Made by a program: the position numbers and the translations under genes
Shown here: positions 1 through 64,000 of the stretch, in pieces
Position numbering within the stretch: position 1 is the stretch's first letter
How the letters are laid out: each line of letters opens with the position of its first letter
From: Bacteroidota bacterium
Lineage (GTDB): Bacteria > Bacteroidota > Bacteroidia > Bacteroidales > WCHB1-69
DNA length: 64,000 bases
NCBI GenBank assembly: GCA_037130365.1
Contig: JBAXTE010000009.1
Coordinates: forward strand, 4,452-68,451
Direction of reading: 5' to 3'
Notes under the pieces: model-generated
Told to the model about the DNA's origin: nothing
The model's input: only the letters and a program-made list of their open reading frames with translations
Database searches by the model: none

Positions 1-1
1 C

Positions 2-1177
2 AAAATTACAAAAAAGCTTTCTGATTCAACTTCTGCATTTACTGTAGGATTAATGCTGGCTATGTTATGGGTATTTCCTTGGCTTAGCGTTCGTTCGATG
101 GTAGAAATTGTGTCGATTCCATTTCTGATGTTTTCGATTTGGAGTATTGTAAAAAAAGAGGCTATTGATCTTGAAAAATCATGGCTTCCATTCTTTATAA
201 GTGGCTTATGGAGCGGTATTGCATTTTCTGTTCGCTTCCAAGTGGCTTTTTTTATTCTTGGCTTAGGATTGGTGATTTTGTTCCAAAAAGGCTTTTTAAA
301 AGCTGTCTGGTTTACTATGGGTTTCCTAATTACGGTGTCAATCACACAAGGTATTATCGATTTTATGATCTGGAAACGCCCGTTTGTAGAATTTACCGAA
401 TATGTAAATTATAATTTGGTTCATAAAGGCGATTACCCTAACGGTCCGTGGTACAATTACTTTTTGGTAATTATGGGGTTGATTATCCCCCCAATAAGCT
501 TTTTAATGCTTGCTGGGATTGTAAAATCATGGAAACGGTTGCTAATCATATTCTTACCTATGTTTTTGTTTTTTGCATTTCACTCATACTTTCCAAACAA
601 ACAAGAGCGTTTTATCTTGCCCATTTTACCTTTTGTAATCATACTTGGTGTAATTGGCTGGCGAGAACTTAGAGGGGAAGGAAAATTCAAATGGTTTTCG
701 CCAAAAGCTGAAAGAATTGTGTGGAAAATTACTTTTGGAATAAATCTGATATTATTATTGGTGATTTCAACCATGTATTCAAAAAAATCAAGAGTTGAAT
801 CGATGTTGTATTTGTCTAATTATCAAGATGTTCATAGTTTTTTAATTGAAAATACGGTAGATAATATGACGTTGTGGTCGCCAATATTCTTCACTGATCA
901 ATATCCAATCGAATACTCTATTACTCAAAATAATCCAATAGATTCCTTATTACCCCCATGGAATAAAGCCGATGAACCTAGATTTGTATTCTTTTTTACA
1001 CTCGAAAACCTCGATAATCGGGTTAATCACGTAAAATCGGTAATCCCAAATTTGCAATATCAAACTACAATTTATCCTAGTTTTATTGATCAACTATTAT
1101 CGACAATCAATCCTGTGAATAAAAATTATATCGTAACTATATATAAAAATAACAGCTTTCAATTAATTCATAAATAA
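2..1177 (+). CDS. Polytopic membrane protein, glycosyltransferase-like (GT22/GT39-type architecture suspected); 5' end outside window
   Basis: The frame is open from nt 2 with no stop before the first listed Met at 53, so the gene begins upstream of the window. The product is mostly hydrophobic helices (e.g. FFISGLWSGIAFSVRFQVAFFILGLGLVILF, YFLVIMGLIIPPISFLMLAGIV) followed by a soluble C-terminal part. The family call rests on architecture only. Confidence 0.5.
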   Translation, partial: KITKKLSDSTSAFTVGLMLAMLWVFPWLSVRSMVEIVSIPFLMFSIWSIVKKEAIDLEKSWLPFFISGLWSGIAFSVRFQVAFFILGLGLVILFQKGFLKAVWFTMGFLITVSITQGIIDFMIWKRPFVEFTEYVNYNLVHKGDYPNGPWYNYFLVIMGLIIPPISFLMLAGIVKSWKRLLIIFLPMFLFFAFHSYFPNKQERFILPILPFVIILGVIGWRELRGEGKFKWFSPKAERIVWKITFGINLILLLVISTMYSKKSRVESMLYLSNYQDVHSFLIENTVDNMTLWSPIFFTDQYPIEYSITQNNPIDSLLPPWNKADEPRFVFFFTLENLDNRVNHVKSVIPNLQYQTTIYPSFIDQLLSTINPVNKNYIVTIYKNNSFQLIHK

Positions 1178-1183
1178 AGAGTT

Positions 1184-3229
1184 ATGACAAACGAAGAAGC
1201 GTTTTTACGAATTGACTTTTTAACCCAAGAACTAAATAAACATAATTATCAATATTACGTTTTAGATAATCCTTCTATTTCCGATTATGATTTTGATATG
1301 CTCCTTAATGAGCTGATATTATTAGAAAAAACTTTCCCTCAATATCGACATGATGATTCTCCTTCTCAGCGAGTTGGGGGCGAAGTGATGAAGAAATTTG
1401 AACAGGTTAAACATAAGTTTCCTATGCTGTCGTTAGGAAATACATATTCAGAAATTGAAGTTGCTGATTTTTATAATCGAATATCTTCGGATGCAATTGC
1501 GCAATCAAAGGCAATAGAGTACGTTTGTGAGCTTAAATTTGATGGAACTGCAATTAGCTTATGGTACGAAAAAGGATTGCTTGTACGTGCGGTTACTCGT
1601 GGCGACGGTGTTCAGGGTGACGATGTTACTCATAATATCAAAACCATTCCTTCAATTCCACTTAAACTTCAGGGTGATTTTCCTTCTTCCTTTGAAATTC
1701 GTGGAGAAGTAATCATGCCTCATAAAAGCTTCGAAATGCTTAATATTCAGCGTATAGACGATGGATATCAACCATTTGCAAATCCGCGAAATGCTGCATC
1801 AGGTAGCCTTAAAATGCTTGACTCAAAAGAAGTGGCTAAACGAAAATTAGATTGCTTTTTATATGGAATTTATAGTGATAATTTATCGTTTAACACGCAT
1901 TCCGAAACTCTACAAGCTGCTCAAAGATGGGGTTTTAAGGTGTCGCCACATTTTGAAGTTCATAATTCGTTACAAGGAATCTATGATTTTATACATGAAT
2001 GGGATTCAAAAAGAAAAAATCTCCCATTCGATACCGATGGTGCGGTAATTAAAGTGGATGATTTTCTAATTCAAAAACAATTGGGATTTACCGCAAAAAC
2101 CCCACGGTGGGCTGTGGCATACAAATATAAAGCAGAACGTGCACTTACCCAATTGGTGAGTGTCGATTTTCAAGTGGGCCGAACTGGGGCAGTTACTCCT
2201 GTTGCCAATTTAGTCCCTGTTGCTCTGGGCGGAACCACGGTTAAGCGCGCTACTCTTCACAATGCTGATGTGATACAAAATCTTGATTTACACCACTATG
2301 ATTTTGTATATCTTGAAAAAGGAGGCGAAATTATTCCAAAAATTGTAAGTGTAGAACTTTCAAAACGACTTACTGGTGCTCCTGTCGTTGATTTTATCTC
2401 AACCTGCCCCGAATGTAATACTCCGTTGATTAGAGTGGATGGTGAAGCTGCCAATTATTGTCCAAACACCGATAATTGTCCTCCCCAAATTAAAGGGAAA
2501 TTGGAACATTTTATCGGAAGAAAAGCGATGAATATCGATAGCTTGGGGGAAGGAAAAATTGAACTTCTTTTTGATCAAAAAATAATCAAAAATTTTGCAG
2601 ATTTATACCAACTTACCTACGAAAAGCTCATTGGTCTGGAGAAAATTATAGCCACAGCAGATGCGGCAGACCGAAAAATGAGCTTTAGAGAGAAAACCGT
2701 TTCAAATATCCTCGACGCCATCGAAAAATCAAAAAGTGTTCCTTTCGAGCGAGTGCTTTTTGCGCTAGGAATTAGATTTGTAGGCGAAACAGTAGCTAAA
2801 AAGATTGCTCGATCGATGAAGAATATTCAGCAAATTAAATCGGCAATTGTCGAAGATTTTATCGCAATTGATGATGTTGGAATACAAATCGCTAATTCAA
2901 TTGTTGATTATTTAAAGAATCCTATTCATCTAGAAATGATAGATCAATTAATTGCTTCAGGACTTCAGTTTGAAGTAGTTGAACAGGAAATCATGAACGA
3001 CATATTGTTAGGAAAATCATTTGTAGTTAGTGGCAAATTCACCATCCCAAGAGACGATTTAAAGTCGATGATTGAGAAGAATGGAGGTAAAAATGTGAGC
3101 TCCATTTCATCAAAAACAGATTATGTTCTTGCTGGAGAAAGCATGGGCCCCGAGAAGTTTAAAAAAGCGCAATCGCTTAATATTCCGATAATTTCAGAAG
3201 AGGATTTCAATATTATGATTAATAAATAA
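1184..3229 (+). CDS. ligA: NAD-dependent DNA ligase LigA
   Basis: 681-aa ORF with the KxDG adenylation motif (CELKFDGTAIS), a four-Cys zinc finger (CPECNTPL...CPNTDNCPP), a helix-hairpin-helix region and a C-terminal BRCT-like segment (GKSFVVSGKF...). Confidence 0.97.
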   Translation: MTNEEAFLRIDFLTQELNKHNYQYYVLDNPSISDYDFDMLLNELILLEKTFPQYRHDDSPSQRVGGEVMKKFEQVKHKFPMLSLGNTYSEIEVADFYNRISSDAIAQSKAIEYVCELKFDGTAISLWYEKGLLVRAVTRGDGVQGDDVTHNIKTIPSIPLKLQGDFPSSFEIRGEVIMPHKSFEMLNIQRIDDGYQPFANPRNAASGSLKMLDSKEVAKRKLDCFLYGIYSDNLSFNTHSETLQAAQRWGFKVSPHFEVHNSLQGIYDFIHEWDSKRKNLPFDTDGAVIKVDDFLIQKQLGFTAKTPRWAVAYKYKAERALTQLVSVDFQVGRTGAVTPVANLVPVALGGTTVKRATLHNADVIQNLDLHHYDFVYLEKGGEIIPKIVSVELSKRLTGAPVVDFISTCPECNTPLIRVDGEAANYCPNTDNCPPQIKGKLEHFIGRKAMNIDSLGEGKIELLFDQKIIKNFADLYQLTYEKLIGLEKIIATADAADRKMSFREKTVSNILDAIEKSKSVPFERVLFALGIRFVGETVAKKIARSMKNIQQIKSAIVEDFIAIDDVGIQIANSIVDYLKNPIHLEMIDQLIASGLQFEVVEQEIMNDILLGKSFVVSGKFTIPRDDLKSMIEKNGGKNVSSISSKTDYVLAGESMGPEKFKKAQSLNIPIISEEDFNIMINK

Positions 3230-3317
3230 GCTCTTTCAACCTTTTATTTTTCAGACTTTAAACGACATTTCGGCTTTTTTTCATAATTTTGCCGATTATC
3301 TTAATACTTTTATTCAA

Positions 3318-4235
3318 TTGAAAAATCACAAAACTAAAATTACTCTTTTTGCTTTTTTATCAATGCTTTGCTGGGGTTTATCATTTGTTTGGTCCAAAGT
3401 AGTCTTTAAATATTACGATCCAATAACTACAATAACACTTCGATTAATAATTTCATCGATAATATTATTTGCAATAATTTTTATTTTCTATCGTAAAGAG
3501 ATTATTCCCCTAGGTAAAGATTTAAAATGGTTTCTTTTACTAGCGTTTTTTGAGCCTTTTTTATACTTTATAGGAGAGAGCTTTGGTTTACAGAAAGTTG
3601 ATGCCACCATTACTTCTGTTATTATTTCAACAATTCCAGTGTTTACAGCCATCATAGGATATTATTTTCTGAAAGAGAAGCTCACGTTTATTAATTTCTT
3701 TGGAATTATCATCTCATGCTCGGGTGTAGTTATTATGATGCTAAATAAAGAGATGAAATTCAATGCTCCATTAGATGGTATATTATTGATTCTTCTAGCT
3801 GTTTTTGCTGCAATTAATTATGGTGTTGTGATGAAAAAAATTAGCACAAAGTTCCATCCAATATATATGATTGCTATTCAGAATGTGATTGGAACTTTAC
3901 TATTTTTGCCATTTTTCTTAATATTTGGGTTTACTAATTTCATCAAAGTAACACCAAATTTCGAACTCATGTACTCTTTGGTCTTCTTATCCATTTTCGC
4001 ATCGTCTATCGCATTTATCTTATACACATACGTAGTTCGGGATTTAGGTTTAGCAAAAGCAAATATATTTACTAATTTCATCCCAGTGTTTACGGCTATT
4101 GGAGCCTTTTTTATTCTAAACGAAGGATTTACAGTAATGAAAGTAATTGGAATTGTAATTACCATTTCAGGAGTTTATTTAAGCCAAAGGACGGTGAAAA
4201 ACTTTAAAAATCGCAAATTAACTGCTGATAATTAA
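3318..4235 (+). CDS. EamA/DMT-family transporter
   Basis: 305 aa with about ten hydrophobic helices arranged as two similar halves, typical of drug/metabolite transporters. The TTG start comes from the ORF track, and an internal ATG start cannot be excluded. Confidence 0.8.
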   Translation: MKNHKTKITLFAFLSMLCWGLSFVWSKVVFKYYDPITTITLRLIISSIILFAIIFIFYRKEIIPLGKDLKWFLLLAFFEPFLYFIGESFGLQKVDATITSVIISTIPVFTAIIGYYFLKEKLTFINFFGIIISCSGVVIMMLNKEMKFNAPLDGILLILLAVFAAINYGVVMKKISTKFHPIYMIAIQNVIGTLLFLPFFLIFGFTNFIKVTPNFELMYSLVFLSIFASSIAFILYTYVVRDLGLAKANIFTNFIPVFTAIGAFFILNEGFTVMKVIGIVITISGVYLSQRTVKNFKNRKLTADN

Positions 4236-4307
4236 TCTACTAGCATAAAAAGATAGCAATGTGTGATAAAAGTTCTTCAAATGCTTGTGTATTCGAAATA
4301 GAATTAT

Positions 4308-4315
4308 TAATTTTG
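4308..4315 (+). promoter_or_regulatory. Bacteroidota-type -7 promoter box (TAATTTTG) upstream of tRNA-Met
   Basis: TAATTTTGCAC matches the TAnnTTTG consensus and lies 21 nt upstream of the tRNA. The identical 11-mer precedes the SRP RNA at 42278. Confidence 0.55.
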
Positions 4316-4335
4316 CACTCTTAATTCTAAAATAT

Positions 4336-4409
4336 GGCGGGATAGCTCAGTTGGTTAGAGCGTCGGATTCATAACCCGGAGGTCACGAGTTCAACTCTCG
4401 TTCCCGCTA
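4336..4409 (+). tRNA. tRNA-Met (anticodon CAU); a lysidine-modified tRNA-Ile2 cannot be excluded from sequence alone
   Basis: A cloverleaf folds by hand. The acceptor stem is GGCGGGA/TCCCGCT (G1:U72 wobble) and the D arm is GCTC-AGTTGGTTA-GAGC. The anticodon stem flanks the loop TTCATAA, the T arm is ACGAG-TTCAACT-CTCGT, and the discriminator is A. The D and T arms resemble elongator tRNA-Met. Confidence 0.9.
4358..4373 (+). repeat. 16-bp tRNA segment (D-stem 3' side to anticodon loop) that recurs at 23905-23920
   Basis: GAGCGTCGGATTCATA is an exact match to 23905-23920, and the match extends to 19 bp with one mismatch. Confidence 0.7.
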
Positions 4410-6009
4410 CAACAAGGGACTTTTCAGAAATACTCTGATTAAGTCCCTTTTCTTTTCCCTCTAAAACCCTTGTCAAATCACGGATGTAGCTAAAAAATGA
4501 GTTAATATTTTCGGTTAGATATACCCTTTTTTTCACATCTAACTTCAAACCATCAGGAAACACGATTTTTTGTATCATTCTTTTTGTTGAAATACTCCCA
4601 GACATCCAGTATTTACTAATGTTTTGAACTATCTCAAAAGAAATATTTATGTAATTTGAGAGGTTAGATATGTTGATTTTACTTTTCTCCAATTTGTCTT
4701 TAATTCCATTAATATTACCGTCTAATTCATTATTATATTTGTCAAAAAGAACTTTTGATAAGCCATCATAAACGTATTTTCGTTCCAAATCTTCTTTTTT
4801 ATTTACAAGTTCTGTGAGTTGTGTTTTTAAAAGTATTTCTTCAGTCGCACTCTCACTATTCATTGTATCAAATGTCTGTTTTAATTGCAGTTTAAACGGT
4901 TCTAAATAACGTTCTTCTAATTGGTAGGTGGCAAGTAAGTTTTTGAATAAATCATGAGCACCTTCTTTTTTTGCAAATGGAGTTGTGTTAGCGTTAATAC
5001 TAATCCCTTTGCATTTAAGGCATTTATAATAATGTACATTTTTCTTTTTGATAATATATCCTACCATTTTTGAACCGCATTCTGCGCAATATATATGTCC
5101 ATTTAGAGGTCTATCAGGATTTAGTTTTTCTTGCTTGTATATTGTTCGTTTTCCATCTAGCTTGTCATTTAAAGCTAAAAAATCCTCTTCTGAAACCATC
5201 TTTTGCCATCTGCCTTGTGCAACTTCACCACCGAGCATTTTATTGTTGCAAATCCCGCAATAAAAAGGGTTTCTCCAAAGTTTACTCAGTTTTTTTGCAT
5301 TGATTTTCAATCCCATTAGTAACAGCCTTTTTGAAATACTAACATCACTTTCGTTTTGCATTTTCCAGCCCCAAGCTTGTTGTAATAAGCACCCTATATC
5401 ATTTAAAACAATTTTTTGTTCTGGTCTTACTTTTGTGTAGTCTTTCACTCGTGGCCCATAATGGTCATATCCAAGTGGTACATTCCCAAGCCAGTTACCA
5501 TTTTCTAGGTGCTTTTTCATGCCTGGAATTGAAACCGCTAATTTGTTTAATGTTTCTTCTCTTGCCTTTAATAATTTGCCATACAAAGCCAATTTGCCTT
5601 CTTCTGTTAAAGTATTGTCACCAGAAGATACTTCAATAATATTTACGCCTATTTCATGTAGTTCAAAAGCCCATCTTACACCACCACCACCCGAACGAGA
5701 AAAGCGGCTCATTACATAAATCAATATCGCAAATGGTTTTTTCTTCATTTTTTTTATTTTCTCGATAAGGCGCATGAATTCTTTTCGTGAAATATCCCCA
5801 CTTGCACTTTCGTATGTGCCACCAAAATAGTCGGTTATGTTATAGTTGTTTGTTTTTGCATACTTTTCAGCTGCAATTTTTTGGTTTTCAAGGCTATGGT
5901 TTGTACTTTGGTCTTTCGATGAAACCCTAGTATACACCATTACACTCAAATTTTCCTCTTTTATTTCAATTGCACCTTTGGCAAATTTTTTAAATGCATC
6001 TAAGCTCAT
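4369..6009 (-). CDS. Large serine recombinase (integrase)
   Basis: 546 aa with an N-terminal resolvase-type catalytic domain and Ser nucleophile context (VMVYTRVSSKDQ). It also has a recombinase domain, a Cys-rich zinc ribbon (CAECGSKM...YYKCLKCKG) and a long helical C-terminal region. The last ~14 codons are the antisense of the tRNA-Met 3' half. Confidence 0.9.
   Translation of the reverse strand: MSLDAFKKFAKGAIEIKEENLSVMVYTRVSSKDQSTNHSLENQKIAAEKYAKTNNYNITDYFGGTYESASGDISRKEFMRLIEKIKKMKKKPFAILIYVMSRFSRSGGGGVRWAFELHEIGVNIIEVSSGDNTLTEEGKLALYGKLLKAREETLNKLAVSIPGMKKHLENGNWLGNVPLGYDHYGPRVKDYTKVRPEQKIVLNDIGCLLQQAWGWKMQNESDVSISKRLLLMGLKINAKKLSKLWRNPFYCGICNNKMLGGEVAQGRWQKMVSEEDFLALNDKLDGKRTIYKQEKLNPDRPLNGHIYCAECGSKMVGYIIKKKNVHYYKCLKCKGISINANTTPFAKKEGAHDLFKNLLATYQLEERYLEPFKLQLKQTFDTMNSESATEEILLKTQLTELVNKKEDLERKYVYDGLSKVLFDKYNNELDGNINGIKDKLEKSKINISNLSNYINISFEIVQNISKYWMSGSISTKRMIQKIVFPDGLKLDVKKRVYLTENINSFFSYIRDLTRVLEGKEKGLNQSISEKSLVVAGTRVELVTSGL
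4401..4412 (+). repeat. Left copy of the island direct repeat (attL core candidate)
   Basis: TTCCCGCTACAA is identical to 23828-23839, and the flanking bases differ on both sides. Confidence 0.75.
4414..4456 (+). terminator. Hairpin plus T-run directly after tRNA-Met, supplied by the island
   Basis: AAGGGACTT...AAGTCCCTT stem with an inner TCAG/CTGA pair, followed by TTCTTTT. It lies inside the 3' end of the antisense recombinase ORF. Confidence 0.6.
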
Positions 6010-6020
6010 TATTTTTTGTG

Positions 6021-6197
6021 TTAGTGTTTTTGTATATAAATTGAATAAGTTAGAATTGATAATTGATATAGCGTGTCGATTAATTTATTGGCTTCTTCAT
6101 CGCTTATATTTTCAAATCCTTTACACTTTTTTAGTTGTTCTATTTTTATTTTTCCATTTTCTTTTATTGGATTTTCATAATTTTCTGTAAAAGGCAT
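6021..6197 (-). CDS. Small hypothetical protein (58 aa) immediately upstream of the recombinase gene
   Basis: Hand-translated ORF below the track's length cut-off: MPFTENYENPIKENGKIKIEQLKKCKGFENISDEEANKLIDTLYQLSILTYSIYIQKH. It ends 11 nt before the recombinase start codon on the same strand. Confidence 0.3.
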   Translation of the reverse strand: MPFTENYENPIKENGKIKIEQLKKCKGFENISDEEANKLIDTLYQLSILTYSIYIQKH

Positions 6198-6290
6198 TTT
6201 CTAGTTTCCGAATATGTCTGCTCCAGATTTTTTCTATAAGCATTCGGGTTTTCATTACGCTTGAGGTCTTCAATACGATATCATTCATCT

Positions 6291-7301
6291 TTAAAATTTT
6301 ATTTTTGTGGTTCTAGTAAAGGTGACAAGTTTGCCATTTTCAGTTTTATATTTGATTTCTTGATAACCTTGCTTTAAAACATGGTCGCAGTAACGTGAAA
6401 CTATGTCTACTTTTTTGGGCGTTTCGGTAACTTCAACCAGATTTATTCTTTTGCCTTTGTAATTGATTGTTATTTGCATAATATCATCTTTTCGGATTAG
6501 CTCTAAAAGTTCTCTTTCTTCCTTTGTCAGTATTCCAAGGCTGCTAATTATTAATGCTTTTTTTTCACTTAATAAGTAGTTTTTAATAATATCTGTCAAT
6601 GATATTGTTAAATGTGGCTGTAAACATTTTTCTGCTTTGTTAGCTGTTGTAGCTTTATCATAAAACTCATTTGAATTATATGGAGCATATCTTTTATAAA
6701 GTGTATCATTGCCATCTTCTAGAAAATATGCATCACCATCTTTGAATATTACTAATTGCATATTAACTCGCATGATTATGCTTTCTTGTATTACATTGTT
6801 GAAATTATTTGTTGTTGCTTGAAAAACTAACATATTACTGATTGACTCAAGTTTGTCAATTGGAATATTTTTATTTTCCTCATATGTCAATAGGTAAGCT
6901 GTGTTAAGTGTTTTTAATGCTTGGTTCTTTAGTTCAATAGGGTATATTAATTCATCTTTTACTTTTTTGATTAGTGTCAGACTAAGTCCAAAATCTCTTA
7001 ACTCTTTTACAATTTGAATCCAGAGAAATTCCGTGAAATTTAATTTTGTCCATTTCAAATCGGCTCTTGAATATTCTAATAAAATCTCATTTTTTTTCCA
7101 ACTCATTAAATTTTTAGAACTTACCTCTGTGTTGCTAACCTTGTATATCGGGCATAACATTTTTGCTTCGAGTACCATAATGTTTTCGGGACTATCATCA
7201 CCTATACTTTTGTCATATGACTGTAATAACTTAATAAAATCAATTTCAATTTCTGTTTCAATGCCATCCTTCTCTAGAAATTTGGCCTTTAATTTTTTCA
7301 T
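6291..7301 (-). CDS. Hypothetical protein with a MerR/excisionase-like helix-turn-helix segment
   Basis: 336 aa. The segment SSKNLMSWKKNEILLEYSRADLKWTKLNFTEFLWIQIVKELRDFGLSLTLIKKVKDEL follows the MerR-type pattern (..Y.E..GLL....R....Y....DL..L..I..L...G.SL.EI). It lies upstream of the recombinase on the same strand. Confidence 0.45.
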   Translation of the reverse strand: MKKLKAKFLEKDGIETEIEIDFIKLLQSYDKSIGDDSPENIMVLEAKMLCPIYKVSNTEVSSKNLMSWKKNEILLEYSRADLKWTKLNFTEFLWIQIVKELRDFGLSLTLIKKVKDELIYPIELKNQALKTLNTAYLLTYEENKNIPIDKLESISNMLVFQATTNNFNNVIQESIIMRVNMQLVIFKDGDAYFLEDGNDTLYKRYAPYNSNEFYDKATTANKAEKCLQPHLTISLTDIIKNYLLSEKKALIISSLGILTKEERELLELIRKDDIMQITINYKGKRINLVEVTETPKKVDIVSRYCDHVLKQGYQEIKYKTENGKLVTFTRTTKIKF

Positions 7302-7522
7302 ATATAAATATTATTTTTGCGTTTTTACAAATATAAAAAAAATAAATGATAAATGCAACATTATAGTAATGTTTTATTTAATTAAATACAACCTTATGTG
7401 TGTGTTTTATAATGAAATCACTGAATCTTTATATCATTATTATTTTATATGTTTCTTCTCTTTCCGCTTTCAGTAAAATATAAATAGTCTCTTTTTTTCT
7501 TTTGCAAAGCGTTATTTTTTTA

Positions 7523-7530
7523 TATCTTTG
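7523..7530 (+). promoter_or_regulatory. Candidate -7 promoter box (TATCTTTG) for the hsd operon
   Basis: Matches TAnnTTTG and lies 27 nt upstream of the hsdR GTG start, in a divergent AT-rich intergenic region. Confidence 0.45.
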
Positions 7531-7556
7531 AACCTTCATCATATAATATTTCCAAA

Positions 7557-10010
7557 GTGGATAATAAAATCTTTTCAGAATCTGACATAAGAGCTAAATT
7601 CATCACACCAGCAATTAAAAATGCAGGGTGGGATGAGTCACAAATTCTGCGTGAAGATTACTTTACAGCTGGAAGAATCCTACATAAAGGAAAGCTACAT
7701 GCAAGAGGGAAAAAGAAAAGATACGATTATTTGCTTTGCTATAAAAGCGATATGCCACTTGCAATTGTGGAAGCTAAAGACAACAGACATACTGTGAGTT
7801 CTGGCATTCAACAGGCAATTGACTATGCAAATACACTTGATTTGCCATTTGCTTATTCTTCAAATGGTGAGGGTTTTTATGAATACGACCGTACATTGAC
7901 GAACGGCTGCTTGGAAAGAGAAATTACACTAGATGAATTTCCATCACCCGAAGAACTTTGGAACAGGTACAAAAAGTATAAAGGAATAGAAACTGCCGAA
8001 GTGGAGTCTATTGTTAAACAAGATTATTTTTTCGACCCCAAAGGTCGTGAACCCAGATATTATCAGCGTATTGCCATTAACAGAACTGTTGAAGCAGTTG
8101 CAAAAGGGGAGAACAGAATCCTACTTGTGATGGCTACTGGTACGGGGAAAACGTATACTGCATTCCAAATCATTCACCGCTTATGGAAAAGCGGAGCAAA
8201 AAGAAGAATCTTGTTTTTAGCTGATAGGACAGCATTAATTGACCAAACCCGAAGAGGTGATTTCAAGCACTTTAGAGATAAAATGACTATCATCAAAAAG
8301 AAAATGGTGACAGTCAAGGAAAATGGAATTACAAAGGAAACGTTGGTCTCTAACCACAAGCGTGGGATTGATTCGTCAGATAAAGCGTATGAAATATTTT
8401 TGGGATTATATCAAGGTTTGACTTCAATTGATGGTGTTGAAGATGCTTATAAAGATTTCTCACCCGATTTTTTCGACTTGATTATCATTGATGAGTGCCA
8501 CAGAGGAAGTGCAGATGCCGATAGTGCATGGCGTCAAATACTGACATATTTTTCAGCAGCAACTCATATAGGTTTAACAGCCACACCTAGAGAAACAAAA
8601 ACCATTTCCAATTCAGAATATTTTGGCGAACCAATTTACACTTATTCGCTAAAACAAGGGATTGAAGATGGTTTTCTAGCACCATACAAAGTAATTCGAG
8701 TCTCTCTAGATAAAGACTTGGAAGGTTACCGTCCCGAAAAAGGGAAAACCGATAAGCAAGGTCAGAATCTTGAAGATAGAGTTTATAATATCAAGGATTT
8801 TGACAGAAACATAGTGATTGATGAGCGTACAGAAATAGTTGCTAAGAAAATCACTGAGTTCCTAAAAGCGACCAATCGATTTGATAAAACAATTGTGTTT
8901 TGCATTGACATCGAACATGCAGACCGAATGCGAAACGCCCTAGTAAAAGAAAATATAGACCTAGCAACGGCAAATTCAAAGTATATCATGAAAATAACTG
9001 GAGATGACGAAGAAGGCAAACGAGAATTGGATGCGTTCATCAATCCCCAAGAAAAATATCCAGTAATTGCCACCACCTCCAAGCTGATGACCACAGGAGT
9101 CGATGCTCAAACTTGTAAATTGATTGTACTCGATTCCAACATTGCATCAATGACCGAATTCAAGCAAATTATCGGTCGGGGCACACGAATAAATGAAGAG
9201 TATGGTAAATTCTCATTTACGATTATGGACTTCCGTAATGTGACAGATTTGTTTTCCGACCCTACATTTGACGGAGACCCAGTTAAAATATACCAACCTA
9301 AACAAGACGACCCTGTTATTCCAGAGGATTTCACCGATTTTGATGAAACAGAAAATCTAACCAATCAGGAGAAAAACGAAATAATAGAAATAGATATTCC
9401 TGAAATAGGCACTGGCTCTTTAATAGAAAAGAAACCTGAAAAGCAACGAAAGATATATGTTAATGGTGTTCAAATCAGTGTGGTAAATGAGCGAGTTCAG
9501 TACTATGGTGCAGATGGAAAGCTGATAACAGAAAGCCTGAAAGATTATACGAGCAAAGCCATTAAAGAAACCTATCGTACACTTGATGATTTTTTGATTA
9601 AATGGAATTCAACCGAAAAAAAACAAGCAATTATTGATGAACTTCTTGAACAGGGAGTTTTTATTGAAGAGTTAGAAGAAAAAGTAGGAAAGGACTTAGA
9701 TTTTTTTGATTTAATATGTCATGTTGCTTTCGGAATGCCACCACTAACACGAAGAGAAAGAGCGGATAATGTCAAGAAAAGAAACTACTTCACTAAATAT
9801 GGAGAACAAGCACGAAAAGTAATAGATGCATTATTGGAGAAATATGCAGATGAAGGCATCGATAACATTGAAAATCTCGAAATACTGCAAGTTAAACCAT
9901 TAAGCGATTTTGGTTCAACAATTGAAATAGTAAATGGTATTTTTGGAAGCAGGGATAAATACCTGCAAGCGATAAAGGAATTGGAATACGAATTATATAA
10001 TATTGCATAA
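7557..10010 (+). CDS. hsdR: Type I restriction enzyme, R subunit
   Basis: 817 aa with an N-terminal PD-(D/E)xK nuclease motif (DYLLCY...AIVEAKD). SF2 helicase motifs are present: MATGTGKT (I), IIIDECHRG (II), LTATPRE (III) and QIIGRGTRI (VI). Confidence 0.95.
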   Translation: MDNKIFSESDIRAKFITPAIKNAGWDESQILREDYFTAGRILHKGKLHARGKKKRYDYLLCYKSDMPLAIVEAKDNRHTVSSGIQQAIDYANTLDLPFAYSSNGEGFYEYDRTLTNGCLEREITLDEFPSPEELWNRYKKYKGIETAEVESIVKQDYFFDPKGREPRYYQRIAINRTVEAVAKGENRILLVMATGTGKTYTAFQIIHRLWKSGAKRRILFLADRTALIDQTRRGDFKHFRDKMTIIKKKMVTVKENGITKETLVSNHKRGIDSSDKAYEIFLGLYQGLTSIDGVEDAYKDFSPDFFDLIIIDECHRGSADADSAWRQILTYFSAATHIGLTATPRETKTISNSEYFGEPIYTYSLKQGIEDGFLAPYKVIRVSLDKDLEGYRPEKGKTDKQGQNLEDRVYNIKDFDRNIVIDERTEIVAKKITEFLKATNRFDKTIVFCIDIEHADRMRNALVKENIDLATANSKYIMKITGDDEEGKRELDAFINPQEKYPVIATTSKLMTTGVDAQTCKLIVLDSNIASMTEFKQIIGRGTRINEEYGKFSFTIMDFRNVTDLFSDPTFDGDPVKIYQPKQDDPVIPEDFTDFDETENLTNQEKNEIIEIDIPEIGTGSLIEKKPEKQRKIYVNGVQISVVNERVQYYGADGKLITESLKDYTSKAIKETYRTLDDFLIKWNSTEKKQAIIDELLEQGVFIEELEEKVGKDLDFFDLICHVAFGMPPLTRRERADNVKKRNYFTKYGEQARKVIDALLEKYADEGIDNIENLEILQVKPLSDFGSTIEIVNGIFGSRDKYLQAIKELEYELYNIA

Positions 10011-10012
10011 CC

Positions 10013-10699
10013 ATGGGGGAATTAATTGAATCATTAAACAATAACGGGTCTGACCAATTTGGATTAGCATTGCTTTCATCAATCGAAGATTTGGGTTTAA
10101 GTATTTTATCTAAAACTGATTTCGAAACATTCATGTTTCATCATATCCTATTGCATCTAGATAAAACAAAAATTAAAAACAATTATGACCTAATGAGGTT
10201 GTTGAAAATCACTCCAAGCAAACTCAGAAGTTTGGAAATGAATAGGTCTGCAAAATTCCTTAATCTTGATTTGTCAAATATTGATAACTGGAGAATGATT
10301 TTTAATGCACTTGATGGCAAAAAGATAGAAACGGAGGATAAAGATAACGGCAAAGTACGAATCTATATTGAAGAATTACATGTACACCGACTAATTGAAA
10401 GATTTGTAGTTGAGGGTGGTTCATCAATAGATTACACTTTGAATAAGAATCAGTTAGTAATTAAATACACTGAGTTTTTATCATTATTAAATGCAATTTT
10501 AGTAAAAGCTAAAAAAGAACCTTTATTGACTGCTATAAATAAAGACAAAAGTCAATTTAAAGTTAAGAAAGAATTTGAGAGCTTTCAAAACATAATTTCG
10601 GATGTTAAGGAAGCAATGAAGGATGCGACATTTGAAAAAGCAGCTGAATTTGCATTAAACAAAATAATAAAAATTGCAAAAGACAAATTAGGATTATGA
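10013..10699 (+). CDS. Uncharacterised protein embedded between hsdR and hsdM
   Basis: 228-aa ORF that starts 2 nt after the hsdR stop and overlaps the hsdM start by 4 nt (ATGA). I recognise no motif in it. Confidence 0.8.
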   Translation: MGELIESLNNNGSDQFGLALLSSIEDLGLSILSKTDFETFMFHHILLHLDKTKIKNNYDLMRLLKITPSKLRSLEMNRSAKFLNLDLSNIDNWRMIFNALDGKKIETEDKDNGKVRIYIEELHVHRLIERFVVEGGSSIDYTLNKNQLVIKYTEFLSLLNAILVKAKKEPLLTAINKDKSQFKVKKEFESFQNIISDVKEAMKDATFEKAAEFALNKIIKIAKDKLGL

Positions 10700-12123
10700 G
10701 CAACATCGGAGGAGTAATAAAATCAATACGGGACATATTCAGAAAAGACCCTGGTTTGAGTGGCGATGCACAACGCATTGAGCAATTGGGATGGATGATT
10801 TTTTTAAAACTGTTTGATGATAAAGACAAGGAAAAGGAAATTCTTGATTTGAATTACAAATCCCCGATACCTGCAGAATTACAGTGGAGAAATTGGGCAG
10901 AAAACGATGAAGGAATCACAGGAGAAGAGCTTATCAATTTTGTGAATAACAAATTATTTCCCCAACTGAAGGAATTGCATATTACGGCAGACAACAGATT
11001 AGGCGTAATCATCCGTCAAATATTCGATGGAACCAACAATTATATGAAAAGTGGCACCACCTTTCGTCAGGCCATCAACAAACTCAACGAAATAGATTTC
11101 AATAGCAGCAAAGAACACCACGTGTTCAATGCAATCTATGAAGATATACTTCAAGGACTTGCCACCAAAAAAGACACAGGCGAATTTTATACACCAAGGG
11201 CAGTCACTCAATTTATCATCGACATGGTAAATCCAAAATTGAGCGAAAAAATTATTGACCCCGCATGTGGCACCGCTGGTTTTTTGGTTTGTGCCATAGA
11301 GCATTTGCGTAAGCAGGTAAACAATGTGGCAGACCGTAAAATATTGCAAGAAACCATAACAGGAACCGAATTGAAGCCGCTTCCGTTTATGTTGAGTATC
11401 ATCAACTTGATTACGCATGATATTGAAGTGCCAAAAATTGAGAATGACGATGCCTTGAGCCGTGAGTTAAGCTCCATTTCAAGAAAAGAGCAAGTGGATA
11501 TCATTGTTGCAAACCCTCCATTCGGTGGCGTGGTAGGTGATGGCATGGAAAACAACTTCCCGATGAACTTTCGCACCAAAGAGAGTGCCGACCTTTTTCT
11601 GATTTTGTTTATTCAACTGCTCAAAGATGGTGGCCGTGCTGGTATTGTATTACCCGATGGCAGCCTGACAGGTGATGGCGTAAAATCCAGAGTGAGAGAA
11701 AAACTATTGACCGATTGCAACCTGCACACCATTGTAAGGCTCCCACAGAGCGTATTTGCTCCCTATGCAACGGTAAACACCAATCTGTTGTTCTTTGCCA
11801 AAGGAACTCCCACAAAGGAGATTTGGTATTACGAACACGCATTGCCCGAAGGCTATAAAGCATACAGCAAAACGAAGCCGATTAAAATTGAGGAGTTCAA
11901 CGACATAAAAAAATGGTGGGACAACAGAACCGAAAGCGAAACCTGTTGGAAAGTCTCCATGGATACCATCAAAGAACGTGGGTTTGATTTAGACATCAAG
12001 AATCCAAATAAGGTTGTGGAAGAAGTGGAATTGAATATTATGAAAATTCTCGGAATTCTTAAATCTGAAAACAATAAAGTAAGCACAATTATCCAGGAAC
12101 TTGAAAACGATTTGGCTAAATGA
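10696..12123 (+). CDS. hsdM: Type I restriction-modification system, M subunit (N6-adenine DNA methyltransferase)
   Basis: 475 aa with a SAM-binding motif (IIDPACGTAGFL), catalytic motif IV (IVANPPFGG) and an HsdM N-terminal helical domain (QLGWMIFLKLFDD). Confidence 0.95.
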   Translation: MSNIGGVIKSIRDIFRKDPGLSGDAQRIEQLGWMIFLKLFDDKDKEKEILDLNYKSPIPAELQWRNWAENDEGITGEELINFVNNKLFPQLKELHITADNRLGVIIRQIFDGTNNYMKSGTTFRQAINKLNEIDFNSSKEHHVFNAIYEDILQGLATKKDTGEFYTPRAVTQFIIDMVNPKLSEKIIDPACGTAGFLVCAIEHLRKQVNNVADRKILQETITGTELKPLPFMLSIINLITHDIEVPKIENDDALSRELSSISRKEQVDIIVANPPFGGVVGDGMENNFPMNFRTKESADLFLILFIQLLKDGGRAGIVLPDGSLTGDGVKSRVREKLLTDCNLHTIVRLPQSVFAPYATVNTNLLFFAKGTPTKEIWYYEHALPEGYKAYSKTKPIKIEEFNDIKKWWDNRTESETCWKVSMDTIKERGFDLDIKNPNKVVEEVELNIMKILGILKSENNKVSTIIQELENDLAK

Positions 12124-13586
12124 CAATATTAGAACTATTTAAAAAAGTACATCCATCTGTATTAGCTGCCAAAATGATTTTTAAGCATTTGCAGGATAAT
12201 TACCCTGTTCTTAAAATATCTGACATTGCCGATACTTCAAGCGGGGGAACTCCAAATCGTGGAATGATTGAATTCTACAACGGTGATATTCCTTGGGTAA
12301 AATCAGGTGAATTAAAAGATGGCATAATAACAAAATGTGATGAATACATTACAGAAGCAGGATTAAAAAACTCTTCTGCAAAGTTATTTCCTAAAGGCAC
12401 TTTACTTGTTGCTATGTATGGTGCAAACATTGGGAAAACGGGTGTATTAGATTTTGATGCAACTACAAATCAAGCGGTCTGTGCAATATTTCCGAAAGTC
12501 GATATTTCAAAAGACTTCTTGTTTTGGTATTTCAAACAACAACGAATTGAATTTATAGCTATTGGCAAAGGTGGAGCACAGCCAAACATTAGCCAAACTA
12601 TAATTAATAATGCGTCAATTGTTGTGCCTGATGAAAAAACACAACAGAAAATTGTTGACTTCTTGGAAGCAATTGAACAAGGCAAAGGAATTGATGAAAA
12701 TTTCTTTATTCCCGAAGTGCTTGAAGATGTAGCACGAATTTACAAGTATAAGAACAACTATATAGATTTGTCTGTTAGCTTTGAAACCCAACTAACCCAA
12801 ATAGAAAACCTAAACCAAGCAATCTTACAAGAAGCGGTGCAGGGGAAATTGGTAAAGCAAGACCCCACAGACGAACCCGCAAGCCAACTACTCAAGCGCA
12901 TCAAAGCCGAAAAATTAAAATCTGGCAAAAAGGAAAAACCATTACCAGCCATCAAACCTGAAGAAATTCCGTTTGAAATCCCTGAAAATTGGATGTGGTG
13001 CAGGTTAGGCGATATTTGTTCAAAAATTGGCTCAGGGAGTACACCAAAAGGAAGTAATTATTCAAAAAATGGGTTCCCATTTTTTCGTTCACAAAACATC
13101 TATGACGAAGGTTTAGTTTATTTTGATATAAAATTTGTTTCAGAAGAAGTTCAAAAGCAAATGAATGGGACAATGGTACTTTCAAATGATATTCTTTTAA
13201 ATATTACAGGTGGTTCAATGGGACGTTGCGCAATAGTCCCAGATGACTTTAATCAAGGCAATGTAAGTCAGCACGTTTGTATAATCAGACCAATGGAAAT
13301 AGATAAAAAGTTTTTTCATAAAATTGTTTTATCTCCTTATTTTCAAAAAAAAGTTTTTGCTTCTACTACAGGTGCAGGTAGAGAAGGGTTGCCAAAATAC
13401 AATCTTGAAAGATTTGTTATTCCAATTCCACCACTATCCGAGCAAAAACGTATCGTATCTGAAATAGAAAAGCAATTAGCCAAAACCAAACAATTAAAGA
13501 TACACATTACAGCCAACCAACATGCCACCGAGCAACTGCTCAAAGCATTGTTGCATGGGGCTTTTGAGGTGGCGGAGGGCTTATGA
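12120..13586 (+). CDS. hsdS: Type I restriction-modification system, S (specificity) subunit
   Basis: 488 aa with two target-recognition domains (SGGTPNRG..., GSGSTPKGSNY...), each followed by a conserved helical spacer (IPIPPLSEQKRIVSEIEKQL). The start overlaps hsdM by 4 bp (ATGA). Confidence 0.93.
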   Translation: MTILELFKKVHPSVLAAKMIFKHLQDNYPVLKISDIADTSSGGTPNRGMIEFYNGDIPWVKSGELKDGIITKCDEYITEAGLKNSSAKLFPKGTLLVAMYGANIGKTGVLDFDATTNQAVCAIFPKVDISKDFLFWYFKQQRIEFIAIGKGGAQPNISQTIINNASIVVPDEKTQQKIVDFLEAIEQGKGIDENFFIPEVLEDVARIYKYKNNYIDLSVSFETQLTQIENLNQAILQEAVQGKLVKQDPTDEPASQLLKRIKAEKLKSGKKEKPLPAIKPEEIPFEIPENWMWCRLGDICSKIGSGSTPKGSNYSKNGFPFFRSQNIYDEGLVYFDIKFVSEEVQKQMNGTMVLSNDILLNITGGSMGRCAIVPDDFNQGNVSQHVCIIRPMEIDKKFFHKIVLSPYFQKKVFASTTGAGREGLPKYNLERFVIPIPPLSEQKRIVSEIEKQLAKTKQLKIHITANQHATEQLLKALLHGAFEVAEGL

Positions 13587-13622
13587 CAAAATATAATAAA
13601 GGATTGTATCTTGTTTCATTAG

Positions 13623-13630
13623 TACTTTTG
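13623..13630 (+). promoter_or_regulatory. Candidate -7 promoter box (TACTTTTG) ahead of the six-gene cluster
   Basis: Matches TAnnTTTG in the 75-bp gap after hsdS, 32 nt upstream of the ATG at 13662. Confidence 0.4.
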
Positions 13631-13661
13631 TATGTAATCATTAATTCTAATTTAGCGAAAT

Positions 13662-15623
13662 ATGAGTGAAATGTTAGCCGAAATAAGGCGAATTGTAAAC
13701 GAAGATATAAGTAGTCGTGTATCACAATATGATGTAATATTTGAAGCAATTACAAATGCAATTCATGCAAACGCAACAAATATAATTTGTACTTTTCATA
13801 CAGGAGAATATACTCTTAAAGAACATGATGTTATTGAAATTGCAAATAAGAAAGTTGATGATATAACAATTTTTGATAATGGAGATGGGTTTAACACTTC
13901 AAACTATAACTCCTTTTGTAAATACAGAACAGATTTAAAAAAGGATTTAGGTTGTAAAGGGGTCGGTCGGTTTGTGTTTTTAAAAGTGTATGACAATGTG
14001 CTTTATAAAAGCCAAATTGCAGATGAACAAATAGAAAAAGTGTTTAAGTTTAATCTTGACTTTAAAACAGAAAATATCAGTACCACTGAAACTAAAATTG
14101 AATCAAATACCACTGAATTATTTTTAAAAGGGTTAACTTCACAATACATTGATTATGATAAACATATAAATAGACGAATTGATTTGGATTTGGAAATAAT
14201 TCGTGAAAAGGTGTTGCTAAATCTAATCCCTACATTGTTTTTTTACAAAAAGAAAGGTGTTTTAATTAAAATAGACTTTGTTGATAGTACAACGTCTAAT
14301 ACTCTATCAATACTGGATTCAGATATTCCAGATTTTTTTGAAACACCATTTAAAATTACGGATAAAAACGGATTTAAATATGGCTTTACTTTAAATCATC
14401 GAATAGAGAAAGAGAGCGGTAAATTAAATGCATTTTATTGCGCAAACAATAGAACCGTATGCGAATTTTCAGATAAAGATTTTAAATTATCATTGCCTTA
14501 TGGCTATTCAGGTTACATGCTTTTAGAGTCGAACTATTTTGATTCTAAAGTAAATCACGAAAGAAATAATTTTGATATATTTCCTTTTAAAACAGATGCA
14601 TTTTCGCTTGTTTCTTGGGAAATGATAAATGCTAAACTCAAGTCAGTCATATCTGAAATTGTCAAGGAAGGTATTCCTGAAACAAATAAAATCAATCAGG
14701 AAAAATTAGAAGAAATTCAAAATGAAAGACCTTATTTGGTTAGCTATATCAATGAAGAAGATATTGACATGGCTGGTTTTTTAGATAAAAAACATCTTAT
14801 AGAGAAAGCAAAAAAACGTTTTGATGTTGAAAAAGAAAAACTGTTGACATCGGCTGGAAAAGAATCATACACAGATGAAGAATTGAGCGATGCAATAGAG
14901 ATTACACAAAACGAATTAGTATCATATATAAACGATAGAGCACAAGTTTTGGAACGATTACGAACCTTGCTAAACAAAAAAGAAAGAGTAGAATCCATAA
15001 TCCATAATTTGTTTATGGAAAGATATTCAGATGATGATTATTTTTCTGTCGGTAAAAATAATTTATGGTTATTAGATGATAGATTCACAACATATAGTTA
15101 TGCAGCCAGTGAAAAAAGGATTGCAGAAGTATTAAAACAAATAGGAGAAGAGTCCGAAGATGTTGAAATTTCCGATGACCGTCCCGATTTATCTCTTTTC
15201 TTTTCACATAATCCAAATTCGCCAGAGCGCTTAAAATCGGTACTTGTTGAGATTAAGCCATTTGATTATCAATCAAAATCAGATAGAAAAAAGTTTGCAG
15301 GCATTCAGCAATTAGTAGATTATGTGAAAGCTTTTAAAACAAAAGAAAATTTAGAAGAGATATTTGCATTTCTAATAACCGATATTGATGAAAAGCTTAC
15401 CACTCGATTAAAAGACAATGATTTCATTCCTTTGTTTTCAACTGAATCTCCAATTTTTCATAAGTTTTTCAATACACTTGGAATTTCTATATATGTTATA
15501 AGTGCTCACACTCTAATTAAAGATGCAGAAGCACGCAACAAAGTATTTCTGGACATTATAAGAAAACAAAGCAGGCTAAATAAGATATTACAATCAAATG
15601 AAGCAACTTTGATTTTAGAATAA
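13662..15623 (+). CDS. GHKL-superfamily (Bergerat-fold) ATPase with a C-terminal PD-(D/E)xK-like module
   Basis: 653 aa. The GHKL motifs are N-box FEAITNAIHA, DxGxG as FDNGDGF and GxxGxG as GCKGVGRF. Near the C-terminus, RPDLSLFF-x-VLVEIKP gives a literal PD...ExK spacing (D-x20-E-x-K). Confidence 0.75.
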   Translation: MSEMLAEIRRIVNEDISSRVSQYDVIFEAITNAIHANATNIICTFHTGEYTLKEHDVIEIANKKVDDITIFDNGDGFNTSNYNSFCKYRTDLKKDLGCKGVGRFVFLKVYDNVLYKSQIADEQIEKVFKFNLDFKTENISTTETKIESNTTELFLKGLTSQYIDYDKHINRRIDLDLEIIREKVLLNLIPTLFFYKKKGVLIKIDFVDSTTSNTLSILDSDIPDFFETPFKITDKNGFKYGFTLNHRIEKESGKLNAFYCANNRTVCEFSDKDFKLSLPYGYSGYMLLESNYFDSKVNHERNNFDIFPFKTDAFSLVSWEMINAKLKSVISEIVKEGIPETNKINQEKLEEIQNERPYLVSYINEEDIDMAGFLDKKHLIEKAKKRFDVEKEKLLTSAGKESYTDEELSDAIEITQNELVSYINDRAQVLERLRTLLNKKERVESIIHNLFMERYSDDDYFSVGKNNLWLLDDRFTTYSYAASEKRIAEVLKQIGEESEDVEISDDRPDLSLFFSHNPNSPERLKSVLVEIKPFDYQSKSDRKKFAGIQQLVDYVKAFKTKENLEEIFAFLITDIDEKLTTRLKDNDFIPLFSTESPIFHKFFNTLGISIYVISAHTLIKDAEARNKVFLDIIRKQSRLNKILQSNEATLILE

Positions 15624-15675
15624 AAAATACTTCTTGTTTCAAACCCCATTTATCAAACAAAAAAACAATAAGCAA

Positions 15676-16095
15676 ATGGAAACAACAGATGAACTATTGA
15701 GATATATTAAAACTCATGTGCCAAACTTTTCAAATCCTAAAATTATTAGCAGTGGTGTGGCTTATCACTATACAATGCATTCAGATTTAATTCAAAAAGA
15801 TGGGCGTATAAAAGGTAGAATAATTGATGAAAATATTGATTGCTCACAGAATGATTTTGTTTCTATTCCAGCGACAGAGAACAATGGTGTTGTTTTCGCA
15901 TATGAAAGTTTAGTAGAATCTAAATTGGAAGCTTTCGTTTTACCTGAAGATAAACAAAGAATTAAAATTATAAAAAATGATTATAATTCAGCTGTATACG
16001 CAAATCATCAGCAGGAAGTTGATTATACTGGTGCCCCACCAACAATTATTATTTTGGCTCATGAGATAACAAATTTTCAAATTATTTATCCTTAA
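15676..16095 (+). CDS. Small hypothetical protein (139 aa)
   Basis: The ORF is co-directional and lies 11 nt upstream of the next gene. I prefer the ATG at 15676 over the non-ATG start at 15634 in the track. I recognise no motif in it. Confidence 0.7.
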   Translation: METTDELLRYIKTHVPNFSNPKIISSGVAYHYTMHSDLIQKDGRIKGRIIDENIDCSQNDFVSIPATENNGVVFAYESLVESKLEAFVLPEDKQRIKIIKNDYNSAVYANHQQEVDYTGAPPTIIILAHEITNFQIIYP

Positions 16096-16106
16096 TTGTT
16101 TTTTAT

Positions 16107-16799
16107 ATGACTTATATTGTAGCAGGTAAATTAAGCTCATGCACATGTCTCATGGCAGATTGTATTGTTAATAGAACAGGTGATACTCCTATATTCACTG
16201 ACAAAATACGTAAACTTACCAGTTCAGATGATACGTTTTTTTCTGTAACGGGTAACTGTTTAATTCCCGAATCTGTTGAAATATTGGATATGTGGTTATT
16301 TTCTTTAGGCAGACCAAATGACTTTATTTCAGGTAATAATAGTATAACTGATTTAGTGAAGTTAATATCATGGCGTTTTGATAAATATCATCGTACAGAT
16401 GGTGCAAAATTAGATAACAATCGAATATTCTTTATTAATCGTGATTCTGTAATTTACTATAATTTATTTTATAATGAAAATAATCTCCTTACATCTAATC
16501 TTGCTAAAACAGTATTACAGAATAAAAAACAAATTACCAATATGTCGCCCCATCCTATATCATTTGATTTGATTTCTACAAGTAATCCACTACGCTATTG
16601 TAAATCAGTTATTGATGATTTAGCAAAATCGGAAAATAAAGATTTGAAAGACCGTTTTTCATATATTCAACTTAATAGTGATTCTGATGACATTATTATT
16701 TCACCTTTTAAGAAAATATCTGACATAGTTGCAGCTTATGAGGGGGCTGATTATAATCTTTTAGATGATATTTCTTTATCATGGGATGAAATAAAATAA
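16107..16799 (+). CDS. Hypothetical protein with a proteasome-beta/HslV-like N-terminal-nucleophile signature
   Basis: 230 aa starting MTYIVAG...CLMADCIV...DKIRKL...FFSVTGN. After Met removal this gives Thr1, Asp17 and Lys32. HslV and proteasome beta subunits have Thr1/Asp17/Lys33, with the same alternation of hydrophobic strands. Confidence 0.45.
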   Translation: MTYIVAGKLSSCTCLMADCIVNRTGDTPIFTDKIRKLTSSDDTFFSVTGNCLIPESVEILDMWLFSLGRPNDFISGNNSITDLVKLISWRFDKYHRTDGAKLDNNRIFFINRDSVIYYNLFYNENNLLTSNLAKTVLQNKKQITNMSPHPISFDLISTSNPLRYCKSVIDDLAKSENKDLKDRFSYIQLNSDSDDIIISPFKKISDIVAAYEGADYNLLDDISLSWDEIK

Positions 16800-16896
16800 C
16801 TCATCCGAACAAAGCCAAACTAGGTGAATAACATCATAATGTATCATTATCTTTAATCATTAATTGAAATAAAGTTCATACAAATAACAACAAATA

Positions 16897-17847
16897 ATGA
16901 ATGCTGAAATTAAATATATTGACATCTTAGATAGAAAAGCTGATTATGAATTGATTTATAAAGAAACATTTAGAACAGAATTGGGTCTAAGAGCAATATC
17001 AATAATGTATGATGAACATTCCAATGATAAGAAATCACATGACAATATTTTGAGATTTAAAGACAACATTCAATACAGGCTTTTTTCAGCAACTCATCAA
17101 TATTTAGTTCTATTAAAAGAGTTATGGGGGGCAGAATCTTATTTGCAAAATCTGTATAAAAAAAATCCTCGATATATTAATTCTTTCCCATTTGAAAATC
17201 CTTTTTTTGATAAAGTAGAACAAGAATTATCATCTGTTTTTGATAATGTAATTTTTCAAGTAACTTCAATTTTTGATTATTTAAGTCATATCGTGTGTTA
17301 TATCACTTTTACAAATAAAACAAATACTCTATATTGGACTAAACTTGCAAGAGCATCAAGAGGTCAAAATAATGATTTTTCAAACATTGAATTGAAAAAT
17401 ATAATAGACATTGTGGATAGGCGTTTTGTTGGTAAGCTTTATGATTATCGCTCACGATTAATTCACGATAAAAGAGATAGACACATTTTTAATGCTCAAG
17501 CAAAATTGATTGATTTCCAATTTAATTTACAATTGCTACCTTCTGATGTCGCTCTTAAACACTTTAAGCTCATAAAAGAGGAGATACCTGTAGGTGCAGA
17601 TGTTACGCTAACATATCTAGCATCATGGTTGATTAAAAGAGCATTTTTTGAAATTGAAACTATACTGGATGTGTTGTCAATTGAATTAAAAAAAGGGTCA
17701 AACTTCCACAGTAATTTGATAAACCCAAAAAGAGGTGATGATGCATTATTGTTTATAACAATGAATCCTGAAACAAGACAAGTTGAACCATTATCAAATG
17801 GTCTATGGAAGGAATATAAAGAAAAAACCAAATCAGTGAAACAGTAG
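16897..17847 (+). CDS. Hypothetical protein with an Rx4H (HEPN-like) motif
   Basis: 316 aa, predicted mostly helical. The motif LYDYRSRLIHDKRD contains R-x4-H, the minimal HEPN RNase signature. There is no other support. Confidence 0.35.
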   Translation: MNAEIKYIDILDRKADYELIYKETFRTELGLRAISIMYDEHSNDKKSHDNILRFKDNIQYRLFSATHQYLVLLKELWGAESYLQNLYKKNPRYINSFPFENPFFDKVEQELSSVFDNVIFQVTSIFDYLSHIVCYITFTNKTNTLYWTKLARASRGQNNDFSNIELKNIIDIVDRRFVGKLYDYRSRLIHDKRDRHIFNAQAKLIDFQFNLQLLPSDVALKHFKLIKEEIPVGADVTLTYLASWLIKRAFFEIETILDVLSIELKKGSNFHSNLINPKRGDDALLFITMNPETRQVEPLSNGLWKEYKEKTKSVKQ

Positions 17848-17860
17848 CAAAATCGACTCT

Positions 17861-19606
17861 ATGAAAACAAACTCCAATAATAGCTCCATTAGCTATATGC
17901 AATTACTAGAATTTAAATTAGTCTTTCCAGATGAAATACCGTTGTCCGTTGATGAGTATCTTAAAGGTAGTAATAGGGGGGATATACTAAATGCTGCTTC
18001 TCATTTTCTAGGTTTTAACCCCAATAATTCAAAAATATTAGATAATAGGGAGTTTTTAAGTAATTTTTTTTGCGCTGAAAACAATGATTTAGCTAACTAT
18101 GTTTATGGTGTAATTAAAAATATCGAGAAAACAGGCACAAAAGTGGGGGTAATCAATCCATATTCAAGTCTATCATTGTTTGAATGTTGTTATAAAAATG
18201 AAGAAAAAGAAGAAACACAATCAAATTCTGATTTTGAAATAAATCTCTTTAAAGCATATCTTGTATTAAACTCTCAATTTACAAGTAAGCAAAAAATTGC
18301 ATTTACTTCAACCCAAGATTTACATCCATTATTGATAAATCCCATGGAATTGTTTTGTATGCAATATCCGCTTGCTGATAAAGTAAATTACGACATCAAT
18401 AGGATATGGGTAAATCAGATGTTAAAAGCAACTCATTTATTTGTATTTCTTGAATCCAATGAGAAAACAGCACCTTTACTTAAAGCTTTTCTTGAGTTTT
18501 TTAATAAAAAAAACTGGCAAGATTTTTTAAAAAGCCTACTTCCTTTAACCAATCCAATGAAATATGCAGATAATGAAGGATTTATTGATTTTGGTGTAAA
18601 TAAGAATGATGATTTTCAAGGAAGTTGCTTGTTTATTGAAAAGTTTATTGTTGATGAAAATGATAGTTTTGATGAAAATGATTTTCTTAGTATTCGGGGT
18701 AAACCTTTTTATAAAGTTGAGGATGGAGTCTATCGGGTAATTTTTCCTTTATTTGTTGTCGAAAAGATATTTAAAGGATTGTATTTTTATTTAAGTGAAG
18801 TTAATAAAACGTTAGATAAGCCATTTGGAAATATCAAAAGCTTTTATGGTGGTGAGTTTTCTGAAAATATCCTGCTTTACAATGTAATGGGAAGCATCTG
18901 GAATAATAAATGTTGTAAGTTTTCAGGCAAACAGATTTCTGAAATGAAAATTGACGGGTTTATTGATTATTATGTTAGAAAAGGGAAAAATATTTTATTG
19001 TTTGAGTCCAAAGATTTTCTTATTAAAGCAGACAAAAAAGCTTCTTTTGATTTTAATATTTATGAGAAAGAATTTAAAAAGTTACTCTACTATGAAGACA
19101 TGCCAAATGGCAAAAGGAAACCAAAAGCTGTAATTCAATTAATAAATAGTATTCGCAAAATACTTAGAAGAGAGTTTGCCGCTGATAAAGATTATAAATA
19201 TCGTGAAGTAAATATTTACCCAATTCTAATAATTCATGATTCCCAATACGATGTGCCAGGTTTTAATTTTCTTATAAATTATTGGTTTCAGCAGGAGATA
19301 GCGTCACTAAAAGAAGAAGGGGTGTATACTCATAATATTAAACCACTTGTGGTTATTAATATTGATTCACTTTTATATTATCAAGTCGCTCTTGCAGAAA
19401 ACACACCACTCCACAATATTATAAATCAGTATGAAATTCAAACGAAAGGTTCAATAAATGACAAATCGGGGTTCGATAATAAGAAATTTGATAAATATAT
19501 TCCTTTTTCATATTTCATTGATGATTTTTTCAAGAATAAAGGCATTGCAAAATTCCCTCCCTTATTGGATTTTGTAGCCCCATTGTTATTCAGTAATGAT
19601 AAATAA
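17861..19606 (+). CDS. Large hypothetical protein with a C-terminal PD-(D/E)xK-like motif
   Basis: 581 aa. KIDGFIDYYVRKGKNILLFESKDF gives D-x12/16-E-x-K preceded by a hydrophobic strand. It starts 13 nt after the previous gene. Confidence 0.45.
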   Translation: MKTNSNNSSISYMQLLEFKLVFPDEIPLSVDEYLKGSNRGDILNAASHFLGFNPNNSKILDNREFLSNFFCAENNDLANYVYGVIKNIEKTGTKVGVINPYSSLSLFECCYKNEEKEETQSNSDFEINLFKAYLVLNSQFTSKQKIAFTSTQDLHPLLINPMELFCMQYPLADKVNYDINRIWVNQMLKATHLFVFLESNEKTAPLLKAFLEFFNKKNWQDFLKSLLPLTNPMKYADNEGFIDFGVNKNDDFQGSCLFIEKFIVDENDSFDENDFLSIRGKPFYKVEDGVYRVIFPLFVVEKIFKGLYFYLSEVNKTLDKPFGNIKSFYGGEFSENILLYNVMGSIWNNKCCKFSGKQISEMKIDGFIDYYVRKGKNILLFESKDFLIKADKKASFDFNIYEKEFKKLLYYEDMPNGKRKPKAVIQLINSIRKILRREFAADKDYKYREVNIYPILIIHDSQYDVPGFNFLINYWFQQEIASLKEEGVYTHNIKPLVVINIDSLLYYQVALAENTPLHNIINQYEIQTKGSINDKSGFDNKKFDKYIPFSYFIDDFFKNKGIAKFPPLLDFVAPLLFSNDK

Positions 19607-19636
19607 GCCAATAGTCAATATTATAAAAATAATTAT

Positions 19637-20620
19637 ATGCTAAGATTTAACCGTTATCTAAGCGATGATGCTTTTAAATTCCTGAAAAATAAAGGGTCGT
19701 GGATAATCCCCGAAATAATAAATGCTAGGCCATTTAATTGCGCTTTTGCTTTTGATATTCAAATTAGGGAAAACGATTATTTGATGGTTTATGTAGGAAC
19801 CACAAGTGTTCTTAAGATTCAATTAGGTGCAGATTTTGTAAATTTCTCAGCACATAAAACTTATAAGGATAGTTTCCTGAAAAAATACTTATTTACTGAT
19901 TTGCCTTATGGTGAAATCAGTAATTACCTTGGTCGGATTCTTCCAAAAGTGGATTCAAGATATTTTGAAAATCACAAAGAAGGCTATTATCAAAATTACT
20001 TATGTTATCATTTGGGGGAAGTTGCAAGCAAAGATTCTCCATTTATTATTTTTGATAGAGAATGTGTTTTAGGTTTCGATAATAGCAATGAAAAAATAAA
20101 TCATCTGACACCATTGAAAAATAAATATGAACAAATTAGAACCGATTTACAAGAAAATAATTCAAAAAGATGGGGTATGCCAAAGTTAAAATCACTGGGA
20201 GACGAGTTGGATATGTTGGCCATTGATAATAATTGCAATCTCATTTGTATAGAATTAAAACATTCATTAAATGGTTCTGGTATTTATTGGACTCCGCTTC
20301 AAGTTTCATTATATCGAGACGCATTTGAAAGTGCTAACAATCAAGTTGTTTTTGATAGCATTAAGAAAATAATCTCTCAAAAAGCAGAATTAGGACTTTT
20401 ACCTGATTGTGTAAATAGTATCATGGATAAAAACAATTCATTCAATAAAATCATTTCACTTGTTGCAGTAGGAGGAGAGGTGAACAAAAAAATGAGTTGT
20501 TGGAGTAAATTTGAAGAAGTATGTGCTAAAAGTCCAAAAGATTTACAAAACCAAATATTTGTTTTCAATGAGAATAATTTAGGTAATTACATGTCAGTAA
20601 TTAGTGGAGTATTGGGCTAA
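19637..20620 (+). CDS. Hypothetical protein with a PD-(D/E)xK nuclease-like core (Shedu/NucS-style D...hhhhELK pattern)
   Basis: 327 aa. GDELDMLAIDNNCNLICIELKHS matches the D-x(8-13)-E-x-K pattern with a preceding beta-strand-like stretch. This is the last gene of the co-directional cluster. Confidence 0.45.
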   Translation: MLRFNRYLSDDAFKFLKNKGSWIIPEIINARPFNCAFAFDIQIRENDYLMVYVGTTSVLKIQLGADFVNFSAHKTYKDSFLKKYLFTDLPYGEISNYLGRILPKVDSRYFENHKEGYYQNYLCYHLGEVASKDSPFIIFDRECVLGFDNSNEKINHLTPLKNKYEQIRTDLQENNSKRWGMPKLKSLGDELDMLAIDNNCNLICIELKHSLNGSGIYWTPLQVSLYRDAFESANNQVVFDSIKKIISQKAELGLLPDCVNSIMDKNNSFNKIISLVAVGGEVNKKMSCWSKFEEVCAKSPKDLQNQIFVFNENNLGNYMSVISGVLG

Positions 20621-21645
20621 TACGCCATAACTTAAAACAAGCAGAAAATTCATAGGTAGAAAGTAACTAACAATAATGGAAGCACGAGTAAAATTTTAGC
20701 ATTCCCTCCCACAAACCAAAAGCAGGTAATAAATCGTCCTCTGCCTCCGAAAATCAGCACCAGCCTGCAAAATCCCCGCCCTTCACTTAAAATGAAGCGT
20801 TCAGGGCTTGCTTGGTCTTTTCCAGGCTTCCCCACAGCATCCCACAGTTGTTTTTTTCTGTCACACTTCTTGCAAAATTATCCCACATGGCACATTGCTT
20901 TCCCGAAAAAAGCAATAAGCCAACCATCCCACAAAAGCAAAAAGGCGCTACATTCCAACCACCACCACCATTCCGCTTGTGCCAGAAATAAAACAACCCA
21001 AAGCTAAATAACATAATGTGGCATTATAGTATATTCCCGATGGGCTCCACTACGTTACGGGGTTGCCACCCAATATCCTATAAAAACATTATATTAAATA
21101 GCCGCACAGGCATCCCACAGTTCCCACTCCGTTGCCACAAATCCCCACCGCCCATTTATAAGGTGTAGGGTAAGTAAAGCATAAAATTTTATGGCAAAGT
21201 GCTTAAAAGCAGGTTCATTCGCTCTCACTACGTTACGTTTCGGACACTCCGTTCATTTCGCTTTGCTACAATCACTACATTATCCTTCACTACACTTTGC
21301 ATTCGTTCATTTCTCCAGCGCAGCACCGCACAGCAAAAGTGCCTCACTCATTCCACTCCACAATCAAAACCAACAAATCTTTCACTACGCATCTACAGGC
21401 ATAATTTAAACATTTTTAAATAAACAAAATTCTATAAAGCAAATTATACCTGACAGTTGCTACGTTCAAACCTTAAATCAATTGTTTCGTTACATTCAAT
21501 CACCACCCTTGCTCATCCATCCCACATATAACAAGGTATGCTTTACTTCCCCCACTAAGTATTTGTCCCCTTTATGCTCATAATACCTCTCATAATTTAG
21601 GTACAGTTATTGTTTATTTAAGCTATTGAAATTCAATTTTAAACT
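20621..21645. other. ORF-free, C-rich (plus strand) region of about 1 kb with recurring short motifs; candidate structured ncRNA, protein-binding array or decayed foreign DNA
   Basis: No ORF exceeds 75 aa in any frame, even though the region is visibly less AT-rich than its surroundings. ATCCCACA occurs five times (20839, 20880, 20926, 21112, 21519). CACAG(G)CATCCCACAGTT occurs twice (20833, 21105). CACTACGTTACG occurs twice (21048, 21226). CGTTCATTTC occurs twice (21250, 21304). TCACTAC occurs four times. Confidence 0.6.
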
Positions 21646-22182
21646 ATGAAAAAAATCACACCAATCATTATCCTATTACTTTTTTCTTTTAAAAGTTATA
21701 GTCAAGATTTAAATAATTCAAACCTTATTAAAGAGTCTCGTAAATTATATATTGACAGTCTTTTAAGTATTTATAAAGGCAATATTAAAGACCCGATAAT
21801 TCTATATTCTAATGAACTTCCAAATAATTATACTCTTCCTCCTTCAAATATTTTAAATTTAGAGGCAAACTGGTACAGCTATTATAGTACATGTAAACAA
21901 AGAACAAAAATCAATACTAATTACAAAGTAGAAGAAATTTCAGACACAACTATTATAATTGGATTCTATTTAGTTAGGGAATATAGAAAACACTTTTTAT
22001 TTTTATTTCCGACAAAAGGCTCAATAATCAGACCTTTAAATTATTCAAAAAACAACTATAATGATTTTTGTGAAAAAAATTATTATATGCAATTCTATTA
22101 TAAATACGATTGTATAAATCATAAATGGATATTAGTTCCTGAACATTCATTTCGTAATTATCCAAAAGTTTTTGAAATTTAG
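21646..22182 (+). CDS. Secreted hypothetical protein
   Basis: 178 aa with an N-terminal signal peptide (MKKITPIIILLLFSFKSYSQ). I recognise no motif in it. Confidence 0.7.
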   Translation: MKKITPIIILLLFSFKSYSQDLNNSNLIKESRKLYIDSLLSIYKGNIKDPIILYSNELPNNYTLPPSNILNLEANWYSYYSTCKQRTKINTNYKVEEISDTTIIIGFYLVREYRKHFLFLFPTKGSIIRPLNYSKNNYNDFCEKNYYMQFYYKYDCINHKWILVPEHSFRNYPKVFEI

Positions 22183-22262
22183 AGCCTTATTATAGATAAA
22201 AAAACAAAAAGCAAGCAAAGATAGGTTGGCTTTCCCCAAGTATATCAAAACTCTCATTATAA

Positions 22263-22355
22263 GGCTATCAAGGTCGTGGCACTTCGTGTTTTGCAATATA
22301 AATCTCCAGTCAGCCAAAGGCTGATAGTATTTATATCGCAAAAACCTTGACAGCC
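22263..22355. other. Long nested imperfect hairpin in an intergenic region
   Basis: There are three coaxial stems. The outer stem is GGCTATCAAGGT (22263-22274) with ACCTTGACAGCC (22344-22355), 12 bp with 1 mismatch. The middle stem is TTGCAATATAAAT (22291-22303) with ATTTATATCGCAA (22329-22341), 13 bp with 1 mismatch. The apical stem is TCAGCC-AAA-GGCTGA (22310-22324). Confidence 0.6.
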
Positions 22356-22467
22356 TACTACGCCACCCTTTTAGATGGCTTTCTTTTTCTTTTTTTTTAG
22401 TTTTTTCATTTTTCTTTGTTAAATTTTGATGTGAGCGTAGCGAAGCTAATTTTTTAAAGCTCGCATT

Positions 22468-22890
22468 ATGGAAACGTTACAAATCAAATCGCACAAAATC
22501 GGCAGAGAATACACACAGCCACATTTTTTCATCCTTAACAAAGGAAACAATAGCGGAAAACCATTAAATCAACCATGCCCGAATTGCTTTGTCTGCATCA
22601 CAAACACTTCAAACGACAGAGAACAATTATATTGGCTTTTATATGGCTTATGGCGTTCAAACTCCTTTTATCAATACCTTAGAGGTTCTGTTATTCCTTT
22701 TATCGTGGTAAGGGACTTAAAATCGTGTATTATCAGCGCCAATTCAATTGCTGCAATAAATCAGGATGATTTTAATAAATCCGTGTCAACCCTTCGCACT
22801 CTTGAGAATCTGGAAGCTACCTACAAAAAGAACCTTCAACTAATCGACCAAGCAAAAAAAGCAGTTTTTAAAATATTTTCGCCTCATTAA
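22468..22890 (+). CDS. Hypothetical protein; weak resemblance to a solitary HsdS-type half (one TRD plus conserved helix)
   Basis: 140 aa. The C-terminal FNKSVSTLRTLENLEATYKKNLQLIDQAKKAVFKIF resembles the conserved helical spacer of S subunits. The resemblance is judged by eye only. Confidence 0.3.
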   Translation: METLQIKSHKIGREYTQPHFFILNKGNNSGKPLNQPCPNCFVCITNTSNDREQLYWLLYGLWRSNSFYQYLRGSVIPFIVVRDLKSCIISANSIAAINQDDFNKSVSTLRTLENLEATYKKNLQLIDQAKKAVFKIFSPH

Positions 22891-22958
22891 GTCCGTATCA
22901 AGTCCGTTTTTATTTTTTTATACTATTTAATAATATAACCAATTAAAAAACAAATATT

Positions 22959-23609
22959 ATGGGAAAATTAAAAAATGGAATTTTGGGAATCACAGTAGGA
23001 AAAGTGGGTAATGTGGTCGGTTCTAAATGGAAAAACATAAATACTGTACGTATTTATCAACCACAAATCTATAATCCTCGAACAGTTTCACAAACTGCTC
23101 AACGTAGCAAATTCAGCACTACAGTAGCTTTTGTAAGACAAGTATTACCACTTATAAACGAGATTTATGCTGGTAGTTTAACAAAAATGTCACCTTTCAA
23201 CAAGGTAACAAGTCTTATCGTGAAAAATGCTTTTGTTGGTGAACCTCCAGTTCTTGACCAAACATTAGTAAAACTTGGAGATATTGAAGGAAGTGAAGTT
23301 TTAAATGTAGTTAACACTGGAGTTCCTGACCAAATTATGAAAATAACTTGGGAACCTAACTCGATTATCCAAGCTGAACTTGATTCAAAATTATCCTTTG
23401 TGTTAATCAACTGTGTTACAAACAAAGCGATGATTTTCAGTGAAGTTGCTGCACGTTCTGAAGGTTCAACCCAAATCACAGCTCCCCGCAGTTGGGCTGA
23501 TTGTGATTCAGCACTTCATGTTATTACTACTGATTATAGCAATCCTGTTAAACCAAAAAAAGTAGTTAAATTCTGCCCTGGAAACGAACTTTCTGGACAC
23601 ATTAAATAG
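22959..23609 (+). CDS. Conserved-looking hypothetical protein (Bacteroidota-type, function unknown)
   Basis: 216 aa. The N-terminus MGKLKNGILGITVGKVGNVVGSKWKNINTVRIY looks like a family of uncharacterised Bacteroidota proteins that I recall only vaguely. It is followed by a strong terminator. Confidence 0.6.
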   Translation: MGKLKNGILGITVGKVGNVVGSKWKNINTVRIYQPQIYNPRTVSQTAQRSKFSTTVAFVRQVLPLINEIYAGSLTKMSPFNKVTSLIVKNAFVGEPPVLDQTLVKLGDIEGSEVLNVVNTGVPDQIMKITWEPNSIIQAELDSKLSFVLINCVTNKAMIFSEVAARSEGSTQITAPRSWADCDSALHVITTDYSNPVKPKKVVKFCPGNELSGHIK

Positions 23610-23626
23610 TTTATCTTTTTTATTTT

Positions 23627-23661
23627 AAGGCTAGTATTTTAATTAATACTAGCCTTTTTTT
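23627..23661 (+). terminator. Rho-independent terminator
   Basis: AAGGCTAGTATT / AATACTAGCCTT 12-bp stem followed by a T-run. Confidence 0.8.
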
Positions 23662-23827
23662 GTCCTAATATATACTAGTTAGAGTATTACTCTGTATTAC
23701 TTATCATATTACTAATTAACTCTTATATTAGAATAAATATTTTCTACAATATGGTCTTCTTTTAAAAACTGAGCTAAATCAATGAAAGACAAGTAATCTT
23801 CAACAAAACGGTTAGATATTGGGACAC

Positions 23828-23839
23828 TTCCCGCTACAA
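23828..23839 (+). repeat. Right copy of the island direct repeat (attR core candidate; displaced tRNA 3' end)
   Basis: TTCCCGCTACAA is identical to 4401-4412 and is followed by the terminator hairpin at 23842-23870. Confidence 0.75.
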
Positions 23840-23841
23840 AG

Positions 23842-23870
23842 AAAAAGCGACTTTATTGAGTCGCTTTTTT
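23842..23870 (+). terminator. Hairpin/T-run after the displaced tRNA 3' end (probable native tRNA-Met terminator)
   Basis: GCGACT-TTATTG-AGTCGC stem-loop flanked by an A-run and a T-run, starting 3 nt after the right direct repeat. Confidence 0.7.
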
Positions 23871-23904
23871 CGTATCGAAGTTTTTTAAATTATTGTATTC
23901 TGAG

Positions 23905-23920
23905 GAGCGTCGGATTCATA
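23905..23920 (+). repeat. Isolated copy of the tRNA-Met anticodon-arm segment, 65 bp outside the island's right repeat
   Basis: GAGCGTCGGATTCATA is an exact match to 4358-4373. The downstream sequence (TCCGTATATGC...) shows no continuation of the tRNA. Confidence 0.7.
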
Positions 23921-24106
23921 TCCGTATATGCTAAAATATTAGGCTCATTTAAGATAAAAATTAAAAATTTTCACCTTTTGAATTTAACCTATTTTTCCCT
24001 ACCTTTGGCTAAACAATTATGATTTAAATCTTCGTAATCAAGATTCATTGTATATTTCAATTTTAAAAAAGTAATTACACCCAAAACATCTGATAGAAAA
24101 AATAAC

Positions 24107-24943
24107 ATGACAAAAGAAATAGCAATAAAACTTTTTGAACAAACGCAAGTAAGAACGCTTTGGGATGACGAACATGAAAAATGGTATTTTTCAATTGTTG
24201 ATGTAATAGGCATTTTAACCGAAAGCATCGACTCATCAGCATATTGGCGTAAGCTAAAACAAAGACTAAAAGAAGAAGGAAATGAAACCGTGACGAATTG
24301 TCACGGTTTGAAAATGCTTGCCACGGATGGCAAAATGCGATTAACAGATGTTGCAGATACAGAACAACTTTTTCGGTTAATCCAATCAATTCCATCGCCC
24401 AAAGCCGAACCATTTAAACTATGGATTGCAAAAGTTGCACGTGAACGAATAGATGAAATTGAAGACCCCGAAATAGGGATTGACAGATTGATGGAGACCT
24501 ATTTTAGAAAAGGATATAGCAAAGAGTGGATAAATCAACGAATAAAAAGCATTGAAATCAGAAAAGAATTAACCGATGAATGGGAAAACCGTGGTGTAAA
24601 AAAAGGGCAGGAGTTCGCAATACTTACCGATGAAATCACTAAAGCATGGAGTGAATTAACTACAAAACAGTATAAATTACACAAGAACCTTAAAAAGGAA
24701 AATCTACGAGACCACATGACTAATCTTGAATTGGTTCTCAATATGCTTGCAGAAGCATCTACTACTGAAATATCTAAGGATAAACAACCAAAAACATTTA
24801 GCGAAAATAGAGAAGTTGCCCAAAAAGGAGGAAAAGTTGCAAAAGCAGCCCGTTTGCAATTAGAAAGTACTACAGGCAAAAAAGTAGTTTCTAAACTAAA
24901 TGCAAAAGATTTATCACAAATCGAACGAAAACGAATTAAATAA
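24107..24943 (+). CDS. Bro-N domain / DinD-like (phage antirepressor-type) protein
   Basis: 278 aa. The N-terminus (FEQTQVRTLWDDEHEKWYFSIVDVIGILTES...) fits the Bro-N pattern. The C-terminal half (RKELTDEW...LHKNLKKENLRDHMTNLELVLNMLAEAST) resembles the DNA-damage-inducible DinD family. Confidence 0.65.
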   Translation: MTKEIAIKLFEQTQVRTLWDDEHEKWYFSIVDVIGILTESIDSSAYWRKLKQRLKEEGNETVTNCHGLKMLATDGKMRLTDVADTEQLFRLIQSIPSPKAEPFKLWIAKVARERIDEIEDPEIGIDRLMETYFRKGYSKEWINQRIKSIEIRKELTDEWENRGVKKGQEFAILTDEITKAWSELTTKQYKLHKNLKKENLRDHMTNLELVLNMLAEASTTEISKDKQPKTFSENREVAQKGGKVAKAARLQLESTTGKKVVSKLNAKDLSQIERKRIK

Positions 24944-25001
24944 ACGGTTCTTAAATAAACAATCAAATAATTCTTTGATATTTCTAGATTAGAGTTCCAT
25001 T

Positions 25002-25637
25002 TTAAGGCTTGTATCCAACCGTTTGAGCTAAAATAATTACTTCATCTGCTGTTAATTCCATTGTTTTAGCTAGTTCATCAACATCCAAATAGCGACGGGT
25101 TACTGTGTTCATCCCAACGGAAGCACAATAAAGATAGATGTTTTGTGAAACCGATCCTGCATGAATTCCTGCATAAAGCATTTTATCTTCTTTTGAAGCG
25201 GTTTTCAGCTTCGAAAAATTGGAAACAATCACAATATTTAATGCTGCTTTGTCCACAAAATCTTGTTTCCCAGTGTTTTTCATATAATCACCTGATTTTC
25301 GGAATTTCAAGATGTTTTCTTTTGACTCATAAAGATATATTCCCGAGCGAGTTACAACAAATAAATCAATATCTTGCCAATTGCGAGCAGTAGCAGCAGT
25401 GCGTTTGCCTGATTCTGGTCTATTGATGCCATTTGCAGCCCATAATAAATCTGAAAGCTCCTGCAATGTGAGCTCTTTTGTAGAAAATTCTCGAGCACTA
25501 GATCGAGCATTCAATGATTCCATTAACGGCTTTCCTCCAGTTTTTATAGGAGCTGGCAACAATATATCTTTGCTGTTTTGAGCATTTGAAAGTGTTGGCG
25601 TGATGATAATCAACATTAAAAAGGTAAACTGTTTCAT
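25002..25637 (-). CDS. Nitroreductase-family protein with signal peptide
   Basis: 211 aa with the signal peptide MKQFTFLMLIIITPTLSNAQ. The nitroreductase-like core includes RSSAREF...LSDLLWAANGINR... Confidence 0.7.
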   Translation of the reverse strand: MKQFTFLMLIIITPTLSNAQNSKDILLPAPIKTGGKPLMESLNARSSAREFSTKELTLQELSDLLWAANGINRPESGKRTAATARNWQDIDLFVVTRSGIYLYESKENILKFRKSGDYMKNTGKQDFVDKAALNIVIVSNFSKLKTASKEDKMLYAGIHAGSVSQNIYLYCASVGMNTVTRRYLDVDELAKTMELTADEVIILAQTVGYKP

Positions 25638-25797
25638 TTTGTATATTATTAGTATTTAATCTTTGAATTCAGAAATCAAATGTAGCTCTTTTTTTAAATA
25701 ATTCAGTTATCGTTCAAAAAAATGAAGATTAAACTTAATTTTTTATATTTTTGTAGTCAATAATATTTCATCAGTATATTTATTTAAGTTGTTCATT

Positions 25798-27060
25798 ATG
25801 AAGAAGATTGCGCTAATTGTGTTAGGATTAAATTTAATATTTATTCACGTAAATGCTCAAAAATCAACTGATTTAAAGATAGCTGGCATCAAGGGATCAG
25901 CAATAAACATTGAAGAAATGATTGAACGTCCAATTACGGCCATAAAATCGAGCGATAAAGTAATATCATTTATTGTAACAGTAGAAATTGATAAGAAGCA
26001 AAAGTCATTTTATTCAAAGGGCAATCGATTTTCGGATGAATTTATTCAAGCATCACAAAATTTATCATCTGGAAGTAAAATTTCCTTCGATAGTGTTGTG
26101 GTTAAACAAATTGATAAGCAAATAATTATTCCTTCCTTTAATTATATTATTAAAAGAGAATCGCCACAGGCCTACATTGGGAACCATCGGTCTGTTTATG
26201 AAATGCCAATCACTGAAATTCTAAATCAACCATTTCTTAATTGTTCTAATCGAAATATCAAAGTATCAACTTTTAATGTTGTTATTTGCAAAAATGAAAG
26301 AGTTCAACGGTTTGAAAATAAGTCTGAGAAGTTTTCTACCGAAATAATAGGCGCAATAAGCCAATTAATAGGAGGGGAGACCGTTTGGTTTGAAAATATA
26401 AATGGGGTTGTAGAATCTAAAGTTGTTCCTTTACCACCGTTTAAAATTTCTATTTTAGGAAGTAATGAAGATTATCCGTGCACATTAGCTGGGATTTCTT
26501 TTGGAGAATGGGATACGAAATTATTGCCCTTGTCACAGGAGATAAAAGTTCCATCTAAAAATGTAATTATTGAATCTTTTATGATGTATGCAATAATTAA
26601 TGATGAATACAAAAGCTTCAGACAAACATCAGGCTCAAAGTTAACGAGTGAAATGATCGAATTTTTAAAACAGGTAAAACCTGGGACAGTGGTAAAAATA
26701 GATTATATTCGTGCTTCTATTGAAGATGTATCACTGAAATTAAACCCAATTTATTTAAAAATTGCTGGTAATGGTAACTCATTGACAAAATCAGTTCTAG
26801 GTAATCTCTCTTTTGGTGTTCAGTCGGCAGATTATATTAAAAACAACAAAATTACCTTCAACAACAAACCTGTAAACTATTTTATCGTACGAACACTATC
26901 CGAAAACGTCTTAACATCTCTTGATGGCAATCTTACAGAATCTCAAAGTCAACAATTATCTCAATTTCCAAAAGGAACTATTTTGCAGTTCTATAATATA
27001 AGTGTAATAGAATCCGGAAAACGAGTTAAATTAGATGATATCTGGATTAAGATAAAATAG
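25798..27060 (+). CDS. Secreted protein built from four internal repeats of about 95 aa (GldM C-terminal-like by eye)
   Basis: The signal peptide is MKKIALIVLGLNLIFIHVNAQ, so the ATG at 25798 is preferred over the TTG at 25789. The four repeats end ...IIIPSFNYIIK, ...VPLPPFKISI, ...KLNPIYLKI and ...KLDDIWIKI. Confidence 0.7.
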   Translation: MKKIALIVLGLNLIFIHVNAQKSTDLKIAGIKGSAINIEEMIERPITAIKSSDKVISFIVTVEIDKKQKSFYSKGNRFSDEFIQASQNLSSGSKISFDSVVVKQIDKQIIIPSFNYIIKRESPQAYIGNHRSVYEMPITEILNQPFLNCSNRNIKVSTFNVVICKNERVQRFENKSEKFSTEIIGAISQLIGGETVWFENINGVVESKVVPLPPFKISILGSNEDYPCTLAGISFGEWDTKLLPLSQEIKVPSKNVIIESFMMYAIINDEYKSFRQTSGSKLTSEMIEFLKQVKPGTVVKIDYIRASIEDVSLKLNPIYLKIAGNGNSLTKSVLGNLSFGVQSADYIKNNKITFNNKPVNYFIVRTLSENVLTSLDGNLTESQSQQLSQFPKGTILQFYNISVIESGKRVKLDDIWIKIK

Positions 27061-27063
27061 CAT

Positions 27064-27123
27064 TTTACCCTTTCACCATGTACCCTTTACCCTTTACCAT
27101 TTCACGATGTACCCTTTACCCTT
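27064..27123. repeat. Short direct repeats (TACCCTTTAC-type) between convergent genes
   Basis: The exact 17-mer ATGTACCCTTTACCCTT occurs at 27078-27094 and 27107-27123, with an additional TTACCCTTTCACC at 27065. Confidence 0.7.
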
Positions 27124-27126
27124 TTC

Positions 27127-27783
27127 CTATGTCCATCTTTCGCTCTCGAATATCTCTTTCGATATTTCTCTAAATTCGTTTAAGATCATCGCTGTTGCTC
27201 CCCAAACAATGTGGTTGTCTATTTTGAAAGCAGGAACCTCCATTATTTGGTCCTTGATATTTACATTCAAATTCTGAATAACAGTTTTTTTGATAAATGT
27301 TTCAATATCAAATTCTATTATTTCAGCTACTTCGTGATTATCAATAGAATAATCAGGAGCTTTTTTTAAGAAACATATATAAGGATACACCAAGAATTGG
27401 CTAATTGGAATCACCAATGGCGTTAATTCTCCGACAATATCGTTAGAATTGATATCTACATTTATTTCTTCTTTAGTCTCTCTTATTGCGGTTTGTTCTA
27501 AATTGATGTCAAATGGTTCCACTTTGCCTCCAGGAAAGCTAATTTGGTCGCTGTGTGTTCCAAAATATTTTGAACGTCTAATAAGCAGTGATTTTAATCG
27601 ATAATCATCCTCAAATAAAACCATCATTACAGCACTTTTTCGATAATTTTGAACTTCTTTATCATTAATTGAAAAAAAAATGCGTTTATTTGGTAAAATA
27701 TTTTGATGAAAAGATACACCAAAATTATTATGTTTAAGCCTGATTCTTAATATGTTAAAGAATGTTAAAATATTTTCCTTCAT
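27127..27783 (-). CDS. Nudix hydrolase (CoA pyrophosphatase-like)
   Basis: 218 aa with the Nudix box GGKVEPFDINLEQTAIRETKEEINV. Confidence 0.85.
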   Translation of the reverse strand: MKENILTFFNILRIRLKHNNFGVSFHQNILPNKRIFFSINDKEVQNYRKSAVMMVLFEDDYRLKSLLIRRSKYFGTHSDQISFPGGKVEPFDINLEQTAIRETKEEINVDINSNDIVGELTPLVIPISQFLVYPYICFLKKAPDYSIDNHEVAEIIEFDIETFIKKTVIQNLNVNIKDQIMEVPAFKIDNHIVWGATAMILNEFREISKEIFESERWT

Positions 27784-27897
27784 TAGATATAAACAATTTG
27801 TGCAAAATTAAACGAAAAAATGTTTGCATATATTAAAAAATGTTTGCACTTTTGTAACTGGAATTAAAAAAAAACTATTCACTAAAATTAAAAAAAA

Positions 27898-28371
27898 ATG
27901 AAAAAAGTAGTTAGTTTATTATTAGTTGTTGTAGCATTAGTAGCTTTCAACTCATGTAAAAAATCAGAAACTCCAGAAGCAGTTGCTGACAAGTATTTAA
28001 AAGCTATTGGACAAATGAAATTTGACGAAGCTAAGACTTTAGTTACCGAAGAATCAAAACCAACTATTGATTTTATGGTTCAAATGTCAACAATGGGCGG
28101 AGAAGAAGCTAAAAAAGCTGCAGCTACTGCAAAAATTGAAATCAAAGACATGAAATGCGAAACTAAAGGTGATGCTTCAGATTGCGTTTGTAAAGTTAAT
28201 GATGGCAAAAAAGAAGAAGAAACTAAATTACATCTTGTTAAAAAAGATGGAAAATGGTTAGTTGAACAAAAGAAAGAAGGTGGCGCTCCAACTGAAACAG
28301 CTCCTGCTGATTCAACAAAAACTGAAGTAGCTCCTGTTGCTGAAGAAACTAAAACTGAAGTTAAAAAATAA
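27898..28371 (+). CDS. Lipoprotein, function unknown
   Basis: 157 aa with a lipobox (LVAFNSCKK) and a Lys/Glu-rich, low-complexity C-terminus. Confidence 0.75.
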   Translation: MKKVVSLLLVVVALVAFNSCKKSETPEAVADKYLKAIGQMKFDEAKTLVTEESKPTIDFMVQMSTMGGEEAKKAAATAKIEIKDMKCETKGDASDCVCKVNDGKKEEETKLHLVKKDGKWLVEQKKEGGAPTETAPADSTKTEVAPVAEETKTEVKK

Positions 28372-28384
28372 TTAGTACTACATT

Positions 28385-29041
28385 GTGAAAAAAAGACTCA
28401 TTAGAGTTCTTATTATCATACTTGTAATATTATTATCAATTGCATTGTTCCTGTTCATCTACGAATATCGTAGTGGACAGGAACAGTCGTTTAATAAATA
28501 TCGATTAACCGACTCCGAAATTGATTCTTTACAAGATGGTGATATTATACTCCGACATGGTTTTGGTGTTGTAAGCGACATGATTGGCGAAACTATGAAT
28601 GAAAAATTTAATGTTTCTCATTGTGCAATAGTCTGCCGCCCTAGTGCTGATAGTATTGTCATAATACATTCTGTTTCTAGTTCTTTATCTAATTTTGATG
28701 GCGTTCAAACGTGTGAATTGAATAAATTTATGCAAGAAAGTAAGCCAAACAGTATCATAGTTGTTAGATATAAATCAAAAATAAATAAAAGTCTAAGTTG
28801 TATAAGCAAACGAGCCAACTATTATCTTCAAAAACAAGTGCCATTCGACGATAGTTTTGATATTATTGATCATTCAAAAATTTATTGTTCAGAATTGCCA
28901 TTCTTGATTTTTAAAGATGAATTTAATGATGACATCTTCAATTCTTCGGATCCAGAAAAAACAACTCATAAACGATTTGCTGCTTTTTGGGATACTACTA
29001 GATTCACAGTCATAATCAATCATCAATTAAGAAAAAAGTGA
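28385..29041 (+). CDS. Putative permuted papain-like (NlpC/P60-superfamily, YiiX-type) hydrolase
   Basis: 218 aa with an N-terminal TM helix. It has a His context (FNVSHCAIV) and a later Cys context (SKIYCSELP), in the permuted order. The start is GTG. Confidence 0.4.
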   Translation: MKKRLIRVLIIILVILLSIALFLFIYEYRSGQEQSFNKYRLTDSEIDSLQDGDIILRHGFGVVSDMIGETMNEKFNVSHCAIVCRPSADSIVIIHSVSSSLSNFDGVQTCELNKFMQESKPNSIIVVRYKSKINKSLSCISKRANYYLQKQVPFDDSFDIIDHSKIYCSELPFLIFKDEFNDDIFNSSDPEKTTHKRFAAFWDTTRFTVIINHQLRKK

Positions 29042-29134
29042 TAATCTGGTTAAAAAAACTTATTTATTCAAGCTCCCTAATAATTGGTAAATAAAATTCG
29101 ATTAAATTTGCGCTAGAAATTAAAAACTGAAAAA

Positions 29135-29881
29135 ATGAAACTACTCGAAGGAAAAGTAGCACTTATTACAGGAGCTTCTAGAGGTATAGGAAAAGGAATT
29201 GCTATAAAATTTGCTAAACATGGTGCTAATATCGCTTTTACCGATTTACAATACGACGAAGCAGCTCAACAACTTGAACAAGAATTACAACTTTTAGGTG
29301 TAAAGGCTAAAGGTTATGCTTCTGATGCATCTTCTTTGGAAGATTCAGAAAAGACAATCGAAGCTGTAGCTGCAGATTTTGGTCGTATTGACATTCTTAT
29401 TAACAACGCTGGTATAACTCGAGATAATTTATTGCTTAGAATGACAGAACTAGATTGGGATTTGGTGATGAAAATTAACCTGAAATCAGTTTTTAATCTG
29501 ACTAAAGCTGTTCAGAAAATTATGATTAAGCAACGCTGTGGTTCTATCGTAAATATGTCTTCAGTTGTAGGTGTTCATGGCAATGCTGGTCAGGCAAACT
29601 ACGCTGCTTCTAAAGCTGGAATGATTGGATTTACAAAATCTATAGCTCAAGAACTTGGCTCACGAAATATTAGATGCAACGCTATCGCTCCAGGTTTTAT
29701 TGAAACCGAGATGACACACCAATTATCTGACGAGGTTAGAACTAGCTGGGTCAATCAAATTCCATTACGTAGAACTGGAACTCCTGATGATGTTTCTAAT
29801 GTCGCTCTATTCTTTGCTTCCGATTTATCTTCATACGTCTCTGGACAAGTACTGAGTTGCGATGGTGGAATGAGAACATAA
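29135..29881 (+). CDS. fabG: 3-oxoacyl-[acyl-carrier-protein] reductase
   Basis: 248-aa SDR with TGASRGIG, NNAG and the catalytic YAASK motif. A TAAATTTG -7 box lies about 25 nt upstream. Confidence 0.9.
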   Translation: MKLLEGKVALITGASRGIGKGIAIKFAKHGANIAFTDLQYDEAAQQLEQELQLLGVKAKGYASDASSLEDSEKTIEAVAADFGRIDILINNAGITRDNLLLRMTELDWDLVMKINLKSVFNLTKAVQKIMIKQRCGSIVNMSSVVGVHGNAGQANYAASKAGMIGFTKSIAQELGSRNIRCNAIAPGFIETEMTHQLSDEVRTSWVNQIPLRRTGTPDDVSNVALFFASDLSSYVSGQVLSCDGGMRT

Positions 29882-29920
29882 GCGCTGGTTTTTAAATTTT
29901 GTGCTTGAAAAGTATATTTA

Positions 29921-29949
29921 AAAGTCAGGAACAAATCCTGACTTTTTTT
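29921..29949 (+). terminator. Rho-independent terminator after fabG
   Basis: AAAGTCAGGA-ACAAA-TCCTGACTTT stem-loop followed by a T-run. Confidence 0.8.
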
Positions 29950-30008
29950 ATTCCCATTAATTCCATTTTTTTCATAAATTTGTATTCTAATTTCAACCTA
30001 TTTATACT

Positions 30009-32090
30009 TTGAGCATAATAACTACTTTTTCGATATGGCTAATTTTGGGATGCATTGCATTTAGCGGATTCCTTTCATGGTTGCTCTATTTCTATCGTCC
30101 AAACACGGATATTAAAAAAAGCATTCGATTTACTTTGGCTGGATTGCGGTTTGTGTTTTTGTTTCTGCTTACACTTTTGTTGCTTTCACCATTAGTGCTC
30201 ATGAATTCAAAGCAAATTGAAAAGCCACTCATTGTTTTTGCTCAAGATAATTCTGCTTCAATTTTGTATTCTACCGACTCCTCGTTTTATGCAAACGATT
30301 ATATCTCTAAGGTTAAAAAAATATCAGAAAAATTTGATTCAAAATTTGATTTCAGATTTATCACATTTGACCAATCGGTGCATAAAAACTCAACTATCGA
30401 TTACAGTGGAAATGAGACGAATTTATCTTTGCTTTTTGATGAACTTAAAAACACCTTTGCTGGTAGAAATGTAGGTGCAATCATCCTTGCATCCGATGGA
30501 ATCTTTAACAAAGGTGGAAACCCATACTACATTGCAGAAAAAATGCCTATGCCTATTTATTCTGTGGTGATGGGTGATACCATAAAGCAGACAGATTTAG
30601 CCATTAGTGCGGTTGATTACAATAAATCTACGTTTTACAAAAATACATTTCCTGTAGAAATTTTAATCAATGCTCATAATTTGTCGTCGCAAAAAAGTAC
30701 CATTACGATCTCAAACAATCAATCCACACTATTTTCGAAGGAACTTAATATCTCATCACAACGATATACAGAAACCGTCCGCTTTTTTATTGATGCAAAT
30801 CAAAAAGGATTACAAAAATATCATATATCCCTTAAACCTGTTGAAGGGGAGTTTACGTTGAAAAATAATGAATTCGACTTTTTTGTCAATGTTCTTGATT
30901 CTCGTGATAAAATTCTAATTACATATCAAACACTTCATCCTGATATTGCGGCAATTAAACAAGCTCTCCTTTCGTCGGATATGTATCAAGTGGATGTAAA
31001 ACAAGTGAATCAAATAGATAAGCCATTAAATGAATATCGGACCATTTTTGCATATCAGCTACCAGATGAGAAAAATAGTTCCGCAAATCTATTTAATAGC
31101 GCAAAACAATGGTCTATTCCAATTGTGTATGTGATTGGAAACCAATCTTTACTGCCTGAATTTAATCAGCTCAATACTGGAATTCAGATTCTGCAACAAA
31201 ATAATATGACCAACGATGCTTTTCCATTGTTGAATCAAAACTTTGTTCTTTTTTCCATTCCTTCGGATGTTAAACAATATATATCCGAACTACCACCAAT
31301 TACGGTTCCTTTTGGAAAATATAACCTATCTGCATCGGCAATTCCATTTTTAATGCAACGCATTGGCAATTATAATTCGTCGATGCCTCTTGTCGTTTTT
31401 AACGATCAAATGAACTCGAAAAATTGCGTAATATTGGGAGAAGGTATATGGAAATGGCGTTTAGCATCTTATCAGATGTACAATCATCATCGCTTTTTTG
31501 ATGAATTAATCACCAAAATACCTCAATATTTGGTTTCGCAAAGTGATAATTCCAATTTTAGAGTAAAAATTCGTCAAATATTCAATCAAAATGAGCCTAT
31601 AACTGCACTTGCAGAACTTTACAATCCTTCGTTAGAGCTAGATAATACTCCAGAAGTTTCTTTTTTGATTACCGACCAAAACGGCAAAGAATTTCCGTAC
31701 TCATTTTCGCGCGTAAATAAAAGTTATAATATTGAGATAGGTGCTATGCCAGTAGGAGAGTACCGATGGTTAGCAAAGACTAAACTTGGAGAAAAAGCAT
31801 ACGAAAAACGGGGCGCTTTTGTTGTTCAAAACGTAAATTTCGAAGCCCTAAACATTACTGCTGACTTTGGCTTACTTCGCTCTTTGGCTAATATTCATGG
31901 TGGAAAAACAATTATGGCAAAAAACATTGAATCTATCACCGATGAAATTGAGAAAAACGAGAATATCAAACCTGTTTCATATCTATCTAAGTCATATACC
32001 GAGTTATCACAATCGTGGATTTATATAATTTTGTTGTTGCTAATTGGAATTTCAGAATGGTTTATTCGTAAATATAATGGTCTATTCTAA
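30009..32090 (+). CDS. Membrane-anchored VWA-domain protein (BatA/BatB-like)
   Basis: 693 aa with N-terminal TM helices and one C-terminal TM helix. A MIDAS-like DxSxS motif (AQDNSAS) is present. The start is TTG. Confidence 0.6.
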   Translation: MSIITTFSIWLILGCIAFSGFLSWLLYFYRPNTDIKKSIRFTLAGLRFVFLFLLTLLLLSPLVLMNSKQIEKPLIVFAQDNSASILYSTDSSFYANDYISKVKKISEKFDSKFDFRFITFDQSVHKNSTIDYSGNETNLSLLFDELKNTFAGRNVGAIILASDGIFNKGGNPYYIAEKMPMPIYSVVMGDTIKQTDLAISAVDYNKSTFYKNTFPVEILINAHNLSSQKSTITISNNQSTLFSKELNISSQRYTETVRFFIDANQKGLQKYHISLKPVEGEFTLKNNEFDFFVNVLDSRDKILITYQTLHPDIAAIKQALLSSDMYQVDVKQVNQIDKPLNEYRTIFAYQLPDEKNSSANLFNSAKQWSIPIVYVIGNQSLLPEFNQLNTGIQILQQNNMTNDAFPLLNQNFVLFSIPSDVKQYISELPPITVPFGKYNLSASAIPFLMQRIGNYNSSMPLVVFNDQMNSKNCVILGEGIWKWRLASYQMYNHHRFFDELITKIPQYLVSQSDNSNFRVKIRQIFNQNEPITALAELYNPSLELDNTPEVSFLITDQNGKEFPYSFSRVNKSYNIEIGAMPVGEYRWLAKTKLGEKAYEKRGAFVVQNVNFEALNITADFGLLRSLANIHGGKTIMAKNIESITDEIEKNENIKPVSYLSKSYTELSQSWIYIILLLLIGISEWFIRKYNGLF

Positions 32091-32860
32091 TGTCAATATT
32101 TTTTATAATTTCTAAGATTTTATCCTTTTTATTTAATCCTCTTTTTTGGATTGGATTATTGCTGATTTTTGCAATTTTCCTAAAGAATAAAGTCACTGCA
32201 CGAAAATGCTTAATTGCAGTAGTTGTACTTTTCTTTCTATTTACCAACAATTTTCTAATTGATATGATTTTAAGAGGATGGGAATCTAAAATTGTTCCTT
32301 ATTCAGAATTAAAACCTTCGTATGATGTGGGAGTGGTTCTTGGTGGCGGAATGGTGAATATCGACCGTACAAATGATCGCTTAATCTTCAGAAATAATCC
32401 AGATAGATTTTTACAAGCCTTAGATTTATATAACAAAAAACGAATCAAAAAAATTCTAATTTCTAGTGGTGCTGGTTCAATGATTTTTAGAGATGTTATT
32501 GAATCTGATTTACTTAAACGCTTTTTATTAGACAATCATGTTCCTGATTCAGCAATAGTTATCGATACAAAATCTAATAACACATACGAAAACGCTAAGT
32601 TTACCAAAGATTTAATCGTCCAAAATAACTTCAAATCAGTTTTGTTAATTACTTCGGCAACGCACATGCGAAGATCTAAAGGTTGTTTCGAAAAACAGTC
32701 AATTAGTGTGGATGTTTACCCAACAGACAAACTAGTGTCCACTTGGCGTTATGATCCAAATTACTTATTTGTCCCAAGCATAGACGCACTAGAACGTTGG
32801 ATGATTTTTATTCACGAATTTACGGGATATATTGTCTATAAAACGATGGGTTATCTTTAA
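32090..32860 (+). CDS. YdcF/DUF218-family protein
   Basis: 256 aa with two N-terminal TM helices and a DUF218-like core (YDVGVVLGGG...ITSATHMRRS). The start overlaps the upstream stop (TAATG). Confidence 0.7.
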   Translation: MSIFFIISKILSFLFNPLFWIGLLLIFAIFLKNKVTARKCLIAVVVLFFLFTNNFLIDMILRGWESKIVPYSELKPSYDVGVVLGGGMVNIDRTNDRLIFRNNPDRFLQALDLYNKKRIKKILISSGAGSMIFRDVIESDLLKRFLLDNHVPDSAIVIDTKSNNTYENAKFTKDLIVQNNFKSVLLITSATHMRRSKGCFEKQSISVDVYPTDKLVSTWRYDPNYLFVPSIDALERWMIFIHEFTGYIVYKTMGYL

Positions 32861-32903
32861 ATTTTCAATTTCTGTAATAATAATTCTTAATTCCTGATTT
32901 TTA

Positions 32904-34139
32904 ATGACTTCATCTATTTTTATATTAATTATTTCCATACTAATACTCAGCTACATATTTGATTCATGGCTTGATTACTTGAATCATGAGCATTATAAAA
33001 TGCCTTTACCAAGTATTGTTGATGGATTATATACCACAGAAAAACTTACTCAACAACAAAGTTATCACAACATAAACTATAAAGTCGATGAAATTTCATC
33101 CTTTATTTCATTTGTACTTACCCTTGCAATTTTGCTGATGGGAGTTTTGCCTTGGTTTGATGTTGTAATCAGAAGCTATACGAATTCTGCTTATTGGCAA
33201 GCTTTATTCTTTTTTATAGGAATTGGACTTGTTTTTCAATTGATTTCTCTGCCATTTTCAATCTATAGCACTTTTGTAATTGAACAAAAATTTGGATTCA
33301 ATAAAATAACTCCAAAATTGTATATTCTGGATATGATAAAATCTATAGTCTTGTCACTCGTTATTGGTGGTGGATTAATGTTTCTCATTATCTGGTTTTG
33401 GCAAATTACTCAAGATTTATTTTGGTTGTATGCGTGGGGAACTTTTACTGTGTTTTCATTATTTATGATGTTGTTTTATTCCAATATTATTGTTCCGCTT
33501 TTCAATAAACAAACTCCATTACCACAAGGCGAACTTCGTACTGCAATAGAGCTGTTTGCGAATAAAGTGAATTTCGAATTGAATAATATATATATCATTG
33601 ATGCTTCTAAGCGTTCTACCAAATCAAATGCATATTTTACTGGACTTGGGAAAAAGAAAAGAATTGTGCTTTACGACACATTGTTGGATCACAATACAAC
33701 CGCTGAAATTGTAGCCATATTAGCACACGAAATTGGCCATTATAAGCACAAGCATACTCTTTGGGGTTCATTAATTTCAATAGTCCAAACGGGAGTATTC
33801 CTCTATATATTTGGAATTTTTATCAATATTCCATTCTTCGCACTTTCTCTGGGTGGAGAAATCGTTTCCTTTCACATGAGTATTATCTCTTTTGGTTTGT
33901 TATTAGAGCCTATTTCTTTGATTTTAGGCATATTATCCTCAAAACTATCGCGACATTTCGAATATCAAGCAGACGATTTTGTTGTAAATCAAGGATTAGC
34001 TGGTGATTTAATTGATGCTCTAAAGAAATTATCTGTAGACAACTTGAGTAATATTAATCCGCATCCATTTTATGTATTTGTTCATTATTCACATCCACCA
34101 TTACATTTACGCTTAGAAAATCTGATGAAACAAAAATAA
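32904..34139 (+). CDS. M48-family zinc metallopeptidase (Ste24/HtpX-like)
   Basis: 411 aa, polytopic, with the HExxH motif (LAHEIGHYKH). Confidence 0.85.
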   Translation: MTSSIFILIISILILSYIFDSWLDYLNHEHYKMPLPSIVDGLYTTEKLTQQQSYHNINYKVDEISSFISFVLTLAILLMGVLPWFDVVIRSYTNSAYWQALFFFIGIGLVFQLISLPFSIYSTFVIEQKFGFNKITPKLYILDMIKSIVLSLVIGGGLMFLIIWFWQITQDLFWLYAWGTFTVFSLFMMLFYSNIIVPLFNKQTPLPQGELRTAIELFANKVNFELNNIYIIDASKRSTKSNAYFTGLGKKKRIVLYDTLLDHNTTAEIVAILAHEIGHYKHKHTLWGSLISIVQTGVFLYIFGIFINIPFFALSLGGEIVSFHMSIISFGLLLEPISLILGILSSKLSRHFEYQADDFVVNQGLAGDLIDALKKLSVDNLSNINPHPFYVFVHYSHPPLHLRLENLMKQK

Positions 34140-34146
34140 TTGCAAC

Positions 34147-34178
34147 AAAAAAGCTACAATGAAAATTGTAGCTTTTTT
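34147..34178. terminator. Bidirectional terminator between convergent genes
   Basis: AAGCTACAAT-GAAA-ATTGTAGCTT stem-loop flanked by an A-run and a T-run. Confidence 0.8.
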
Positions 34179-34194
34179 AATCTTCACATAAAAT

Positions 34195-36735
34195 TTATTC
34201 TTTTATTGGAGGTTCAATTTTAATGATTAGTGTGTCAGCACCTTCGATATAATCAATTAAAATGGTTGAATTTTCAACAGGTTTTGAAAGAATTATTTGT
34301 TCTGCCAATTCATCCTCAATATATTTTTGGATTGCTCTTTTCAACGGACGAGCACCATATTGTGCATCCCAACCTCGTTCTAACAAAAAGTCTTTTGCCG
34401 GAATAGTAGTATCAATAGTGAATCCCATTAGATTAATTCGTTGGTATAATGCAGATAGCTCAATATCAATGATTTTGTGAATATCTTCACGTTCTAAAGA
34501 GTTGAAAATTACTACATCATCAATACGATTTAAAAATTCTGGAGCAAAAGTTTTTTTCAAAGCATTTTCTAGAACACTCTGATTTTCACTTTGTAAAGAA
34601 GCAGATTTGGCTTTTGTTTGAAATCCAACTCCTTGACCAAAATCTTTCAACTGTCGACTTCCAATATTTGAAGTCATAATAATGATTGTATTTTTAAAAT
34701 CCACTTTACGTCCCAAACTATCGGTAAGTTGACCATCATCTAACACCTGCAAAAGCAAGTGGAAAACATCAGGATGTGCTTTTTCAATTTCATCTAAAAG
34801 GACAATAGAGTAGGGCTTCCGTCTAACTTTTTCTGTTAATTGTCCACCTTCTTCATACCCAACATAACCTGGAGGAGCTCCCACTAAACGAGAAACAGCA
34901 AATTTCTCCATATACTCGCTCATATCAATTCTAATCAGAGCATCTGTATTGTCGAATAAATATTTTGATAACACTTTTGCTAAATATGTTTTCCCAACTC
35001 CAGTAGGCCCTAAAAAGACAAAGGTTCCAATGGGTTTATTTGGATCTTTTAGTCCAGCTCTATTTCTACGAATCGCCTTAACAACTTTTTTAATAGCTTC
35101 GTTTTGACCAATTACAGAATTTTGGAGCTCGATATCCATCTTCATTAATCGATCACCTTCATTTTGAGCAATTCTTTGAACAGGAATACCAGTCATCATA
35201 GCCACAACTTCTGCAACATTATCTTCAGAGACTATCTGTCTGTTTATCTTAGAGTTATCATCCCATTTTTTATTAGCAAGTTCTAAATTTTCAGATAAAA
35301 TCCGTTCATTATCTCTATAACTAGCAGCTTGCTCATACTTTTGACTTTTTATAGCATCGAGTTTTAATTGCTTAACTTCGTCAATATCTTTTTCTAACTT
35401 TAAGACCTCTTCTGGAACATTAATATTTTTTATATGAACTCTAGCTCCAGCTTCGTCAAGCGCATCAATGGCTTTGTCTGGAAGATGCCTATCGCTAATA
35501 TATCTTGTTGTTAATGTAACACAAGCCTCTATTGCCTCATTTGAATATGTAACCAAATGATGATCTTCATATTTGCTTTTAATGTTATTTAATATTTCAA
35601 TAGATTCTGAAATAGAAGTAGGTTCAATAAGCACTTTTTGAAAACGACGTTCTAAGGCACCGTCTTTTTCAATATATTGTCGATACTCGTTAAGTGTTGT
35701 AGAGCCAATACATTGGAGTTCGCCGCGGGCTAAGGCGGGTTTAAACATATTTGAAGCATCTAATGAGCCTGAAGCATTACCAGCGCCTACAATCGTGTGA
35801 ATTTCGTCAATAAATAATATTACATCTGGATTTTTTTCTATTTCATTCAAAACAGCTTTCATCCGTTCTTCAAATTGACCCCTATATTTAGTTCCAGCTA
35901 CTAAGGAAGCTAAATCTAAAGTTATAACACGTTTGTTAAATAACGAGCGAGGAACTTTACGTTGAGTAATTCGAATTGCTAATCCTTCTGCCATTGCTGA
36001 TTTACCAACACCAGGCTCTCCAATTAATATTGGATTATTTTTTTTACGTCGACTTAATATTTGTGCAATTCGCTCTAATTCATACTCCCGGCCAACAATT
36101 GGATCCAATTTTTGCTCTTCAGCCATACGTGTTAAATCTCGACCAAAATTATCGAGGACTGGAGTTTTAGATTTTGGATCTACATTCCGCTTAGTTTTTG
36201 AATCGCCTAATATTGGATCTTCTTCCTCTTCGCCAGAACTTGATGCTTCATTCGTGAAATCAGGTTTTGTGAAATCTGTTCGAATTTCTCCACTTTCAAT
36301 TTCTTTAATGTAACTTTCAGCTACTTGATAATCAAATGAAAACCGATTTAATATTTGGGCAACCAAATTGTTTTTATCTCGTAATATTGAAAGCAGAATA
36401 TGCTCAGTACCAATGACTTCTTTATTAAATTGTCGAGAAATTAAATAGGAGAGTTTTAGCACTTTTTCTACTTGTTTATTCATTGGCAAACTAGATGTTT
36501 CTTCATTTTCTTTATTGCTTTCAGAATATTTTTTTATAGCAGATTCTATATGCTTTTTTATTAATTTAATATCAATATCAGCAAGATTTATGGCTGTAAT
36601 TGCAATCCCTGCTTCGCTTCGTATAATCCCAAGCATTAGATGCTCTACTCCAACATAATCACTACCAAGCCGTGTGGCTTCTTCACGACTAAATGATAAC
36701 ACATCATATGCATGTTGAGAAAATTTTGCTTCCAT
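34195..36735 (-). CDS. clpC: ATP-dependent Clp protease ATP-binding subunit ClpC
   Basis: 846 aa with Clp_N repeats at the N-terminus and two AAA+ modules ([16 protein letters not shown]). It has a short UVR-like linker ([13 protein letters not shown]) rather than a ClpB-length M-domain, and a VGF loop. Confidence 0.9.
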
Positions 36736-37036
36736 TGTAGTCCTTTTGTTTGTTACTCGTTTTAAAATGCTGATTTATACAAAGATAATTAAAAAAACAT
36801 AACTCATCAATATTATCATTATCAGATGTATTTATTTCGTCAAAATTACTATTGATTATCATTCAATCTTTTTATTTTTTGCCATATTTTTAAACATAAA
36901 ATTGTTAGTAATAAAACACAAGAAATATGATATAGTTTGATAAAAAAATTGTAACTTCGTAAATTAATATATCAAAACTTAATACATTGATTTGTAGTTG
37001 ATTAAAAAATCAATTAGATATCATTCAAACAGAAAT

Positions 37037-39673
37037 ATGGAACAAGGAGAAAAAATCGTTCAGGTAAATATCGAAAATCAGATGAAATCTGCATACATTG
37101 ATTATTCAATGTCAGTAATTGTTTCTCGTGCATTACCTGATGTCCGTGATGGATTAAAACCAGTACATCGTAGAATTTTATATGCGATGTGGGATATGGG
37201 AATTACAGCTAATAAACCATTTAAAAAATCAGCTCGTATCGTGGGTGAAGTTTTGGGTAAATATCATCCACATGGCGACACTGCAGTTTATGATTCTATG
37301 GTTAGAATGGCTCAAGTATGGTCATTGAGATACACGCTTATCGACGGTCAAGGGAACTTTGGTTCAATTGATGGTGATAGTCCTGCTGCAATGCGATATA
37401 CGGAAGCTCGATTGAAAAAAATTGCCGAAGAAATGTTGGTTGATATCGAGAAAGATACCGTAAATATGCGGAAAAATTTCGACGATTCACTAGATGAACC
37501 GACTGTTCTTCCTTCAAAAATTCCGAATTTATTAGTTAATGGTGCTTCTGGAATTGCTGTAGGGATGGCTACAAATATGCCTCCTCATAATCTTCGTGAA
37601 ATTATTGATGGGATTGTTGCTTACATAGACGATCGTGAGATTTCTATCGAAGAATTGATGAAATATGTTAAGGCTCCCGACTTTCCAACTGGTGGAATAA
37701 TTTATGGCTATGAAGGCGTTAAAGAAGCATTTCTCACTGGTCGTGGTCGCGTTATTATGCGTGGCGAAGCAAATTTAGAAAACGAAGAACATTTAAATGG
37801 TCGCGAAAAAATTATTATCTCTTCAATTCCTTATCAAGTTAACAAATCTGAACTTGTAAAAAAAATTGCCGATTTAATTAACGATAAGAAAATTGAAGGA
37901 ATTGCAGATTTAAGAGATGAATCTGACAGAAATGGAATGCGCATCGTTTTTGACTTAAAAAGGGATGCTGTTGCGAATGTCGTGCTTAACAAGTTATATC
38001 AATATACCGCATTACAATCTTCGTTTAGTGTAAATAATGTAGCCTTAGTAGATGGCAGACCATACACGTTAAATCTTAAAGACCTTATTGTACATTATGT
38101 TAGTCATCGCCACGAAATTGTGGTAAGAAGAGCAAAATTCGAACTTGCTGAAGCAGAAAGAAGAGCACACATTCTTGAAGGATTGCTAATTGCTCTTGAT
38201 CATATAGATGAAGTAATTGCATTAATTAGATCTTCAAAAACGGTTGATGAAGCTCGTGAAGGTTTAATGGAACGTTTTGGTTTGTCGGAAATCCAGTCTA
38301 GAGCAATTGTAGATATGCGTCTACGTCAATTAGTTGGACTAGAACGAGATAAACTCCAAGAAGAATACAGTAATCTACTCAAACTTATTGACTATCTAAG
38401 AAACTTATTAGATAATGAACAACTTAGAATGGAAGTCATTAAAACAGAGCTACTTGAGATTAAAGAAAAATATGGTGACGAACGTAAAACAAGAATTGAG
38501 TATTCAGCATCAGATTTTAGAATTGAAGATACCATTGCTGATGAAAGTGTTGTTATTACAATTTCTCATTTAGGTTATATTAAAAGGACACCACTCGTTG
38601 AGTATAAAGTTCAACATAGAGGTGGCAAAGGTAGTAAAGGAAGTAATTCTCGAAATGCCGATTTTATTGAGCAAATGTATGTTGCTACAAACCATAACTA
38701 TCTGTTGTTCTTTACAGAAAAAGGAAAATGTTTCTGGTTAAGAGTTTTTGAAATTCCAGAGGGTTCAAAAACAAGTGTAGGGAGAGCAATTCAAAATATG
38801 ATTAATATTGAGCCTGATGATAAAATCAAAGCAGTAATTAATGTGCTTAATCTATCTGATCCTGAATATATTAATAATAACTTTGTAATACTTTGTACTG
38901 AAAAGGGTATTATCAAAAAAACATCATTAAAAGCATATTCTCGACCAAGAGTAAATGGAATTAATGCAATTACTGTCCGCGAAAATGATATTCTATTTGA
39001 AGCCAGACTGACAAATGGAAGCAATATCATTATGATGGCTTTGGAGTCTGGAAGAGCAATTCGCTTTAATGAAGCGCTTGTTCGTCCAATGGGACGGAAC
39101 GCATCTGGCGTAAGAGGCATTAGAATGGCGAATGAAACAGACAAAGTTATTGGTATGATTTGTGTCAACGATCTCGAAAGTAATGTGTTAGTAGTTTCCG
39201 AAAAGGGATATGGAAAACGTTCATTGATAGAAGATTATAGAGAAACAAATCGCGGTGGAAAGGGCGTAAAAACAATAAATATTACCGATAAAACGGGTAA
39301 GCTCATATCCATTAAAGATGTTACTGATAATGATGATTTAATGATAATCACCACAAATGGCATCACAATTAGATTAAGAGTGATGGATTTACGTGTAATG
39401 GGTAGAGCAACCCAAGGTGTTCGCCTTATAAATGTGAAAGATTCTGATGATATAGCTGCTGTAGCAAAAGTAGATACAGACGTGGAACTAGATGAAGAGG
39501 TAGAATATGCTCAAGTAATCAACGAACCTTTAGAAATTGATCCAAATTTTGAAGAAGCAGAAGAAGCAGATGAAGTTGAAGATGTTGAAGATGATTTGGA
39601 AGCTACTGAAGATGAAAACGATGATGATGAAAACATTGAAGAAAAAAAGTCAAATGATGATACAGAAGTATAA
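37037..39673 (+). CDS. gyrA: DNA gyrase subunit A
   Basis: The catalytic Tyr context is [10 protein letters not shown] and the QRDR-type segment is [13 protein letters not shown]-terminal beta-pinwheel repeats are present. The ATG at 37037 is preferred over the TTG at 36998. The protein ends in an acidic tail of about 40 aa. Confidence 0.96.
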
Positions 39674-39713
39674 TTAAACAAATTTTGATAATAATAAAAA
39701 AAGAAAAATTGTT

Positions 39714-40889
39714 ATGAAAAAAATCAAATTATTACTTGCAATCAGCGTAGTTGCAGGTACGCTAAGTGCGCAAAACCCAAAGGTAAATAACGCTTTTAAC
39801 TATCTTCGTAAAGGAAATCTTTCTAAAGCTAAAGATGCAATAGACGAAGCAAGTGAGCATCAAGATACTAAAGATGCAGCTAAAACATGGTTCTATAAAG
39901 GCAATATTTATTTGGCAATATCAGCTTCAGCAGATCCTGAGGTTAATGGCTTAGATACTGCTGCTCTAGAAAAATCGTATGAATATTATCAAAAATCAAT
40001 CACGATTGATAAAGAGATAAGTAATGATATGCTCAATATTTCTAACCCTTTTGATGGAATTAAAATGGTTGCAAATATTTGGTTTATTAAAGGTAGAAAA
40101 TATTTTGACGAAAAGAATTTCTATCGTGCATATTATTGCTATAATAAATCGTATGAATACACTAATCCAAAAGATGATAATGCGGCATATATGGCTGCTA
40201 TTTGTGGAATAAATTACGATAATACGCGTGATATGAAAAAAGACACAATTAGCTTAGCAAAAGAGACAAAATCTTATCTAGTGGGCCTTACTAATAGAGG
40301 TTTTAAAGATGAATTTATCTACAGCACATTAGCTAATTTGTATATGACAGATAAGGATACTACAAAAGCAGTAAGCGTTGCTAATAAAGCCGAAAAGCAA
40401 TTTCCTGATAGCTCTAATACATTATTGTTAAAATTAAGTGTTTACTATTGGGCAGGTAAAACTGCGGATGCTAACGTATTACGTGAAACTATCAAAGGAA
40501 AATATACAAAAAACCCACTTGTGTTTTTTAATATGGGAAACATACTGGAAAAGACAAATTTTGAAGAATCAGAAAAAGCTTTTCTTATGGCTATAGATTT
40601 AAATCCTACATACTTTGATGCAATATTTAATCTAGGTGCATTATATTTTAATAAATACGTAGATATTAAGAAAAATGCTTCAAATATCAAGGATGACGCT
40701 GAGTATACAAAAGCTATCGAAAAATCTAAAGAGTATATAACAAAGGCTCGTCCTTATGTTGAAAAATGTTATGCAATGAATGCTCAAGATTATAATACCC
40801 TTTTTATGCTTAAGTTAATTTATGCCAATTCTAATGAATTAGAAAAAGTTAAAGAGATGGATGCATTATTACTGAAAATTAAAAAATAA
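39714..40889 (+). CDS. Secreted TPR-repeat protein
   Basis: 391 aa with a signal peptide and repeated TPR-like helical pairs (e.g. WFYKGNIYLAI, AIFNLGALYFNK). Confidence 0.7.
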   Translation: MKKIKLLLAISVVAGTLSAQNPKVNNAFNYLRKGNLSKAKDAIDEASEHQDTKDAAKTWFYKGNIYLAISASADPEVNGLDTAALEKSYEYYQKSITIDKEISNDMLNISNPFDGIKMVANIWFIKGRKYFDEKNFYRAYYCYNKSYEYTNPKDDNAAYMAAICGINYDNTRDMKKDTISLAKETKSYLVGLTNRGFKDEFIYSTLANLYMTDKDTTKAVSVANKAEKQFPDSSNTLLLKLSVYYWAGKTADANVLRETIKGKYTKNPLVFFNMGNILEKTNFEESEKAFLMAIDLNPTYFDAIFNLGALYFNKYVDIKKNASNIKDDAEYTKAIEKSKEYITKARPYVEKCYAMNAQDYNTLFMLKLIYANSNELEKVKEMDALLLKIKK

Positions 40890-40907
40890 TATTTTTCATA
40901 TTTCTAA

Positions 40908-40938
40908 AAACCTCGACTAAATATCGAGGTTTTTTTTT
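40908..40938 (+). terminator. Rho-independent terminator
   Basis: AAACCTCGA-CTAAATA-TCGAGGTTT stem-loop followed by a T-run. Confidence 0.8.
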
Positions 40939-40949
40939 ATCTTTGAAAC

Positions 40950-42074
40950 ATGAAAAAAATTATCATTTTTTGTCTATTATCCTGTAATATTTGGTTGACT
41001 TCAGCAATCAATATAAAGCCTAATTATGCTTTACCAATTGAAAATGATACGATTAAATATTCGAAAATTTTAGATGCATTACACAATTGGAAAATTGCAG
41101 ATGCTTCTATAGAGCTCAAAAGTATTGCCATTAGCAGCAATCCTAATGACGAAGCTTATTTCTATTTTTTTAAAGGTGTTGTAACCTATTATTCTTGGAG
41201 GCAAAGTGATTCAACCAATGGGAATACTTCATTAGTTTTTATTGATAGTGCAATTAAATATTTTGAAAAATCTATTAGTATAAATTCTTCAATAAGCTTT
41301 TCAAAATTATACATTAATTCTCCAAAAGATGGATTAGATTCTTGTGCTACAGTTTTATCGAGTAATGCAAAAATGAATTATTTAAAAGGAGATTATTTAA
41401 AATCAACCAAATTATATGAAAAAGCTGTGGATATTAATGGAGATTACAATAATTTAGTAGGAGCGGGGCTGAGTTCAATGATGCAAACGAGTTATTTTAA
41501 AGCAGAAAAATACTTTAAAATGGCCAAAGAATATTACCCTCAAAACGAAAAAACATGGATTTTTCTTACGGAAGTCTATAAAAGAATGGGAGATACCGTA
41601 AATGCAATTAATATTTCCCACGAATCATTATTGAAATTCAACCACAATGTGAATTTATTGTTAAATTATTGTAATGTAGCAAATTGGAGTAATATTCAGA
41701 AAGAAATTGACGAATCTATAACTAAGCTAGAGGATCAATCAGTTCCAAGAAATGATCAGTTAAATAAAATACTTGTGAATTATTATTCTAAAAATAATGA
41801 TTTTAAAAAAGCAGAACCATATATTATTGAAGTTTCAAATAATATTAAATCAACAAATGAACGTACTGAAGCATTATTAGTTTTTTATTATAATTGGTAT
41901 ATCAATTTACTTGATGAAATTTGTATTAATTATTCAAAAGGAAATTCATTGATTCGCAACAATCAATATTTATTAGCCAATTTTGTACTGCTGAAATCTA
42001 AACCATATTTAGCTAATGACAATGCTAAGATGAAACAGGTTTGTGATTTTTTAATTCATGAAATGGACAATTAA
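40950..42074 (+). CDS. Secreted TPR-like protein
   Basis: 374 aa with a signal peptide and TPR-like repeats. A TATCTTTG -7 box lies immediately upstream. Confidence 0.65.
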   Translation: MKKIIIFCLLSCNIWLTSAINIKPNYALPIENDTIKYSKILDALHNWKIADASIELKSIAISSNPNDEAYFYFFKGVVTYYSWRQSDSTNGNTSLVFIDSAIKYFEKSISINSSISFSKLYINSPKDGLDSCATVLSSNAKMNYLKGDYLKSTKLYEKAVDINGDYNNLVGAGLSSMMQTSYFKAEKYFKMAKEYYPQNEKTWIFLTEVYKRMGDTVNAINISHESLLKFNHNVNLLLNYCNVANWSNIQKEIDESITKLEDQSVPRNDQLNKILVNYYSKNNDFKKAEPYIIEVSNNIKSTNERTEALLVFYYNWYINLLDEICINYSKGNSLIRNNQYLLANFVLLKSKPYLANDNAKMKQVCDFLIHEMDN

Positions 42075-42277
42075 TCACATAAATATAAAGAATTCATCAA
42101 ACTTAAAAAATGTTCTGATAATATACATTATGTTAAGTAGATAAATTTAAACTAATCCAATTATTGAAAATTGGAATAAATTGTAATCCCACCACTCTTA
42201 TGTTATAGGCATTCAGATTATTAGAATAAATGTAGAAAAATAATATTAATAATTGTTGGTTATATCAGAATATTTCC

Positions 42278-42285
42278 TAATTTTG
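42278..42285 (+). promoter_or_regulatory. -7 promoter box (TAATTTTG) for SRP RNA
   Basis: TAATTTTGCAC ends 2 nt before the start of the RNA helix (42290). The 11-mer is identical to the one upstream of tRNA-Met. Confidence 0.55.
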
Positions 42286-42289
42286 CACT

Positions 42290-42386
42290 GGGTAAGTCTT
42301 ATACGACCAGCTCCTATTGAACTCCCCCAGGTCCGGAAGGAAGCAAGGGTAATTTGGTTGAGCGGTGCGATATAAGTAGCTTACCC
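42290..42386 (+). ncRNA. ffs: Signal recognition particle RNA (small, 4.5S-type)
   Basis: The terminal helix is GGGTAAG...CTTACCC. The conserved domain IV core CCAGGTCCGGAAGGAAGCA is present, and a T-run follows. Confidence 0.9.
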
Positions 42387-42411
42387 ATTTTTTATTTAAA
42401 TTTTATGGGTT

Positions 42412-43035
42412 ATGTTACTCAAAATTTATCCCGAAAATCCCAATCCTCGAGAAATTAACAAAGTCGTGGATTGCTTAAAAAGTGGTGGTATTGTTATCTT
42501 TCCAACTGATACAATTTATGGAATTGGTTGTGATATTCACAATCATAAGGCTGTAGAACGAATATCTGAAATCATTAAAACAGATATTAATAAAAGTAAC
42601 TTTTCATTTATTTTTAACGACTTAAGTCATATTTCTGATTATGCTAAGCCGTTTTCAAATCCCGTCTTTAAATTACTAAAGTATACCCTTCCTGGTCCAT
42701 ATACCTTTATTTTAGAGGCAAACAACAATGTCCCCAAAATTTTTCATAATAAAAAAAAGACATTGGGTATTCGTATACCAAACAATCCAATTATTAATTC
42801 TATCGTTAATTCGTTAGGAAACCCTATATTATCTAAGTCGGTAAAGGATTTAAGTGATGATATTTTTGAATATTATACTGATCCAGAATTAATCTATGAG
42901 CAATTCGGAGATTTAGTAGATATTATTATTGATGGCGGGTATAGTGGGCATACTCCTTCTACAGTTATTAGTTGTTTAAATAATGAATTTGAGGTTATTA
43001 GAGAAGGACTTGGGAGTATAAAAGGTCTTTTATAG
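42412..43035 (+). CDS. tsaC: L-threonylcarbamoyladenylate synthase (YrdC/TsaC family)
   Basis: 207-aa YrdC-domain protein (IVIFPTDTIYGIGCD...LGIRIP...). Confidence 0.8.
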   Translation: MLLKIYPENPNPREINKVVDCLKSGGIVIFPTDTIYGIGCDIHNHKAVERISEIIKTDINKSNFSFIFNDLSHISDYAKPFSNPVFKLLKYTLPGPYTFILEANNNVPKIFHNKKKTLGIRIPNNPIINSIVNSLGNPILSKSVKDLSDDIFEYYTDPELIYEQFGDLVDIIIDGGYSGHTPSTVISCLNNEFEVIREGLGSIKGLL

Positions 43036-43043
43036 TTTGAATT

Positions 43044-43370
43044 ATGAAACAAAATATTTTTGATATTTCTAATGTAATACTCAATATTGATGATAATGAG
43101 TATTTTGAAGATTTGCATGAACAAGAAAATATTAGGATTGAACGAATTGTTTCTTGCGGGCAAACAACTCCTGTTGATAAATGGCTGGAGGAATCAAACT
43201 CAGAATGGGTCGTTGTTGTTCAAGGTGAAGCGTGTTTAGTTTTTGACACGAATGAGACGTTTGTTTTAAAAGCTGGGGATCACCTATTGATTCCTTCGAA
43301 TCAAAAACATCGAGTTTCTTATACTAGCTCTACTCCTGAATGTATTTGGATTGCTGTTCATCAAAAATAA
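43044..43370 (+). CDS. Cupin-domain protein
   Basis: 108 aa with a small beta-barrel pattern (EWVVVVQGEACLVF...GDHLLIPSNQKHRV). Confidence 0.7.
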   Translation: MKQNIFDISNVILNIDDNEYFEDLHEQENIRIERIVSCGQTTPVDKWLEESNSEWVVVVQGEACLVFDTNETFVLKAGDHLLIPSNQKHRVSYTSSTPECIWIAVHQK

Positions 43371-43376
43371 TTCAAC

Positions 43377-44567
43377 ATGATATCACAACGAAATTTATTT
43401 TTTAACCACATAGCCCAAACATCTCCAGAGCCGTTAGCATTGGAAATTGACTCAGCTTTAGGGGTTTATCTTACAGATATTCATGGAAAAAAGTATATTG
43501 ATTTAATTTCTGGTATTTCGGTGAGCAATATCGGTCATAGACATCCTAATGTAGTAAATGCTATCCGTTTACAAACAGATAAATACTTACATTTGATGGT
43601 TTATGGCGAGTATATTCAATCCCCTCAAGTATTATTAGCTCAAAAAATAACCTCTTTACTTCCCTCCCATTTATCTAATGTTTTTTTTGTAAACTCAGGC
43701 AGCGAAGCCAATGATGGTGCTCTAAAGTTATCTAGGAAATTTACAGGAAGATCCGAAATTTTATCTTGTTTAAATGCTTATCACGGAAGTACATTTGGTG
43801 CGCTCAGTGCCATGGGAAGTGAAGATTATAAACAATGGTTTGCTCCTCTTATTCCTGGTTTTTCGAATATTACTTTTGGAAATATTGACGATTTGCAAAA
43901 AATATCAGTGAAAACTGCAGCTATACTTATTGAACCAATTCAAGGAGAAGCTGGAGTTAGAACGGCTAATGGAGTATATTGGAAAGCCCTTCAACAAAAG
44001 TGTAAGGATACTGGTACCTTAATTATTGCTGATGAAGTACAAACTGGTTTTGGGAGAACAGGCAAAATGTTTGGCTTTGAATATGCAGGCTTTACCCCTG
44101 ATATTGTGACATTTGCAAAAGGAATGGGCGGTGGAATGCCAATTGGAGCTTTTGTTGCCTCAAAAGAAATGATGGAAAGTTTTACACATCATCCCATATT
44201 AGGTCATATTACAACATTTGGCGGACATCCAGTCTCTTGTGCAGCCGCTCTTGCATGTATTGAAACCATCGAAAACGAAAATCTAATCAATCGAGTTCCA
44301 GAAATATCTAGTTTTATTGTTAATGAATTATCTGATATTAATGGAGTTAGAGAAATTCGTGCTGCCGGACTATTAATTGCTATTGAATTTGATTCATTTG
44401 AAATTAATAAGAAAATCATAGATACTTGTATTCAAAATGGGGTAATTGCTGATTGGTTTTTATTTTGTGACAATAGTATGAGAATTGCACCTCCAATAAA
44501 TATTACAAATCTGGAACTTCAAAAAGCAATTGAGATTATTAAAAAGAGTATTGAAAAAAACATATAA
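43377..44567 (+). CDS. Class-III PLP-dependent aminotransferase (acetylornithine/ornithine aminotransferase-like)
   Basis: 396 aa with the motifs NSGSEANDGALKL, IADEVQTGFGRTGKMF and TFAKGMGGG (PLP lysine context). Confidence 0.85.
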   Translation: MISQRNLFFNHIAQTSPEPLALEIDSALGVYLTDIHGKKYIDLISGISVSNIGHRHPNVVNAIRLQTDKYLHLMVYGEYIQSPQVLLAQKITSLLPSHLSNVFFVNSGSEANDGALKLSRKFTGRSEILSCLNAYHGSTFGALSAMGSEDYKQWFAPLIPGFSNITFGNIDDLQKISVKTAAILIEPIQGEAGVRTANGVYWKALQQKCKDTGTLIIADEVQTGFGRTGKMFGFEYAGFTPDIVTFAKGMGGGMPIGAFVASKEMMESFTHHPILGHITTFGGHPVSCAAALACIETIENENLINRVPEISSFIVNELSDINGVREIRAAGLLIAIEFDSFEINKKIIDTCIQNGVIADWFLFCDNSMRIAPPINITNLELQKAIEIIKKSIEKNI

Positions 44568-44622
44568 CTTTGTAACCTAAACTTTCATCTCAAAGCAATT
44601 GAGATTATAACTTGCAAAAACA

Positions 44623-45192
44623 ATGACAGAAACATATCAACCAATATTTGAGGATTCAAATCACCAAATTGATTATGAAATTACTCATGGAAAGCACATT
44701 ATTGAGCTATTATCAGTAGCAAACGAGTTTATTAATTTTATGGATGATTGTAGCAAATACGACAAACATATAATTATGGGTTATCTTCAGAAATTATTAC
44801 CCTTGATTTATCTGAAATCCTCTTTATTGCCAGAAATTAAGCTAGATGACAATACTGCAGATGAGCGATTTGTTACCGAAGAAGAATATGAACGGATCCT
44901 GAGCATATTACTAGAAAAATTTTCGCAAAAATGTGAAGATGACCATGAATGTTCTTGTACCGACGAAGGCCCAAAGGTTGCCGAAGCATTAGCAGATCTT
45001 TATCAAGATTTAAAGGATACCATTATTTTATATGGAACAAACAAAACATCTGCTCAAGAATGGGCTGTGCATAATTGTAGGACTTGGTTTATAGAACGTT
45101 GGGGTTTAGCCGTGGCTGATATATTAGGTTATATTCATACTTGTATTTATCATCTACATGACCATGATGAGGAGATTCATACTGACTTATAA
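44623..45192 (+). CDS. Hypothetical acidic protein
   Basis: 189-aa ORF with no motif I recognise with confidence. Confidence 0.6.
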   Translation: MTETYQPIFEDSNHQIDYEITHGKHIIELLSVANEFINFMDDCSKYDKHIIMGYLQKLLPLIYLKSSLLPEIKLDDNTADERFVTEEEYERILSILLEKFSQKCEDDHECSCTDEGPKVAEALADLYQDLKDTIILYGTNKTSAQEWAVHNCRTWFIERWGLAVADILGYIHTCIYHLHDHDEEIHTDL

Positions 45193-45196
45193 TTCA

Positions 45197-45226
45197 TAAA
45201 AAAAGTCCCGTTTGGGACTTTTTTTA
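45197..45226. terminator. Bidirectional terminator
   Basis: AGTCCC-GTTT-GGGACT stem-loop flanked by A8 and T8. Confidence 0.8.
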
Positions 45227-45237
45227 TGAACTCAACT

Positions 45238-45390
45238 TTAGTTCATAAACACATCAAAATTGCCAAGACTTTTTGATTTAATCACTACTAAAGATGTCGC
45301 ATAACTTAAAATAAACTTGTTTATCGACAATCTTGGCATTGGAGTTTGAGCATTTTTTTGTGGTTTTAAAAGTGTACTTTTTTTGTTCAT
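45238..45390 (-). CDS. Small hypothetical membrane-type protein (50 aa) downstream of the ECF sigma gene
   Basis: Hand-translated ORF below the track's length cut-off: MNKKSTLLKPQKNAQTPMPRLSINKFILSYATSLVVIKSKSLGNFDVFMN. It is on the same strand as the sigma gene, 56 nt downstream of it, and ends just before the terminator. Confidence 0.3.
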   Translation of the reverse strand: MNKKSTLLKPQKNAQTPMPRLSINKFILSYATSLVVIKSKSLGNFDVFMN

Positions 45391-45446
45391 AGGCTTATTT
45401 TTACATCATTTAAACCTAAAAACGAACAAAAAACTGGAATATTGTT

Positions 45447-46028
45447 TTAAGTGAGAATAATATTTTTCTCATTAACAATTTTTCTAATATTTATCAATGC
45501 ATATCTCATTCTACCCAATGCAGTATTGATGCTTATATCACATTTATCGGCAATATCTTTAAAACTCATATTTTGATAAAAGCGCATGTGTACCACATCT
45601 CTTTGCTCAACAGGTAGATGTTCGATAACACCTCTTACATCGGCATGTATTTGATTTGTAATCATTTGATCCTCTTTAGAAGGCTCTGTCCCCATAATTA
45701 AATTAAAAATATCAAATTCATCATTTGGGCTGCATGTTGGCATTCTATTTTCTTTTCGGAAGTAATCGATACTCAAATTATGAGCAATTCTCATAACCCA
45801 TTGGATGAATTTTCCCTCTTCATTATATTGTCCGGAACGAATAGTGTGAATGACTTTTACAAAAGTATCTTGATAAATATCTTCTGCAACATCGCGGTTA
45901 TTTACAATCATGTAAATATAACCAAAGATTTTCTTTTGGTAACGATTAATTAAAACCTCTAGAGATTTTGAATCACCTGAAGCGAAGTTAATGATTAAAT
46001 CATTATCGCTAAGTAAATTTGCTTTCAT
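45447..46028 (-). CDS. ECF-type RNA polymerase sigma-70 factor
   Basis: 193 aa with region 2 (DIYQDTFVKV...WVMRIAHNLSIDYFRK) and a region 4 HTH (MSFKDIADKCDISINTALGRMRYAL). Confidence 0.9.
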   Translation of the reverse strand: MKANLLSDNDLIINFASGDSKSLEVLINRYQKKIFGYIYMIVNNRDVAEDIYQDTFVKVIHTIRSGQYNEEGKFIQWVMRIAHNLSIDYFRKENRMPTCSPNDEFDIFNLIMGTEPSKEDQMITNQIHADVRGVIEHLPVEQRDVVHMRFYQNMSFKDIADKCDISINTALGRMRYALINIRKIVNEKNIILT

Positions 46029-46199
46029 AATAGCCTCCTTTTTGGATGGTTAGTAAAGCGTAAAATTTACTCTATAGGCGATTTTTGTTTGTGAATAACT
46101 ATTAATATTTTGCAAATATACGGTTTGAAATATTTAAAGTCAAGTATTTTTGGTATTTTTGCATAAATATTTCACGAATAATTCGGCAACTACCTAATA

Positions 46200-49010
46200 A
46201 TGAGAGATAAAGATTTTAACAATCAGTTTATACGAATCAAAGGAGCTAAAGTAAATAACCTAAAGAACATTGATGTCTCCATTCCCCGAAACAAATTAGT
46301 CGTAATCACGGGATTATCTGGTTCTGGAAAATCTTCATTAGCTTTTGACACACTATACGCCGAAGGTCAACGAAGATATGTAGAAAGTTTGAGCGCTTAT
46401 GCCCGTCAGTTTATGGGGAGAATGGCCAAACCGGAGGTAGATCTAATCGAAGGAATTCCTCCTGCAATTGCTATTGAGCAAAAATCTATCACCAAAAATC
46501 CTCGGTCAACAGTAGGAACTTCAACAGAGATTTATGAGTATATAAAACTGCTATATTCAAGAGTTGGCAAGACTTACTCTCCTATTAGCGGTGAAGTAGT
46601 TAAGCGAAATTCTGTTACCGAAGTCACTGATTTTGCATACCAGTTAACTGAAGATACTCGGATTTTTATATTTGCTCCATTAATTATTAAGTTAGAACGC
46701 TCACTCGAAGAACAATTTTCTATCTTATTGCAACAAGGATATAGTCGTATTTTGTACGAAGATTTGATTGAACCCATTAGCGAAGCTATCAAAAATCCAG
46801 AAAACTACACGTCATCTAAGTTATATGTCTTAGTAGATAGATTGAAAATTGAGCATAACTTAGAGTTAAGGAATCGGCTATCAGACTCTATTCAGAGTGC
46901 TTTTTTTGAAGGAAATGGCTCTTGTTTTATTAAAGTACAAACTAATGATTCGGATGAGAATTTTGAATTTAGCAATAGGTTTGAATTAGATGGTATTCTG
47001 TTTGAAGAACCAAGCATCAATATGTTCAGCTTTAACAATCCATTTGGTGCATGTCAACGATGTGAAGGTTATGGTCAAATAATTGGAATTGACGACGATT
47101 TGGTAATCCCTAATCGCAGTTTATCTGTTTTTGAAGATGCAATCGCCTGTTGGAAATTTGAAAGCACAAAAGAGTGGAAACAGCTTTTAATTGGAAATGC
47201 TCATAAGTTTGATTTTCCGATTCATCGTGCTATAGAAGACTTAACAGAACAAGAAGTCCAATTACTTTGGGATGGAAATAAGTATTTTAAGGGTATAAAC
47301 GCCTTTTTTTCTTACCTTGAAGAACATAATTATAAGATTCAGAATCGTGTGTTTATTTCCCGTTTTAGAGGTAAAACAATCTGTCCAGAGTGCAAAGGAA
47401 CTCGTTTACGTAAGGATGCCCAATATGTAAAGATTGCTGGAAAATCAATTACAGACATAGTGTTGATGCCGGTTGAAAATTCGTTGGAATTCTTTAAAAA
47501 CATAAATTTTGATTCTGAATCAGAAACGACAATATCAGCACGAATAATTATTGAAATTAAGAATAGATTACAATTTTTATCAGATGTTGGATTGGGATAT
47601 TTAACACTAAATCGTTTAACTAACAGTTTATCTGGCGGAGAATCTCAGCGTATTAATTTAGCTACTTCGCTTGGAAGTAGCTTGGTTGGCTCACTCTATA
47701 TTCTAGACGAGCCGAGTATAGGTTTGCACTCTCGCGATACCGAACGGTTGATAGGTGTTCTTAAACGACTTCGTGATATTGGAAATACGGTGGTTGTAGT
47801 AGAACATGATGAAGACATTATTAAATCTGCTGATTACATTATTGATATTGGCCCCAATTCGGGTAGACTTGGCGGTGAAGTTGTTTTTGCTGGAACTCCT
47901 CTTGAATTAAAGGATAGCGATTCGTACACTGCACAATATATGACCGGAAGAATGCATATTCCAGTTCCAAAAATTCGAAGAAATTGGCATAATTCAATAA
48001 TTGTTGAAGGTGCCAAGGAAAATAACTTGAAGAACATCAACGTAACAATCCCTTTGGAGATTTTTACAGTAATTACTGGAGTTAGTGGCTCCGGTAAGAC
48101 CACTTTAATCAAAAAGATTCTGTACACAGCCTTAAAACGACAATTGGGTGAAGGAATGACCGATAAACCTGGTAAACACAGTGGAATATCTGGTGATTTA
48201 ATGCGAATTTCAGCGATAGAACTCATTGATCAAAATCCCATTGGAAGATCCTCAAGATCAAACCCTGCTACTTACACAAAAACTTTTGATGATATTAGAC
48301 AACTGTTTGCAGATCAACCATTATCGAAAAATAGAGGATATAAAGCTGGTTTCTTTTCCTATAATGTACCAGGGGGAAGATGTGATGAATGCGAAGGCGA
48401 AGGAAAAGTGTATATCGAAATGCAGTTTATGGCCGATGTTGAAATTATTTGCGAAGAATGTCATGGCAAACGATATAAAGACGAAGCTTTAGAAGTCAAA
48501 TTCCAAGACAAAAACATCAGTGACATCTTAAATATGACTGTAAATCAGGCTATTGAATTTTTTGAAGTTCATATTAAACTAGGAACTGTTATAAAAAGAG
48601 TGGTAGAAAAATTACGTCCTTTGCAAGATGTTGGATTGGGTTATTTGATGCTTGGACAATCATCGAGCACGCTCTCTGGTGGCGAGGCACAGCGATTAAA
48701 GTTGGCTAGTTTCTTAGTAAAAGGAAGCAACACCTCTCCTACACTGTTTATTTTTGATGAACCTACCACAGGTTTGCATGTTCATGATATTCAGAAACTA
48801 TATACTTCTTTTGACCTTTTGATTGAAAAAGGACATACCGTTTTAGTGATTGAACACAATCCAGAAATTATCAAATGTGCCGACTGGATTATAGATTTAG
48901 GACCCGATGGTGGCGATAAAGGTGGATTAGTTGTATTTACAGGTACTCCAGAACAGTTAGGGTCATCATCAACTTCAATTACGGCCAAATATATTCAAAA
49001 TAAGCTATAA
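46200..49010 (+). CDS. uvrA: Excinuclease ABC subunit A
   Basis: 936 aa with two ABC ATPase modules ([18 protein letters not shown]), LSGGE signatures and CxxC zinc modules. Confidence 0.97.
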
Positions 49011-49047
49011 AATGACTACTTTTGCATTTTAATAAACAACAGCATTA

Positions 49048-50223
49048 ATGGGAAAACAAATAATGAGATTACTTGCTAAAACAATGGCAGGTTTAGAAGG
49101 TGTACTAGCAGAAGAATTGGAAGAAATTGGTGCTTTAAAAGTTGAAAAACTAATCAGAGCTGTTCGTTTTGAAGGTGATTTAGCCATGATGTATAAGGCA
49201 AATTATTGCTGTAGAACTGCGCTGAACATACTCGTAGAGCAATTTTCGTTTAATTTTACCTCGCAAGATGACTTTTACGACAGTATTTATAATTATAATT
49301 GGGATCCACTTTTTGAGCATGACACCACTTTTTTGGTTGATGCAACCATTTCGGGCGATGTTTTTACAAATTCGCACTATACTGCCCTTTTATGTAAAGA
49401 TGCCATTGTAGATTACTTTAGAAGAAAATATAATCAACGCCCTTCTGTTGATCGTTTTGATCCACATTTAAAAATAAATGTTTACATCAGAAATAATGAA
49501 TGTACTATTTTACTAGACAGTTCAGGGGAATCGTTATTTAAACGAGGATATAGAATTGCCACTGGTGAAGCACCAATTAAGGAAGTATTAGCCGCTGGAA
49601 TCATCAAATTGGCAGGTTGGAATGGTCAAAGTAATTTTTATGCCCCTATGTGCGGTTCAGGAACTTTTGCTGTGGAAGCAGGAATGATTGCGTCTAAAAT
49701 TCCAGCAGGATATTACCGTGAACAATTTGGGTTTATGTATTGGCCAAATTACAATGAATTGCTATGGAATAAGATTAAAGATGAAGCCGACATGGAAATC
49801 ACGGAAACGGAAATTGAAATTCATGCTTCTGATATAGATCCAAAAATGGTTAAATTCACCTATAGAAATGCTCAAAAAGCCAAATTACATAAGGATATCA
49901 CTATTACGGAATCATCTTTTGAAGATTTTGACTTCCCAAAAGAAGGAGGAATCATTATCTTTAACCCTCCTTATGGCGAACGAATGGAGTTGTCGGATGT
50001 TGAAGAAAGCTACAAATTAATTGGCGATACCCTTAAAAAGAATTGCGCCAATTATGAAGTATATATGATTGCTGGTGGGACATTGGTTCATAAATATGTA
50101 GGATTGAAACCTTCAAAAAAATTAACTCTTTTTAATGGAGCTATAGAATGTCAAATGTTGAAATATGATATGTATGAAGGCTCTAAAAAAGAGGATTATA
50201 ACGAAAATATTGTACAAAATTAA
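49048..50223 (+). CDS. THUMP-domain class I SAM-dependent RNA methyltransferase (RlmL/UPF0020-like)
   Basis: 391 aa with SAM motif I (PMCGSGTFAVEA) and the catalytic NPPYGERM motif. Confidence 0.85.
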   Translation: MGKQIMRLLAKTMAGLEGVLAEELEEIGALKVEKLIRAVRFEGDLAMMYKANYCCRTALNILVEQFSFNFTSQDDFYDSIYNYNWDPLFEHDTTFLVDATISGDVFTNSHYTALLCKDAIVDYFRRKYNQRPSVDRFDPHLKINVYIRNNECTILLDSSGESLFKRGYRIATGEAPIKEVLAAGIIKLAGWNGQSNFYAPMCGSGTFAVEAGMIASKIPAGYYREQFGFMYWPNYNELLWNKIKDEADMEITETEIEIHASDIDPKMVKFTYRNAQKAKLHKDITITESSFEDFDFPKEGGIIIFNPPYGERMELSDVEESYKLIGDTLKKNCANYEVYMIAGGTLVHKYVGLKPSKKLTLFNGAIECQMLKYDMYEGSKKEDYNENIVQN

Positions 50224-50225
50224 TC

Positions 50226-50585
50226 ATGGTTATGGCAGAATCACCAATAATTATTGACAAGAAATTAATTGCTAAATGTGGTCTGTATTGTGGCTCTTGT
50301 GGAAAATATATTGCTGGAAAATGTCCTGGTTGTAGTGAAAATACAAAAGCTACTTGGTGTAAAATTCGGAGTTGCTGCATCGATTTGAATATTAATTCAT
50401 GTGCTGATTGCACAACTATTAAGGCCTCAGAATGCAAAAAGCGAAATAATGTGATTTCTAAAATTTTCTCGTTGATTTATAAATCAGATAGAAATGCATG
50501 CATTGAACGTATTCAAAAAGTTGGATATCAAGAATATGCACGTGAAATGAGCGAACAACGAATCCCGAGCATTAAACGAAAATAA
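50226..50585 (+). CDS. Cys-rich DUF3795-like protein
   Basis: 119 aa with CGLYCGSCGKY...CPGC...WCKIRSCC...CADC. Confidence 0.65.
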   Translation: MVMAESPIIIDKKLIAKCGLYCGSCGKYIAGKCPGCSENTKATWCKIRSCCIDLNINSCADCTTIKASECKKRNNVISKIFSLIYKSDRNACIERIQKVGYQEYAREMSEQRIPSIKRK

Positions 50586-50594
50586 ATAATAAGA

Positions 50595-51695
50595 ATGTCA
50601 ACCTGTTTATCGATAACCTCAATTTTAGCTAAAGCGTTAAATTTAGAGCCAATTACTGCTGATGAGGGCGTATTGCTATACACTAAAGCTTCTCTTTCTG
50701 AATTGATGTTTGTTGCCAATGAGTTGCGAAAGAAATGGCATCCAAACCAAGAAGTAACTTGGATTATCGATCGAAATGTGAACATTACAAATGTGTGCTC
50801 ATCAGGTTGTTTATTTTGCAATTTTCATTGTTCAAGCAAATCAGAAAAAGCATATATTACAACAATTGAAGAGTATGACCAAAAAATTGCGACTCTTTTT
50901 GAACTTGGCGGAGATCAGATATTGTTGCAAGGAGGAATGCATCCAGATTTAGGATTATCCTTTTATGAAGATTTATTTCGAGAACTCAAAAAAAGACATC
51001 CCAAATTAAAACTTCATGCACTTGGACCTCCAGAAATTGTCTATTTATCTAAAAAAGCTGGAATTTCGTATCGGGAAACATTAGTAAGATTAATTGCAGC
51101 AGGATTAGATTCATTGCCTGGCGCTGGCGCAGAAATACTGGTTGATGATGTTCGAAGTAAAATTTCGAGAAATAAATGTTCTAGTCAAGAATGGTTGGAT
51201 GCCATGCATGAGGCACATAAACTCAACTTAACAACTTCTGCAACCATGATGTTGGGACATATTGAAACTGAAACCCAGCGAATAGAGCATTTGATTAAAA
51301 TAAGGGAGTTGCAAGACAAAAAACCAATTGGCACAAAAGGATTTCTCTCGTTTATACCATGGCCATTTCAGGGAGAAAACACGGCATTAGTGAAAAAATA
51401 TCGCAACCTTGCTCCCATTTCTTCTACCGATTATATTCGATTTATTGCAATCGCTCGGATTGTGCTAAACAATATTCCAAATATTCAAGCATCATGGCTT
51501 ACAGTGGGGACAGAAACAGCACAAGTTTGTCTTCATTCAGGTGCAAATGATTTGGGCTCAATTATGATAGAAGAGAATGTGGTCTCTGCTGCTGGAGCAA
51601 ATCACAAACTAGATGCAGGCTTGATGCAGCTTAAGATTCGGCAAGCTGGGTTTGAACCAATTCGAAGAAATCAGCATTTTGATAAACTTCAATAA
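50595..51695 (+). CDS. Radical SAM enzyme of the CofH/MqnC/MqnE family (futalosine-pathway type)
   Basis: 366 aa with the CxxxCxxC cluster CSSGCLFC in the context NVNITNVC. The overall length and C-terminal pattern are typical of MqnC/MqnE. I cannot decide which of the two it is. Confidence 0.7.
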   Translation: MSTCLSITSILAKALNLEPITADEGVLLYTKASLSELMFVANELRKKWHPNQEVTWIIDRNVNITNVCSSGCLFCNFHCSSKSEKAYITTIEEYDQKIATLFELGGDQILLQGGMHPDLGLSFYEDLFRELKKRHPKLKLHALGPPEIVYLSKKAGISYRETLVRLIAAGLDSLPGAGAEILVDDVRSKISRNKCSSQEWLDAMHEAHKLNLTTSATMMLGHIETETQRIEHLIKIRELQDKKPIGTKGFLSFIPWPFQGENTALVKKYRNLAPISSTDYIRFIAIARIVLNNIPNIQASWLTVGTETAQVCLHSGANDLGSIMIEENVVSAAGANHKLDAGLMQLKIRQAGFEPIRRNQHFDKLQ

Positions 51696-51768
51696 TAATT
51701 TCTAGGTAATAAGTTGATAAAGCAAAGAAATTGACTAAAATTTATTTTAGAAAAATGGAAAAAAGTTA

Positions 51769-51776
51769 TATCTTTG
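51769..51776 (+). promoter_or_regulatory. -7 promoter box (TATCTTTG) for the tRNA-Leu pair
   Basis: Matches TAnnTTTG and ends 12 nt before tRNA-Leu(GAG). Confidence 0.55.
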
Positions 51777-51788
51777 CATCTCATTAAA

Positions 51789-51872
51789 GCCCAGGTGGTG
51801 AAATTGGCAGACACGCTACTTTGAGGGGGTAGTATCCGTAAGGATGTGCAAGTTCGACTCTTGTTCTGGGCA
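51789..51872 (+). tRNA. tRNA-Leu (anticodon GAG)
   Basis: Class II cloverleaf folded by hand. The acceptor stem is GCCCAGG/TCTGGGC, and the anticodon stem CTACT/GGTAG carries the loop TTGAGGG. The long variable arm is ATCC-GTAA-GGAT and the T arm is GCAAG-TTCGACT-CTTGT. Confidence 0.9.
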
Positions 51873-51902
51873 CTTTTCTGAAATAATTATCAATAAATCT
51901 TA

Positions 51903-51986
51903 GCCCAAGTGGTGGAATTGGTAGACACGCTACATTCAGGGTGTAGTATCCTTAAGGATGTGCAAGTTCGAGTCTTGTTTTGGGTA
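51903..51986 (+). tRNA. tRNA-Leu (anticodon CAG)
   Basis: Same architecture as the neighbouring tRNA-Leu. The anticodon stem CTACA/TGTAG carries the loop TTCAGGG, and a long variable arm is present. Confidence 0.9.
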
Positions 51987-52007
51987 CATTTTATTTTTTA
52001 TAGATTT

Positions 52008-54656
52008 TTGAAAATAGTATTCACAACCACCTTTTGCTTAATTCTAAATTTTTCATTTTCTCAACAAATTATCATTCAAGATACAACTTGTAATTATGAG
52101 TATTTAGTCTCTAAATCAGCAACTAACAGTCTGTATCTCACACAGTTTTTAAACCAATATTCGAAAGACACGAAGGTTGGTGATCCTTATTTTAGATATA
52201 AAATTGGAGTTAATATATCAATAACTAGAAAAGACAATCATCAAATTCAGGTATTTTGTTCTGTGATTAAAGAATCTGTGCAAGGAAATACTGAATATAA
52301 TGGATTCGATTTTTCTGCGGCGCTTTTCCCAAATAGATTTGCTGCCAAAATTAACCTACAAATTAATGGAAAGCAATATCAATATCCAATTGAAGGTCAA
52401 ATTCTGAATAAACAAACAATTTTTCCTCCAATATTAATTAATGATTCTACTTCAAATAGTCTTAAATCACAATTGGTAGACGTAAGAACTTCATTTGATG
52501 CGAGTTGGCATCAAGAGACGCAAATTCAGATGCAAGCTGTGGATTTGTATCAAAAAGCAGATTCTTTAATTCTAAGTTGGGATAGTGCTATTCAGTATAT
52601 TAATTTAGAAAAAACTGAACTAATTCCCCTACTCGATTTTGAACTTGATGAGATAATTATGAATATTCATCAATTCAATGATTTGAATTTAGTAAACCGT
52701 CTTAACTTGGCTAAAAATGATCCAAAGGAAATTGCTAAAAAAATAACTGAAATAAACATTAAGGCTTCACAAAAGCAAGTGATGTTGAATAATTATTTAA
52801 TGAATATTGATCAGCAATTTATTTTGGAAGCTCGAAAAAATAAAGATAATGGCAATATTTTGAAATCTATCCATTTATACAACAAGGCTTTATCATATCA
52901 TGCATTCAATATTACAGCATTAAATGAATTGGCAAAGCTTTATTATGAAATTGGGAATTTGGAATCTTCTGGGGAATTAATTAAAACTATCTTTTCCAAG
53001 ACATACCCAGATGATTTTCAATATTTAAAATGTAAAGAAACGGGCGATTTACTCTATAAAAAAATTGTAAATCAAGGGAATGATATGTTGGTTGCTCAGA
53101 ATTATGGTGAAGCGTTGAAAATATTTGAAAAAGCATATATATTTTGTGATAGTATAAATGAACCGATTTGTAATAGCGCTCACGAAAAAGGGGTAATTGC
53201 TGCAAAAACAGGAATATACAACTCCTATTTAACTGTGATTAGCAAAGCGTTGCAGAACAATATGATTGATATGGCCGAGAATTATATTCGAGAAGCTAGT
53301 AAATATCAAAAGTTGAACAAAAAGGAAATTCCTAATGATTTTGAAATTCAGGATAAAGTCAATATTATTGTTTCAAGGAATGTGGAGAAAAGCAATACAT
53401 TTCTTGTTTCGAAGCAATATTTAAAAGCATTAACATACTTAGAAAAAGCAGATAGTATTGGTCGATCGTATCGTGAAAATTTTACGTTAGCGTGTTTAAC
53501 AGATCAACGATTTAAGGCAGCTAAAGGGGGCTTTGAAGAATATATTAGCATCATAAACAAATATACCGAACAGAATGATAGGTATTTAGCTCAGCAATAT
53601 TTAGAAAAAGCAATTGATTTTCGGAGTAAATATCACGACTATATAATTGACACGACATTGTTAACGAGTGCAGTTAAGAATATTAAAATGCTTGATTATA
53701 AGAATGCAATTCAAGTTGGCAATCAATTGTATAACATGAGTTTATTTCAAAATGCATTGGATAAGTATATAGATGCCAAACAATTGCAAGTACAATATCA
53801 CTTAGAATTGGGCCAGAATATTGATAGTTTAGTTTTTCGATTAAGTCGGCCTTTGATGCTTGATTACTTGTCTTCAACGCGACAAAAGATATGGGGAAAT
53901 GATTTTTCGGGTGCAAATTCATTATTGTTAAAAGCAGATTCATTAGCTAAAAATGCAAATTTAATTAATGATTCTTTAGTGAAAAATGAAATAAAAACTA
54001 CTAAAGCATTACTTGAAATACAACAATGTATTTATCTGACTAACAAGAACAATTATTTTTTATCAAAATTTAATTTTGCGAAACTTTCAAAAAATTATTT
54101 GAGTGCCACACAATGCATTGATTCAATGAATGTAATAGCAGAAATGGCACCTCAATGTGCGATTTCTAGCCAAATTTCGAAGAAGGAAATTGAGAATATT
54201 AGAAATGCTAATAACTACCAATTAATGGTTAATGATTCTCGCTATTTAGCAACTATTAATCAAGTAAATCAAGCACTTGAACTATTTTTTAAGGCGGATT
54301 CTGTGTTTGAGAAAAGCAATCTTCAATCATTCTCAATTAATCGGGATTCGCTCCCAAATGTTTTTCTATTTACTTCAAATAATTTATCATTACTTGAGGC
54401 TTGTAAATGGCTTTCATCTAATAGAAAATTCAAAGAAGGTGTATCGATATTAAAATTAATGAAGCAAAAAGGAATGTTGTCGAAAGAGACAAAATCCTAT
54501 CAAATCATATTTGCTAAAGAATTATATAAAATTGATTTTGTAAAATATCCTTCTATTACAAAAAAAGAGCTACTGAAGCAATATCAAGTGGATGGATCTT
54601 GGTTCTATTTTTTTAGAAAAAGTTATCTTAAAAACCCGATTACATCATTATTCTAG
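52008..54656 (+). CDS. Large secreted protein with TPR-like helical repeats
   Basis: The track ORF starts inside tRNA-Leu(CAG). The TTG at 52008 gives a plausible signal peptide ((M)KIVFTTTFCLILNFSFSQQ). The body is helical-repeat-like. Confidence 0.65.
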   Translation: MKIVFTTTFCLILNFSFSQQIIIQDTTCNYEYLVSKSATNSLYLTQFLNQYSKDTKVGDPYFRYKIGVNISITRKDNHQIQVFCSVIKESVQGNTEYNGFDFSAALFPNRFAAKINLQINGKQYQYPIEGQILNKQTIFPPILINDSTSNSLKSQLVDVRTSFDASWHQETQIQMQAVDLYQKADSLILSWDSAIQYINLEKTELIPLLDFELDEIIMNIHQFNDLNLVNRLNLAKNDPKEIAKKITEINIKASQKQVMLNNYLMNIDQQFILEARKNKDNGNILKSIHLYNKALSYHAFNITALNELAKLYYEIGNLESSGELIKTIFSKTYPDDFQYLKCKETGDLLYKKIVNQGNDMLVAQNYGEALKIFEKAYIFCDSINEPICNSAHEKGVIAAKTGIYNSYLTVISKALQNNMIDMAENYIREASKYQKLNKKEIPNDFEIQDKVNIIVSRNVEKSNTFLVSKQYLKALTYLEKADSIGRSYRENFTLACLTDQRFKAAKGGFEEYISIINKYTEQNDRYLAQQYLEKAIDFRSKYHDYIIDTTLLTSAVKNIKMLDYKNAIQVGNQLYNMSLFQNALDKYIDAKQLQVQYHLELGQNIDSLVFRLSRPLMLDYLSSTRQKIWGNDFSGANSLLLKADSLAKNANLINDSLVKNEIKTTKALLEIQQCIYLTNKNNYFLSKFNFAKLSKNYLSATQCIDSMNVIAEMAPQCAISSQISKKEIENIRNANNYQLMVNDSRYLATINQVNQALELFFKADSVFEKSNLQSFSINRDSLPNVFLFTSNNLSLLEACKWLSSNRKFKEGVSILKLMKQKGMLSKETKSYQIIFAKELYKIDFVKYPSITKKELLKQYQVDGSWFYFFRKSYLKNPITSLF

Positions 54657-54690
54657 GAGTTTCAAATGGGTTACTAAAGATGAATTTGTT

Positions 54691-56043
54691 TTAGTGGATA
54701 ACAGATTTATATATAATTTTTTTCTCAATATTTAATCCAAATCGAGTTGCTTTTTTGGAGAAATTATAAATTCGCTTTTTATCGATAATAAGGCTAAACA
54801 TCACTCCTAAAAATGGGAGTGCGATGGACTTATATCTAACAATTGCTCCTAATATTGGAGTCGTAATTCCAGTAAGTAGGAACACTCCTATCACAAACCA
54901 TAACGATAGATGGAATACCATTTTTTGTGAACGATTTAGTTTCGCAGGAAATGCAAAAGAAAATCCCAAAAGTATGATAAAACAAATATTTTCAATGATG
55001 GCAGGAATCATCATCGGGGAATTATCTAATCCAATAATTGGGCGAAAAAATGTGTTTACTATTGCCATAGGTAGCTGTTGAATAAAGCTTAACCAATCGG
55101 GAGTTAGTTGATTATTAGAGATTAAACTTCCTGTAGGTTGACTATTTGCTAACGCAATAAAATCATGTTGCTTATTGGCTAAAACTGCCAATATATCAAT
55201 ATTTGCTAAAATCTTTAGAGAAATATAACTCACAAGACTAGTGAAAAACAAAACAGTAAAAAACGCAATTCCAATATTATTTTTCGAATATTGTTTCAGT
55301 GATTTAAAAATTATCACCAGCGGAAATATCAAAAGGAAAATATAAATTTTGGTGTACAAAAGCAGTAAAATTGATCCAAAAATAACCAATGAGTTCCAAA
55401 AATTAAATCGTTCGAAGAAGTTGTTACTGTAATGCAAGAACAGTCCTAATGCGAAGAAAATCAATCCTTCTTTTAATACTCCCGAACCCCAGAATAGAAC
55501 CGATGGAATATAAAATAGTGAAACAAAAATTCCAAATTTACATTTTGGGGCATGAGCGATAAAGAATTTCATCAAAGCAGTGAGTCCGATAAATGATAAA
55601 AAACAAATAAATACTGTGTGAACATTGTAATATCCAAACGAAAAAAGCATCACAAATGCATTAAATCTAATGATTAAATGGCTGTCGCTGAATATATTAG
55701 AATCATAAATTCGAAACCAATTATTCATATGCTCATAATAGTTTGTCGAAAAATATGACGAGTCGTTATGGATTCCTAACAGCATTTGAATATAATCTAA
55801 AGGCTTTGTAAAAATGGCATTAGCCATAACTTTGCTATCATCAAAATACTTAAAGATATCTGCAGTTGCCCGATCGGTATAGTAGTAAGTATAAACAAGA
55901 TAGAGCAATATACCAAAAGCAACTTTAAGTAGAAAAGCAAATCTAAGCGCTTCACTTCGAATTCCTTCAATTCTAAAAAAAGAGTGATTCCTAATAATAA
56001 TTAGAAACAATATGGTATACATTACGGTAAGAAATATTTCCAT
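54691..56043 (-). CDS. Polytopic integral membrane protein, function unknown
   Basis: 450 aa, hydrophobic nearly throughout (more than 10 helices). It could be a glycosyltransferase/polymerase-type protein, but I recognise no motif. Confidence 0.6.
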   Translation of the reverse strand: MEIFLTVMYTILFLIIIRNHSFFRIEGIRSEALRFAFLLKVAFGILLYLVYTYYYTDRATADIFKYFDDSKVMANAIFTKPLDYIQMLLGIHNDSSYFSTNYYEHMNNWFRIYDSNIFSDSHLIIRFNAFVMLFSFGYYNVHTVFICFLSFIGLTALMKFFIAHAPKCKFGIFVSLFYIPSVLFWGSGVLKEGLIFFALGLFLHYSNNFFERFNFWNSLVIFGSILLLLYTKIYIFLLIFPLVIIFKSLKQYSKNNIGIAFFTVLFFTSLVSYISLKILANIDILAVLANKQHDFIALANSQPTGSLISNNQLTPDWLSFIQQLPMAIVNTFFRPIIGLDNSPMMIPAIIENICFIILLGFSFAFPAKLNRSQKMVFHLSLWFVIGVFLLTGITTPILGAIVRYKSIALPFLGVMFSLIIDKKRIYNFSKKATRFGLNIEKKIIYKSVIH

Positions 56044-56199
56044 ATAAAATGTAGTATTATGATGCTAAGTTACATTATTTTGTTCATTTATCAATTTTTC
56101 CATTGTTTCTATTCTAAAGTTTCATAATTTTGTAAATGAACGTCAATATCTGAAATCGCTGTGAATCTCTTGATTCCTTATGTTGAAAAATAAGAAGTA

Positions 56200-58173
56200 A
56201 TGACGAAGAATAACATATTGAAAGAAATTAAAGCTGCTTATCGAAGACCTTACGGGTATTTTTTTTGGCCAATTTCAGTACTTCTTTTTTTGCTAATTGC
56301 TTTTGCAATCCTTAGAGAACCAATATTTAAGCATTTTTTGTCGAATAAAATCACACAGTTTAACGAGAAATATAATGCAGAATTTTCATATCAAGATATC
56401 ACATTTCACGGATTGTCTTCAGTTTCGTTACATCAAATTACTTTACAAGAAAAATCAGCCCAACCATTACTTGTGGCCGATAAAATTGATATAGAGATTG
56501 ATTTCTGGAAGTTGTTATGGCGTAGATTATCCATTGAAAGTATTAATATTGATAATTGTACCATCTCGATGTTTAGAAATCAAACACTAGATAATTTCAG
56601 CTTTTTATTCAAAGGAAAAAAAGAAGATTCAGAAGTTGATACGCCTAAAAAAACCGTTGCTCAAACGGTAGAACATTTATTCGATATGCTCTTTGATTTG
56701 ATTCCAAAAAAGTTAGTCGTAAACAATTTTAATTTGGGCTATGCTAATGATATTCATAATATTAATATTGCTATTCCACAATTAGAATTGTTAGATAAAT
56801 CGTTTAAATGTAAAGTCTCAGTTACTGAATTTGAGCATAAAAGAACCATTGTTGCCGAAGGAATTTTAGATAAATCTAATGAACAAGCCTCCATTAAATT
56901 GTATTCTGACGACTCTCTTAACGTGGATATACCATGGTTGAAATACAGAAATAATGCGATGGTAAAATTTGACACTGCATATTTCAAGTTAAAACATAAA
57001 GTAAGAGACGATTTAAAACAAGAAGTGTCTGGAATTATGTCTGCCAAAAATATGCAGTTATATCATCGGAGAATTGCTTCTGACACTGTTTTATTGGCTG
57101 AAATAAGTAATGACTTTATTTTAAATTTTGGAGATAATGACATTGAGTTTGATAGCAATTCTACAGTTATTCTTAATCAGCTTGCCATTCATCCGTATAT
57201 ATATTACAGTCGAGGACCATCAGAACAACTTATAATGTCGTTAAATAAACCATTATTTGAGGCATCAATTTTATTCAACTCGCTTCCAAATGGTCTTTTT
57301 GACAACTTTACAGGCATTAAAGTGAGTGGTCAACTCTCCTATCATGGATATTTTAAAATGGATTTTGCAACGCCAGATTCTTTGATTTTTGAATCGGATT
57401 TAAAGCAACGAAACTTCAAAATTATTAAACCAGGAAGTACAGATTTTCGTAAGATCAACGAGACATTTGAGCATCATATTTTTGAAAATGACAAAGAGGT
57501 TAAATCTATCGTTTTGGGCACCGAAAACCCCAATTTTCTTCCTTTCGAGCAGATTCCAGTTTCATTAAAAAATGCCATTTTGATGTCGGAAGATGGTTGG
57601 TTTTTCGAACATGGAGGATTCTCGTTAGGTGCTTTTAGAGAGTCTATTATTGCGAATGTAAAAACCAAGCGATTTGCCCGTGGTGGCAGCACTATTTCGA
57701 TGCAATTAGTGAAAAATTTGTATTTAAATCGGAACAAAAATATTGCGCGTAAAGTAGAAGAACTCTTAATTGTATGGATGCTCGAACGACAAAAAATTAC
57801 GACCAAAGAGCGAATGTTTGAGATTTATGTGAATATAATTGAATGGGGTCCAGGAATATATGGCGCTTCCGAAGCCGCTCGATTTTATTTTAACAAAGAA
57901 GTAAGTGCGCTCACACTAGAAGAGTGTATTTATTTAGCGGCAATTATTCCCAGTCCAAAAGGATTCCTATTTTTATTTAACGATGATAGAAGTTTTAAAG
58001 AGTATATTCTTAATTATTATAAATTAGTGTTATTGAGAATGGTAGAGCACGAAAAAATTTCTCAGCAAGAAGCAGATGCCGCAATAATTCATGTTTCGAT
58101 TGTAGGCGCGGCCAAAAATTTACTCGATAATAAACACGATAGTCTTGTAAAACGACATTTAATCAAACCTTAG
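56200..58173 (+). CDS. Peptidoglycan glycosyltransferase (GT51 transglycosylase domain) with a long N-terminal extension
   Basis: 657 aa. The C-terminal GT51 motifs are MSEDGWFFEHGG and RGGSTISMQLVKN. It has an N-terminal TM helix and a domain of about 430 aa with unknown function. Confidence 0.8.
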   Translation: MTKNNILKEIKAAYRRPYGYFFWPISVLLFLLIAFAILREPIFKHFLSNKITQFNEKYNAEFSYQDITFHGLSSVSLHQITLQEKSAQPLLVADKIDIEIDFWKLLWRRLSIESINIDNCTISMFRNQTLDNFSFLFKGKKEDSEVDTPKKTVAQTVEHLFDMLFDLIPKKLVVNNFNLGYANDIHNINIAIPQLELLDKSFKCKVSVTEFEHKRTIVAEGILDKSNEQASIKLYSDDSLNVDIPWLKYRNNAMVKFDTAYFKLKHKVRDDLKQEVSGIMSAKNMQLYHRRIASDTVLLAEISNDFILNFGDNDIEFDSNSTVILNQLAIHPYIYYSRGPSEQLIMSLNKPLFEASILFNSLPNGLFDNFTGIKVSGQLSYHGYFKMDFATPDSLIFESDLKQRNFKIIKPGSTDFRKINETFEHHIFENDKEVKSIVLGTENPNFLPFEQIPVSLKNAILMSEDGWFFEHGGFSLGAFRESIIANVKTKRFARGGSTISMQLVKNLYLNRNKNIARKVEELLIVWMLERQKITTKERMFEIYVNIIEWGPGIYGASEAARFYFNKEVSALTLEECIYLAAIIPSPKGFLFLFNDDRSFKEYILNYYKLVLLRMVEHEKISQQEADAAIIHVSIVGAAKNLLDNKHDSLVKRHLIKP

Positions 58174-58302
58174 AAGTCTTGTAAAATCAAAAACCCGTTT
58201 GATACCGCTTTTAGATATAATATAGTCCATTACTTAAACATTCAATAAACAATTTAAATCTACGAGCGGCATTAGACCAATCGCTATTAAGGGCAGGAAT
58301 TT

Positions 58303-60012
58303 TCAATAATAGATTTTTGTCTTAGGTAATATTTTTTTAAGTTTCTGTTTATTATCAATACTTACATTATTGCGATACAACCCCAATTGCTCTAATTCTA
58401 AACCATTTAAAGCATTGTAAATATTGTTATAATCAAGATTTGGACAATCTCCCAATCCTAATGCCTTTAATTTTATTAATTTTGCAAATGAAATTGGAAT
58501 TGTTTTTATTTCTTGATTTCCACCTAACCATAGCTTTTCTAAATTTTCTAATAAATGAATATTTTCCGGTATTTGTTTTATATTATTACCCATTAAATTA
58601 ATCTCTTTAATTTGTTTTAAACAAAAAAGCAAATTAAAAATGCTATCATTCAAATTATTATTACCAAAGTCCAGTTTTTCTAATTTATCAAGTAGACAAA
58701 AACTACTTGGCAAATTTGAAATATTATTATTTTGAAGATTAAGACTTTTCAAATTTTTCAGGTTAGATATTTCATCTGGAAGTTTCTCAATCTTATTATG
58801 CCACATTACAATCTCTTCAATTTTCCTCAATTTTGTCAAACCACTTGGAAATTCAATAAAGTTGTTATAACACAAATTTATTCTTGTCAATTTTGGCAAA
58901 TCACCTTCTTCAAAATCAAAATTTTGAATTTTATTACTGAATAACCGAAGATATGTAAGATTTTGCATTTTTTTTATCCCTTGTGGAAATTCTTTTAAGG
59001 AATTACCATCCAGCCATAGTACACATATTTGTTTCAATTTACTAATTTCAATTGGAATGAAATCCAAACTATTATTTGTTAAATGTAGTTCTCTTAAACT
59101 ATCTATATCAACTAATTGATTGAATAGAATTGATAATTCAATTTTTGGACAATTTGAAATACTAAGTTCTTTCAAATGAGTCAATTTTTTAATAGTTTCT
59201 GGCAATATTTTTATACTATCATTTCCAATCCACAAAGTAGTCAAACTTAATATAGTGCTTATTTCTTTTGGATAACTTTTCACTTGGTTTTGATATAGGC
59301 TCAATTTTTTTAAATTATGAAATTTACTTAGTAATTTAAAAGTTTTGCTCCAATTTAAGTTGGAACAATTTTCAATACTTATTGAACTTAAATTTTCGAA
59401 AGTTAAAATTTTGCTTGGTAATTTGTCAAAGTTTTGAAAACTTATTTCAGTAATTTTATCAGCATAAATATAAGCGCTATCAAGTAACAAAAATTCTTTT
59501 TTGTCAATTGTTTTTGCTTTTATTTTAATTTTAGTTTTAAATGAATCGGACTTGTATTTTTTATTATATATTTTAATTTCTTGTTTAACTTTGATTGGGG
59601 TGCCTTGTAATTTTTTATAGTAACAACTTAATATAAAATCACTCATTTCATCTGGATGTTTAAATTTTAAGTTTAACATATAAACCTGTAATCTCGAACC
59701 CGCCCATAGTCCCCAATTATTTCTAATCCACATTCCTAAACTAAGGTGAGCTGTCCCAGTAAAGTCATCTTCCGTCATTTTTTTTATTTCTAATTTTAGA
59801 CTATCACATAATAAAATATTCAATTGACTAAAGCAGTCAGATATGTCTTTTGGAATATAAATTCCGTTTATCGTATCTTTTTGAATAAGATTTTTATATT
59901 CTATGATTTCAGTTTTATTAGTGTTTTGAGCATTAATTCCAAAATATTGAAATGTAAAAATCAAAAATAATATTAGATAAATTTTGTTTTTTTTAATCAT
60001 GGTTATTTTCAT
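58303..60012 (-). CDS. Leucine-rich-repeat protein with signal peptide
   Basis: 569 aa. The C-terminal two-thirds consist of tandem LxxLxLxxNxL repeats of about 23 aa (e.g. LKELSISNCPKI, LRELHLTNNSLDFIP). Confidence 0.8.
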   Translation of the reverse strand: MKITMIKKNKIYLILFLIFTFQYFGINAQNTNKTEIIEYKNLIQKDTINGIYIPKDISDCFSQLNILLCDSLKLEIKKMTEDDFTGTAHLSLGMWIRNNWGLWAGSRLQVYMLNLKFKHPDEMSDFILSCYYKKLQGTPIKVKQEIKIYNKKYKSDSFKTKIKIKAKTIDKKEFLLLDSAYIYADKITEISFQNFDKLPSKILTFENLSSISIENCSNLNWSKTFKLLSKFHNLKKLSLYQNQVKSYPKEISTILSLTTLWIGNDSIKILPETIKKLTHLKELSISNCPKIELSILFNQLVDIDSLRELHLTNNSLDFIPIEISKLKQICVLWLDGNSLKEFPQGIKKMQNLTYLRLFSNKIQNFDFEEGDLPKLTRINLCYNNFIEFPSGLTKLRKIEEIVMWHNKIEKLPDEISNLKNLKSLNLQNNNISNLPSSFCLLDKLEKLDFGNNNLNDSIFNLLFCLKQIKEINLMGNNIKQIPENIHLLENLEKLWLGGNQEIKTIPISFAKLIKLKALGLGDCPNLDYNNIYNALNGLELEQLGLYRNNVSIDNKQKLKKILPKTKIYY

Positions 60013-60031
60013 TAATGCCCTTAACTAGGGT

Positions 60032-60061
60032 AAAAAAAACCGTTTGATAAATCTCAAACGG
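60032..60061 (-). terminator. Rho-independent terminator (minus strand) after the 149-aa lipoprotein gene
   Basis: CCGTTTGA-TAAATC-TCAAACGG stem-loop, with A8 on the plus strand (a T-run on the minus strand). Confidence 0.7.
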
Positions 60062-60120
60062 GAAATCTAGTATTTTAAGAAAAGTCAATTTTATTAATAA
60101 TTTCTTGCGGTTTTAGAAAT

Positions 60121-60570
60121 TTATTTTTTTACTCTTTTTAATTCAAGATACTTTGCATCACACTTACTGAAATTGGTGTATTTATTCATCGAATTTCCTT
60201 CGTTTTGAATCAACAAGGTTTCATTTTCATATTTTGCTTCAACATCGCCTTTTGGGCTCTTTCCATTGATAGCAAGAAGATTCAAATAAACTTCATTTTC
60301 TTGTTTAATAATTTCAATGTTGCCTTTTGTTTTTCCTGAAGTGTAGGTAAAATTTGTATCCTTTTTTTGAATTTCAATTGTTAGATCACAAACGGATTTA
60401 TCTGTAATTGAATAGGTTCCACTATAATCAAATGCAACTGTAGCTTTAACAGCTTCTGTCTTTACACTGTCTTTTTGTTCCACTTTTTTATCACTATTGT
60501 TGTTTGTGCATGAACCTAAAAGTATCGAGATTGCAATTATTCCTATTGCTAAAAAATTATGTTTTTTCAT
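60121..60570 (-). CDS. Lipoprotein, function unknown
   Basis: 149 aa with a lipobox (ILLGSCTNN). Confidence 0.7.
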   Translation of the reverse strand: MKKHNFLAIGIIAISILLGSCTNNNSDKKVEQKDSVKTEAVKATVAFDYSGTYSITDKSVCDLTIEIQKKDTNFTYTSGKTKGNIEIIKQENEVYLNLLAINGKSPKGDVEAKYENETLLIQNEGNSMNKYTNFSKCDAKYLELKRVKK

Positions 60571-60613
60571 CTGTTTTTGTGTTTATTGAGATTATTTACT
60601 GTTTTTTAGACAA

Positions 60614-61237
60614 TCAAGGTGCCCATTGTCTGTGAGAAATTCCAATTAAATAAGCATTGTTATTTTCGTTTTTAAAAATCAATGTCAACGCTTTCCAATC
60701 TAGACCGTCATATTTTTTGCCATCTCCAGCATAGTAATATTCAACAAATTGAGACTTTGGATAAACGTTTTTTATTGTTCGTGTAGGTTCTACAGAATTA
60801 GTTACTTTATTTAACTCTTTTTTTGCAAGTTTGATAAAATCAACATCATACACAAATTGATCGAAATAATTATTGATACTTAAATTTATTGGGTCACCAA
60901 TTCCTTCATCAACACCCCATTTAAATTTCTTTTTAGATTTACTTAGCTCTAAAATCAGATCTTTGGTAAGGACTTTATCATTTTTCACATCTATAATTGA
61001 TGTTGCTGAAAAACGAACTCCTTCGGTTGGGTGAACAAAATTTGCTAAGGCTTCATAATTTTTTTCTTTGATGGCAATCATAATTTTTTCGGAGACAACC
61101 TTTAAATCAATTTCAGCAAGTGTGTCAACTTTTGAAATGGTGTCTGTTTGAGATTTAGTGCTTTTGCCTTCCGAATTACATGATGTAAAACTTACTGATG
61201 CCGCAATTAACATGAGTGATAAAAAATTGAATTTCAT
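60614..61237 (-). CDS. Lipoprotein, function unknown
   Basis: 207 aa with a lipobox (VSFTSCNSE). Confidence 0.7.
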   Translation of the reverse strand: MKFNFLSLMLIAASVSFTSCNSEGKSTKSQTDTISKVDTLAEIDLKVVSEKIMIAIKEKNYEALANFVHPTEGVRFSATSIIDVKNDKVLTKDLILELSKSKKKFKWGVDEGIGDPINLSINNYFDQFVYDVDFIKLAKKELNKVTNSVEPTRTIKNVYPKSQFVEYYYAGDGKKYDGLDWKALTLIFKNENNNAYLIGISHRQWAP

Positions 61238-61489
61238 TTTTGATGTTTTTTAGTGATTACTTCAAATTGACACAAATATTATAAGTTATTAAAGATAAGA
61301 TACTTAATAAATATTTTACGTAAACAATACCCTCAATTATATCTTATCAACTATGAATAGTTGCATGAACGCAAAGATAATAATAAATAATTCAACTTAT
61401 CAAAATCAATTATTTTTAAAAATCTTTTAACATACAGTTTTGATTTGCATTCAAAAATGAAAATCTTATTGAATAATTTTAAAATAATG

Positions 61490-61497
61490 TATCTTTG
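61490..61497 (+). promoter_or_regulatory. -7 promoter box (TATCTTTG) for glmM
   Basis: Matches TAnnTTTG and lies 30 nt upstream of the ATG at 61528. It overlaps the TTG that the ORF track used as a start. Confidence 0.5.
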
Positions 61498-61527
61498 CAG
61501 TCTAAAAAAAAAACCAATAAAACGACT

Positions 61528-62919
61528 ATGTCACTTATAAAATCAATCTCTGGAATTAGAGGAACTATTGGAGGAAAACCAGGCAACAACCTTACTCCCA
61601 TAGATATTGTAAAATTTACGGCTTCTTTTATTTCTTTCATTAAACAACAAACAGGTAAAAAACATCTCAAAATTACCATTGGTCGTGATGCCCGTATATC
61701 TGGAGATATGGTAAACCGGTTAGTTTGTGGCACTGCTATGTCGATGGGTTGCGATGTGTGTGATATTGGACTTAGCACCACTCCTACCGTTGAAATGGAA
61801 GTTGTTGGTTCTCAATCAGATTGTGGAATTATTATTACTGCGAGTCATAATCCAACTCAATGGAATGCGTTAAAACTTCTCAACAATAAGGGAGAATTTA
61901 TCAATGCAGAAGAAGGAGCTCAAGTTCTTGCTTTAGCCGAAAACGAATCATATCTATATAGTGAGGTTATGAAACTTGGTTCATATCTTCAGGTAGAAAA
62001 TGCTATTGATCGCCATATAGACCAAGTACTTGCACTTGAACTAGTTGATGTAAAAGCAATAAAAACTGCTAACTTTAAAGTAGCCATTGATTGTGTAAAT
62101 TCAACTGGTGGTATCGCACTTCCAAAACTTTTAAAAGCCTTAGGAGTATCTCAGGTAACAGAATTATATTGTGACCCAAATGGTCATTTTCCACATAATC
62201 CAGAACCACTTCCAGAAAACCTTACTGAAATCAGCAACCTAATAAAAAAATCAGATATTAACGTAGGTTTTGTGGTAGATCCAGATGTTGACCGTTTAGC
62301 TATTGTTTGCGAAAATGGTGAAATGTTTGGCGAAGAGTACACATTAGTTGCGATAGCCGATTACATTTTAAAACACACTCCAGGAAGCACAGTTTCAAAT
62401 CTTTCTTCTACTAGAGCATTGCGAGATGTAACCGAAAAGCAAGGACAATCGTATTCTGCTTCTGCAGTTGGTGAAGTCAATGTGGTTGAACTTATGAAAT
62501 CAACACAAGCAGTTATTGGTGGTGAAGGCAACGGTGGTGTTATCTATCCAGAACTTCATTACGGACGTGATTCTTTAGTTGGAATAGCACTTTTTCTGAC
62601 TCATTTGGCAAAATCAGGAAAAACTTGTTTATCACTTCGTAGCACTTATCCCGATTATTTTATCTCAAAAAACAAAATAGAACTTGCTCCAGATATGGAT
62701 GTAGATGCAATTTTGATTAGCATCCAAGATCGATATAAAAAGCAACCTATTAATACAATTGATGGTGTAAAAATTGAGTTTGATAAACAATGGATACACC
62801 TACGCAAATCAAACACAGAGCCAATTATTCGAATTTATTGCGAAAGCAATTCTATGACGACTGCGGAACATTTGGCAAACAAAATAATTTCCGATATTAA
62901 AGAAATTGTATCTCAATAG
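61528..62919 (+). CDS. glmM: Phosphoglucosamine mutase
   Basis: The active-site Ser context is IIITASHNP and the Mg-binding loop is VVDPDVDRLA. The ATG start at 61528 (MSLIKSISGIRG) is preferred. Confidence 0.9.
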   Translation: MSLIKSISGIRGTIGGKPGNNLTPIDIVKFTASFISFIKQQTGKKHLKITIGRDARISGDMVNRLVCGTAMSMGCDVCDIGLSTTPTVEMEVVGSQSDCGIIITASHNPTQWNALKLLNNKGEFINAEEGAQVLALAENESYLYSEVMKLGSYLQVENAIDRHIDQVLALELVDVKAIKTANFKVAIDCVNSTGGIALPKLLKALGVSQVTELYCDPNGHFPHNPEPLPENLTEISNLIKKSDINVGFVVDPDVDRLAIVCENGEMFGEEYTLVAIADYILKHTPGSTVSNLSSTRALRDVTEKQGQSYSASAVGEVNVVELMKSTQAVIGGEGNGGVIYPELHYGRDSLVGIALFLTHLAKSGKTCLSLRSTYPDYFISKNKIELAPDMDVDAILISIQDRYKKQPINTIDGVKIEFDKQWIHLRKSNTEPIIRIYCESNSMTTAEHLANKIISDIKEIVSQ

Positions 62920-62922
62920 CTT

Positions 62923-64000
62923 ATGCAAACCATCTATTTCGACCACGCTGCAACCACTCCTATCAATCAGGAAGTTTTTGATGTTTTGATGGCAAAAACC
63001 AAAGAAATTATTGGAAATCCATCTTCAACGCATGCGTTAGGACAAAAAGCGCGGGTAGAAATTGAGCAAGCCAGAAATACGATTGCAAAATTATTAGGGG
63101 TTAGCGGATCAGAAATTTATTTTACTTCTGGCGCTACAGAAGCCATCAACATGATTATTAGAGGAGTTGCTGATTCAAAAAAAATCGATAAAATTATTGT
63201 ATCATCACTCGAACATCACGCTGTTTTACATGCATTGCAACATCTTCCTTTCCCCATTTCTATTGAATTTGTAGATCATAATCAACAGGGTATAATTGAT
63301 TTATCTCATCTTGATACGCTTTTAACTAATAGTAATCAGGCATTTGTAATTATTATGAATGTGAATAATGAGATAGGAAACATTAATCCAGTGGAACAAA
63401 TTGCATCGATATGTAAGCGACATCATGCATTATTTTTTTCAGATATGGTGCAGGCAGTTGGAAAAACTGTGTTTTCGTTAGCAAATGTTGACTTTGCTTC
63501 GTTCTCTGCTCATAAATTTAACGGTCCCAAAGGAGTTGGATTTGCATTTATTCGTTCCGGAAACAAAATTGAGCCACTACTTTATGGTGGTAGTCAAGAA
63601 CAAAATATGCGTGCTGGCACCGAAAATCTTCCAGCAATAGTGGCTATGGCTAAGGCTTTAACCTTAGTTTTTGAGCAATTTAATGAGAATTTCAATTATT
63701 TAACCTCATTAAAAGTCCAATTGGTAGAAAAACTAAAAACAAACTTTCCTACAATATCTTTTCATGGCACTTCTGAATTTGATGGAGTTCCAAATATTAT
63801 CAATTTCACGCTTCCTGATTTTAAGGATATGGAAATTCTTCACATTCTATTGGATATCAATGGAGTATGTATTTCGCAAGGAAGCGCATGTTCTTCTGGC
63901 TCTAATCAAAAATCAGTTGTAATCAGTGCTTTAAAAAATGGATCAGAGCAAGCCATTCGAATTTCATTCGGGATTAATAATACGATTACCGATATCAATT
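62923..64000 (+). CDS. Cysteine desulfurase (class V aminotransferase, NifS/IscS-like); 3' end outside window
   Basis: The hand-translated frame is open from the ATG at 62923 to the window end: MQTIYFDHAATTPI...GATEAINM...SAHKFNGPKGVG (PLP-Lys motif). It is absent from the ORF track because no stop falls inside the window. Confidence 0.88.
   Translation, partial: MQTIYFDHAATTPINQEVFDVLMAKTKEIIGNPSSTHALGQKARVEIEQARNTIAKLLGVSGSEIYFTSGATEAINMIIRGVADSKKIDKIIVSSLEHHAVLHALQHLPFPISIEFVDHNQQGIIDLSHLDTLLTNSNQAFVIIMNVNNEIGNINPVEQIASICKRHHALFFSDMVQAVGKTVFSLANVDFASFSAHKFNGPKGVGFAFIRSGNKIEPLLYGGSQEQNMRAGTENLPAIVAMAKALTLVFEQFNENFNYLTSLKVQLVEKLKTNFPTISFHGTSEFDGVPNIINFTLPDFKDMEILHILLDINGVCISQGSACSSGSNQKSVVISALKNGSEQAIRISFGINNTITDIN

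Follow-up and report, generated by a model that had tools for sequence, protein, structure and literature searches.

A non-coding stretch at the edge of a mobile island

The DNA analysed here, called the window, was a 64-kb stretch of a Bacteroidota genome. A ~20-kb island had its left end at 4336-6009, where a tRNA-Met gene (4336-4410, plus strand) lay together with the gene of a large serine recombinase (4369-6009, minus strand), which fits the remark in a preliminary description of this DNA that large ornate RNAs often occur in mobile elements near tRNAs. The cargo from there to the element described below comprised a type I restriction-modification system, a HATPase protein, unknown ORFs and a weak SUKH-like ORF, all on the plus strand. 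The ORF just upstream of the element gave a weak SUKH (immunity-type) match. The recombinase of the island is of the serine type, and no tyrosine recombinase was found in the 64-kb window. On the other side of the element lay a gene for a 140-aa DUF6943 protein (22468-22890, plus strand). Pfam, PHROG and NCBIfam assigned this protein to the DUF only, a PDB sequence search returned nothing significant, and its AlphaFold2 model (pLDDT 78) matched no PDB fold significantly in Foldseek. Type I S-subunit chains appeared only at E > 3.

Between 20621 and 21645 the longest ORF had 75 aa (20787-21014, minus strand), and the base counts were A 332, C 280, G 131 and T 282, which corresponded to 27% C and 13% G against fractions of 0.156 and 0.166 in the whole window. 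GC content rose from ~0.30 to 0.40-0.47 and GC skew fell to between -0.25 and -0.55. The ORF-free, C-rich and G-poor character first described for this stretch was thus reproduced, as were the minus-strand G-runs GGTGGTGGTGG and GGGCGGGG. The recurring words were also recovered: ATCCCACA five times (at 20839, 20880, 20926, 21112 and 21519), TCACTAC four times, CACTACGTTACG twice at a distance of 178 bp, and CGTTCATTTC, CACTCCGTT and GTTGCCAC twice each. The word GCATCCCACAGTT was present in two direct copies, at 20837 and 21110, with a spacing of 273 bp instead of the 272 bp given earlier. All of these motifs were on the plus strand, and no reverse-complement copies were found within 20621-21645. 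In 1000 dinucleotide-preserving shuffles none of the motifs seen at least twice reached its observed count; there were 12 repeated 10-mers where the shuffles averaged 1.8 (P = 0), and the most frequent 8-mer occurred 5 times, compared with 2.4 in the shuffles (P = 0.008). The 17-mer CACAG(N)CATCCCACAGTT was a lineage-specific word of the window, and as a query against viral contigs it gave chance matches only. The stretch was therefore real as described, but the biological unit was larger. It extended roughly from 20700 to 22440 and was split by an inserted ORF (21646-22182). The originally noted stretch corresponded to domains D1 and D2 of a ~1.1-kb element, whose domain D3 and T-rich block reached to 22440, and the element ended at the DUF6943 gene.

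A family of related elements in Bacteroidota

BLAST comparison of the element with its relatives showed 72-83% identity over 116-280 nt, with E values down to 3e-31. Outside the core it was only 50-60% identical to all relatives, so that no clear breakpoint signal for mosaic recombination at the core could be obtained. The 20-mer AACATAATGTGGCATTATAG (21009-21028) was found, identical, in 147 loci (56 genome, 90 metagenome and 1 viral), mostly from Bacteroidota and from freshwater, marine, soil and wastewater habitats. Bacteroides was absent among the loci recovered by the 20-mer scan, just one of 2.9 million viral contigs carried the 20-mer, and BLASTN of phage and plasmid collections gave no match to the element. 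Cultured carriers included Tenacibaculum haliotis KCTC 52419 (L008), Labilibaculum filiforme 59.16B (L019) and Flavobacterium aurantiibacter TH167 (L041). The D1-core family was defined by the arms …AACATAATGTGGCATTATAG… and …CCTATAA.n.ACATTATGTTAA… inside the conserved D1 fold, and the window carried both, as the exact 20-mer and as a 3′ arm at 21073-21099. No literature was found on DUF6943, DUF6266 or a non-coding element in such islands, and the element is apparently a widespread Bacteroidota non-coding family without earlier description.

Subfamily A (type A) was defined by the order D1-D2-D3-T-rich block followed, on the same strand and at a fixed distance, by a DUF6943 gene. It contained 52 loci, the window among them, and in each the element was placed between co-oriented cargo and the DUF6943 gene, which was linked to it at a nearly fixed distance in 52/52. 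All 29 measured relatives of this type were ~1 kb long and ORF-poor, with C at 0.22-0.26 and G at 0.13-0.17. The distance from the anchor to the DUF6943 gene was 766-1107 nt in most relatives, 1764 nt in L030/L057 and 1459 nt in the window, where the inserted ORF at 21646-22182 accounted for the greater length. Subfamily B (type B, 60 loci) carried a primase and two tyrosine recombinases (YRs) directly upstream of the element, with YR2 at about -1.1 kb and YR1 at about -2.0 kb. The primase was of the DnaG type and was followed by the tandem Xer-like YR pair and then by D1; these YRs matched XerC, XerD and integron-integrase models with E values of 1e-32 to 1e-53. The type-B loci examined had co-oriented orphan toxin/immunity cassettes downstream, including RHS-C-terminal and immunity-like cargo, and units of ~6-8 kb stood in tandem in four loci (L141, L033, L043 and L153). 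The element is located at the cargo edge of mobile defence/toxin-immunity islands.

Heavily decayed foreign DNA of higher GC content was one explanation offered at the outset, and a degenerate gene was considered along with it; the repeats would then be remnants. The local rise in GC and the lack of ORFs would fit such an origin. However, composition, length and helices were kept across at least 50 loci in several Bacteroidota classes, the indels were not codon-like, no reading frame was conserved, and a pseudo-query built from all six frames, compared with 5.8 billion sequences, had no protein relative at E <= 1e-3. With conserved blocks and co-varying helices in place, this explanation was abandoned as scarcely credible.

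Architecture of the element

D1 (20700-21116, plus strand) was the most widely conserved module, common to both subfamilies, and its architecture in the subfamily B alignment equalled that in subfamily A. Nested long-range helices surrounded a core hairpin that was invariant. The outer helices of D1, P1 and helix 2, were not formed in L008, L016 or the window, where a variant 5′ segment stood in their place. The 5′ arm of the core hairpin was core site 1 (21001-21034, minus strand) and the 3′ arm was core site 2 (21073-21099, plus strand). A C-rich block in the D1-D2 linker (21139-21165, plus strand) was invariant in the alignment; it read AAATCCCCACCGCCCATTTATAAGGTG in the window and CCCCACCACCCTTTTCAGCGGT in the family, and was recognisable in subfamily B as …CCAACGCTTCCCCAAGCGGTGTGCA…. 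D2 (21158-21563, plus strand) was closed by an 18-bp helix between 21165-21182 and 21538-21555. According to a k-mer census its interior was rich in strand-specific words, which were TCACTAC and CGTTCATTTC in the window and CATTCC/TCCATT in relatives; recurring words of this strand-specific kind characterised the family as a whole.

The spacer between D2 and D3 tolerated insertions. In the window it contained an ORF of 178 aa (21646-22182, plus strand) with a signal-peptide-like N-terminus, which had no match in Pfam, PHROG or NCBIfam and was missing from all relatives, where the spacer was about 60-110 nt long. In L030/L057 a 317-aa EEP-nuclease-like gene was inserted at the same point on the opposite strand, and in L063 an IS21 lay inside the element. 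D3 (22207-22370, plus strand) had closing arms of the AGGTGGC/GCCACCT type, which enclosed further helices (CCAAAAG/CTTTTGG in relatives) together with a small hairpin, and a D3-like module was found in subfamily B too. At the 5′ edge of D3 the minus strand carried a conserved TAnnTTTG motif (22218-22225), the Bacteroidota -7 box. An invariant T-rich block (22378-22428, plus strand; …GGCTTTCTTTTT…TTTTTCTTTGT… in the alignment) stood directly upstream of the DUF6943 gene, and subfamily B had an analogous T-rich block upstream of orf113. The block is likely the promoter or leader region of the small ORF.

Conserved fold of the element

Homologues collected by BLAST (56 genome loci) and a covariation analysis, both proposed in the preliminary description, demonstrated a large, conserved, multi-domain secondary structure. 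In D1 (alignment A3), 98 pairs were 91.4% paired and 41 of them had double changes, a count reached in 0/500 shuffles and standing at 12-17 in slid controls. In D2 (alignment A4), 65 pairs were 91.8% paired, with double changes in 32 (0/500 shuffles; 4-8 in slid controls), and ten co-varying pairs were in the closing helix. Folding z-scores of D1 were between -4 and -9, strongly negative for both strands.

The size and the domain structure raised the question of a large ornate RNA, cis- or trans-acting, which would be a new class of a size like GOLLD, ROOL and OLE. Such an RNA could arise from the plus strand together with the cargo operon or from the TAnnTTTG box on the minus strand at the edge of D3. 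Its role might be processive antitermination or insulation of the cassette array; it might persist as a stable RNA derived from a 3′ UTR; its recurring C-rich single-stranded words might make it a sponge or scaffold for proteins; or it might regulate the linked small ORF. Large bacterial non-coding RNAs are classically recognised by such a multi-domain fold, in which the helices co-vary and unpaired blocks are invariant, and the strand-specific words recurring in loops and linkers resemble those of sponge RNAs. The pairing itself looked DNA-like. Among the helix cells of D1, 1527 were Watson-Crick, 10 were G.T and 34 were A.C, while other mismatches numbered 37 (C.T/T.C), 20 (A.A) and 18 (C.C), which showed that wobble was tolerated by neither strand. 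One-sided (G.U) changes were seen in 9 cells against double changes in 165, and G.U made up ~0.6% of the D1 helix cells, whereas in known structured RNAs its share is typically several per cent or more. RNA-type tetraloops were virtually absent: the loop census found GNRA in 3/60 loops of the plus strand and in none of the minus strand, and no UNCG loop on either strand. It also found 17 C(GNA)G triloops on the minus strand. On the plus strand the closing helix of D2 ended in a conserved tandem G.U/U.G, which had an RNA-like look and speaks for an RNA. The hints on the strand conflicted: the GNA triloops pointed to the minus strand, whereas the plus strand was favoured by the tandem G.U and the G-poor linkers. 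The compositional bias was located in the unpaired columns (C 0.32, G 0.14), and the paired columns were balanced, a pattern suggestive of selection acting on one strand. Rfam 15 covariance models at gathering thresholds, run over the whole window, gave nothing in the region, the models for GOLLD, ROOL, OLE, HEARO and group I/II introns included; at E <= 10 only a chance match to SNORA38 appeared, outside the element, and a scan of 14 related loci gave no match.

The transcription data were in part favourable to an RNA. RNA contigs from three unrelated metatranscriptomes contained D1 and its upstream flank; their depth was 10-36x where the neighbours had at most 5x, the depth of D1 being 5-10 times that of neighbouring genes, and the contigs were strandless. 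This cover indicated transcription at least through read-through, and as all flanking cargo is co-oriented, the element is necessarily read through unless transcription is terminated. The conserved -7 box on the minus strand also agrees with an RNA. However, no conserved plus-strand promoter for the element was found, and the window's element had no RNA in three shallow metatranscriptomes, in which the DNA of the organism was at ~100x and a nearby gene had a depth of 50-65. Moreover, the invariant core consists of two dif-like putative protein-binding sites adjoining recombinase genes, and genes of 0.5-1 kb are tolerated between D2 and D3, one of them on the opposite strand. The insertions in the window and in L030/L057 and the IS21 in L063 mark the modules as separable and are difficult to square with a single RNA that has to be continuous. 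Of the structured RNA put forward at the outset, therefore, the large conserved fold stood, whereas its RNA nature was not borne out by the few G.U pairs, the missing tetraloops and Rfam matches, and the recombinase-site-like core. We regard an RNA of this kind as the main, though rather unlikely, alternative. It appears improbable that the island's own transcript yields, in the ~1-kb fold, a large ornate RNA of a new class that would scaffold or guide the Xer-like pair or serve as a processive antiterminator or insulator of the cassette array, with the dif-like hairpin acting as RNA or as both RNA and DNA.

The core hairpin as a double dif-like site

Sites of the dif/Xer type were defined by an XerC-type arm of ~11 bp ending in ATAA, a spacer of 6-8 bp and an 11-bp XerD-type arm, TTATGTnAAnT, and the published dif sequence was used for comparison (PMC3025954). 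Hairpin arms of dif-like sequence were present in every member of the family. On the minus strand, core site 1 consisted of the XerC-type arm ATATACTATAA, the 7-nt spacer TGCCACA and the XerD-type arm TTATGTTATTT, with the 20-mer AACATAATGTGGCATTATAG lying inside it; core site 2 consisted of ATATCCTATAA, AAACA and TTATATTAAAT. Both scored as dif-like by this definition, although the 5-nt spacer of site 2 is below 6-8 bp. The XerD-type arm of the family consensus agreed with the E. coli dif arm at 10-11/11 positions. The two sites were mutually inverted and 49 nt apart, measured from arm to arm. Helices 6 and 7, formed by the pairing of the arms, were 95-99% paired in all members, helix 8 between the arms had five co-varying pairs, and the core hairpin appeared in DNA and RNA folds of both strands. 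The unequal spacers of the two arms would leave an internal bubble when the arms pair. The core thus has two inverted dif-like sites that pair as a single strand, as in a CTXφ-type attP(+), and such pairing in single-stranded DNA (ssDNA) is a known paradigm (PMC3025954, PMC3091885). From these sequences we infer that the hairpin arms may be bound by Xer-type recombinases.

A chromosomal dif is a single-copy site at the replication terminus, where GC skew switches. The sites were rejected as such a dif, being paired, inverted and inside an island, with no switch of skew or gene strand at 21 kb. A solitary third dif-like site was found at 42118-42138 (plus strand; TTCTGATAA, TATACA, TTATGTTAAGT), among housekeeping genes and in direct orientation relative to core site 2. 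It matched the 3′-arm consensus of the family at 24/25 positions and may be the native Xer target of the host. No GC-skew or gene-strand switch was present there either, so it was not taken as the chromosomal dif, and the stretch from 21.1 to 42.1 kb was rejected as an integrated element since it holds housekeeping genes.

Comparison with known systems

The element resembles the forked hairpin of CTXφ attP(+) and other integrative mobile elements exploiting Xer (IMEX) in its inverted pair of dif-like sites tens of nucleotides apart, which can pair into a stem whose XerC- and XerD-type arms leave the centre unpaired, in the place of these sites within a structured intergenic stretch of a small integrative element that codes for no protein there, and in its tandem arrays at one locus. 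It differs in its far larger folded region (three domains, ~1 kb) and its Bacteroidota host. CTXφ and IMEX rely on host XerCD, whereas subfamily B encodes its own Xer-like pair and a primase; no filamentous-phage, microvirus or rolling-circle Rep genes were seen here, and recombination of the hairpin is in our case presumed. With integron attC sites and CALINs it shares a folded single-strand site in which the conserved boxes are paired, the central spacer is unpaired and the terminal stem is variable and co-varies, a fold presumably made for an Xer-related tyrosine recombinase, and co-oriented defence and toxin/immunity cargo; like CALINs, some copies, including that of the window, have no integrase nearby. 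However, attC sites of 57-141 nt follow every cassette, whereas here each unit has one element of ~0.4-1 kb, and the attC boxes are RYYYAAC/GTTRRRY where those of the present element are dif-like. No attC-like repeats were found between cassettes, with one core hairpin per unit. An integron was rejected on these missing inter-cassette repeats and on the YR scores of 36-134 bits against integron-integrase cut-offs of 265-435.

The rAID-1 system of Bacteroidales (recombinase-associated acquired interbacterial defence) also combines an XerD-family tyrosine recombinase, a conserved non-coding stretch after it, and short co-oriented orphan immunity or toxin-fragment genes of skewed composition (Ross et al., bioRxiv 10.1101/471110; 10.1101/2025.05.03.651265). 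Its authors termed it integron-like, with an unknown mechanism (10.1101/471110; 10.1101/2025.05.03.651265). Its definition, within Bacteroidales, asks for an XerD-like recombinase at the 5′ end that is >44% identical to BF9343_RS08045, followed by at least two co-oriented genes of <=41% GC. Motifs repeat between its ORFs, and it has a single recombinase and lacks a primase, whereas type B has two YRs and a primase. The architecture of type B is analogous, and the window lacks a tyrosine recombinase. We know of no large folded element described for rAID. In Acinetobacter pdif modules, which lie on plasmids, accessory genes are likewise bounded by dif-like XerC/D sites, some inverted, and the XerD-type arm TTATGTTAAAT is identical; those sites are simple 28-bp duplexes that flank modules and lie kilobases apart, whereas the inverted sites here are 35-110 nt apart within a fold. 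GOLLD, ROOL and OLE and the ssi, sso and Frpo elements, which are initiation or origin signals of single-stranded DNA, are alike in size, multi-domain fold, location in mobile elements near tRNA genes and strict dependence on orientation. Unlike GOLLD, ROOL and OLE, the present element lacks an Rfam match, G.U pairs and RNA tetraloops, and unlike it, the sso and ssi sites (150-330 nt) have no dif-like sites.

A proposed folded single-stranded DNA site

The reading we favour, and to which we would give an even chance, is that the element is no gene but the core, acting in cis, of a mobile-element module: a recombination or replication region that works as folded ssDNA, like CTXφ attP or a giant attC. 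The strand would become single-stranded during transfer, replication or lagging-strand exposure, and the long-range helices would then draw the two dif-like sites together as a duplex stem whose centre stays open as an unpaired bubble. Such a stem with its bubble could be the substrate of an Xer-type recombinase pair, comparable to the CTXφ attP(+) hairpin and the integron attC, and the folded substrate would serve to integrate or exchange the cargo together with the element. Unambiguous folding would be ensured by D2 and by the G-depleted, C-rich linkers with their recurring words, which might also bind accessory proteins or prime synthesis of the complementary strand, while D3 and the T-rich block would control the linked small ORF, DUF6943 here. 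The type-A copy of the window would depend on host XerC/D or on a type-B helper, or would be a relic. The near-pure Watson-Crick helices fit ssDNA. On the other hand, the primase-helicase next to the element suggests double-stranded replication, and the absence of a relaxase, HUH Rep or other ssDNA-generating function beside the element counts against a folded ssDNA; inspection of the loci, 8-20 kb each, revealed neither Rep or relaxase genes nor genes of ssDNA phages. Long-range folding of 400-1000 nt of ssDNA also exceeds, to our knowledge, every known attC or attP(+) site, which counts in the same direction, as does the recombinase of the window's island, which is a serine and not a tyrosine recombinase. 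The boundary between cargo and conserved sequence was at the 5′ edge of D1 (L016:2937) and in the D2-D3 spacer, away from the core hairpin, so that a crossover at the core is hypothetical.

A control region of double-stranded DNA, attP- or origin-like, with a structure that is incidental or local, was weighed against this. In it, recombinases, primase-helicase or accessory proteins would act on the core sites and on arm-type or iteron-like words. The place of the type-B element beside integrase and primase genes is typical of att and ori regions, each dif-like core site is complete as a duplex, the words occur 4-8 times per element in one orientation and are lineage-specific, like arm sites or iterons, and the T-rich block and the -7 box suggest promoters. 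However, 73 co-varying pairs between arms 100-400 nt apart are not selected by a duplex function, the words are irregularly spaced and vary by lineage while the structure stays, and the limitation of the bias to unpaired columns again indicates selection on a single strand. A duplex control region therefore seems distinctly improbable. Among the three explanations in the preliminary description, the iteron-like, replication or partition region nonetheless came closest to the evidence from context: the double dif-like site and the primase and two recombinases of the sister subfamily agree with it, but the irregular spacing of the words and the single-strand fold do not.

Should the element be an RNA, it would be a new class of large structured RNA with almost wobble-free helices. 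The 20-mer and the D1 fold can serve as a marker of where variable defence and immunity cargo begins or ends in genomes of Bacteroidota, and the element is a candidate cis-element for rAID immunity arrays, whose mechanism has been open since 2019. If the folded ssDNA reading is true, the element would be a widespread, uncharacterised Bacteroidota platform, of which the core 20-mer alone finds 147 loci. Folded-ssDNA recombination, as in integron attC and CTXφ, would then be extended to a new phylum and scale (about 0.4-1 kb, multi-domain) and to the cargo of anti-phage defence and interbacterial toxin/immunity.

Extent, conservation and distribution of the C-rich region

Analysis of positions 20621-21645 revealed that the segment was free of ORFs, the largest being 75 aa, and that its plus strand was rich in C (27%) and poor in G (13%) compared with 15.6% and 16.6% in the window, consistent with the preliminary description. 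GC content rose from about 0.30 to 0.40-0.47, and GC skew fell to between -0.25 and -0.55. Every multiplicity listed earlier for the recurring words was reproduced, on the plus strand only, and no word seen at least twice attained its own count in any of 1000 dinucleotide-preserving shuffles. The limits first assigned to the region needed revision, as the true unit was larger than 20621-21645. A decayed gene, one of the explanations proposed at the outset, was excluded because all searches came back empty: a pseudo-BLASTX query of all 23 stop-free six-frame segments of at least 28 aa, joined as one, was compared with 5.8 billion sequences and brought up no protein relative at E <= 1e-3, Rfam 15 gave no match in the region at gathering thresholds or E <= 10, and phage and plasmid collections held no similar sequence. 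Rfam also gave no match in 14 related loci, and no paper on the large folded element or on DUF6943, the protein encoded downstream of it, was found in the literature.

Exact copies of the best-conserved 20-mer, AACATAATGTGGCATTATAG (21009-21028, termed the anchor), were present in 90 metagenome contigs, in a single viral contig and in 56 species-representative genomes; almost all of these genomes were Bacteroidota, among them Chitinophagaceae, Saprospiraceae, Flavobacteriaceae and Labilibaculum. In distant genera the similarity to the window covered 20844-21108 and, in some loci, also 21134-21360 and 22267-22398. In Logan data for the source lakes, three blocks recurred on many further contigs as diverged copies with 80-90% identity. 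A DUF6943 gene lay on the same strand 800-1041 nt 3' of the anchor in 29 genome loci; the distance was about 1760 nt in the related loci L030 and L057. From the upstream gene to DUF6943, all 29 were ORF-poor over about 1 kb, with C of 0.22-0.26 and G of 0.13-0.17, and strand asymmetry is therefore a family trait. Strand-specific words were present in 4-8 copies per family member, and in 14 elements CCAACG, CATTCC and CGCACA were counted 32, 35 and 31 times versus 0, 1 and 0 for their reverse complements. The words ATCCCACA, TCACTAC and CGTTCATTTC are the versions of family words found in the window lineage, and the vocabulary noticed initially is a family property of unpaired, G-depleted segments. 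The element is widespread, mostly in Bacteroidota, and matches no catalogued family. Copies in loci L012, L020, L037, L045 and L061 were >95% identical over ~1.2 kb, although the genomes were assigned to separate genera, and in part to separate classes (Kriegella, Phaeodactylibacter, Mesoflavibacter, Aquimarina); this points to recent horizontal transfer or bin contamination.

Architecture of the element

In the alignments, invariant blocks alternated with hairpins whose arms varied by lineage with complementarity kept. The parts are given in plus-strand coordinates. D1 (about 20700-21116) held the invariant core hairpin, and an invariant C-rich linker (21139-21165) led to D2 (21158-21563), which was closed by an 18-bp helix pairing 21165-82 with 21538-55. 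A variable, A-rich spacer followed, then D3 (22207-22370), an invariant T-rich block (22378-22428) and the DUF6943 gene (ATG at 22468, plus strand). An exact 12-nt direct repeat, ATAATTTAGGTA, flanked the D1-D2 unit: the upstream gene contained one copy (20574-20585) in its 3' end, and the second (21592-21603) came directly past D2. The repeat could reflect chance or an insertion footprint.

The D2-D3 spacer measured about 60-110 nt in relatives and held a 178-aa ORF in the window (21646-22182, plus strand) with a signal-peptide-like N-terminus (MKKITPIIILLLFSFKSYSQ), which was present in no relative and had no Pfam, PHROG or NCBIfam match. At the same point, L030 and L057 carried a different gene on the opposite strand, encoding a 317-aa EEP-nuclease-like protein, and an IS21 lay within the element of another relative, L063. 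The spacer is a recurrent insertion point, and these insertions indicate that D1-D2 and D3 are separable modules. The 5' edge of D3 carried TAnnTTTG, a Bacteroidota-type -7 promoter box, on the minus strand (22218-22225). It was kept in 16 of 20 sequences of type A (the element followed by DUF6943) and found at the same position in type B, a sister subfamily; since it overlapped a helix arm, its role may be structural and not that of a promoter. The DUF6943 proteins shared strongly conserved motifs (PHFFILNKGNNSGKP, CPNCFV and LRGSVIPF) and a long C-terminal helix, and Foldseek returned Type I S-subunit structures only among insignificant matches (E > 3).

Covariation and pairing chemistry

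A tool-made alignment of 18 non-redundant sequences gave a D1 structure of 98 pairs (91.4% paired) with changes on both sides in 41; none of 500 column shuffles reached 41, and sliding the partners left 12-17 pairs. The D2 structure (65 pairs, 91.8% paired) showed double changes in 32, compared with 0/500 shuffles and 4-8 in the slid controls. Within D1, double changes occupied 165 cells versus 9 with one-side changes, and single-sequence folding z-scores were -4 to -9 on both strands. The two outermost D1 helices were not formed in the window or in the related loci L008 and L016, and in the window a direct repeat of GCATCCCACAGTT stood in their place. Our results showed that a single strand of the element folds. 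A purely duplex control region would leave the long-range covariation unexplained and is considered improbable.

Both DNA and RNA, and both plus and minus strand, are possible for the folded molecule. The helix cells of D1 contained 1527 Watson-Crick pairs versus 10 G.T, a near-absence of wobble pairs that is atypical for RNA. Mismatch cells comprised A.C (34), C.T/T.C (37), A.A (20) and C.C (18); an A.C on one strand is a G.U on the opposite strand, and A.C showed no excess over C.T/T.C. Compositional bias resided in the unpaired columns (C 0.32, G 0.14), and paired columns were balanced. Among terminal loops, GNRA accounted for 3/60 on the plus strand and none on the minus strand, and UNCG was absent from both. 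On the minus strand, C(GNA)G triloops were counted 17 times and came from about two homologous hairpins; this triloop is exceptionally stable in DNA. Against DNA-like pairing, the helix that closes D2 ended on its outer side in a tandem G.U/U.G conserved on the plus strand.

Two inverted dif-like sites in the core hairpin

In every member, both arms of the core hairpin could be written as an XerC-type arm ending in ATAA, a spacer and an XerD-type arm. Core site 1, the reverse complement of the 5' arm, read …GTACTATAA, TGCCACA and TTATGTTAWTK, and core site 2, the 3' arm, read …GTCCTATAA, a spacer of TAACA, TACACA or CATCACA, and TTATGTTAART; E. coli dif consists of GGTGCGCATAA, TGTATA and TTATGTTAAAT (PMC3025954). 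The two sites were inverted and 35-110 nt apart, and their spacers were unequal, so that pairing left a central bubble (GGC opposite A). Covariation was also seen in the short helix that separates the sites. For the window, folding either strand as DNA or as RNA produced the hairpin; the folding energy alone was not significant (z = -0.6 to -1.5), and support therefore rests on covariation and conservation. The same arrangement has been described for elements of the CTXφ type, in which a pair of inverted dif-like sequences lets the single-stranded genome serve as the Xer substrate (PMC3091885).

A third, solitary dif-like site, TTCTGATAA-TATACA-TTATGTTAAGT, was located at 42118-42138 on the plus strand among housekeeping genes, 145 nt 5' of the SRP RNA gene and in direct orientation with core site 2. 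It matched the family 3'-arm consensus at 24/25 positions, better than the window's own arm, and no switch in GC skew or gene strand occurred there. The site may represent the natural Xer target of the host, which the element would then mimic.

Genomic context

Two mutually exclusive contexts were recognised among the 147 loci, type A (52, including the window) and type B (60, mainly Chitinophagaceae and Ferruginibacter). Type A had variable, co-oriented cargo upstream (type I R-M in the window; pAgo, GmrSD, helicases, Dnd-associated genes or AbiE elsewhere), and downstream DUF6943, next either DUF6266 or a protein of 268 aa, and finally core genes. Type B had the entire D1 architecture in common with type A, as well as a D3-like module; it also had a T-rich block, and a conserved ORF of ~113 aa (orf113) took the place of DUF6943. 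Directly upstream lay a DnaG-type primase/P-loop protein and two tandem tyrosine recombinases, which matched XerC, XerD, XerA and integron-integrase models at E of 1e-32 to 1e-53, though with scores under the family cut-offs; downstream were orphan RHS-C-terminal toxin fragments and small immunity-like ORFs. In loci L141, L033, L043, L153, L025 and L077, type-B units of about 6-8 kb stood in tandem, each comprising primase, two tyrosine recombinases, element, orf113 and 2-3 kb of downstream DNA with toxin/immunity cargo where annotated (L033), resembling stacked small integrative replicons. The logic is that of rAID-1 of Bacteroidales, in which an XerD-family recombinase accompanies co-oriented orphan immunity genes of skewed GC and intergenic repeats likened to integrons, with a mechanism still undescribed in 2025 (bioRxiv 10.1101/471110; 10.1101/2025.05.03.651265). 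Type B occurs in other Bacteroidota and adds a primase and a second recombinase.

No tyrosine recombinase was found within the 64-kb window. A tRNA-Met (4336-4410, plus strand), a large serine recombinase (4369-6009, minus strand) overlapping its 3' end, and then an unannotated 336-aa ORF made up 4336-7301, likely the left end of a ~20-kb island with all cargo genes on the plus strand. The cargo (7557-20620) consisted of a type I R-M system with hsdR (7557-10010), a 228-aa extra ORF, hsdM (10696-12123) and hsdS (12120-13586), a HATPase_c_3 protein of 653 aa, and five ORFs that matched no family; the last of these (19637-20620) had a weak SUKH-1/SMI1_KNR4 immunity-type match. A small Bacteroidales-type SRP RNA (42283-42390, 98.7 bits) and two adjacent tRNA-Leu (GAG, CAG; 51789-51987) are ordinary features that help place the window, consistent with a Bacteroidota host.

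Transcription

The DNA of the window organism reached about 85-110x in its own samples. Three metatranscriptomes from these samples were shallow; neither RNA on the window element nor the SRP RNA was seen in them, and the signal closest to the element was a contig of 218 nt that stopped at 20699, immediately 5' of D1. By far the most represented window feature was a 157-aa ORF (27898-28371, plus strand) with only a weak MecA_N/NTF2-like match, at a contig depth of 50-65 versus 0-6 elsewhere. For a marine relative of the L016 type, RNA contigs from three unrelated datasets covered D1 and 133-334 nt of upstream flank at 10-36x, versus 5x or less for neighbours, with right ends near the D1/D2 border. 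The element region is therefore transcribed at least by read-through; the contigs carry no strand and hence give no direction. A large structured RNA, with which this transcription agrees, ranks second among the readings and is judged rather unlikely.

A proposed role for the element

The reading we favour, with about even confidence, is that the element is cis-acting DNA working as a folded single strand, analogous to CTXφ attP(+) and integron attC. D1 would be a Xer-type recombination site in folded single-stranded DNA, D2 an auxiliary structure, and D3 with the T-rich block the control region of the linked small ORF. The element would belong to small integrative units with defence or toxin/immunity cargo, and the window copy would be either a relic or a derivative that lacks its own recombinase and depends on a type-B helper or on XerC/D of the host. 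Several points count against this proposal: no source of single-stranded DNA was identified, the fold size is unprecedented, cargo boundaries lay at the D1 edge and the D2-D3 spacer instead of the core, and the region is transcribed. The ornate fold itself is demonstrable, and its link to Xer-type site-specific recombination and cassette-bearing islands is plausible. The element would then belong with the folded-strand recombination sites of the Xer/integron type; if the folded molecule is RNA, it would represent a new class of large structured RNA.
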